A stretch of 54,170 nt of DNA, the filler included, from Jimgerdemannia flammicorona (Eukaryota): assembly GCA_003990765.1 (NCBI GenBank). It is 2 parts of 2 records of this genome, joined end to end, with 100 filler letters (N's around TTAATTAATTAA, not from the genome) between each part and the next. Parts side by side here need not be neighbours in the genome. Positions count along the whole stretch, not along the records: positions 1 to 27,038 come from RBNJ01000670.1; 1 more part is not named here. One strand, written 5' to 3'. The notes under the pieces were generated by a model. The model searched no databases. It had not been told where the DNA came from and saw nothing but the letters and a program-made list of their open reading frames with translations. Position numbers and translations under genes: made by a program. This document shows, piece after piece, positions 1 through 54,170 of the stretch (position 1 is the stretch's first letter; each line of letters starts with the position of its first letter).

Positions 1-1265
1 CCCCCCCCTATACTTTTATACTTAAATACCACTCTACCACCCACTACCCCAATTCTCCCCCCACTCTGCCCACAGATTTTCTCTACCAAGTAATGCTGCT
101 AACCACTCCACATCCTCCAACCTAACCATCAACCTGTCAGAATGTCCTCCATCAACCCTTCCCATCTCAACAGCCATACCCCTAAATCTAAATATCTCTT
201 TTTCTTAAAAACAAATAATTAGTGACCTACTAGTCCCACTCAAACAACCAATATCCAACCTATAGTAAGCCACTCCTTCTCCACCCCCTTCTCACTAATC
301 TATCTCTCAAATTCTCCCACTGACCCCTCTTACCATCCTCCCTATACACAATACCCAATTAATTTCCAACTACTAGCCAAAAATTGCTAAGAACCTCACA
401 CTCTCCCAGCCAATATTCTGATATCTGCACAAATCCCCCTTTCTGTCCTATATTGTAGTACTCCTCATAGTCAAAACTACCCCCCTCTATAAGATAGTCT
501 GAGCAAAAGTTGAGCATGACATTCCTCCATAGCATGTACTACCAGACCACTTAGTACTTCAGTGGCAGCTATCACTATGCCTCAGTACTCTAGGCCCAGA
601 CTCTATTCCAGTCTCACTCCTCTCCAATTCCAGCCAACTGCCATCTGCTGAGCCATAAATCCTGTCCTAGCTCCCTCTGGCACTCAACCCTATCACTAAT
701 ATCGAAATTAATTAGGGAGATACCCCTCAATAATACTCTGTACCATCTCTATATCACTGGGCCCCAAGGCATCTCTTCTTTATTTTCCCTCCAGCAAATT
801 CCAATATAGTACACCTCATCTGCTATCTCCTACCAGAAACCTTTGTACTACATGTACTCATTATTCTGAAGTTCAACTAAGAATAATAGATCTCCCATAG
901 AGCCTCTTAGTGAGAATCTTATCTTCTAGACCTTCTTCATCAGGAGAACCCAGCTACCCCCTCACAGCTCTATAGCTCTCTTTAGCCACCATACTCTCAG
1001 ACAGTACAGTCTCTTCAGAAAGTCAACCAGCCTAAGGCCCCCTCTAGCCACTGATAAAGACAAGATTTCCTGGCTAATCTGACTCCTTCTCCCAGTCCAG
1101 ATCCACCCCTTGACCAGTTTCAATAGTCTCTTTATCACCCAGGCTGGGAAGTCTAAGTGATAAGCCAAATACTACAACTTTGGTAGCCAGTAGATATTCA
1201 AAATTGAAACATGCTCTGCTAGAGATAAGTGATGTCCTCCTCAACTCTGCAGGGCCTCCCCTCAG
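1..1265 (-). mobile_element. 3' fragment of an L1/Tx1-like LINE ORF2 (same family as 28478-34348), decayed
   Basis: The reverse complement aligns by eye to ~32990-34210. ORF 962-1168 (AYHLDFPAWVIKRLLKLVKGWIW...GGLRLVDF...WWLKRAIEL) matches the translation at ~33085-33285 (AYHLDFLAWVVKRLVKVAKG*IW...WWLKRAVEL). CpG is nearly absent. Confidence 0.85.
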
Positions 1266-1269
1266 TAGT

Positions 1270-3900
1270 GGTGATTTTGTATAATAGTCTCTATATAGTA
1301 TGGTAGTTTTCTTATACAAACAGTCTGGTAATTTAGCAGTTTTCTTCCTAAGTAATGAGTAATCTCTATATAGTATAATGATCTTCAAAAGTATGCAATT
1401 TCTATATGATAATCTCTATATAGTATAAGTGGATTCCTTATGTAGGATGGTCTGGTAATTTAACAGTTTTCTTCTTAAGAAATAGATGATCTTGGCAAAT
1501 TTGACAGATAACTTGATTTGGTAGAGAGACCAGAGAGGTATTTTTATCTGCTCTTCTTCATATTCTTCATCTTCTTCTAAGATAATTCTTCTACTGATAT
1601 TTCTAGATAGTCTTTATATAGATCTCTTCCTTTTCTCTACTGAGTAAACTGTCTTTCTAGTGATGACCTTAACTAGGTATAGGTTCAGATTACTGTAATC
1701 TTTACTATTGTTTTCTTCTTTAAAGTCTTCAACTGAATAGTCTTTAGTCTTCTTATACTGGGTTTCATTCTTTCAATTTGATGATTTAGAGTCTCTTCAG
1801 TCACCTCTTCTATTATTACATTCTGTAGTATAGTGTCCAAACTATCCATAGTAGAAGTATTGAACTTGAGCTCTTCAGATAAGATATCTTCTTTCTTCTT
1901 ATGACTGATAGCTCCTATTGTCTTTAAGTAGATAATCTTAATTTCTTCATAGTGTATACCCTCTGTTATTCTGGAAATAGCTCTGATTTTTATATGTAGT
2001 GAGTTTTTTTTTAATTTGTCCAATCAATCAGTCTAACTTAGAATTAAGATCTTGAATTTTATTTCTTTCTTCTTCTATTTCTTGGCTGGCTTTCCTTCTT
2101 TAGATCTTTCTTATCCTTGGAGGAGTTCTTATAGAGTCTTAATCAAGAGGTATTTCTTATTATTCTTTTTATCATGATCACTCTAGGTGGTTTTTTTAGA
2201 GTGCAAACATACTGGAAAATATTTGGGGGAATTTCATTTATGAAAGTCATTAGATCTATAATGTCTTAGTTAGTGACATTGAGTCTAACTATATATATTC
2301 TTTTTTGAATTCTAGTAAAGAATGCTCTGGGTGATTCTTTGAGATTTATCCTCATTCCTATGATAGATTCTTAGATCTTGTAGCAAGTTTCATTTTCTAT
2401 ATATTTCTCAATAAGCTAATAGTTTGTGGCTTTATATTCTATTTCTCAGGTTACTACTATATAGATGGCTATTCTAAGGTCTAAATATATATCTCTTGCT
2501 ACTTAATTAAAAATTCTCATAGCTGATTCTCTAAGTTGAACCTTATAAATGACAATTTTTCTCTCAACAGAGAGGTTCTTTAGAGCTATAATTCCTTTAA
2601 TTCTATTAAGAAATTTTCTTGAATCTTCTTCTAGGTATTTTGCAAAGATTGATATTGAGGTGGTCATTTTGTCATTATTGTCTTCTGGTTCTGATTCTGA
2701 TTCTGATTCTAGTTCTAATTCTGATTCTAATTCTTCTTTTAAATTATTACTAGAACTTAGGATACTTGGGTATCCTAAGGATGATATTATTTATCTTAAA
2801 TAAGATATAGTAAGTCTGAGTATCTTTAAAGAAGCTACTTTTAGTCCTTTTAGTTCTATGGTTGCTAGTTCTAGTAGTGGTTCAATGAGAGAGACTGGTG
2901 TAACTTCTAAAGGAAATCAGACTTATATAATGAGATCTTCAAGTTCTTATATAAGCTTATTGAAGTTCTTAGTAGAGTTATTTGTATTATCTAGTTGATC
3001 CGATTGAGTCAAGTTTCTTAGTAGTGATAAATCTATTAGTATTATTTGAGAGTTCTATACTATACTGACTTTTGGTTGAGATCTTTCTAATGCTAAGTAA
3101 TTGGTAAGTCTTAAGATAATTACTTCTCTTTTTGTCTAAATACTAGTAATGACTAGTTCTTCTATAATAGTAGAGATTGGTATTATATTAAATATATCCA
3201 GTTTGACTGTGGGTTCTTGTGAGCTGAAAAGTCATATAGATTTTAAAATCTTTCTAGTTGGGTTCTAAATATAATATACTAACTCAATAGAGATAAATTA
3301 TAAGGTTAAGGGTTGATATAGTTTGACTTAAGTCTTTAGTTACTTTACTAATTTCTGGTATCCTTATTGATATTTAGTAGTATAATAGTTAAATCTAGAT
3401 ATAGTGGTGATTTGTATATAGTATAAGTGAGTTTTCTTCTTAGGTAGCAAACAATTTCTATATATATAACAATTATGATAGTCATAATTTAGACAATTTG
3501 ACAGTATTTTTTAAGCTAGTAAATTGGGTAGAGAACTCAGTTTAGCAGATAACTTAGATAATAACTCAAATAACTTGGATAGTAAATAATTCAATAACTT
3601 AGATAGTAGATAATATAGATTCTTTCTAAATCAGTAGACTTCTGGCTTTATCTGATAAGTATATCAAAATATAGTATATTTTTAGATAAAGTTATATTAA
3701 AGACTGGCTTCATTTATATAATATTATGTCAAGAGACTGGCTTCACTACAAAGTTGCATCAGATAGACCAGTTTTATGATTAGATAGTAGACTTTTTAAA
3801 TATGGTGACTTTTTCTTAAGTGGTAGATTTCTCTTTAAATAGTAGACTTTCTTATATCAGAAAGTAGACTAAAGTAGAAAAAGACAAAACTCACAACTTC
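1270..3900 (-). mobile_element. Heavily mutated LTR-retrotransposon relic (gag-like region plus upstream/LTR-like part)
   Basis: Minus-strand translation of ~2270-2650 reads KYLEEDSRKFLNRIKGII...KIVIYKVQLRESA...ESPRAFFTRIQKR, a gag capsid-like pattern with many stops. 2260-3195 aligns to 25030-25990 and ~3260-3890 aligns to ~23090-23890, so it is a dispersed repeat. Confidence 0.65.
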
Positions 3901-4449
3901 TTGGTAGTAGCTTATTAGCAGATTTCTCCTCCTAAATATACTAAATAATTGACTTTTGCTTTAGTTTATATTTCAGACTAAGATTATTCACTCTTATCTC
4001 TGAGATATTTTATATAGATTAGTTGCTATCTGATTACTATATAGCTAACTATAGATTACTATTTATAATATATTTGAGATAACATTCACTATCAGGATAA
4101 TATTTACTATTAGAGTAATATTTACTATTAATAATGTTCTCTTCTTTAGCTATCTGGATTATTTATATAAGTTAATATATGTAGTAGAGCAGTTTTAATT
4201 GCCTAATACTCTAAATATAATATATATATGGCTAAATTATAGTAATAAATTCAGATAGCAGCTTGGTATATTTTTCTGCTAACTTATTATAATATATTTA
4301 TAATTATTTTATAGTTATTGCTTAGTTTTATTATATTCTTATATTTTTACTTATATTACATTCTTATATATTATCTCATTGAGTAGGAGTGTTGAAATTA
4401 TTATATCTTAATAATTTGTAGTTTATATATAACTATATTATCCTTAATT

Positions 4450-4802
4450 ATATTACTGATTCTAATATATAAATACATACTATCTGGAAGAATAAAAAAT
4501 GCTCTTCTTTACTCTTTCTCAGTATCTATTCTATATTTATAATAATAATTAAGATATAAATATTATAACAGAATAGTATAAAGAAGATTTATAAACTTTA
4601 GAAATTATTAAAATAGGAGACAAAGTTCTGATATATTAGAATATAGTAGAAGCTTCATAGTTACAAAAACTAAAGCCCAAGAGAAAAAGACCTTATCTTG
4701 TATAAAATATAAAAAGAATTATCTTTTGGCTATAAAAACTATCAAACATAATTATTTCTACTATTATTAATCAAAACTGACTTAATAAGTATTATAATTA
4801 AT
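4450..4802 (+). mobile_element. Decayed Ty3/Gypsy integrase C-terminal (GPY/F) fragment
   Basis: The plus frame reads IKIGDKVLIY*NIVEAS*LQKLKPKRKRPYLV*NIK...INQN*LNKYYN. This parallels the integrase tail at 48929-49140 (IGQKVLVYCTNIEGNWSAKLEPKWEGLYLI...IHCNHIRLYY). Confidence 0.7.
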
Positions 4803-5399
4803 CAATAAAGTACTGTTTTGGCCCTTAAGATCATATGTAAATACTACTTAGTAAGCTATAGAAAGATAATGATATTCTACTAAGTTGTTAATTATAAAGA
4901 ATTCTTTTGATAGTATTCAAAACATTGTATAGATCCACCTATTATATATCTTATACTTTAGAGCCTACTAGAACTATACTGAGTTTTAAGAGTACTTTAA
5001 GTTAGAATAATTATTAAATAAGAAGAACATAACTAAAGAAGAGTAAATTGCTGAGTACTAGATATCTTACACTCAAATCACTATTACTAAATAGGTTTAC
5101 AAACTACTCAAGAATAATGAGTAAGCTCTGGCTTATTTCTGAGGAGTAGCTCTAGGAGATTTCTAGTAAGTAAAGAGATATTATTGAGAAAATATAATTG
5201 AGTAGATTATATAGGACAAGAATATATAATTGGTCAAAATATAGGAGTTTGAATAAGGTAATTTAGAGATAAAATCACTAAGAAAGTTGTAATAGTTGAT
5301 CTGAATAAGAATATAATTAAAAGATAAATATTTAATCATAGTATCTAAATTTAATTTCTGATATAGTATAGTATTATATAGTTTAGTAGTCACTTGATC

Positions 5400-6600
5400 T
5401 CTCAGTTATATAATTTACATAGTTTTACAAAACTTATATAGCCCCTTTCTCTGCTATCTTACCAATCATATTGATTTGGTAGGCAACCTTCTGAGTCTAC
5501 TTCTCATAATTATTACCCCCTCTACCTTGGGTTAGTTTGCTGTACCTGTTGCAGAATAGTGAGAAGGAGGCAATAGTGATGAATTGCTTCTTTATTGATA
5601 TTAGATTGGTGTCTTCTCCACTTTTTCACAATTTCTGATACCTTTGGCTATATCTGAGGTATACTTATTTTGGTGTGGTGCCTTCTTCCTTTTGTTGTTA
5701 TCAATAAGGTATTATCTTGGTATATTATAGACTATATAGAGAGTCAGCCAACCTTGGACATCAAGTGCCCAGTGTAGGTTATCTGCAGATCCTTGGTACC
5801 TATAGTAGAGCCCTCTGGCTTTGGCAAGCTTCCCAGTGAGCATAGTTCTAGCATAGGTGACTATTTTTTGAGTATTGTTAGGATGAGAGAGGAGATGGCT
5901 GTTATAGATGGGAGAAAGGGTGATAATGGTAAACCAGTGAGGTGCCAGGCTGGGGGCAGTTGTCAGGGCTGGAGCAGGTGCTACTTTGGGGGCCTTTTGA
6001 TTGGTGTAGAGTGGTTAGGTAGTAGGTAACACTCTTGGCTTCTTTTGGTGATTTGGTGGGTTGGGCCCTGGTCATTGGGGGGGGGTCAGGGGGCCCAAAG
6101 CTATCCATTTCAGGCATCTTGACTGTACTCAACTAGAATCAGAAGCTGACATAGCAATGTGATCAAGGCTTATAGGCTTAAGTAGTGGGGTATTGAGGGT
6201 CTCCTTCTGTCTTATATATAAGTCCTCTACTCATCTCATCTAGGAGAACCAGGCCCTACCCACTGTGATATACTTTGATGAGGATTTTTTCTTTATCTGT
6301 CATTCCCTTTGGGGTGGCAGAGACTAGTCTCTATTCAGCTTAAGTATGGCCTTATATATACATTAGAGTTTTGGGCATGTGTTTTCAGTCATAAGTATAT
6401 AGCTAAGTTCTCTCTGATAGTAGAAAGAGCATGATGTACAGAATGAGGTACAGGCTAATATAGGCTCTGCTGTGTCTGGTATGGTTGAGCTGCTGGATAA
6501 TAGTTAGTCTAGATTTATAGGGGGGCAGTGCTTGGTGAGTGACGGGGGAGGGTTTTGGCCTATATAGTCTAGGTTCCCTTCTAATAAAAATCTGTAGGAC
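5400..6600 (-). mobile_element. Probable 5' part of another retroelement (LTR-like segment from 6158 upward, Pro-rich gag-like start at ~6130)
   Basis: CpG-depleted. TGTGATC at 6158 gives a ...GATCACA end on the minus strand, with a TATA-like TATATATAA at ~6213. A stop-riddled Pro-rich frame (MPEMDSFGPPDPPP...) follows. No diagnostic catalytic motif was seen. Confidence 0.35.
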
Positions 6601-6721
6601 ATTGAGTCTATTAAAAAAAAAAAAATATATATATATATACAAAACTTATGATTATATAGATTATATAGATATACAGATCTCTCAACTATATAAAATGACT
6701 CACAAGAAAAGAAGTCTGAAC

Positions 6722-6943
6722 TTAGCTACCATATAGCTAGCAAACTTGTATAAATATTCCTAATATCTAGAGTTAATAAATCTCAGATTAAAATAGTTTA
6801 AGCAAAGAGATAAGAAACTAGTAAGCCTGCAAGTAGATATACTTTAAACTTATATTTGAGGACTCTAAAGAGTCAAAGAAGATCAAGTATTTAAGATAAA
6901 AAAATCTACCATACTTCTGCTAGTATATGTCTACTATATTATA
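6722..6943 (+). mobile_element. Decayed partial or solo LTR related to the LTR at 25994-26452
   Basis: Aligns to 26205-26452 (TATA core agctagcaaacttgtataaata, then aataaa, ending gtctactatattata versus gtccactacattaca), with many C->T and G->A changes. Confidence 0.8.
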
Positions 6944-6964
6944 ATGCTTATAGTTATATAATTA

Positions 6965-7126
6965 ATAATTATCAAACTTAAGAATATATTTATTATATAT
7001 ATTTTTTTTAATTATTATATTAAATTTAATTTAAATATAAATTCTCAATTCTATTCAATTTGAATAAATCCCAATTTGATCTAATTCAATTCATTTTAAT
7101 TCATTTTAATTCATTTGAAAGCACTA
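6965..7126. mobile_element. Partial copy (right end) of the hAT-type MITE family at 22639-22987
   Basis: Ends ...attcatttgaaagcacta (7126), compared with ...attcatttggaagtacta (22987). It shares the ttcaatttga subterminal motifs. Confidence 0.6.
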
Positions 7127-8470
7127 ACGGGTATCTAGCAGATATATATTTAAATGGTTTATAAGAAATTTATAGTAAGCAGAAAGAAACTTAAATATAC
7201 ATTCAATGTTTTCATTGCTTAAATAACACTCACTCAAGTGATCTTCAAGCAATATTCAAAGGGATAGCATTCAAGTGCATGTGAGATAATTGAAAAGACC
7301 CTTAGTATACCGCTACAGGTGCACCTCAGCTTGCACTTAACATCCACTTGAGCAGCATTTCAATTTTGAGACGTGAAGAGTGCGCATCGCATGCTATTAC
7401 CGTCACGTAATGAATAAAATTGAACTACGATATACGTGACCCTTCTATCGAGAGGCTGCAGAAACTTCTTTTCAATGACGCCAGGCTTCAAACAACAGGA
7501 CGAAGCGACCGGCTGCGTTTTATTTATTTTTTTTTATTTTTTTTAAAATATATATATATATTTCACTTAGCATTAAACAACATAACATGGCTGTATCAAT
7601 AAAATTCGAATGATCAAAGCTCCAATCCTAGCATATCGCTAGCATCATTTTATGTCCTTTTCCCTTCCCCATCGCCGATAAAGCTCGCAACAATTCAAGG
7701 GCGCTCAAGTACAGGTGATATTCGCATTGTTGCCAAATTCCCGAGAAACTCAATATACAGGCACCGCGAGCTTGTAATCTCTCGAGTGTTTCGTAAAGGA
7801 AAACGCTACAAGCTCACGTGACGTGGCACTGTCGCTTGTGATAGGAACGATGTTTGACAGTCGGGTATGCAGTACGCTGCATGCAACTCATCTCTTATCG
7901 ATTGTTGCATGTACAATTTGACACCAGTCTTAGTCGTTGATGCACCATGCAGATGAGCTCACTTTCGCGAACAAAATTCGAGGCTGAGAATAAGGTCTCT
8001 TTGCAGTTGGAGGCTGATCCGGCGTAGTGTCTAGAGATTGTTTGTACAAAGTAAGAGCTTTTCCTTCATTAAGTTAGTTATCTGTTTCTGTTTCGTCGAG
8101 GTACGATCGTCGATTTACAGTTCGCTTCAGGTAATAAAGCAAAGAGCAACCATTCACGGTATATTGGATTTCTTTCATACAAATGCAACGCATTGCCATT
8201 ACCGTCCTGATTGGCCTTTTTACTAAACACTCGAACGGACCTCGAAGATGGCCCAGATATAACACGACGCAAATCCAAATTTCGAAACACATATAAATGG
8301 TGTTATATGAAACAAATATATTCAGACGATGGCGATTGCTCTTTCTATGCTTGCGGCGTACGCAAGTATTAGGTATTACAGTACCATTCCATTTTTGCAG
8401 CCAGAAAAACAACGTAAGTAGGCTTTAAATACAATACATCAGGAAGAATGGACACACGGAAGCTTTAAAA

Positions 8471-9415
8471 TTACAAAAGCAGAGAGGCGACCAGGGGAGC
8501 AATGGCGGCAAAGGCGAAGACCGGGGCGAGCGAGGAGCCGGTATTGGGCTTCGCGGTGGACGAGGTCGAGGTCGAGGTCGAGTTGGCGGAGACGGAGGCC
8601 GCAGCGACCGAGACCGAGGAGGCAGGGATGGTGCCCTTCAGGGAGGCAGCCGTTGGGGCAGAAGACGCGGCAGTGCTGGTCGGGGGATTAGTACCGGAAG
8701 AGGTGACGGCGGCGGCGGCGGGGGTGCTCGCAGCGGAGAAACTTATGGTACCGTTGCCACTGTTTACGTGGAAGGGGTGAGAGTACGAGCTGTAGGTTCC
8801 AAAATAACAGTGGGGTATGATTGATAAGCGACGGGGTTTGATCTGATGACGATGAAGAACACAAAGAGCGTTGACCAGTGTCCGAATTAGATATCTCGTG
8901 CGGCGCAATATACTTACGTGACGTTACCATCAGAGATCATGACGGACCAGGAGTCCGAGGCCGGAACGGTGGTGGGGCAAGTCCAAGTGTAACTGAGGGC
9001 GTTGCCGGAGACGTTCGTAGCGATGATCCTGTAGACGGTTTGCGTCTGAGGGGTGGGCCCGTTCAGAAGTTTGATGGAGATATCTTTGTCAGACCCATCG
9101 GTCCAGGTAATCTTGTAGGTCTTGCCTGTTCGTAGTAAAGTCGATAGGAGGGATTCGTCCAATTAGTACATGGTCGTCGGTCGCAATACATGCATCAATT
9201 GAGATTTGTAACTTACCAGCTTGCCAAGTGGTGTTCTCTGAATAAAATAAAATAAAGTAAAAAGATCGTGGAAATTTTTAGCATCTGTAATGACAGAATA
9301 TCTCTCAAGTTGGTAAATCTTGTCTTTACTTACCGACGGGGTTTGTGATGAAGTAATTTTGAGCAGTAGCGAAGGTGACGAACGCAAGCAGAGCGACGAT
9401 GATGGAGGCCTTCAT
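8471..9415 (-). CDS. Secreted Ser/Thr-rich GPI-anchored protein with Kre9/Knh1-like N-terminal Ig-like domain, 209 aa
   Basis: Exons 9415-9334, 9237-9217 (21 nt), 9125-8918 and 8789-8471; all introns GT-AG and in phase (630 nt). The protein has a signal peptide MKASIIVALLAFVTFATA, then ITNPVENTTWQAGKTYKITW...YTWTCP...SYSHPFHV, an S/T/A-rich stalk, and a hydrophobic GPI-type tail (NTGSSLAPVFAFAAIAPLVASLLL). Confidence 0.9.
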
Positions 9416-11658
9416 TTTCAGTATAGGGTAGAGTGCGATGAGGAGTGTGGAGGAGGAGGAGGAGAGCAGAGATGAGAGTTGAAGGTGAAGAAAGAGAGAA
9501 GTGGGGAACGAGGCCGAAGAAAAAGCATTTCCAATCGGCTGGGATGAAATGCGGCAATGTTCCACGTTCCAAACCTTACCATATCTGGCAAGCTGTGCGA
9601 GACAAGGGACTCCCCGACTGGTTCCAATTAATAAATTTCGTGATCGCAAAGTTGCTACCGAACACCGTTCGGACCTGTCTACTTCCTCCAGTTTTTGACA
9701 TTGCATGTGCCATTTATCCCCGACGACCGACCACCCCCTTGAGCCATATCGGTTCTACTATCATGGGAGAACTCCGTTTATGATAACAAAATCTGTCATG
9801 GACGACCCCGAAGTCCGTAATCATAGAAGTGAGCCAATGAGAACGCCCCGCTCATCTGGAATGGACGGACGATCCGGAGCAGTCTAATATACTCATGCAA
9901 GGATCACGTCCCGGAAAGCATATGCCGTTAGCTTGATCTGACAGGTCGGAAATTTCGAGATTCCCCTTATGGTTGCTCGTGATACCTGAGTCGGGATGAG
10001 CCATGTACTTGGTTGGTGGCTCGCGTAACAACCATTAAACTTCATTCTCACGACAAGATACGTAACCCGCATGCCCTCCTCACTTTCCGCCCTATCCGAT
10101 TGCCTCGTGCGGTTTAATTATTACTTTCAAAAATAAATAAATAAAAAAGAATATATAGAAATCGTTGCTCACACAATAGCATGTTTGGCACGTCTCTTTT
10201 TCCACCGTGCGATGCCCACTAGGTTGGGCTTTTGGTTTTCTGACATTGGGAATCCCGTGGTGGTTTTAGTCGCACTCCACTGATCTGGGTCCGCCTAAAA
10301 CTCAGATTAGTCTACCAAAAATGACAAGTGTGATGTTAAGGAGACTGCCGCTCTTCCCCGCTCTCAACTTTTGGCTAGGCATGCCTTCACCTCACCCTCA
10401 GCATTTGCCATGGACGGCATCAGGTTAGTATGACCAGGGACTGCTGGCTGACTTCCCCGTGTCCAGAAAGGGAGATGCTTTGCCGGTCATGGAAGTTTCG
10501 GCAAACCATCTCTGTATGTGTGTAGCGAGGGGTTTGGAACCGCCCAGCGCTTCTATTTTTTGATCTAGTAAAGCACATTGGACATACCCTGCACCTCCTT
10601 CGTTAAATACTCTTTATAGATCAAGCTAGCTTCATCTGTTGTTATAAAACAAATGCCATTCTTTTGAGCCAGAGAAATGGTGAAAGAGAACGGCGCGAAG
10701 TAAACCACAGGTTTTGACCTCGTTGGAGATAAAGTTTTTTTTTTTTTTTTTTTTTTAAGGGGGGGAGGGGTTCTCATACTGCCTTTTCTCTCATGTAACA
10801 TAATCGGATAAAAACTAATCTCACGCAACTAATACTGCACGCGCGTGCGTCTACTTTTCCCACCTTTGCTCGCATGCATTGGCCTTGCGTTACCGGCTCG
10901 ATTTCTTGCTTTTCCATTCACCATTAAAGAGTGGATCACGTGCGATAGACAGTAAATAAACAGTACAGTACACAGCAGACGGATGAGAGATAATGGGAGA
11001 AAGATATTCGACTATGGATCCTTGTGCATAAAAGTCACAAATCTAAGGAAGAAATGAAATCACCGCCAATTATTGTTGGGCGAGGTTCGAGCCAACCCAA
11101 CAACTTCATACTCAACATACCGCATCCATCCAATGAGACGACCTGTGTCGATTCACTCCCTCTTATATCTTGTATTCCAACTCTTGCCTTTGCATGACAC
11201 CCACGTAGTTAGCAGGACCTTGTGCGGCGAGAGAGAAAATGGAAAGAACCCCCTAGATTCAAACATAATAGCCACTTGGACCGCGTGCAGAAATTCACCG
11301 TTATCAAGCGCACCGGTGCTGGATGATATCAAAATACAAGGAAAATGAAAGAAGGACCGAAAGGAGACCGAATGACCGGAAAAAAAAAAATAAAAATAAA
11401 ATAAAAATAAAAATACCTCTGCATACAACGATATGGTAGCGTATGTATTTGCTGGTACCGTACAAAATCCGTGGACGCTTGGATCCCAACATCGTTTGAG
11501 AATTTTATGGTACATCTGGGATCAGCTCTTCGCGGCGGTTTCCTAAGTGGTCTGAAACTGAAAAGGTTGGTGTCACAAGGTATAAATAAGGGTGTCCGAG
11601 TAATCATATTCAATACCATATGGCGTATATATGTACAGATGAAATAATGTAATTAATA

Positions 11659-12026
11659 CTAACGTTTGTCATCATCGATGGTTTCATGGCTAATTTCGGA
11701 CGTTCTGCTATCTGCCGTAACCTTGAACACTTTCTTTATTTTATTTGCAATCCCGGATGAAACATTTTTCGGGCCTCTAATATGTTGCTTTAGGGTCCGA
11801 CAGGTTTGGTCATTACGCAGGAGGCAAATCACGTCCTTCTCGTACGTAGATCCAGGCTCTGTTGCTTGGGGAGTAGGCTCGGATAGAGGCTTGGATAGAG
11901 GTGGGGTTGGCACGACTGACAATGTAGAGGTGGATGGACGCCGCTGTACCTGCAACGAAGTATGCTTGGTGAACAGAAAGAGCCGTTAGGGAGAGGATTT
12001 TCACAGTGCATTACAGTCCCTGGCAT
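11659..12026 (-). CDS. Small hypothetical protein, 100 aa (MPGTVQRRPSTSTLS...DDDKR)
   Basis: Exon 12026-12015 (ATG CCA GGG ACT), a 65-nt intron (GTAATG...CTAAC...TTGCAG), and exon 11949-11659 in phase 0. No recognisable domain. Confidence 0.55.
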
Positions 12027-13210
12027 TCTGCTTAAGGAGATCTTAAGTACTGCGAAGCTTCCCAATAATATTTAAGTAGTTATTTAAACCAGTCTATTAT
12101 TTTAAGTGATACTTTATAGCAACAGATACTTAATATCAGAGGGATTCCATATGGATTCATTTCTAATGATCATTACTTAAAAATCAAGCTTTTTAAAACT
12201 TGACCAACAATATGAATTTTCGACACTCACGCTGATCACGTGACACATCAGTCACATATATAAGCCCACAGCGATTACTATTTGTAGCAAATAAAGTCAA
12301 CCCAAGGACACGTAAAAAGGTTGGGTCCGAGACTCAAGAATCCGAGAAACTGCGGCAAACCAGAATGCAGAATATCAGAACGCACTTCCTCAACGCAGAA
12401 ATTACGTATGACCAGGCCTCCTAGATGCAAGTCGACGAGCTCCCTTATTACGATCCAAATATATGTGAGATTGTTGAAAGGATCACTATTATATATCCAT
12501 CTCAACTTGCACTCCACTTGAGATTCCCTTCAATTTTTGGCTAGGAATCGTGAAGTATCTCAAAACGAAAAGGAACAAGGCAAGATGAAAAGGAATACTG
12601 CGAGGCAAGACGAAAAGGAACAATGCGAGGCAAGCCTTACAAAATGATAGCAAGAAAAAAAGGAGCAACACAAGGCGGAGGATAAGGAGCAATGCTCGGC
12701 AATAGCCGTTAGCCATCATCCACAAATTCTTGTATACGGTTATTTTTTTTATTTTTTTTTATTTTTTTTTTTGGTGTTGAGGCTGCTGTGGATAACACCT
12801 TGTGATAATCCAAACTCAAACATTGGGACGCCTTCTCACTTCTTGCGTGGAGTTATGGTTCCAAAATCAACAACACGCAGCGTATGAAGCCCCAAACCCT
12901 TATACCCAACAACACGAGAACATTGATAAAGAGAATCATTGCCTTTTAATCGCATACATGGCATGCGACACCATTATTGATCAGATTATAAGAAATCCCC
13001 CAAAAAATACTAGTTGTAATCAACAAAACAAAAACATTGCAATTGTAATAAGGAAAAGCTAAACGAAACTGTACAATGCGACGCGGACCGACCGGAAGTC
13101 CCCGCACGCAACCATCCACCACGCCCACGCTCGCGATCACTTGGAGTCAGTATACAGCACGAAGCCCGCCTCCTCGCCCGCTACTGCCGCCAACCTTCCC
13201 ACCTCCACGC

Positions 13211-16200
13211 CTATTCTGAAGCCGAGGGGACCTTCTCCAGTTTTTCCTGCCACTGCCTCGCCATGCCCGTGATGCGCTCGAGTTCGGGCGTCGACAGCGG
13301 CAGCGGACTCAGTAGACCCGACATCGGCGGTGCGGAAGCGGCGGAGCCGTACGCGGGGGTGGAGAAATCGGGGAGCCCGCCGGGGACGCCTGCGAACATC
13401 ATACCATCAAAGAGCGAACTGTCTGAGAAGAAGTTGTAGCCGGAGATGTCCTGCCCAAAGTAATCGTCCATCTCGACCGAGTAAGGTCCAGTGGTGCCTA
13501 GGGTTGTGGACAAGGGCGTTTTGGCCGAGTCTGGGAAGCCAAGTAGCGTGTTGGGGGAGAGTAGTGGCACTGAATCGGCTGATGATGTGGAGGAACTGAG
13601 AGCCATGTATGCGAGTCTCTGTGATTGTACTTCCGTCGCCACCTGTCCCTGTCCCTGCCCCGCCCCACCGAGCGCCGCCACGGTGCCATGTCCCGGGAAG
13701 ACCGCCTTCGAGAACCCACGCATTTGTTGGTGATACTGCATTGATGCCATCTGCCACAGGGCGACGATGCCCGAATCGGAACGCACGGGAACAGGCACCT
13801 TAGCATGCTGCCACAATGCGCCTACGCCCGAGTCATCGCCCATGACGGGGTAGGTCATGTTAGAGGGCAGGGCGCTATCGGCGTTAATGGCGGTCGAAGG
13901 TTCGGGAGGAGGGGTGCTCGTGGCGCCAGTGGGGTTCGTGTTGTCGTTGGCGCTGATGGCGTACAGATGGCGTTTACCGTGAAGTGCGAAGAGATCACGG
14001 ATCATGAAGTAGAGTTTGTCGGACATGGCCCAGTAGGGCTTCATTTCCTGTGGTGGGATGAGTTGTTCGGTTGGTTGTAAATACAGTTAGTGTATAAACA
14101 CGCGACAAAGTTCAAAAAAAAATAAAAATAAAAATAAAAATAAAAATAAAAAAAAGCGGGGAGAAAGGCAACGATCATTAGTGAAACCGGATGACATACC
14201 TGCAAAACTCTATGATGCGTCCCCAGCTTTATCTTCGCTTTTTTCGCCAGCTCCTGGTCACTTGAAAACGCATTCCCCACATGCACGGTCGCAACGGTAT
14301 ACGTAGCATACGCAATGAACGGCGCCGTCGTGACCAACCTTGTCCCCACCAACCGCTCCAGTATCTCCGTGACGGCGTCGGCGGCCTTCAGACACTTCTC
14401 CACAGACTGGTCTAGATACTGCTTGAACCATGGCATAGCATGGTCTGGCTCGCTGTGTCTGATGGCGAGATTCGGTCTATGCAGCAGCACGGCGACTGTA
14501 TTATGCAATATATGCATAAGGAAGAATGTGCCGCCCGCGGGGATCGGAATCATCCGCTCTCCGTTCTCGCGCGTGTAACTCAGCGAAGGCGGGAGCGAAG
14601 CGGCCCACCCTAAGAGAGCTTGATCGAGGAGGGCGAATTCCGAGTTCGGGTGCGAAGGGGGGGGGGCGGATTTCGGCTTAGCGCGGTTTACGTAGTGCGT
14701 CACTTGGCCCAGGATCGCGACCATACGCAGGAGGTACGCATAGACCCCTATCGTCGGCCGAAGCGAGACGGCCTGAGGCGAGGACGGATCCGTCGTGGGA
14801 GGTGGCGTTCCGTTCAGCATCTCGGTCAACACAGAGTGGTCTAGCTGCCAGTCAGTATCGTCGCTGGGAAGGAGGACGTCACAGTCGCGCTCGTCCAGAG
14901 CTTGGGGACGGCCTGTACTGGAGCTGGAAAATCTGTAGAATTCAAATGCGGAAAATCGATTAGGATGTGTCCCCTCCCCGAAATGCCGCAATCCTCACAA
15001 CATCACCCTCACCACTTCCATATGGGTCACGACTCACTTGTCGATCATGAACGTGCACCAGAACACTCTCCGCCTTGTCTCCTGTTCAATACAGTCCATT
15101 CTGGAGAATGAGTCGGTCCCGTCCCTGTACATGGCATCCTCCTTGTTCAGGCCCAGCTCCTGCGCCATCCTGGATACATGCCAAGAGCCATGTCAGCAAC
15201 AGGTTGATTTAGAACCGGCTGCCTGACACGGCTGCCTGACAAAACCATGACCGTGCAACTCTGAGACATGCTCACCTGACAGCCATGCCTGACGCGGATC
15301 CGAACAGGCAATGTAGAAACGTCCGTGTATGGTATGAGAAATGAGAGGTAAAATACGAAAAATGAGATATCACCGCGTTCACTGCTCGGCTTTCATTCCC
15401 ACTCTCTAAACACCCCTCCCGTCTTCACCATCCCCCCCTCCTTTATAAATCCTCTCCCCCAAACAAAAGAATAACACGACAAAAGAAAGAACCCAAAAAA
15501 AAAAAAGCACACACCAGAATACATCCACGCTCTTGGCCCCCTTGCGCACCCATATTCGTGCATGCTCAGCAGTATCATAGCTTGCACACTAGCGAGTATT
15601 GGAATATCGAATATGCGGTTGATCAGCACGCGCGCCTTGGTCGCGTACTTCTCTCCAGCCGCCCACGGGGGGTTCTCGATCACCGCTGGGTGATCCGAGA
15701 ATCTGAACGATTTTTTTTTTTTTTTGTAAGGGGGGAAGAGTTTAGTATTGAGTGGACCATCAACAGTTCATTTGGAATTTGGTCTCCCCACAGTTCAACC
15801 CCGGATATAACATACCTCGCGGCCACGGCCATCACCGACAGCAACAGCACTTTGGACACCTTTCCCGCTCTAACCTTTTCCCGGAAAGTAGCCTGGTGTA
15901 TGATTGGAAACTGATTGAAAAGAAAATCAAAGTACGTGTCGACGAGATGATCGATAATCTCCCTAGGCGGCAGTTCGTCATCGACGGGGGTGAGCGGTAC
16001 CATGGGCCCGTGCAACATGAGGGGCTTCCCCATAACGACCGCGGAGGAGGTGACGTTGTACTCTGACGCGTTGGACGATCTCGATGAGCTGGAGAGCGCC
16101 GGGGAAGATATGGTGGCGACGGTGGGTGACACGACTGGGACGACAACGTTGTCGTGAATAGTATTGGGCCGCAGGCCCGACTGGCCGAGATTGATAATGC

Positions 16201-16929
16201 TGGAGGAGGGACCAAAGTAACTGAAGGGGTCAGACGTGTCGTTGGACGGCGGCGGGCGATCGTCCAGATCCATGCCGAGGAAGTCTGATGGTCGTGGGTA
16301 ATGCGGTTGCGCGGAGAGGAGGCGCGAGGCGGTCGAACGCGAGGAGGACGGCGATGGGCGCTGATCGTCGTGCTCTTCGTCGTCATCATTGTCATCGAGG
16401 GCGCGGGCTGGCCGCTTAACACTGGTGTTGCTGGAGGTGTTGTTGGAGGAGCGGTGCGACCGGGGTGAGGAGTCGGGCGTGTCGGAGTCATCGTCATCCT
16501 GATCATCGTCGTCGTCGTCGAGGGAGAGACCTTGGGAACGCTGAAGCATCCGCTCCATCTTGTCCAAGCGCTTCTCCAACATCTCGATGTAGCCCTGGCG
16601 CGGGCCGCGCTTCTTGTTGCTTGGGAGGTAGGTGCAGACCAAGTGGTGGCGGACGCAGTTGGCGCAGGAGGGCTTGCCGCCATCGCATTTGATCTGAAGG
16701 AGTTTATTTTATTTTTATTTAGACTCAAAGAATCTGAAGGAGGGGTACATGTTCTATCTGCAGATTCCGAGGTGGAGGTTCAAGGTACCTTCTTCTTTCT
16801 GCAGATGTCGCATGCCTGGGTCAGGCGCTTCCGCTTCGGATTTGCGGGGTCTGTGGGGCTTTCTGGGTTGCCTGGCAAAGAAGAGGTCTTAGGGTCGATT
16901 GTTGTGTCGATGTGGTGTTGTCCGTTCAT
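13211..16929 (-). CDS. Zn(II)2Cys6 transcription factor with fungal-specific TF (fungal_trans/MHR) domain, ~973 aa
   Basis: Exons 16929-16789, 16693-15816, 15702-15515, 15288-15276 (13 nt), 15169-15038, 14932-14200 and 14047-13211, all GT-AG and in phase (2922 nt). The binuclear cluster [28 protein letters not shown] spans intron 1. MHR motifs: LVDTYF...FPIIHQATF, AWMYSGMAVRMAQELGLN, ETRRRVFWCTFMID, GRP. An additional upstream exon cannot be excluded. Confidence 0.95.
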
Positions 16930-19892
16930 GATAGTCTAGGGATGGCAGCCAGGCAAGTTTTGAAGAAACGAACGGGTCCTGTTGCTTATAACCATGCCAC
17001 CAGTGACTGCCATCCCTATAAGGGGCGTCCAATAGAAGCCTCGGCATGACGTATCTTCACCACCATCGGGTTGTACGTCATCCATCTGACTCATTATGCC
17101 AGTATGCCCCGTGTCCGTGAGGGCAAATCCGGACTAAACCCTCCCTCAACTCCCCCAGTACGCGTCAAGTCTTTAGATAGCCTCGGAGACAACCCGGGAT
17201 TCCGCAGAGGCCACGTGCCCTAACCCCGTCCTTCAATCCACCGAGAAAGCGCCGACAATGTACGCTATCCCGGTTCTCCCACCACCACGAAAGGAGATTC
17301 AGCGACCCACCCAACACTAGTCCATCCTACGTCTCCTACGATTAATAATCAATCCGTTATGTAAGTTCGATCATATGGACGCTGATAGGCCTTGAGGCGC
17401 AGTGGCGCAGTAGCTCCCGTCCGCAATTCATAGAATTGTGATGGCGCGTGCTGGCGTGGGGATGTGAAGGATGTGGAGAGGGTTGTATCTCTGAATACGA
17501 CACGATATAATGACTCCGATGCTTCGAAAGCTCCATAGGTCGATTGAGTCGGTTTGATGTATCGGATGCGAGTCGGCACACGCGAGCTCGAGTGCTCGCC
17601 AATCACACCTACTAAAATGTTATCAGATTAACATAATCTGATTATCCAAAACAATTGATCAGTGACTCAACGAGTTTGTCAGCTCCCGGTCTTTCTTATT
17701 GCATCATTTCAACTTATTGCAGTAGAGGATTGGATTGACATGTAATTATATTCAGCCATAGGGTTTCACGTGATTTATAATTTCCAGTATTAGTAATCCT
17801 TCCCCTCAGTTATGAATAATAACCTTTTTGGCAAAGGGCACTGCTGGCCCAAAATAAGAACGTGACCTTGGTCGTGGTGACCCGTGAAAACCGTTGCTCT
17901 TTTCGACAGGCATTCGGCATTATTGTCCGTCCTTCAATTGTCGCCCATACAACGTCAACAGTTAGACAAAAACCGAAAACTTTGGCGGCCATCGGCGGGA
18001 AGAAAGCCGACCACTATTGCAGACATGTTGTCAATGGGAAACACAACGAGAGATTGCAACTGCGGCGGCCACCAATGGACAAGCCTCTTTAAGACAAAAT
18101 GAAAGCACAAATCCAAGTTTGTGGTTGGAAGCGATAGAATAGTGTTGAGTGATGGCGATGCTATGACCTTTCTTCCCTCAACCCTCAAAAAAAAAATTTA
18201 CATTATAATTATCTTCACTTGTCTACCATAAATTGCCTCAAGCATCTTCGTCTTAGCATCGGCGCCTTTTCTTTCCTAACCTTGGCCGCACCGTTCACGA
18301 GTAGGTTCGATAGATGTTGGGGAAAAGATTATTCATGAACAGTACCCGAGAGTACTTCTACAGTGGAGAAATCAAAGCTGAAGGTACAATGCCTTGCTTT
18401 CCTCACCCGTCGCAGTCGAAGAATTACTCGTCGTTATGGTTGGGTCCCGGCGGGTTTATGTTCGCAGAGTCACCTAAAGGAAGCCGTCAACAAGAGCGCC
18501 GCGCCGGACGTTCAATGGACAAAAATTATCTGAGACGGTTGATAGGGGTAGAGGTTACGGTGAAAGAACTGGATCGGTGAAAGAACTGGATCTACGGCAG
18601 TGTTGAGAATAGTGTCGAGCGGCGACGACGTCAGTTCGATGTGAAAGCTCAACGTCCTCGCCTAAGAGAATGGGAGACTTTCGTCTGCAGTCGCTGCAAC
18701 TGGAGACATTCCAGAGCTTTCGCCTCAACTGAAGTTTCATGATGACGTCAGGGAAGCCGGACCCGTTGGACATCGAGCAAGAAATTCCGGTTCCAATATG
18801 CGCTACTACAATTTTGGCGAACATCCGGACGTTGTCTCATGCTCGCACCAACGTAGATAATGGAGTTCATTTGTATTCAGGACTCATGATTACGGAGTAG
18901 AACTTAGAAAATAAGCGCTGAATAATGCCATTGGACTTGTATATGTAGCCTGCAAAATATGTTGCACCGATCATTTATTCATGGTGTCGATCGGGTTCCA
19001 ATGTCAGGAAGCCTGACTTCCATCGAGCCCTCACTATTCCAATCAACCGCGCAACGAGCGATCGAGCTTTCCCACGCTCACTTGTGATGTAATCCAAGAT
19101 TCTGAGCAATGTCCGAGGAGCCAGTAGGTAGCCAGGGACCTGAGTTTCCTGATATATTAATTGTTGATTGTGGTCTTCAGCCAGTATCTGAAGAAAATCA
19201 GGCGATTACACGCCCCCCCGCGCCAACGTATCACGAAGTGGTATGGGAACACACGCTGGATGTTCACAATATCCTTACCGCTCTCGCTTCCAGGCCGTTT
19301 TACCGGCTCACTGCACCCAGAAACCATTTCTCCTCCGCGACGAACGGGCAATGGCTGTACTGAGCAAACACTCTGCTGTTAACACGTGCGGGGAATTTTA
19401 CGGAATGGTGTAGATTACTCCATCTTTATCCGGTGAGACTGCGAGAGGACTCTTCTCCTTTCTCCGGACTATTTTGACCTGGATAAAAAAAAACTGTGTA
19501 TATATATATGGTACGTGCGCAAACTACTGCATATGATTAGCGCACGCGCCAAGACCCGGTCATATTATCAAATTGTGAATCAATACTCATGTAGAAAACA
19601 ATAGCGCTCATTTCTGCTTCTAATGAAATAAAGTGGTTTACTATTAGTGCCATCTTCCAATTGTTCACATGGTATGTGAAGCACTCCTTCTGAGATTCTT
19701 CACAACAGAAACCTTACCCAAAATACTAGCATGTATACAATATGGGACATTTTCCCTGGAACGTGAGGGTTCAGCTTCAACCTTGTATAAATATGTTACT
19801 ATTTTATCAAACCTTCCTGCTAAAGGAAAAATAGGCTCCATATGGCAGAGAAGCGCGATATACGGATCTAGACACCCCCCTAATTCTCCGTC

Positions 19893-19941
<49 letters not shown>

Positions 19942-20454
19942 GATAAGAGAGCTTTGTATGTGCGCACAACTTGGCTATCCATTCGCGATTGATAACTGGC
20001 ACTGTATTGACCCCACCAATTGCTGCGATCGTGCTCCAGCGATATATGCAGAATTGTTTTGTTGGGACCGTGTAATTTCCACCTTACCAAGAAAGGTCGG
20101 GGCAATTTCAATTCTGCGGACAGTTTTTTATTTCTTTTTTTATTAAAAAAAAAATAAAATAAAATGCAGGTGCCAAATAAAGAGGTCATCGAACGTGTAT
20201 GTGGTTGGGAAACCACTATTTTTTGCGCAATAATAAGTTAAGAGTGCGAGTATGGTGAACCCATATCGGCTGAGTGTTTTTCAAATAATTTACCGAGGGT
20301 CGGCTACCGAATTGATATGTTTGTCATACTGCAACTATTATAGGTAATTACATCGAGCTATTTTTGTCTAATTTAATAAACAAGAATGTTTCGCCGGAAA
20401 TGCTAAAGGAGCGACAGAATTAATTTACATATTCCGAGTTGATCGATCACTTAG

Positions 20455-20461
20455 TATAAAA
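20455..20461 (+). promoter_or_regulatory. Putative TATA box of the small secreted peptide gene
   Basis: TATAAAA about 80 nt upstream of the ATG at 20539, followed by an A/C-rich leader. Confidence 0.45.
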
Positions 20462-20538
20462 GGACATGGAAAAACGAATCATTCCAACATCATTCTAGTA
20501 AAAACAAGCAACACAACCCGCACCCTTCCACGCAAAAA

Positions 20539-20860
20539 ATGAAGTTCACCAGCGTTATCTTCGCCATCCTCGCCCTGGCCGCCACCAGCGTCATCGCCTC
20601 CCCCGTCGGTGCCACCGACGAGTCACGCAGTCTGGGAAAGCGTAATAAACCCTCCTCCTTCCTCCTCTCCATCTCCTAACCCTCGCCGAAAACGATCCCT
20701 CCCTACTTACACTAACGGAATTCCCCTTCCAGGCGATAACTGCCAGCTGAACTGCTACAACCAATACAGTTGCTTTAGAACCGACGCTAATTGCATGGCT
20801 GAATACGATACCTGCATGGACGATTGCCCGGAAGATTGCGGACACCCCAGCACCTGTTAA
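20539..20860 (+). CDS. Small secreted cysteine-rich prepro-peptide, 76 aa (signal + pro + KR + 41-aa 8-Cys peptide)
   Basis: Exon 20539-20641, intron GTAATA...ACTAAC...TTCCAG, exon 20733-20860 (231 nt). Product: MKFTSVIFAILALAATSVIASPVGATDESRSLGKR|DNCQLNCYNQYSCFRTDANCMAEYDTCMDDCPEDCGHPSTC. Confidence 0.88.
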
Positions 20861-21341
20861 GATGGATGTTTAGTACGTCACAGTGAGGCGATCCCTTTTA
20901 AATACACTATTCAGTCGTAAACTGTATCGTAATAAATATATATATAACCAGTTTTTTTTTTTTTTTTGTGAGAAATTTTTATAATGTCGTCTTGGAAGAT
21001 AAATCATGCTATCCCATATGTGGATGTGTGAAGGCGAAATGACGCAAGCATTGAAGCATCCTGCTCTCCGGGTCGATACGCGGCGCCATCACTTGAAAAT
21101 TACATGGGAGATGGGAGACGTTGTGTCACTAAAAGATTCAAAGAGCATTGCGCGCTCCCTATCTGTGTGCGACGCGTCTGGTTCGAATGATCAGCGGTGG
21201 CTTTTCGACCTCAGTCAATGCCGGACCCCCGCCCGAAATAGGGTTCTTCCACGTTCATATTTCATATTGACTCGTTACCGGCCCATTTCCTTCAACCCCT
21301 TCCCCCCCCCCCCTCCCACACACACATACACACACGCTACC

Positions 21342-22034
21342 ATGCGTCGACTTATCCTCGTCCTCGTGTTAGCCTTCGCGGCCCTCACTGCCGCTCAGAC
21401 CACCGATGGCGAAATCACTACTTCATCGTCCACCACTACTACACCGTCCTCCTCATTTACAACAACCGCCACCCCGTCCTCTTCCGCTTTCCCGGTCCCG
21501 GTTGCAACGACCGCTGACCCTTCCTCCGCTGCCGCTGTCACTGCATCGCCTACCAGCGCCACCGGTCCCTACGCGACCTTCACTTCCTGCTGCGCCAACT
21601 ACCTCAACACTCTCGAGCTCTGCTCCAACATCCTCGCTCCTGACAACACGGAGTCCCAAATTTATCGTTGCGCTTGCGCCCAGGGTCAGTCCTTCTATGA
21701 CGACTGGAACCGCTGTTACAGTTGCGTCTACAGCGGCGGAGGGGCCCGCTCAGTCGTGGCCGCCAGCTCGGTCGTGGCCGCCAGCTCGCTCACGAACATC
21801 ATGGAGACATGCCAAGCCATTCTAGGGAACGCGACGACGGCAGTCTTCCCCCCCCTCGGTACGAATTACCCCATTGAGTCTGTCCAGAAAGTAACGCCCA
21901 CAGGGAGTCTGCCCGTCACATCGTGGCCTGGGAGAGTGAGCAGTGCGGGGAGTCTGGCCGTTTCGGTTGGGAGAATGGTCGGAGGGGTTTTGGTGGCAGT
22001 GACGACGGTGATGGTCCTGTGTTGGGTTGGTTGA
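21342..22034 (+). CDS. Secreted, probably GPI-anchored Ser/Thr-rich protein with an 8-Cys extracellular domain, 230 aa
   Basis: An ATG in good context (ctaccATG) starts the signal peptide MRRLILVLVLAFAALTAA. A T/S-rich stretch follows, then the Cys pattern CC..C..CAC..CYSC..C and a C-terminal SSAG + hydrophobic tail. Single exon. Confidence 0.88.
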   Translation: MRRLILVLVLAFAALTAAQTTDGEITTSSSTTTTPSSSFTTTATPSSSAFPVPVATTADPSSAAAVTASPTSATGPYATFTSCCANYLNTLELCSNILAPDNTESQIYRCACAQGQSFYDDWNRCYSCVYSGGGARSVVAASSVVAASSLTNIMETCQAILGNATTAVFPPLGTNYPIESVQKVTPTGSLPVTSWPGRVSSAGSLAVSVGRMVGGVLVAVTTVMVLCWVG

Positions 22035-22638
22035 GCGAAAGAGGCGGAGGAGGCGAAGGTGTGCGTATGGAGCGAGGGATGTTTTAACAGATATTACATT
22101 GAGATTGTTTATTTATTCTACTTATTTATTTTAATTGATGTAATTGTGAGCATTGAGTAATGCCGAGTATCCGCGTTATCACGTCTCAGTAATAAACAAT
22201 ATTCGCGAGAAACTACTGAGAGTCGTTGTGATTAGGATATCAATATATAAGTTTGTTCAATTGATATCAATTCCATTGCATGACTACTTTGTATGCATAA
22301 GTGATGATAGATTCTCTGCAAAGTTTACTTTCTAAACGCTTTCAATTGAGTGGATTTGTGACATCAGTATAATCCCACTTTTCCACTTAGGTTCATACTT
22401 GACAAAGTCTATTAAATAAGAAAGCAGATTGCTCTTAATTCTACATAGGATCTATTTTAATACTAGAATAATAATAACTGATTTTCTTTTTTATTATTAT
22501 TTTTATTCCAAATTGTAAATTGTTATAAAGTAGATAACTTTTTGAATCAAAGTTTTGATTATAATTTCTGCTTCAGATTATTCATTTTAAAACTTAGTCT
22601 AAAATCAACTGTATAACTGTCTTTTTTATATACTTAAT

Positions 22639-22987
22639 TAGTACTCTCAATGAATTGAATCAAAGGTCCAATTCAATTTGATTCAAATCAAATCAAATGC
22701 TAATTTGATTTGAAATTTAATTTGAATCCTATTTTTCAAAATATAATAACTTGATAAATATATATTCAAATTTAATGATCTTTAGCTTGTTAGATTCCCC
22801 TATATAAGATAAAACTAATAAGATAAAGATTGTTAAATTTGGATATATTTTTGTCAAGTTATTATATTTTTAAAAATAGTGTTCAAATTGAATCTTTATT
22901 CAAATTGAAAAATCTCCAATTTGATTTAATTTGAATAACTTACAATTCAATTCAATTTGAATTGATTTGATTCATTTGGAAGTACTA
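22639..22987. mobile_element. Non-autonomous hAT-type MITE / foldback element, 349 bp
   Basis: Termini TAGTACT...AGTACTA. An identical 8-bp TSD, TACTTAAT, lies at 22631-22638 and 22988-22995 (8-bp TSDs are the hAT hallmark). The two arms are inverted copies over most of the length. Confidence 0.85.
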
Positions 22988-23059
22988 TACTTAATTTAGA
23001 TAAATATATAAATTATTATATATACAAATTTATAGTCTATAGCTGAATTTATTATATCT

Positions 23060-25993
23060 TTGTACTTATACTACTATATAGTATATCTGACTCTCTAAAG
23101 TTATGATATTGTATATATCAGCTTAATAAAGGTAAATTATAAAATTAGAACTACTATATAGATTAGCTTAAGTCTCTAGTTACTTTGTTAAAAGTAACAA
23201 AATGTTCTATAATCTCTAGTATTCTTATTAGTATTTAGTAGTATAATAAGTCTGAATACATAGTCAATTTCTAAGTTAATTTTCTTATTGAGATAATTCT
23301 TAAGAGTAGTAGCAATTTTGTATAATACAGGTGATCTAGTAATTTAATATTTTCTCTCTTTGAGTAATAGTAATCTCTTTATATAGTATGAGTAGTTTTC
23401 TTATATAATTTCTATATAATAATTCTATTTTCAAAAATATGTGATTTCTGCATAACAATCTTGATAGTATTCTTTATATAGATTTTTCAAAAATAATAAA
23501 TAATATAGATTCTTCTGAATCAGACTTTTTGAATAATTTAAATAGTATAAATTAGTAGACTTCTTCAATAGTAGTAGATTTTTCTTTTTAATTAATAAAG
23601 TTATGTTAAAGACTGTTTTATTTATATGAGATTATATTGAGAGACTAGCTTCATTGCAAAGGTACATCTTATACTAAACTGACTTTGTAATAAGATATAA
23701 GCAGATTCCTAATAGTAGTTTTTTCTTAAGTAGTAGATTACTCAAATAGTAGTGAAATTCTTTACTTAAACTTAGTAGACTTTCTGAAAAATAACTTAAA
23801 TGGTAACAAAGTTCTTTACTTAAACTTAGTAGCAAATCTTGAATTCAGACTTATTCTTTATATTAGAAAGTAGACCAGAGTGAAAAAGAAAGCTCTCTGC
23901 TTTTCTTTGACTTTTTAGACTGAGGTTTATTATAAGTATACAACTTCTAAGCTATTAAAATTATATATTACTCTTAGAACAAATCTAGAAATTATATATA
24001 AGATTATAAAGCTAAGTTAAACTAAAGTTACAGATTACAAAGCTGAGTTAACCCAAAGTTATAGAATATAAGATATATGAAAATAAAACCTTATTAATTA
24101 AGATTAAAAGTATATATATCAGATATATAGCCTATCAAAATAGAGAATTACAACAAACTAAATAATAACTATAACTTTTAAATATATATTCAGTTATGAC
24201 TACTGAAGTCTATAACTATATCTGTGCTGACATTTAGAATACTATTATCAATTAGACCACAATATCCTTATCTCTCATAAATATCCATAGTCTAGTATCT
24301 CTTTATTTTATAGAAGTCTGATGAAATACTCTAAATATACTTAATAAGATCTACTGAATTAGACAAATCTCAAGCTACTATTAGATTGACCATCTCTTGA
24401 AAGATATGATTAACCACTACTATAATATAGATATTATTACAATATCTCAGCACTAGAAGCTCATCACATGTAAATATTGAGAACTCTTTTACAAATACAA
24501 TATCTTTATTCTCTATCTCTGAGTTACTATTACTAAAATAGTTACCACTCTAATCTATAGACAAATTGATGATATAGTATAAGAACTTAATCAAAAATAT
24601 ATCAAGTATATCTAAACTACAGACAGACTCTTCTTGTATCCAGATGACTATATCCTACAGATGTCTCAAATTAGATATACTATAAAGGATATCTATAATA
24701 TAATTTAGTTTAATAATAATAAAGTAGAAGACAATAACTCCTCTGATATTGAGATATTTTTTAGCTAAGAATCTCTATCAGTTTTGATTATTCTATCAAT
24801 CTTACCAATAGACTTATAATAGTTTATAGTTATTTATAAGATCTATTAGAATAATAATCATTGATATAAGTACTAATCTATATTTATATCTAACTACTTT
24901 AACTATAATGAAGAAATAGAAGAACATAATCTATATTTTCAAACAACTCTTGAGATAGAACCAATGATCCTACTTCATAAGTATATACTACTATATATAT
25001 TTGAGAGAATCTCATTCATAAAGATTATTAGATATATATATAATATCTTAGTTAGTAATATTAAACCTGACTATATATATTCTTTTCTGGATTCTAGTAA
25101 AGAATGCTCTAGGTGATTTTCTGAGATTTATCTTCATCTCTATAATAAATTCTTAAGCCTTATAGTGGGTTTTATTTCTATATATTATTTAATAAGCTAG
25201 TAGATTATAGTACTATATTCTTCTTCTTAGGATAGTGCTATATAATAACTGCTCTAAGGTTTAAATATATATTACTTACTGCTTAGTTGAAAATTCCCTT
25301 GGCTGATTCTCTGAGTTGAGTCTTATAGATAGTGACTTTTCTCTGAGCAGAGAGATTCTTTAGAGCTATGATTTCTTCAATTTCATTAAGAAATTCTCTT
25401 GGTTTTTCTTCTAAATATTTTGCAAAAATTGGTATTGAGATGGCTAATTTATCATCACTGTCTTCTAATTCTAATTCTGGTTCTAATTCTAATTCTGATT
25501 CAATTTCTAAGTTGTTACTAGAGTTTGAAATACTTGGATATTCTGAAAATAGTATTACTGATCTTGAGTAAGATATAGTAGATCTGGGTATTTTTGAAAG
25601 AGCTATTTCTAATCCTTCTAATTTTGTAATTACTGATCCTAATAATGATTTAATAGAAAAGACTGATAGAGCTTCTGAGGGAAACTGAAATTATATAATA
25701 AAATCTTCAAATTCTTGTATAAGCTCATTGAAGTTTTTAGCAGAGCTGTTTATATTATCTGATTAATCTGATTAATCTGATTAATCTAATTGATCTGATT
25801 AGATCAGATCTCCTAGTGGTAAGTCTGTTAATACTAGTTAAGAATTTTGTATTATACTGACTTCTGATTAGAATCTTTTTAATACTGAGTAATTGATAAG
25901 TTTTGAGATAATTACTTCTCTTTTTGTCTAAATACTGATAATGACTCATTCTCCTATAATAGTAAAAATTAGTATTATATCAAATATATATAT
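23060..25993 (-). mobile_element. AT-rich decayed retroelement debris, including second copies of the 2260-3195 gag-like and 3260-3890 segments
   Basis: Visible alignment to 2.3-3.9 kb, for example ttctagtaaagaatgctctaggtgattttctgagatttatc versus ttctagtaaagaatgctctgggtgattctttgagatttatc. Essentially no CpG. Confidence 0.7.
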
Positions 25994-26452
25994 TGTGATG
26001 GTACAGCCAGATTTGGAAGAAGGAAATAGGGAATAGATACTTAATCGCACCCATTCCCAAAGTAGTATAGCATTATAGTTAGCAGTCCTCGATTTCGACA
26101 TTGTCTAAATTCTTAGACATTATCCAAATTGGATACCCCGATTTAGTATAGTATTTAGACATTGTCCAAATGTTTCAACAAAGTCCAAATGACTCATTTA
26201 TTATTTAGCCACCCTCTCATAGCTAACAAACTTGTATAAATAACCCAGTATCTTCGAGTGAATAAACCTCAGATCGAAATAGTTCAAAAGCAAAGAGATA
26301 GCAAAGGAACTAGTAAGTTTGTGGGCAGATACACTTCGAACTCACCCACTCTCCCCTGCAACTTCAAGAGACTCTGTAAGAGTCAGAACAGTCAAGTTTT
26401 CAAGATACAGAAATCCAACGTACTTTCAAGAGTAAGCGTCCACTACATTACA
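25994..26452 (+). mobile_element. 5' LTR (459 bp) of a relatively young LTR retrotransposon
   Basis: TGTGATG...CATTACA inverted termini, short gacattgtccaaat-like repeats in U3, TATAAATA (~26235) and AATAAA (26261). It is followed after 3 nt by TGGTGTCC (putative PBS, 26456) and a gag ORF. Confidence 0.8.
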
Positions 26453-26566
26453 ACTTGGTGTCCATTGGCTGGTGATTCAAGATGAATCCCTCACTTTCAA
26501 GCTGAACAATGAACAACTGCCACTACCTGAACAACCATACAAACTGAGCCCCAATATCCAGACAAG

Positions 26567-26920
26567 ATGGATATAAGACCACCAATATTCCATAGATATA
26601 CCTCAGATGAATCAATCATCACCTTCATTGATAATTTCGAGCAGTATGCTGCCATAAGGACTCTGACAGCAGCACAGCAAGTAGCCCTCATGCCCTTTAG
26701 CCTACGAGGCCCTGCCAGAGCAGCATTCACAGCTGCAACCCATGCAGGAAATGATGCTGATGCCATACTGACGGCACAGAAGACCTAGCTCCGAAACACA
26801 TATTACACAGATGAGATCAAGCAAGCCCTGAAGGATCAGCTTAACACAACATGCCAAGGAATGAGCGAGGACCCAAACACATTCTATACCAGAATTCGAT
26901 ACAGTATGTTCCAAAACTGA
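26567..26920 (+). pseudogene. gag: Truncated retrotransposon gag (capsid-like)
   Basis: MDIRPPIFHRYTSDESIITFIDNFEQYA...FSLRGPARAAF...KT*LRNTYY...LNTTCQGMSEDPNTFYTRI, a typical Ty3-type gag pattern. One TAG stop (probably from TGG). Ends in AT-rich DNA before the gap. Confidence 0.8.
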
Positions 26921-27038
26921 ACCAATGTTTTATTAAATTTTATATTTTAATTATTTAAATAAAAATACTCTAAATAAATATATTTTATATTATAATATAT
27001 TATAGTTTTATATTAGAGATATTTAAAAATATTAAATT

Positions 27039-27138
27039 NNNNNNNNNNNNNNNNNNNNNNNNNNNNNNNNNNNNNNNNNNNNTTAATTAATTAANNNNNN
27101 NNNNNNNNNNNNNNNNNNNNNNNNNNNNNNNNNNNNNN
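27039..27138. other. Assembly gap with artificial TTAATTAATTAA linker
   Basis: 44 N + TTAATTAATTAA + 44 N = exactly 100 nt, with stop codons in all six frames. Confidence 0.97.
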
Positions 27139-27169
27139 AAAAAAAAAAAAAAAAAAAATAGAAAATTTT

Positions 27170-28477
27170 TGAGGCATCAGTTGCAGAGACGTGAGACATT
27201 CACTCAAAATATCTAAAGAATAAAAAATAAAAAAGAGAATATTAAGGCTTCAGTTACAGAGACATTCACTCGAAATATCTAAAGAATAAAAAGTAAAAAA
27301 GAGAATATTAAGGCTTCAGTTACAGAGAATATTTAAAGAATAAAAAATAAAAATAGAATATTAAGGCTTTAGTCATAGAGACATTTATCCAAAATATCCA
27401 AAGATAAAAAATAAAAAAGGCTTTGGTCACAGAGACATTCATCCAAAATATCCAAAAGAATAAAAAATAAAAAAGAGGATATTAAGGCTTCAGTCACAGA
27501 GACATTCACCCAAAATATCCAAAGAATAAAAATAAAAAAGGTTTCAGTCACAGAGACATTCAACAGGAAAGAAGATATTAAGGCTTTAGTCACAGAGATA
27601 TTCACCTGAAATATCCAAAAGAATAAAAAATAAAAAAGAGGATATTAAGGCTTCAGTCACAGAGACATTCACCCAAAATATCCAAAGAATAAAAATAAAA
27701 AAGGCTTTGATCACAGAGATATTCACCAGGAAAGAAGATATTAAGACTTCAGTCACAGAGACATTTACCCGAAATATTCAAAAGAATAAAAAATAAAAAA
27801 GAGGATATTAAGACTTCAGTCACAGAGACATTCACCCAAAATATCCAAAGAATAAAAATAAAAAAGGCTTTGGTCACAGAGACATTCACCAGAAAAGAAG
27901 ATATTAAGGCTTCAGTCACAGAGACATTCACCCGAAATATCCAAAAGAATAAAAAATAAAAAAGAGGATATTAAGGCTTCAGTTACAGAGACATTCACCC
28001 GAAATATCCAAAAGAATAAAATATAAAAAAGAGGATATTAAGGCTTCAGTCACAGAGACATTCACTTAAAATATCCAAAGAATTAAAATAAAAAAGGCTT
28101 TGGTCACAGAGATGTTTACCAGGAAAGCAGATATTAAGGCTTCAGTCACAGAGACATTCACCTGAAATATCCAAAAGAATAAAAAATAAAAAAGAGGATA
28201 TTAAGACTTCAGTCACAGAGATATTCACCCAAAATATCCAAAGAATAAAAATAAAAAAGGCTTCAGTCACAGAGATGTTCACCAGGAAAGAAGATATTAA
28301 GGCTTCAGTCACAGAGACATTTACCCGAAATATCCAAAAGAATAAAAAATAAAAAAGAGAATATTAAGGCTTTAGTCACAGAGACATTCACCCAAAATAT
28401 TCAAAGAATAAAAATAAAAAAGCTTTGGTCACAGAGACATTTACCTGAAATATCCAAAAGAATAAAAATAAAAAAGA
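27170..28477. repeat. Satellite array with 163-bp higher-order unit (67+54+42 bp subunits), left part
   Basis: The core aaggcttcagtcacagagacattcac recurs at starts 27421, 27488, 27542, 27584, 27651, 27705, giving spacings of 67/54/42 repeated. Confidence 0.92.
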
Positions 28478-31400
28478 TGCTCTGTCCAGTACCATTCAGG
28501 TTACACAACCTTTAGAAGGCACTTACAATATCATTTTTGGAGAAAAGAGACTAACAACATGGTGACCAACAGGTAATCTGAGGTGCGTACTGGGTAGGGC
28601 AGCCCAAGCACTTTTGAATAGCAGCAGGTGGAAAGGGGCCTGAGCCTGGAGGGGGGTATGAGGGGGCTGCTGGCAGGAGGATGTGGAAGAGGTGGAGGTC
28701 TTGGTGGCGGACAAGGGTCTGGGAGAGCAAGCTTTGCAGAGATGGTGAAGGGGAGGCAGCAGGTGTCAGGGCTGGAGTGCTGGCTGAGGAGGGGCAAGGA
28801 GACCAAGAAGGCAGCAGCACATGGGGGAGTAGCCCTTGGAAAGGTGAGCAGTAGAGCTGGGGGAGTAGTGGCTGGGGGGAGTGTAACTGCTGATAGTGAC
28901 AGGACTGCTAATCTGGAAAAAAATCCAGATGTGATGGTGGTTGGTGAGGCTGAGCAGCTGAGGCTTGGAAGACAAGGAAATTTGGCAGATAGTGTAACAG
29001 GCCTGGTAGTGGCCCCATTACTCAAAAAATCAATCTCAGCATTCGCGGTTACACTGTGCGTCTGGGGCTTAGTGGTGACAGTGAAAATGGTACTGGGGCT
29101 TATCGCTAAGCAGGTGGCAGGAGCTATATCAGTGAAGTTTTTGAAGAGACTAGAGGGTGTGGAGGTGGGTTTTGAGGAGGCCAAGCTACTAGAGGAGGCA
29201 TTGAAGGTTGGGTTTGTGGTTGGGGAGATATGTATGTGTTCCGATGACAAGGTGTCTGAAATGGGATCCAAGAGTGGCCCAACTGCTGGTGAAAGGAGTG
29301 CCCATAGTGACAGTGATGGAGATGAGAAAGACAGTTGAGGATATCATGGCAGAGTATGGAGAGGTGGTGGATATCAGATTCAGGGTCTGGGAAGGGACCT
29401 CACTCAGGACTGGGGACATGGATGTGAGGATTTGGCTGGCTGAGAAAGAAGCTACTGAGAAGGCAAGGGACTGGCCTGTGGTGATGGTCTGGAGAGTGAT
29501 CTTGTGCAAGGTGATGAGGGTAAAAGGAAGTGAGGAGGAGGAAGAGGATTTATTGGAAGCACTGGAAGAATTGGATGGTGCTGTGGAGTAGTGAGCAAAG
29601 GCTTGAAAGGCTTTCGTGGAGTTGATGCATCTGGAGGTAGTGGATGGAGAGAGGATTCAAGTGGACAAGGTGCAGTGGGAAAGGGCTCAGGGGTATAAGA
29701 GACAGAAGGATCTGCTGGCTAAACTGAGGAGCAGACTACTGAAGGATGTGAGCCAGATGATGGGTGTGGAAGGGGCCAAAGTGAGTGTCTGGGCTGACGA
29801 GAGGAGTGGGAATGCCAGGGAGGAGAAAGGGAAGGCAAAGGAGGTGAAGACTATTGACCCATATGCTGATGGCACCTTGGAGGTTTGGGATGAGATCTGG
29901 GAGGATTCCCCCACTCCTTCTCCCCTAATCAGGCAAGGCCTGGTTTCCAGAAACAAGATGGTGGAGGATGTGATAATGTGGGAGACCCAGCAGGTGAAAT
30001 TCGGCATTCCAGAGGTGATGAATGGGGGACATAGGGTGGCAGCCAGGGAGGAGGAACTGGTGGATGTTCCAGAGGTGTAGGATGAGGCTGCGAGTGCTGG
30101 AGCTAACACCATAATGCTGGATGGAGGGAGGTCAGCGACCCCTGGAGGGAAGGAGGTGGGGAACCTACTTTGGATGTGCAGGATGATGAATAACCTGGCA
30201 GCGGAAGAGTTGGGGGAGGTGGACTTGTGAGTGATGAGAGATGAGCACTAGACATGGATTTTGAAGGGAGATGGAGTGATGTTGGCACTGAAGGCAGATA
30301 TTCTCATAGTGTATCTGGAGGAGGAAGGGTATGAGGTGGACCAGGAGCAGGAGGTGGAGATGGCGATTGTCACTGGAGAGAGAGTGGAGTACTGTTGGAA
30401 CAAGCATCATGGATTGCAGCTTTGGCAGGAGGCTTGCATCAAGTACTGGGAGGAGTTTGAGGAGAAGGCAGATGGGGAGATGAATGAGCTGTTGGCTGGA
30501 TTAGAGGCTCAGAGGGCTGAATAGGAGAAGGTGATGGCAGAACATAGTCTTGATATGGCACAAGAGGTGATGAGCATGGAGCAGTAGAGATTGACTGATA
30601 ATAAATCATAATTCATTATGAACAGTACAACCAATATTCTTTCTTTGAACGTGAATAGGCTATAGGGCACTGTTAGACATAGGAACATTTTTATTTGGCT
30701 GAAGGGATTGGAGGCCGATCTCTTCCTCTTGCAGGATGTCAGATGTGAGGATGACTCTAATAGGATGGAATTGACAAAGGAATGGGGTGGCATGGCAATT
30801 TGGAATGGCAAGGTCAGGATTCTGATTTGAAAGGGCAGAGGGGAGATAAGAGATGTGAGGAGCTGGGGGGAGAGGCTGGTCTGGGGTGATTGGATTCGTG
30901 CAGGCTGGAAGCCAGTTACAGTTGGCACCTGTTACTGCTCTGCCATTAGGAGAGAGTGTATAGATTGGGTGAAGGGTCTTCAGGAGAGTGGGATCCTGGC
31001 AGAGGCTGGAGTGGATATGCTGGGGGGTGATTTCAATATGGTTTGAGACATACAGATGAATAGAACTGATGGAGGATGGGGTGCTGAGTGCAGGAGTAGG
31101 GGGCTGGTGATGTGGGAGGAAGTCAAAAGACTAGGAGCACTGGTAGATGCTGGTAGAGAGTACTGGGGGGATAGGAGGGTATATACACATTGGGCTGGAG
31201 ACTTGGGGACAAGGATCGACTGGATTCTGATGGCCAACTATTGGGGCCAAGATGTTTGGAAGTTGCTGGAGATAGAATGGTGTCCATGGTTGGATCACTG
31301 GGGCCTTTTGGGACAGGGGTACTTTGGGGGAAGTGGGGATGGGCCTGGACATTGGCGCCTAAATTCCTCCTTGCTAGAAGATGAGTCTCGGTGAGAGGAG

Positions 31401-34348
31401 TGGGCTAGAGACATTCAGCTGAGGGTGGAGACCTGGAGGCAGAAAGGTGCCTCAATTGGGGCTTAGTGGATGAGGTTGAAAGAGATGGCCAGGATATACT
31501 GGAGTGAGGCTGGCAAGGAGGCAGGGAAGCAGCGAAGGCAGAGAGTGCATTGGGCTTACTAGATTGGCTAGGCTTCTGGAGGAGTGGGCAAGACTGGCAA
31601 TGGCAGGGGGAGAAGAAGATTAGAGAGTATTGAGGACAAAGATGGAGGTTGGGAAACTACAACAGGTGCTGTGGGAAGAGGAAGAGGCAAAGGTACAAAG
31701 CTTAGTGGCACGGCTTCATTGGCAGGGGCTGGAGGAAGGGGAGAGGCCTTCCAAGTTTCTCATGAGGACCTTAGGGCAAGAAGGGTACAGCAATGGTGGG
31801 AAGGGGTGCTTGACTTGGATGGTGTACTAGTGTATGGTGTACAGGATATTCTTGGATCACTAAAGGAGTGATGGAGTGGATTGTGGAGTGAGGAGGAGGG
31901 TGGGGCAGATGTTACTACCATTGAACGAACATTGGAGAATTGGCATCCACCATAGGTTGTGGGAATAGGTAACCTGGTGATGCCTATAAAGGAGGATGAG
32001 ATCCACCAGGTTCTTGCTACGACAGCCTTGGGTACAGCACTTGGGGAGGATGGTCTACCCTGGGACTTCTGGAAGTGAATGGTTAGTGTCCCAGGTGTGA
32101 TGGGAGAGTTGATGGCATTGTGTAACTCTATATTGCAGACAGGGAGATGGGTGGGGGAACAGGATCTTGGGCTGGTGATACTGCTTTATAAGAATAAAGG
32201 GAGGTGATAGGATTGAAAGAACTGGCAGCCAATAATGTTACTAGATATGGACAGAAAGTTGATGACTAAGGTGGTGGTTGCGAGGCTACAGAAGGTAGCC
32301 CAGTAAGTTATAGGTGTTGAGCAGAGGGGATTTGTGAGTGGTTGGCTCATTAGAGATGGCACAGCCTGGGTACATAGAGTTATTGAAGGGGCTAGAGCCT
32401 GTGGACTGGATGGACATCTAGTCTTCTTGGACCAGGAGAAGGCTTATGACTGAGTGTGACAAGTCTGGCTAGTGAAAGTATTGAATAGAGTGGGGGTTCC
32501 GATCCCATTTCAGTCAGCAATGATCAGCCTACTGCAAGGGAGTAGGGCTGCACTCATATGTAATGGACATAGAGAGGTAGCATTCCCTCTGGGTAGGGGG
32601 GTGCCCCAGGGGGACCCACTGTCCCCCATCTTGTATGCTCTTTCCCTGGAACCCCTAATGGACAGAATTAGGTGGAGGATAGTGGAGCTCTCTATCTATG
32701 GCATTGGGTGGAATGTTGGGGCCTTTGTGGATGATATGGTGGTTGGTTTGGGATTGATTGCTGATGTTGAGGAGCTCAAGAAGACAGTGGAGTGGTATGA
32801 GGAGAACTCTGGGGTGAAGCTGAATTGGTACAAGTGTGAAACAATGGTGCTAGGCAACAGCCTGGTGGAAGGAGAAGTTATAGGAACAATTGTCCCTACC
32901 GGTAAGATAGTACAGTACTTAGGCATCTATTTGTCAGTCTATGGGTCAGTTCTGCCAAGGCTTTGGTGAGAGCAGTGAATTGGAATTTGGGAGGAGGCCC
33001 TGCAGGGTTGGGGGAGAAGTCACTTTTCTCTGGCAGAATGGGTCTCATTTTTGAATGTCTATTGGCTGCCAAAGCTGTGATATTTGGCCTATCATCTGGA
33101 CTTCCTAGCCTGGGTGGTGAAGAGATTGGTGAAGGTAGCCAAGGGATGAATTTGGGCTGGCATATGGAGCCAGATTGGTTGGGAGACCTTGTCCCTACTA
33201 GTGGTAAGAGGTGGTCTTGGGCTGGTGGACTTTCCCAAATGACTACACTGCTTGAGGGCATGGTGGCTTAAGAGGGCAGTGGAGTTGCGAGGAGGGGGTT
33301 GGGTTCCCCTGCTGCAGAAGGTCTGGGAGAGGCAGACATTACTGAGAGGCTCAACTGGTGATCTTCTCTCATTGATTGGACTTCAGAACACTGCACAATT
33401 ATGATATAAAGGTTTCTAGTGGGGGATAGTGAAGGGGGCACACTGCATTGGTATTTGCTGGCAGGGGAATGAGGGGGAGGAGGCTTGGGACCCAGCAATG
33501 TAGAGATGGGATGACATACTGCTGGGCAGTGTGCCTTTACTTGAGTTCGACATTGGTGATAGAATAGAATGCCAGAGGGGACCAGGCCAGAATCTGTGGC
33601 CTAGCAGTTGGCAAGGAGTTGGAATTGGAGAAGAGTGGGACTGGTACGGTGTTTGGATCTGGAGTACTGCAGTATGCAAATAGATGCCACCAAAGTACTG
33701 AGTGGTCTGGTGGTGCATGCTGAGGAGGAATGTAATGTTCAATTTCTGCTCAGGGCACCTTATCATAGGGGGCTGCTTTGACTGTAAGGAGTGCCACAAT
33801 GTAGGGCAGGAAGGGGGTTTTGTACAGACATCAGAACATTGGCTAAGAGAGTGTGAGTTGTTGGGAGACTTTTGGCAGGTCATCAGAGACCACTTGGGAG
33901 TGAGGCATAGGAGAGATGACATACAGGGGAGGTGGGAGGACTTGAGGGATCAGTTGGTAGGAGGGGTAGAAAAAGAGTAGATTACCTTAGGTTGGGCATT
34001 GGCTATTTGGGTTGGGCTGACTGGTCACTGGCTATTTGTTTTTGAGGATGAGAGGCAACAGAGCTTGAGGAGCCGGTTGTCGCAGTGGCAGAGACTTATA
34101 GAGGACACCTTGACAGGCTGGTGGCTTGGTTGGGGGCTGCAGGGGGGTCAGAGGCACCCTTGGTGGAGAAAATCTATGGACAGAGCAGTGGGAGAGTGGG
34201 AGTCATTGGTGAGAGGGTGATCTTTATTTGTGATGGGTGGGGAAGGGCTCTCCTATGGGGATTGGATAGTAGGTGGTGATATTGTATACTTATTCATAAA
34301 CTGGTAATAAAGACAGAGTCCAAGTGACTATAAAAAAAAAAAAATAAA
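28478..34348 (+). mobile_element. Full-length L1/Tx1-clade LINE (~5.9 kb), inactivated; ORF1 ~28658-30590, ORF2 ~30618-34220
   Basis: 17-bp TSD AATAAAAATAAAAAAGA at 28461-28477 and 34349-34365, and a 3' poly-A. ORF2 APE endonuclease motifs: ILSLNVN, LGGDFNMV, YTHW..TRIDWIL, GPGHWRLNSSLL. RT motifs: GEDGLP, KNWQPIMLL, FLDQEKAYD, GVPQGDPLSPILY, AFVDD. C-terminal CxxC...EHWLREC finger. Many stops and frameshifts. Confidence 0.95.
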
Positions 34349-34825
34349 AATAAAAATAAAAAAGAGGATATTAAGGCTTCAGTCATAGAGACATTCACCC
34401 AAAATATCCAAAGAATAAAAATAAAAAAGGCTTTGGTCACAGAGATGTTCACCAGAAAAGAAGATATTAAGGCTTCAGTCACAGAGACATTCACCCAAAA
34501 TATCCAAAAGAATAAAAAATAAAAAAGAGGATATTAAGGCTACAGTCACAGAGACGTTCACTAGAAAAGAAGATATTAAGACTTCAGTTTAGAGACATTC
34601 ACCTGAAATATCCAAAAGAATAAAAATAAAATAGAGGATACATATTAAGGCTTCAGTCACAGAGACATTCATCCAAAATATCCAAAGAATAAAAAATAAA
34701 AGAGACTTTGGTCACAGAGATATTCACCAGGAAAGATATTAAGGCTTCTGTTACAAAGACATCCCAAAATATCCAAAAGAATAAAAAATAAAAAAGGCTT
34801 TGGTCATAGAGACATTTATCTGAGA
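34349..34825. repeat. Right part of the same satellite array (split by the LINE)
   Basis: The same gtcacagagacattcac-core subunits resume in register after the LINE TSD. Confidence 0.9.
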
Positions 34826-35089
34826 ATATATATATCTCATCTATTTTTTTTTTTTTTTTTTTACCCCCTCCATATAATATACCTGAATAGATGGTCTGGT
34901 TATATTGGTCACTCAAGCTGGATGCCTAGTTGGTGCCATGATTGCACTTTGAGACAGGCTTCATTGGGCTGTATTGTCAAAGGTCAACTTCTTTGCAGTT
35001 TGTTTTGTATGGGTCATTTTGGTGCTTGAGCTGGGTTTTGAGAGGGTGAGAGAGATTCATAGTTAGTGGAAGGATCTGATAATGGCAAA

Positions 35090-35700
35090 AAAAGTCAGAC
35101 TTGGTAATGAGCAGTGTGGCTTGAGAGTTTGGACATGCGTTTTATCTGAGTTGGGTATTCAGAGCAGTGTAGATGAGAGTTTGAATGTGTTTTGTCTGAT
35201 TATAAAAACTAACTATAAGTCAGACTTGGTAATGAGCAGTGTAGGTAAGAGTTTGAATGCATTTTGTCTGATTATAAAAACTAACCATAAGTCAGGCTTG
35301 GTAATGAGCAGTGCAGGTGAGAGTTTGAATGTATTTTGTCTAATTATAAAAACTAACCATAAGTCAGGCTTGGCAATGAGCAGTGTGGGTGAGAGTTTGA
35401 ATGCATTTTGTCTAAAGATCTGGTAGTGAGCAGTGCAGGTGAGAGTTTGAATGCATTTTGTCTGAGGATCTGGCAGTGAGCAGTATGGGTGAGAGTTTGA
35501 ATACATTTTGAGAGTTTGGACATAAGGATCTGAGAGTGGTAAAACATTTATATTACTAACTGTAAGTCAGACTTAGCAATGAGCAGTGCTGGTGCATTTT
35601 GTCTGAGGATCCAATAGTGGCAAAAACATTTATGTTACTAACTGTAAGTTGGACTTGACAATGAGCAATGTAGGTGAGAGTTTGAATGTGTTTTGTCTGA
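35090..35700. repeat. Minisatellite with 72-bp then 50-bp units
   Basis: The core gagcagtg..ggtgagagtttgaatgcattttgtct starts at 35162, 35234, 35306, 35378 (72-bp spacing), then 35428 and 35478 (50-bp spacing). Confidence 0.85.
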
Positions 35701-35829
35701 AAGTTGAAATTATATGAGTATTTAACCATGTGGCATAAAATCATTCGCCACACTATTTTCCAATCATTTCAATAGTATATTCTATATAAATTTATTATAA
35801 TTGCTAGTTCAAGATCAAATAATAGTTTA

Positions 35830-36730
35830 GGAGCTATAAAAGGACGCAGATGTACAAAGAAATGCAGAATAGAGTGATGCAAGTGAGTGTGAGTTTATAA
35901 AGTGTGAATATAGAATGGAAGTTCAATAAATCATAGGGTAGAGATATAAAGAATTGCAGGATAGAGATGCAAAGAACTGCATGGCAGAGATACAAAGAAT
36001 CATAGAAGCAGAGAGGCAAAGGGTTGCAGAAGCAGAGAAGCAAAGAATTGCAGGCCAAAGATGTAAGAAATTGCAGAGTATAGAGGTAAAGAATAAAGGA
36101 ACAGAAATGAAAAGAATTACTAGGCTGACCCAGTTCAACACAGTAGCAATCTGATCCAATCTAGCACCTATTTCTTAAATAGTGAACAGAGTACATAGTA
36201 GTAATTGCTATGGCTTGCAGGCTGTAGTAGGGCCTTGTAATATTTGTCCAAGGTTTCATTCTATCTATGAATACGGGTTGGGGCAGAGAGGCAAAGAATT
36301 GTGAGACAGATATATAAAGAACCATGAAGCATAGTAGACAATTGCAGGACTAAAGAAGTAAGAGTTGAGATGCAAGGAATCGCAGAGGCAAAGAGACAGA
36401 TGATTACATAGAAGAGATGTAAGAAAAAATGTGTAGATATATAAAGAGTCACAGGGCAAAGAGGCAAATGATCAGAGATATAAGGAATTTCAGAGGCAGG
36501 GTTAAAGAATCATAAAGACAGAGATATAAAGAGTTAAGATATATAAATAATCATAGAGCAGAAGAATATGAGTTATAATAATGCTCCAAAGAAATACTAG
36601 ATAGTAATATAATTAAATACAGAGGTATAACAGCAAGATAGATATAGAGCAAAGAAGCAAAGATCACAGTAATATAACTGAAGTATAATGAAATATGAGA
36701 TAGAGATACAGAATAAGAGATATAGAAATA
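35830..36730. repeat. Degenerate purine-rich minisatellite (~22-bp, gcagag..agag..aaagaat)
   Basis: Recurrent gcagag/aaagaat motifs with strong A/G strand bias. Confidence 0.55.
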
Positions 36731-36751
36731 GAAGGTTGTTTATATAAAATA

Positions 36752-39700
36752 CTATAAAAGAGTCATGACACTTCCCTCATTAAATGTAGCAACTAAGCTA
36801 TCTGCAAGCTGCTCTCCTATTTTGTAGTTATCTCTAATTTCCAGCATTGGTCCACAGGTATGAGCTACTGGCCAACATGAGCTGGTTATCCCAAAATAGT
36901 AAATGTTAAGCTGTAATCATTTTTGAACTGGAATGTTTCATGCACCACTCCAGAACTGCACCAACTGACTAAGAAGTTGAGGATTATTGGTAGACCATCT
37001 GTGGAGAACCTTCTTGAAAAGCTAGACATAAATACTGATCCTTGTTCCAGGAGCTGAGCATGATGGCCAATCAATTGTATTGGTAACATCTTCCTCACTA
37101 TAGAGAACTGAAGAGTAAAAAAGTTATGCAATTGGTTGAAATCTTTATGGTTGATGAATGAACTTATTGATGAAGTTTCCAACATTGAATCCTGAAACAA
37201 GCTGGTCAAGAGTAGGTTGTCGTTTTCAGATCAGAAGAGTTTTTGTGATCAATGAGAGAACTTTGTTCTTGTCTTCATACTTTAGATTCTGTACATTCTG
37301 ACTGATACTAAGCTCTTCAAAGGCAGATGTCAATCTAGATGAAAATAATTTTTTAAATTAAATAATTTATAATCAAAAAAATATAAAGAAGAATATAAAA
37401 TCTAACTGACTCTAAAGATACAGACCATATCTCCTTTGTTGTTTCAGTAAGGTCTAGTACTCAAAGGAGGAAGCCATATTGCTTACTAAATGACAATACA
37501 TCTTCATGACCAATTGAATTATGGTGAGCATAAAGAAGACAAGCAGGATATAGGCAATTGGGTGCAAGTCTATAGTTGAGAAATGAGGCCACAATAATCC
37601 ATCCTAAGGTCTGATATTCATGCTTGTCAACATTCAAATAACTTTCTGTATGGGAGAAATTTCTCATTGCCTTCCATCAAAGGTGACTGTGGTTCAATAT
37701 AATAGTTTAATGTAATTTGAAAGACTTCTCGTACAACTCCTCTCTGGTCTACTGTAGGTTCATTTATGATGGTAACTTTGACTAAGTAGAGTACATCTGA
37801 GCTAGACTCCAGAGATGAATAAAACTGAAATAAATCTTCAGAAAGTATTGAACGATATACTAAAGTATTTAAAATGAAATGCATGCATATTTAGTATTAA
37901 TATATATATATTTTTTTTTTAAAAAAAAATAATAATAAAAAATCCTAATATTCTATTACCTTGTATATTGTGCAGTGGTCTAGCATCAATAGCCAAATGC
38001 CTTATTGCTTACAGTGAATGTGCCAATAATTCTCCATTATGAGAGCCTACAAGATTGGCAAAAAAGGCTATCTCTTGACTATTGCTCTCAGAGTTAATGC
38101 TTTCTGCAGTATCATACAAGCCCAGAGTTGACAGAGCTGTCAGAAGGTCATCCATCAATGGAAGACTTGGACTAATATATAATTATATATGTGAATAAAT
38201 AATCAATATAATATATAAAATATTATATTATATATAATATCTTATTACCTGAGAGATGATTCAGCAGTTAGATCATTTTTGTCATCAACTACCACCATTG
38301 ATTGCTCAGATTCAGTAGTTTCATCAATACTATATAATTATAAATAATTATTTTATAAATTATATAGATAAGAAAAACTGGTAATTCTTGAAAAATATAT
38401 ATATATCTGACACTAGTATTTCTTGGACAAATAGTTTCATGTAAAGTACATTTCAGAATATTGTAATGTGGCTGATTGCAAAACTTGCAAAGCAGTTCAA
38501 TAAAAGTGATGACTTGATATTAAAATATCAATATTAGAATTAGTCATACAATATATATTATATTATATTACTTATATATATATAATCAATCTTAGCTTTA
38601 AATCAGTAGAGAACTTTAAAACTTACCAGAGTTGTCATTCTCCTCAGATGCAGCAAGTGCAGATGATAAGGGCATTATGGTTCAGATGTCAATATACCAT
38701 TTCTCCTTATCAAAGAAGTGTATCAAGGTCTCAGTATCGAATTTGGTACCAGGTGCATGAAGAGGGTGAAGGTTAGTATGATCCTTGATCTTGACAAAGT
38801 TGTATCCATATATATAGAGGTCCTTGTATTGAAACGAAGTCAATATATGTTCATTGACTGCTGCAGCACTATCACTACGTGGGATAGTAAATGATGAGAT
38901 AATAAACTAATTTTTTTTTTTTTAAAAAAAAAAAGACATATCATATTAGAAAATATTGAAGTTTCACATCAGAACATTAAAATAATATATATATTTACCT
39001 CATTCATACTCAATAGTGTTATATACTTATTTGATATTTTTTCTAGATTATTTTCTAGGATGAGTATTATTTCACTATGGCTTAGACTAAATGGCTTAGA
39101 TGCCATTTCAAGTCACTTCTGCTCTGCCTGAGTTATAGCAGTCTTGATTCGTGATCTTCTACCTTGGTCAACTCTTGTATACTTTCCAGTAGAATTGACA
39201 GTATGACTGTTAAATAAAAATAAAATAAAATCAGTTTTATACATTCAAAATAAGTGAGGCATACTGGTGACAATAAACCTACCTCTGATATGGTATGAAT
39301 GGCCACATTCCAATACTAGTAGATGAAAATGAAGGAATATAATTTCTTCTAATATTTTCAATTTCTGTCAAGCTAAAGTTTAGAGATCCAGTCATATTAC
39401 TCACAATGTTAGTGAGTGGGGTGGAAGTAGATAGTGGATTTGTTGTAGTTGAAGAAGTTGCAAAGGTTGAGCTGACATGTTGTATTTGGCCTGTAGTATT
39501 AGATGGGAGCGATCTGCTTTCTCCACTCATTATATGGAGAGTTTCAACCCGAAAATTGGACTCTCTAATAATTAAGAAAATAATTTAACGGTAGTTAATG
39601 ACTATAGTAGTTTAATGCTTAGCTTAAGTATATAATCATTATAAATATACTTTACATGGAGGTATTACTTACAGCTTGCTGAACAGGTTCACTTTGTTGT

Positions 39701-39774
39701 AGCTGCTAGAGAATTTGTTATATTTGTGGGTACTGAGCAAGGGCTACCAAATGTTGTAGCAATTCAGGATCCAT
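36752..39774 (-). pseudogene. Multi-exon HECT-domain E3 ubiquitin ligase gene (G2E3-like), inactivated by C->T mutation
   Basis: Start MDPELLQHLVALAQYPQI*QIL*QLQQ (39774). GT-AG introns. C2HC finger CKFCNQPHYNILKCTLHETIC (~38430-38495). HECT N-lobe VKVTIINEPTVDQRGVVREVF and YQTLGWIIVASFLNYRLAPNCL. C-lobe WPVAHTCGPMLEIRDNY...SVMTLL* with the catalytic Cys codon at 36856-36854 and stop at 36752. Confidence 0.85.
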
Positions 39775-40299
39775 GACCAAATATCAGGAAAGACTTCTGA
39801 AATATGTTTCTTAAAGAAATGCAAATAATATTTAGTTTGTTGGGGAATTTTTGGATTTCTTTTTTTTGGCAGAAATTGTCACCTGTGATAGCAATCTATG
39901 AATGCATATAAAGTTGAAGATTGTCTTCCCAAGTGAAGTCCTTTTCCATAGATATATCTCTCAGCAAGAATCTGAGAGCTCATGACAAGTTTTATAACAC
40001 TTATGTTTATAGAACTGACTTATTACTAACTGTCTCTTTTGTATGTATAATGTGTAATATGCTCAAATAAATTATATTTATCTGCTCAGATACACTAGCA
40101 ACCAAATGCTTGGCAGTAGGGTGAATAGAGACTTGGTGTTAGGGGAAATGGAACTTGGTGGCAGAGGGGACTATTAAGTGATTGGAAAATAGAAATGTGA
40201 TATAAGGATTGAAAAATAAAAACTTAATAGTAGAGGAAAGAAACCCTTTTTGCAGATGACAGAGTGAACTTGTTGGCAGTAGAGGCAACAGAAACTTTA

Positions 40300-40560
40300 G
40301 TGGTGAAGAGAATGGAAAATGGAAATTTGACAATTGAGAGAAGGAAAACAATAACTTGACAGTGGAAAAAATGGAAAATCAGCAGTTAAGAGAACAGTGG
40401 GGCAGAATCTTAGCAAAGGAAATGGAAACTTGGCAAAGAGAATAGAAATTTGGCAAAGGAAATGGAAATTTGGTAAAAAGAATAGAATAAATTTGACAAA
40501 GAGAATAGAAATTTGATAAAGGGAATAGAAATTTGGCAAAGAGAATAGAAACTTATGTAA
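40300..40560. repeat. ~20-bp minisatellite (gagaatagaaatttggcaaa)
   Basis: Multiple imperfect tandem copies of gaat(a/g)gaaa(t/c)ttggcaaa. Confidence 0.7.
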
Positions 40561-40679
40561 GTTGAATCTGATTGATCTTATAGCTGAATGGAATGATTTA
40601 ATAGATATGATGTGTCTTGATAAATGTGAGGCACCTTAACACATATGATGTATATACAGCCTTGAGTGATATAAGTATC

Positions 40680-40885
40680 CACTTTTTTGATCAAATTTTG
40701 TCAATCTACTTTTTTTGGTCAAATTTCGTCAATCCAATTTTTTTGATCAAATATTTTGTCAATCCAATTTTTTTGGTCAAATTTTTATCATCAATCCAAT
40801 TTTTTTGATTAAATTCATCAATCTAATTTTTTGGTCAAATTTTTTATCATCAATTCATTTTTTTTAATCAAATTTCTTGTTGATC
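40680..40885. repeat. ~26-bp minisatellite (tttttggtcaaatttt..tcaatccaat)
   Basis: About 7 imperfect tandem copies. Confidence 0.75.
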
Positions 40886-41452
40886 CATGATTTGATAGTT
40901 TTGACCCTGATGGTGTACCATAGTTATCTCATAGTTGAGTTCTGTCTGACAGAAATCATGAAGATACTTAGATAATTGAGAGATTGTACATTTTCTTTAT
41001 TTTTTTCTTTCCCTTTATTTATCTAATTGGTTCTTCTATTATTGAGAGCATATTGAATTATATATTTCATGTCAGTTATTTGGGATTTTAGTTGTTAATA
41101 CTATTTCTCTATAGTTAGTGCTGAGTATTCATATTTTCTTTATCTTTTGCTTTGCATTTTATATCCACATTATAGCTGACAAAATGGTTTTATCTAGCCC
41201 ATCCCCTTGAGTGATCACCTCTCTGGTCTTTCAAAGGTGCAAACAACTATAGTAATAATAATAATAAAAATTTAATCCTATTATACTTAATTTTCAGAAT
41301 AATAATACATCCATCAGTCTATCTGAACATTTACATCCTTCATGCGACGATTTAACTATATACACATTTATATAATGTTATGGATTTCAAGTACACCTGA
41401 ATGAATATCTGATAGAAGGTTCAAGTTCACATATCGCTTCTGCACTTCAGAA

Positions 41453-44400
41453 TTATCCTATGCCTGGAAAAAGCAATGCCTTCACTATATCGAGGCTAAC
41501 ATGTGCTACGTCCGGGAATTCACGAACCTTCATGAAGTGATTGGGGGCGCCGGGACTGCCTCGAATATAGACAATACGGAATCCAGGCACGGGCGCGCCA
41601 TTATGGTCGGTGACGACGAACTCATGTGTCGTGGCATCCATGTTGGCAATGTGACCAGGACCAAACATCTCGTCCAGGTACATCTCGATCTGGTTTCTCC
41701 CGGCAATTTGCTGAATAGTCATACCGGGCAACCTACGCATCGGTCTTGCGAAAGCATTCTTGATGTCTGTCGATTCTTTAGCGTTGTGTGTGGCAAAGTC
41801 GCTGATTGATACCTGTATGAACATAGGTCCGAGCATGAAATCAAACCGGGGATATCTGTCGAAGCCACGGCCAAGGACTTTATCATAGCCAGGCCCAAGA
41901 GACAAGCAGTGAGGCTTAATCATCCTATAGTCTTTAAACTCGATCCTAACAGGGTTTGTGGCTTGGTTGTTGAGATCTGTTGCAGTGAATAAGGTTTCTG
42001 TGTTGGATCTGCTCAAAAGCCGATTAAACAGCGCGTCCTCAAATTGCTCTCCAGACAGTTTGCCTATTCGAAGTTGATTTATCACAATTTGAGGTAGGTC
42101 GAATGTCAAGTACATATTCAAGAGAGCTTTCTGGGCAGACGGGCATAGAGGGAGGTAATGGGTATGTTTGAGGGGGTCCTTGAATCGATAAACAAGCCCA
42201 AGATCCAAGAACTTCCATTCGAACGCTACTCTGGTGCCGCTGGGGAGGAACATCCTTCCGAGGGCGCTACGGTAGCGGTTTTTTTCAATGTCCGGGAGAT
42301 TAATGAAGTAGTTTTGGGCAATACCCTGAAATTTTTCTATCCGTTCGTTCTCGAATTCGCTTACAATATCTTTGAAGGAGTTCACATTGGTAAAAGCAAG
42401 GTCGGAATTGATAAATGCGTCCAGTTGTATGAGCTCGCGCGGCACGCAGTTCGTCACCTTCTTCACTTCTTCTTTGATAATAGTTGTTGATCCCAGGAAG
42501 GTGTGAAGTCCCAGCAGCTTGTCGAAAATATCATCTGTAAGCGGACCGGCAAATTCAATCCAATCTTGCATACCATCTCGCAGGTACTTCTTCTCAAACT
42601 TTGCATGTGCCGTACCGGTCAAGACCACACGCGCCCCTGCAGCACTTTCTGCCCAATATGTAAGGCTCATCAAGGGGATCAAGACAGGAAGCCGTTGAGG
42701 TGTGGGAGGGTCACTGATGAACAGAACACCATGCTCGTCGACGACTAGGAGAGTTTTGCGGCTTATTTGCTGGAGCAGATCACAAAAGATGGTTGCGGCG
42801 ATAGACACTACGAGAGGCTTTGATTTATCCTCATGCTGCACCAATTGCTTGAGTTCAGCGGCAGTCAGAATGTCTTTGTTGATTGACAAAAAGCGCTTGC
42901 AAATCGCTATTGACGAAATCTCCTCTGTAGGTTGATCAATTTTGGTCGCATCGGCGATATAGAGCATTGGCCAATATTCGGAATATGCCTTGGCAGCGAG
43001 GAACAGTGCAAGGTACGACTTCCCCACACCCATTGGACCTGAAAGAACGCGCTTGATCGAGTGGGGTTGAATGGATGACTGTTGCTGATCTGCTGAAAGC
43101 AACTGCCATATATCAACCATTTGCTGAGTAACAATGAACGTCCCTTCTTGGTAGCCCTGTCCAAAGTGTTTGGGGCGGTCACCGAGATTTGGCAGCGTAA
43201 TGGATTGGCCAGCTCGAACGTTCTGCAAGACGTTTGCGAAATTGAGACGGCTTTCAGGTACGTATTTGTGGTCGTTGAGCATGGCAATTATATTGGGTGG
43301 CAAGTCCACAGATTGGCCATCAGAAGCAGTATATGATTGCCAGCTCTCTTCAAAACGAGGAGCTGCAGAGAGTGAAGGAAAACGTTAAGTAATGAATGCA
43401 TGGAACGATGTTCGAGCGAGGTAGGAGTCTTGATGTTAGAAGAAATAATATATAAAATATATTTTCCCCCTTTGAACTTTACGCCGCTCGCCCAACATTC
43501 GATGCAGATAACGAAATGAAAGGGCAAAAAGTTGAATACCTTGGGGAGCTGCAGACGGTGATGGCGAACGGGGTGTGAGCGAGATACGAGACAGAAAAGA
43601 AATTGTAAGAGAGTGGTTTGGAAACGAGTTAAGATATGTTTTTTTATACAACCGCTTGTATAAATGAAAAAAAGTAAGCAGGCAGGCCGTCCGCCGACCA
43701 AGCTAAAAGTAGGTGTATGTACGCGACACTTACCAGAGCCGCTGACGAGCCCCATGGCAACTTTTAGATCCTTAACTAGTCTGTCGATCCCTGCTGCTGG
43801 CCCTCCTTTCAGATGGTATGGCTTGTCAATAAGGTCGGTCTTGGTCAGCTCCAGTAAACCTATGCCGGCGACTTCTTGTCCTTGAATGACTTTAATATGT
43901 TCGTCTCCGAACTGGCGATTTTTGTTGACATTCAGGAAGGTGAAAACGTCAATGGTGCCCCAATCATGGTGATTTTTTTGTCGGAGAAAATCAGGGATGA
44001 CGGGAGTAGAAGAGGCAGAGGAAGGTTCCGCGGCTGACGATGAGACATTTCCTGAAGTCTACCAAGCCAGGACAGAACGTTACATTTGCAAAGGTCATTA
44101 GTGTTGCAAACTCATAACACTTTGAAGCAAGTATAGCATATAATATAACGCAGTAATGCACCTGGATCTCTCCAGTAGCTGCAGGTCTTGGGCTCTTTGA
44201 TGGCTGGCCAGTTTCCGTGGCGCTTGCCTTAGTGACCAGCGTTCCGGACGCCTACAAAGACATCACATAATGCAACGAACGGTATTTGTAATAATGTTAG
44301 AATAGCAAACGAAAAGAGACCTGTCAGGCTTAGGACGGAGGAGACATTCAGTTACTTTACCTCTGCAGCAATATTACTGCTTTCCGTCATCTGGTCATCG

Positions 44401-44564
44401 TCAACGTCGGAGGGAGTTTTCTTGGGTGGGACGAGGACAGTCTTGGGCTTCTATGTGGCCATGACAGAGAATGTTAGGAGTGCAACTGGCAAATAGAACG
44501 AGATGAAGGTTTTACACCTTACGCCGTTATCTCTTGGCTCTAACCTTGCCACTACCATGCCCAT
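41453..44564 (-). CDS. Crinkler-type protein: low-complexity N-terminus, SAM domain, P-loop NTPase, C-terminal restriction-endonuclease-like domain (~820 aa)
   Basis: Exons 44564-44523, 44450-44361, 44251-44162, 44058-43734, an optional 9-nt exon 43548-43540, and 43362-41453, all GT-AG and in phase. SAM-like WGTIDVFTFL...HIKVIQGQEVAGIGLLELTKTDLIDKPYHLKGGPAAGIDRLVKDL. Walker A GPMGVGKS, Walker B LLVVDEH, TNCVPREL. REase-like FE...PRFDFMLGPMFIQVSISDF. NTPase+REase architectures are established for CRN proteins. Confidence 0.85.
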
Positions 44565-45379
44565 TCCTCGACGCCTTTCCTGAGATCGCCTTTCCTGAGA
44601 TCGATGATGACGTGAAGTGAAGAAACCAGCGCGAATGATCAGATATGTTCTTTTAACTGGACGTTCAAGAATATGGAGCTCTACGTAACTATGGTTCCTA
44701 GCCCCTTTCTCCCATTGCTGAAAATGCACTACCGAATAGAAATTGATACTCTAACCATTAGAATGATTGCTCGCTTACCTCTTATTTTGGACGTTCTGGC
44801 CTTTTTTATCCCAGGGTCATCGCCGGCCTCGTCCTCCAGTCCTGTGCGTAGAGAAGAGAGTTAGGAGGGGCTGTGAATAAAAGACGGCAAGTTGCAGAGA
44901 GCTTTTCGACTCCAAAGTCAAATCACGACAACTAGGAGAAACAGGCCACAATCGTTTCCCAGAGTGCACCAAACACTCAGACTACACCAATATAGTCGTT
45001 AGTATAAGTGATACGCACCTGGCGTAGGTGATTGCCGGTTGGCGACTGTTGAAAGAGTAAGTTTGAGTTGGTGCATATAGCATACATTATCACACGAGAG
45101 ACTTGCAAAGAACAAGTCAGTTTCAATGTAACTATTTACCTTCATCGGCCCCCTCACTATCTGAGAGTTTACGTTTCTTTTGGCTGCATAAATCCATTTG
45201 AATCACTTGGCCTTTGTCTTTGTTCTTTGGTCGCTTTCTATTTAAGGTAGTAGGTCGGACCTTGTGAGTTTTGGGCATGGTGGTTTGGTATGGTGGTTGG
45301 GTGTGTTTTAGGCAGCGGCGTATATCGGACCAATTTTGACTTGTGTGAAACATTACAAATCGATGACGTATTACTATGT

Positions 45380-46306
45380 CAATTCGATTTAAAAGTTATC
45401 ATTTATAAATTTAAAATTTCTAAATTATATAATATATAATTGTGATCTACTTTAATACTTATATTTTTAATTATAATAATTTTAACTAATAAAATATATT
45501 TATATTTATATATATAATATAATATAGTTTAAATTTAACTTAATATTATAATTAATAACTCAAACTTTATATTCTAAATTTATATAAATAACTTAAAATA
45601 ATCAGAAAAGTTTAGTAAAATAAGAGTATTTTAATAATAAAATAATAAAATATATTATTTTATATTTTAGTTTTACTTATTTCAGTAGTCTAATAATAAT
45701 ATCTTTAGTTATTATTATTAAGTATATTTTATTATTAACTTTAAAGTTAAAAATAATTTTAAGATATAATTTTTAAGTTATAAATTTATTATATTAGAAT
45801 ATTAACTTTATATAGATATATAATTTAAACTATTTTATTAATTTTACATTATTAGTAATTATAGTTAGTACTTCTAAATAAATAAGTTCAAATTAAACTG
45901 AGATCTCATTTAATTTAATTCAAAATTTTTATTATAAATTCAAAATATAATTAAATTTAATATTTTTTATTATATTAGATTTATTTTAATAAGATATATC
46001 TAATAAGCCAAAGTTTATTAAATTTAGATATAGTTTAGTTAAGTTATTGAATTTTAAAAAAATAGATTCAAATTGAACTTTGATTTTAATTAAATCTAAT
46101 TAAATTAAAGTATATTTAATTTAATTTAATTTATATATTTTAATTAATAATTATTAAAATTATATAATTTATATCATTAAAAAATTACTTTCTCTTTAAC
46201 TATATAAATTAGAGTTATATTAGAACTGAGTAATTATAAATAAATATATATATAAAAATATATACTAAAATAATATATTAGAATTAGTCTAAATAGATAT
46301 ATATAG
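45380..46306. repeat. Extremely AT-rich decayed repeat DNA, including a relic of the hAT-MITE family (~45864-46140)
   Basis: tagtacttctaaataaat at ~45864 matches the MITE terminus tagtacttccaaatgaat after C->T and G->A changes. Almost no G or C remains. Confidence 0.55.
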
Positions 46307-47480
46307 TGTGACGTTGGTTATGTATAATGAACTTCAACTGCACGGCTCAATGTGTGCCACTGGTGAAGCGTGCGATGGATAACTGAGTGCATTTGTGATG
46401 GTTACAGGTTGATGGTCACATGATGGGTCATTCAATTTGTGCAGTAATTGATAATAGCAGGAGTTTGATTGTTCATTGGCTCTGGACATTGATGGCTCAA
46501 TTGTTTAGTGGATAAGGGCAGCGATTATGCTGGCTAAGTTTCCTGGTAGTGATTAACTTGGCGGCAAACTCGGTGACGATGGGCTTGCTCTTTATGCAGT
46601 CAATTAAAGCGGGCGACGGTCTTGACTTTAAGCAGTTCGTGGTGCAGTAGGTCAGAAAAACGGTTGATGGCTCGCTCATCCGTCTTGTTTAGCTTGAGAG
46701 GGCAGGATAACTTGGGTCTTTGGCAGTCATTCGGGTCTTTGGCAGCAGGTCAGTCTTTGGCTGGGTATCCTTGGGTTCCTGGGTCTTAAATGGCAGTCGA
46801 ATGGTGGCAGTTGTGGTCTTGAATCCTTGGGTTTCCGGGTCTCAAATGGCAGTCAAATGGCGGTGGTCGGGTAATGTTTTCTTTCCGTGGCAAGAGAAAA
46901 TTCTTTAACTCAAACCTCGAGCGATCGTTGCTCTAGTTATCTTGTTCTCAGAATTTATCCGGTCTCTTGGAGGCAGTGGTTTCTTTGTAATCCTTTTTAC
47001 TTTTAAACACAAGCTGACTGAGGCTTTATTCACTTTAAGAATATGGGTTATTTATACAAGTTTGCTAGCTATGGGCGCGGCTAAGGTATACTATGTTGTG
47101 GCGAACTTCGCTATGCTATTAGCTTGCACGATGCAAGGTGCAGGCTATTGTTTACTACAGATTGGGTTGTAGGGGATAGCAATGCTGAAAACGGGTGTGA
47201 CAATTGTTTGCACCGAATAGGGATAAGATGAGTACTAGTGCTGGATATGGATGTTGTGGGTGGTAATGCTGGATTCAGACTTACTGACAAAATGCTGAAA
47301 ATGGTTGCACTGGATAGCGACGCTGGAAACGGTTGTACTGGGTAGCAATACTGGATTCGGACTTGCTGACATGAAGGCTACACAATTCTCACAGCTGACA
47401 GGTGGTGCTTCTAGAGGAAATAGTACCCTTCGTCCGCGGCAGGCAAATCTTGCTGGGTTAAGATTTCTTCTTCATCATAC
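46307..47480 (-). mobile_element. 3' LTR of the Gypsy element (inner boundary uncertain, ~47410-47480)
   Basis: Abrupt switch from AT-rich DNA to TGTGACG at 46307 (...CGTCACA end on the minus strand). Minus-strand TATAAATA/AATAAA core at 47018-47084. Internal short repeats. Candidate PPT GAGGAGAGG (minus) at ~47480-47488. Confidence 0.6.
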
Positions 47481-48397
47481 CTCTCCTCAAAAGGGGGAAG
47501 CGCCGGCCAAGAGGTGAGGGGGTAGAAAAGTGGCCAGTCATCTTCAACAACATTCTCCAACCCTTGAACAGCTTGAATGCAGACAGAGGACTGGTAGACT
47601 CTCTGTTGCTCCTCTTCTTCTTCTGAAGGCTCATCAGTTTCAGTGTCAGAGGGGGTTTCTTCAGGGGCAGGGTCTTGGAGTTCTTGGGCTTCCTCCTTAA
47701 AGACAGGGACCTCTTGGGCTTCTTCTTGATTCAGTTCCCAAATGATGAGATGTGAATTGTGGCTGACAGGGTGGTGGGTGGTAGGGGTAGCTCCAACAGG
47801 TGCTTCTATAGTAATGGGCGGTCCTTCAAACATCTCTATAAGGCTCATTAGGTGATCTTGATGGTTGTCTTGGAGTGGGGTGGTGTGGAAACCTGGTTGA
47901 GTAGGTTCGGTTTGTTGACTTCCTATAGTGACGCAGTTGCTGCCAGTAGAGTTGGCTACTTCAGATTCTATCCAGTCAGCATCTTCAGTTGAAAGGCGGG
48001 AAAGGCTGCCAGTCATTACTCCTTGCAAGTGTGCTATGGCCCAGGGAATATGGCAGAAGATTTGGTGGACATGGAGGGCTCTCTTGATTAGCCGGCTAGT
48101 GGTTATCAATTCGGTAATGAGGCCTTCCCGGTCATCTTCTTGAGTCTCATTGCGAAGACAGTGTCTGATTTCGTAGTCATGCCAGAGGGTCATTCGTTTG
48201 GTAGTATCTTTGAGCTATTGAGTCATTATATACCGGTAGTTGATGAAGTGTCCAAGGTCCTCGGTGTAGAAGTTCAAGTATTCGGAAGTATCTGGGTACC
48301 AAATGGCCTTCTTGATAGCTTCAAAGATCAGGGTCTTTGGGCCAGGCAGAGGGGTAGAGTGGTGGGAGGTCTGGTTGGTTCAGCGAATGAGAGGCAT
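47411..48397 (-). pseudogene. Extra ORF (ORF3) downstream of integrase in the Gypsy element, unknown function, acidic C-terminus
   Basis: The 260-aa open frame 48193-47411 extends in frame to an ATG at 48397 across one TGA and one TAG (MPLIR*TNQ...WYPDTSEYLNFYTEDLGHFINYRYIMTQ*LKDTTKRMTLWHDYEIRHCL...). No signal peptide or TM helix was seen. Confidence 0.6.
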
Positions 48398-48928
48398 TGT
48401 GTGGTGGGTACTTGGTTCTTTGGTGCCAATCCCTGAGGCGGAGTATGGTTCCTTAAATAACGTGGTCTTTATTTTGGCTCGGATCATCTTGTCTTCTTTG
48501 GGATGATCACCTAATGGGTCAGGCTGTCTATTTGATTGTCATGCCATTATGTCATCTGACCTTAGCAGTCACCGATACTCCATTGTCAATTATGTATGTC
48601 ACATCTGCCCCTTGCAAAATTAGAGCCGTCCTCAGCGGTGAGGGTTACACAGAGTTGGGTGGTCTTAACTCCAGGGACGAGCGGAATGCTGGCGCATTTG
48701 TGAGGACTGGCCATCCTTGTCTAGAGCGAGGGCTCCCATGGTCATGGCTGGGGGTTTGAATCCATCAGAAATAGTATTACTTGTAATCCGAGGCAATTTC
48801 TTAGTAACAATGTCTGTCACGTGGATGGGCTTGAGTCTGGTTCCAATGTTGTTGACTTTCTTGAGTTCCGAGTGAAACATCCATCGTATCTCCAGTGGAG
48901 ACGACACAGACAGAGTGAACAGAATTGT

Positions 48929-51900
48929 TCAAATGTATTTTGCTTCTCTTGAGTAGTAGAGTCTTATGTGGTTGCAATGTATCTTAGTCTTGAGTATAAC
49001 TCCATCCAAGGTCTTGAGTTGATAAGTGTGGTTCAAGAATACTTGATATATGAGATAGAGGCCTTCCCATTTTGGTTCAAGCTTGGCACTCCAATTTCCT
49101 TCTATGTTGGTACAGTACACCAGAACCTTTTGTCCAATGAGCAGGGGTTCGAGGTCAGCTTTGCAGTCGTAGTACCTCTTTTGTCATTCTTGTGCCTTAG
49201 CGATAAATCCTCATGCTTGCTGGCATATGTCGTGTAACTGGGTGATCTCTTCTGTGACTCATTTTGACAGATCTAGCTAGACTGGTTCAGTAGGATCTTG
49301 TGCTTCTCGGCCATACACCAAATAGAAGGGGGTCTGTTGGATAGCAGTTGCCTTAGAGGTATGGATGCTGAACAGAATTGCCGGTAGATAGATGTCCCAG
49401 TTTAGTTGATCTCTGGTTCTACTGAGACCTCGCTTGATAGTCTGGTTCATTCGTTCAGTGAGTCCATTTGCTGTAGGTGGTAGGCTGTTGTTGGTTGTAG
49501 CTTGATCTTGAAGTTGCTCGCAAAGGTCTTCATGGCTTGGTTGACAAATTCTTGACCTTGGTCTGTAATGATTTCCTTGGGCACACCATGGCGGCTGAAA
49601 ATTTCATCATACAGGATCCCAATAATTGTCTGGGCATCAGCAGTCTCGATGGCAAAGGCTTCAGGCCATTTTGTCAGGTGGTCTTCGATAGTGAGGATGT
49701 AGCGTCTTCCTTGGCTGGTTACTGGTAGAGTTCCAATAATGTCTATTCCTAGTCTTTGAAAGGCTCCAGCTAGTGCTGCGATTGGTATTAATGGTGCTCT
49801 GTCGGTAGGCTTTTGTCAGTAGCTTTGGTAGGTATCACATTGTTGAATGTATATTGAAATTTGTTTTCTCATCTTGGGCCACCAGTATTGCTTCTTGATT
49901 CTTGCGATTGTGGCGCCAATTCCTCGGTGTGCATTTTGGTCATGATTTGTTGTCAGGATCTTCAATATTTCTTCTTCTCTTGGAACTTGGGTGTACTGCT
50001 CTCCTTCTACTCTCCAAAGTTCGCCGTTGCCTTCTTGGAATTTTTTGAAATTCCTTTGGATAAACAACTTGTGGGCTGGTTGGATTCCTTTCTTGAAGCT
50101 TCTATGGTGTAGACTCCAGGTGAGGGCAAGGCACAATTCTTGGTTCATTTGAGTGAGCGGGAAGCAGCCTTCTCTTGTGGGGGCTCCTTCCCTTCTTGTT
50201 GATTTCACGGGATTCTTGATAGGGTATCGACATTGGAATTCTTAGCACCTTTCTTGTAGACAATAGTGAACTGATATTCTTGCAGGGACATGATCCATCT
50301 AGTGAAGATTCCTGAGGGCTCTGGCTTGTTGAACAACCATTGTAGAGCTTGATGGTCAGTGATGAGGGCGAATCTCTTTTCCAAGAGATAGTGTCGAAAG
50401 TGGTCCACAGCCCAAACTACTGCTAGGCATTCTAACTTAGTGGCTCCATAGTTCACTTGTGTTTCATTCATGGCCTTGCTAGCATATTTGATAACATGCT
50501 CCCTCTTCTGGTCATCTTGCTGAGACAGAATTGATCCAAGTCCTAAGGCTGAGACATTAGTTGCCAGGATGAATGGTTTGCCAAAGTCTGGTCATACCAG
50601 GACAGGGGCTTCGGTAAGGGCCTTCTTGAGTAGGTCAAATGACTTTTGTTGTTCCTTTTTCCAGTAGAATGGTTGGTCCTTCTTGGAGATATCTTGGAGA
50701 GGTGCTGCCTTATCTGAAAACCTTGGGATGAATCATCGATAGTAGGATGCCAGCATAAGGAAGGATAGGGTCTCCTTTGCTGAGGTCAGGGTTGGGTAGT
50801 TCTTGACTTTCTCCACCTTGCAGGGGTCGGCATATGTTCCTTGAGCTGAGACAACATATCCCAGATATTCGACTTGATGTTTTCCAAAGAAGCACTTCTT
50901 GGCATTGAGTCTGAGTCCTGAATTTCGAATGGTATTGAATACTTCACGAAGGTCTTGCAAATGCTGCTTGAATGTCTCAGAGTAGATGATGACATCATCT
51001 ATGTACACTAGTACATTTCTTCCAATGAGGTCCCGGTAGACATGGTTCATCATTCATTGGAATGAGGCGGGTGCATTGCAGAGTCCAAAGGGCATTCATA
51101 GGTATTCATACTGTCCTCGTCTGGTGATGAAGGCTGTCTTGCAGATATCTTCTTTGGCAATGGGTATTACTTGGAATCCTTGGAACTGGTCGGTAGTGGT
51201 CATATATTTGACTTTTCCGAGGGCATTGATGAGGTCATCAATTCTTGGCAGTGGGTAGGCATCTTCTGTGGTGACTTTGTTGAGTTTTCTGAAATCCATG
51301 ACTAATCTCTCCTTTCTTTGGTACTATGATTACTGGTGAGGCCCAGGGGCTTGATGATGGTCTGATGACTCTATTTCGTAGCATTTTGTCTATGTGTTGT
51401 TGTTCAAATTCAATCAGATGATGTGGTATTCGGTAGGGTCGTTGTCAGATCGGTCTTGCATTTCCGGTATGTATAGGGTGTTCTCCATATTGATATGGTG
51501 GGAAGTTATCGTATATAGTGGTAAATATATCTTTATACTCCTCTATCAACTCCTGTATTTGTTGTTGCTGGTCCTTGGTTAGAGTTGTCTCGATGTCAAT
51601 GGCTTTGATTGCTGAATTTGCTGAGTCTTCCTCCCTGGTACCATCAGTCTCACCAGAGAGGGCTTGCCATTTCCCAAGAATTCGAAGACTTCTTCCTTGT
51701 AGGTGTCTATCAGTGGTTCGAAATATCCCAGTGTTATTCCCTTGGAAATAGTTATCACTTCGAAGCCCGAATTTCTGATAGGGATGTGGATTGGTGACAT
51801 CTGGTCATGAATTCGTTCTTCAGCCAGGAGGATGTGGTATTCCTTTTGAAGCTTCAGTGATGGAGCAAATATCAAGTTGTTTGCTTCTACTGGTAGGTGC

Positions 51901-54170
51901 ATATCTAGGCCTTTTTGCTGATAGGGCTGCAGGAGGATGTCTTCTCTTACTCAGATTGAGTGGTAGATATGGGGTCTCATTTGTCGGAATTGAGCAACTA
52001 TTGCCAAATGAACCTCGATAGGTGGTGTCCGTAGATTTCCATTAGTGCTTCCAAAGCCTCCTTGTCCTCTGTCGGTATCTTCTAGTGGGTCTACCTCTTG
52101 GATGGTCAGCTGTGATGTCTTGATAAACAGGATTTGGCAGATGGCTTCCATAGGACTGAAGAATTGGCTGGTTCTACTAGAATTGCGGATAATGACCTTC
52201 AAGGGACCTCGGTAGTCCTGATTGATGACTCTTCCTTCTACTGTGACTCCTTTGGTTACCAATGAGGATCTTGAGGCCAACTGTCCATAATGCCCAGGTG
52301 GTATAGTGAGTGTGATCTGTAGGTCAAAAGTCCTGGTACTTCTGGGTCAGATTCTTGCTTGATAGGGGAGGCAGAGGTCATAACCAACTGATCCTTCTGT
52401 TTGTGCAAGAGGTGGCTGTACCCAGGGTGAAAGCAGCTTGACCTGGATAATTGGTTGAGCTTTGAGAAATGGCACTTCAGCTATTGCCATTGTAGGTGAG
52501 AAGTCCATGTGCTCCAGTTTGAAGAAAGGCCAGTGAGCTCCGGTCTTTGAGTTTCTTGTGTAATTGAATCCAGTCTTTCCTAGAGGGTCCAGAGCTTCCA
52601 TAAGGATGAAGGCAAGATTGATATCTTCTTTTCTTTGATGAGGGTGGCAGTACCAGCGAATGATGGCAAGAACTTCCAATGGTAGGTCCCAGATAGAGGT
52701 CTTGCTCTTGAACTTGCAATCTCCTTCATGGTTGATTTCTTTGCACTTCCGACAGGCCCAGCGAATTCAGGGTTCTTGCAGGGTGGGATCCTTTCTCTTG
52801 ACTCGGCTCTTGTAGACATCTTCACTGAGGTGAACATCTCGATGTTCACATCAGTAGCAGGTAAAGGTTTTTCTACAATCACAATGTCTCTTCTTGACAA
52901 AGTCTTCATTTTGCTGTTTGACCTCCCTACTGGTAGAGAATCTCTTCCAATACTTGTCATAGGTGGGCTGTGTGATCTGGAGGGCCCGGGTGATAGTGTA
53001 AGAGCTATTGCTTTCTCCTTCAATAGTAAGGGACTTGAATGTTTGGCAGGTGAGGATCTTCTGTCCTTCCTTATAGGTCTTCTTGAAGGTCTTCGGGGTT
53101 GGAGGTTGTATTCGGCTGAGGGATGGTGCTTGCTTCAATTCGTCCTTGTCATCAATTTCTAGCATTGGAACCTTCTTGAGATCCAGGATTCAGCAATTGC
53201 TGCAATCATCTCTTGGTGAGTGGAAGCTGATGAAGTGTTCACATGTGCCTCGGCGAAAGGCTCCCATGATCCGATTTTCTACCAGTGGTAGTGGTAGTTG
53301 AGCAGAAGGTCCTGTGAACTCAAGTGCTGCCCTTACATTAATGGCTCTATCAATGCTTTCTTCCAGGCCTTCAACACCAATAACTCCAATGAAAGAGTCT
53401 TCTTGTTCACTTTCTTGGTCCCTTGGGGCATCGAAATCACTTCCTAGTTCTTGTAGGAAATTGGCCTCGCTTTCATCCTCAGTAGTAGTGGGGGTGTCAC
53501 TGTGTCCTTGCCATTCTGTTTCTGAGGCTTGATTTGTCCTTTTAGATGATCCTTTCGAGTCAATGGGCACCTTGTGCTTCTGTCCATGAGTGGAGAAGAC
53601 CAGGAGTTGTTTCTTGATATCTACATTGGCTCCAACTTGGCTTAACCAGTCAGTTCCCAGGATCAGGTCATAGGAGGTTGTGGGGGTCACAACGGCTTTG
53701 GGTACATTGAGGCGGGCCTTTCCAACTTGAATGGGGATGTCTCTGACAAGTCCAAGGGGTGTGGAAGCTGATCCGTCAGCCATGATAACTCTTGCTTTGG
53801 TTCCTTCATCTATTCCCCATCCAATTCGCTCCAACATCCTTTGGGTGATAATGCATACTGCTGCTCCAGTATCGACAAGAATTCTGGCATTTTCACCATG
53901 CACTTTTCCATTGGCGAGTCTTGTAGATTGATGTTCATGTTGCTGGCTCTCATGGACTGTGTAGATAGTGCTAGGTTCTTGAGTGTGTAGTCCTTGGACT
54001 GGAAGTCTCTTGGTATCTTCCTTGGCTTCTTTCAGGAATTTTTGCCTGACCTCTGGTGCATTCTTGAGGACTTGCTCAACTGTAAGACCAGCATTCTGTA
54101 GGCGGATATGTTCCCAAAGTGAGGCTGCTGCATGAGGCTTGCTGCTTCTTCGGTGTCTTGGTCTCTTGGG
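48929..54170 (-). mobile_element. pol: Ty3/Gypsy gag-pol (5' end outside window): PR - Cys/His region - F-box-like motif - dUTPase - dUTPase-like linker - RT - RNase H - integrase; disrupted
   Basis: Protease ILVDTGA (D at 53873) and LILGTDWL. RT SPWASP, DFRKLNKVT...YPLPRIDD, MPFGLCNAPASFQ, VYIDD (~51005). RNase H NYGATKLECLAVVWAVDHFRHYL...ITDHQAL. Integrase H..H/C zinc site, GIDIIGTLP, ITDQG, GLTERMN, KLEPKWEG. The PR-RT-RH-IN order is that of Ty3/Gypsy. Stops are mostly TGA. Confidence 0.96.
52041..52450 (-). pseudogene. dut: Trimeric dUTPase domain inside the Gypsy polyprotein
   Basis: All five motifs in order: GSVGYDL (I), GQLASRSSLVTKG (II), GRVINQDYRG (III, canonical GVIDxDYRG), AICQIL (IV), TDRGQGGFGST (V). 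One TGA stop at 52347. Confidence 0.93.

Follow-up and report, generated by a model that had tools for sequence, protein, structure and literature searches.

In the Pezizomycotina, RIP depends on RID, strikes duplicated DNA premeiotically and is dominated by CpA. In repeats of Zymoseptoria tritici, a Dim2-dependent mitotic C>T mutator has been described that acts to >98% at CpA and spares CpG (PMC8016269), and in Rhizophagus CpG methylation of transposable elements (TEs) was reported together with a DNMT1-related enzyme (PMC8647823). As far as the accessible text of a kingdom-wide k-mer screen goes, RIP-like signatures were seen only in Ascomycota (PMC12543289); RID is likewise listed as Ascomycota-only in the accessible text of its source, whilst a homologue of DIM-2 has been reported from Phycomyces (PMC13297926; PMC7862722), and a passage in Dallaire et al. 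that cites Venice et al. 2020 states that no RIP signatures had been detected in the Mucoromycotina (PMC8647823). The genome of Jimgerdemannia flammicorona was given as 240 Mb with >77% repeats (PMC7928374, PMC10386755), and in the available part of the former paper RIP is mentioned only within a general list of defences. Our literature search found no report of a RIP-like signature, 5mC or a DNMT inventory for the Endogonales, the last of these being sought in main-text searches and in nine supplements of PMC10538959.

All data presented here come from one window of 54 kb (54,170 nucleotides, the whole stretch of DNA that was analysed), which consists of two joined contigs out of the 240 Mb genome (Table 1). 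A first-pass annotation of this window had proposed RIP-like CpA>TpA hypermutation at positions 6722-6943. We found that an old LTR copy occupies this segment, within a block of dead retroelements of J. flammicorona, and that the window has undergone a directional cytosine loss that is restricted to TEs, follows the order CpG >> CpA = CpC > CpT and is graded across TE classes down to a GC content of 0.10. The label 'RIP-like CpA>TpA' overstates the specificity of the process.

Table 1. Features of the window with their positions and dinucleotide composition, followed by values for pooled sequence classes
Feature	Position	Strand	GC	CpG o/e	CA/TG	CT/AG	TA	Remarks
CpG-free block A	1..7127	.						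3 CpGs; LINE fragment 1-1265 and AT-rich retroelement relics
LINE fragment	1-1265		0.44	0.02	0.99			Intermediate; pairs with 3' part of the LINE-like element
Relic block A	704-6542		0.31	0.01	0.82	1.56	1.16	
Gag-like relic X, copy 1	2219..3197	(-)	0.28					
Decayed LTR copy A	6722..6943	(+)	0.27					Right edge of CpG-free block A
Control, gene-bearing unique DNA	7128..22337	.						Includes expressed Zn2Cys6 transcription factor (TF)
Zn2Cys6 TF	13211-16708	(-)						Pfam Zn_clus and Fungal_trans; spliced RNA, GT..AG introns
CpG-free block B	22338..26045	.	0.24	0.00	0.83	1.58	1.07	0 CpG in 3708 nt; CC/GG 0.68
Gag-like relic X, copy 2	24997..25989	(-)	0.26					Frameshift
Younger LTR copy B	26205..26452	(+)	0.40					
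PBS-like sequence and gag start after copy B	26453-27038							Cut by contig end; nearly identical to L001
Linker between contigs	27039-27138							N44-TTAATTAATTAA-N44
Tandem array, 163-nt period	27139..28480	(+)	0.29	0.17	0.97			Second array at 34300-34860; values for both arrays, intermediate
LINE-like element (RVT_1)	28500..34250	(+)	0.51	0.11	1.34		0.69	
Control, Crinkler-family-like P-loop gene region	41345..45385	(-)		0.89				Without CpG depletion
AT-rich CpG-free stretch	45386..46311	.	0.10	0.00	0.50 (21)	1.68 (70)	1.13	926 nt; CC/GG 0.21 (1); stronger skew of the same kind
LTR of gypsy element	46840..47085	(-)						Only first ~75 nt shared with copies A and B
Ty3/gypsy-like element	47000..54170	(-)	0.46	0.34	1.22		0.67	Protease, dUTPase, RT, RNase H, integrase; partial CpG loss only
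Genic DNA			0.46-0.48	0.89-1.04	1.04-1.11	0.89-1.01	0.71-0.78	
Unique non-coding DNA			0.42	0.90	1.13	0.95	0.78	
TF introns			0.43	0.77	1.10	0.82	0.63	
LINE, mid-age TEs, gypsy, young LTR element			0.33-0.51	0.10-0.37	1.19-1.34	1.18-1.28	0.67-0.92	

The identity of the host was clear from the two control genes. A 317 aa piece of the TF had 96% identity to a J. flammicorona protein, compared with 63% to one of Endogone sp. and 31-35% to proteins of Mucorales, and for the P-loop gene on the second contig the identity to a J. flammicorona protein reached 100%. J. flammicorona, a member of the Endogonales within the Mucoromycotina, is therefore the host, and with this the Mucoromycota placement to which the first-pass annotation had tied its wider claim was established. 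The taxa given for the TF by a protein atlas, most commonly Ascomycota, were uninformative for placement and superseded by these identities. The annotation was also right that neighbouring genes keep their CpG and CpA, as the region 7200-22600 had a CpG o/e of 1.04 and a CA/TG value of 1.04. For unique non-coding DNA the RIP indices were 0.82 for TpA/ApT and 1.26 for (CpA+TpG)/(ApC+GpT). This control replaced a first 'AT-rich unique' set that was contaminated by CpG-free relic DNA; together with the TF introns it sits at GC 0.42-0.43, and no unique control in the window matches the GC content of the relics. As a baseline for mutation in unique DNA we compared the window with RNA contigs of the same species, leaving out two clusters (one paralogue, one indel misalignment), and obtained 16 transitions to 4 transversions, a figure built on 20 usable, mostly exonic differences from RNA contigs that do not cover the relics. 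This ratio was not significantly below that of 187:21 found for the gag-like relic described below, so that a high proportion of transitions may be partly genome-wide, and given this baseline the transition/transversion ratio alone was dropped as a proof of hypermutation.

At the LTR itself, copy A contained the strings gtagatatactttaaactta, agtttaa and gtctactatattata within 6722-6943, and copy B contained gcagatacacttcgaactca, agttcaa and gtccactacattaca within 26205-26452, precisely as the first-pass annotation had quoted them. The pairwise alignment of the two copies (220 columns, 77.7% identity) held 34 transitions and 15 transversions, and going from B to A there were 26 GC>AT and 8 AT>GC transitions. 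C>T changes in that direction affected 6/10 CpG, 12/23 CpA, 3/11 CpC and 5/37 CpT sites, with an odds ratio (OR) for CpA versus CpT of 7.0 (p=0.0025); counted as dinucleotides, CA>TA was found at 10/23 sites forward and 0/13 in reverse. Over 26205-27038, the CpG o/e was 0.37. When the conserved LTR start was used to scan metagenome contigs, two loci turned up, one of which (L002) was a chance match; the LTR near 47 kb was also discarded as an outgroup with only ~75 nt in common. The other locus, L001, is a less-decayed metagenomic copy with intact CpGs and a near-identical primer-binding-site/gag start, and it served as outgroup with 835 nt usable and 87 usable three-way columns. Within these 87 columns, C>T/G>A accounted for 8 of the 11 changes on the A branch (CpG 4/4, CpA 2/7, CpC 1/2, CpT 1/11) and for 1 of the 5 changes on the B branch. 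Two sites displayed the series CG in L001, CA in copy B and TA in copy A.

A larger set of differences was provided by the two copies of the gag-like relic X, which could be aligned over 965 columns (78.4% identity) with 187 transitions, 21 transversions and a transversion distance of 2.2%. With 83 vs 104 transitions, the copies had been mutated to a similar extent, each on its own. CpA<>TpA differences were present at 31/71 and 34/73 CpA sites, and their raw count of 65 compares with about 63 for CpT<>TpT; the CA-vs-TG pattern that is expected if ancestral CpG had decayed independently in the two copies occurred only 3 times. For polarisation we used homologues from an exhaustive protein search, with stops written as X residues, that gave three matches on metagenome contigs (P0007-P0009). 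Aligned to P0008, the two copies together held 7 in-frame stops, of which 6 lay opposite R, W or Q and could be reached by C>T/G>A alone; for this relic, the proposed fit of the gag stop to TGG>TAG was thus confirmed. Among the residues differing from P0008, C>T/G>A alone would suffice for 38 in copy 1 and 37 in copy 2, and T>C/A>G alone for 3 and 5, with other changes needed for 28 and 20; in 2000 trials with permuted residues, the C>T/G>A counts averaged 16.3 and 14.2 and never exceeded 29 and 25. When single-transition differences between the copies were polarised by homologue, 14 were GC>AT and 1 was AT>GC, in a set that left out 20 synonymous differences, 32 in codons with multiple differences and 5 that were unmatched. 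Both copies have thus decayed independently, and there is no C<>T equilibrium.

The sequence contexts of the 14 polarised changes were CC in 5, CT in 5 and CA in 4 cases, and the raw counts therefore held no CpA excess. Counted per cytosine position in the X pair, differences were found at 72/106 CpA, 30/42 CpC and 84/198 CpT, giving an OR of 2.9 for CpA versus CpT (p=2e-5) and p=7e-4 for CpC versus CpT, with no significant difference between CpA and CpC in this pair. The coding strand had lost more C than G, the share of C sites with a C/T difference being 0.62 and that of G sites with a G/A difference 0.43 (p=7e-4). By runs tests, the derived alleles of the pair were patchy neither by strand nor by copy, and the 5' neighbour of the changed cytosines had no marked preference (A 0.66, C 0.51, G 0.45, T 0.50).

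The three CpG-free blocks could also be judged by the customary measures. DNA is scored as RIP-affected at TpA/ApT of at least 0.89, (CpA+TpG)/(ApC+GpT) of at most 1.03 and a composite index above 0. The relic part of block A (704-6542) had a TpA/ApT of 795/671 = 1.18 and a (CpA+TpG)/(ApC+GpT) of 513/514 = 1.00, block B had 1.08 and 1.00, and the stretch 45386-46311 had 1.14 and 0.46, so all three are RIP-positive by the usual indices. The left edge of block B was sharp, with 15 CpGs in 22003-22337 directly before it. The stretch 45386-46311 is partly homologous to a palindromic element at 22.6-23.0 kb, and the alignment of that element with its counterpart at 45.9-46.1 kb was too poor for use as an additional polarised set. 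No Pfam family was detected in six frames (stops as X) of 1261-7000, 22600-26200 and 34900-41300, and the HECT pseudogene of the first-pass annotation could thus not be located there; a transition-blind (purine/pyrimidine) self-comparison of the window gave no new pairs that might be unmutated parents of the relics.

The other transposons and repeats of the window presented a different picture. For the LINE, the gypsy element, the young LTR element and the mid-age TEs, the class values show CpG>TpG/CpA decay alone. Across all TE classes, the CpG o/e was 0.02-0.37, compared with 0.77-1.04 outside TEs (genes, introns, unique non-coding DNA). The younger TEs combine this CpG depletion with an excess of TpG/CpA, as expected from deamination of 5mCpG, and neither was found in genes or unique DNA. 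The LINE pair contained 257 transitions and 94 transversions (transversion distance 7.6%), with differences at 70/205 CpA, 48/211 CpC and 40/198 CpT sites. In the tandem core (29 copies), consensus-polarised cells, which are not independent events, were changed in 12/87 CpA, 8/58 CpC and 4/145 CpT cases, and two sites held the series CG/CA/TG/TA. Set against the LINE pair, the counts of the X pair amount to a C>T yield per transversion that is about 5-9 times higher; this contrast in rate is carried by 21 transversions, and the LINE copies may be saturated or partly selected.

Taking the four data sets together (LTR, X and LINE pairs, tandem core), CpA exceeded CpT in 4/4, with a pooled OR of 2.73, and the pooled OR for CpC versus CpT was 1.84. 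We also simulated the decay of the window's gypsy or LINE element to GC 0.25, whereupon a rule of CpA=CpC=2.5xCpT reproduced the dinucleotide profile of the relics with an rmsd of 0.08-0.09, compared with 0.24 for uniform decay and 0.29-0.30 for a CpA-specific fivefold rate, the worst of the three. Starting from the mid-age TEs instead, the corresponding values were 0.17, 0.26 and 0.17. The alignments, the protein-polarised codons and the simulation all lead to the same, modest rule, in which CpA is about equal to CpC and roughly 2.5 times CpT. What remains of the 'RIP-like CpA->TpA' proposal is hence a C>T loss that is real, directional, confined to TEs, extends to non-CpG cytosines and yields positive indices, and what does not remain is its CpA-specific signature, for CpC is hit like CpA, CpT is hit about 2.5-fold less, and other repeats have CpG loss only. 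The accompanying argument that CpG methylation alone would be insufficient was upheld, non-CpG cytosines having been lost too in the relics.

We consider chronic, TE-targeted cytosine methylation followed by deamination, with a reach beyond CpG, to be the best explanation for these patterns, and we hold it with middling confidence; the second option of the first-pass annotation, non-CpG methylation/deamination, accordingly fits better than RIP proper. By such a process, CpG would be lost first and almost completely in TE DNA, the remaining cytosines would follow, with CpA and CpC going ~2.5-fold faster than CpT, and the end products would be AT-rich, TpA-rich and stop-riddled relics like those seen here at GC 0.31, 0.24 and 0.10. 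Dense CpG maintenance methylation might be accompanied by lower-level non-CpG methylation in heterochromatic AT-rich DNA, or deamination might be otherwise heightened in such DNA. The action would be chronic and not a homology-triggered premeiotic burst, with an outcome that resembles RIP without being canonical RIP. We know of no methyltransferase context preference with a CpC rate equal to that of CpA, which counts against this explanation.

A distinctly less probable explanation is that no special non-CpG process operates, and that the relics arose by CpG methylation combined with ordinary AT-biased, transition-rich decay that neither selection nor GC-biased gene conversion counteracts in non-recombining TE islands, the ranking of contexts then being the general mutation spectrum. 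Where TE islands do not recombine, the lack of such gene conversion could lower their GC without a targeted process. The transition-rich baseline of unique DNA (16:4) is compatible with this, and so are the continuum of GC among TEs from 0.51 over 0.46, 0.44, 0.33, 0.31 and 0.24 to 0.10 and the fact that CpA outranks CpT in the LINE pair and the tandem core as well, a ranking of mid-age repeats that is thus not peculiar to the relics. However, introns and unique non-coding DNA with their GC of 0.42-0.43, CA/TG of 1.10-1.13 and CT/AG of 0.82-0.95 are unlike the relics, albeit as controls that are not GC-matched; far more C per site was lost in the X pair than in the LINE pair despite the lower transversion distance of the former, and a GC of 0.10 over 926 nt would be extreme as a mutational equilibrium.

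More doubtful is a true analogue of RIP outside the Dikarya, that is, a homology-triggered, enzymatic C>T mutator linked to the sexual cycle, with relaxed context and acting on some repeat families. Directional and almost exclusive C:G>T:A transitions were found, with the caveat of the 16:4 baseline, and the three blocks were index-positive, unlike unique non-coding DNA. The independent and about equal mutation of the X copies, the stops from R, W and Q codons and the sharp block edges also speak for such an analogue, and the high C>T yield per transversion of the X pair relative to the LINE pair would be compatible with episodic hits. On the other hand, neither the contexts of the X pair nor the simulations from a gypsy or LINE start revealed the CpA dominance of RIP, with CpC equalling CpA and CpT being lower by only about 2.5-fold, and the derived alleles were not patchy. 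A DIM-2-type pattern, concentrated at CpA with CpG spared, was not seen either, as CpG was lost first and CpC equalled CpA. The relics are repeated, but the LINE, gypsy and tandem arrays are repeats as well and have CpG loss only, retaining a GC of 0.29-0.51 and a CpA/TpG o/e of 0.97-1.34. An efficient RIP is furthermore difficult to reconcile with a genome of the reported size and repeat content (PMC7928374, PMC10386755), and the accessible texts confine RID (PMC13297926) and the k-mer signatures (PMC12543289) to Ascomycota and report that none were detected in the Mucoromycotina by way of RIP signatures (PMC8647823, citing Venice et al. 2020). It is equally unlikely, in our view, that Endogonales possess a repeat-directed C-to-T mutator acting in all contexts (CpG > CpA = CpC > CpT) as a RIP analogue outside Dikarya without RID, which would have driven selected TE families to GC 0.10-0.30 and left genes untouched.

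Finally, AID/APOBEC-like deaminase editing of retroelement cDNA at retrotransposition, by which copies would be born hypermutated, is very improbable. Retroelements are indeed what is affected, each X copy has its own set of C>T/G>A changes and the strand asymmetry is significant. This asymmetry, however, is the wrong way around for minus-strand editing (C 0.62, G 0.43, where coding-strand G>A far above C>T is expected) with both strands heavily hit, the 5' context is flat (0.45-0.66) without TpC or WRC-type preference, and CpG loss is also found in tandem arrays, which are not retroelements. We thus rank methylation-linked deamination first as a cause, ordinary decay second, a RIP analogue third and cDNA editing a distant last.

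These findings imply that index- or k-mer-based RIP screens can score positive in an Endogonales genome, and that the spectrum beneath such positive indices differs from that of RIP. They place TE-restricted cytosine decay beyond CpG in a lineage for which the literature that we searched describes no methylation machinery. Should the decay be driven by methylation, it would add a case of non-CpG mutational silencing in the Mucoromycotina, and should it be triggered by homology, the origin of RIP-type defences would move outside the Dikarya. Annotation of the 240 Mb, repeat-dominated Jimgerdemannia genomes is also affected, as relics of this kind escape repeat finders and domain searches.

Compared with known systems, the locus shares with Neurospora-type RIP, which involves RID, DIM-2 and heterochromatin factors, the C:G>T:A changes in repeated TE DNA, the sharp-edged AT- and TpA-rich blocks, the stops from Q, W and R codons and the positive indices. 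It differs in that CpA equals CpC at ~2.5 times CpT and CpG is lost earliest and most completely, in that many repeats are spared in a huge and repeat-rich genome, and in that RID is not reported in the host lineage in the accessible text (PMC13297926). With the CpG-methylation decay linked to DNMT1/DNMT5, as in Rhizophagus irregularis and many Basidiomycota, it shares TE-restricted CpG depletion, an excess of TpG/CpA and unaffected genes, but here non-CpG cytosines were also lost, down to GC 0.10-0.31 and with a ranking of contexts, and strict CpG maintenance methylation does not predict such a loss. The Dim2 mutator of Z. tritici, with its chronic methylation-linked non-CpG C>T changes in TEs and a RIP-like composition that arises without meiosis, is what we would liken the process proposed here to (PMC8016269), although in that fungus CpA accounts for >98% of the changes and CpG escapes (PMC8016269), whereas here CpG was lost first and CpC was lost like CpA.

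Positions 6719–6756, at the start of the decayed LTR copy (copy A), were covered by an RNA contig from X2, one of two runs giving spliced RNA contigs, with a depth of 236.6 at position 6741, and this contig continued as sequence resembling the younger LTR. Such passage from the start of copy A into younger-LTR-like sequence indicates transcription of this LTR family from copies other than copy A. At the gene for the Zn2Cys6 transcription factor (13112, 13854), contigs of the other run, X1, differed from the window by a 13-nt deletion, a 6-nt insertion and point differences, whereas the X2 contig of this gene was near-identical to the window, with four other letters and one gap. Judged from these sequence differences, X1 probably represents a different isolate.

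The linker, having stops in all six frames, shows that the window is an artificial join of contigs 1–27038 and 27139–54170.

Coordinates of features in the window
Feature	Position	Strand	Remarks
Palindromic (MITE-like) AT-rich element, three copies	22639–22987; 45908–46111; 6997–7176
Linker	27039–27138		N44 + TTAATTAATTAA + N44
P-loop protein gene	41453–43384	−	Member of large family
dUTPase domain of Ty3/gypsy-like element	51951–52346	−	Pfam E = 1.5e-20

The palindromic element at 22.3–23.0 kb was found to be without CpG, yet CpA was not depleted (CA/TG observed/expected ratio 1.18). Over 28001–36000, the LINE-like element shows a very strong purine skew on the plus strand, with GC skew values between +0.28 and +0.51; the inverted fragment at 1–1000 mirrors this skew (−0.58). 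The same tandem array, with a period of 163 nt, flanks the LINE-like element on both sides (27139–28480 and 34300–34860), as though this LINE had integrated into satellite DNA or itself bore the arrays at its termini.

In the Ty3/gypsy-like element, the dUTPase domain lies between protease and RT; this uracil-control enzyme is borne by a transposon in a genome where transposon decay proceeds by C>T change. The P-loop gene retained its CpGs (observed/expected 0.89) despite J. flammicorona paralogues with 48–66% identity. The family of this protein ranges over Glomeromycotina, Mortierellomycotina and Endogonales, with many of its relatives having the Crinkler effector N-terminal domain (PF20147).
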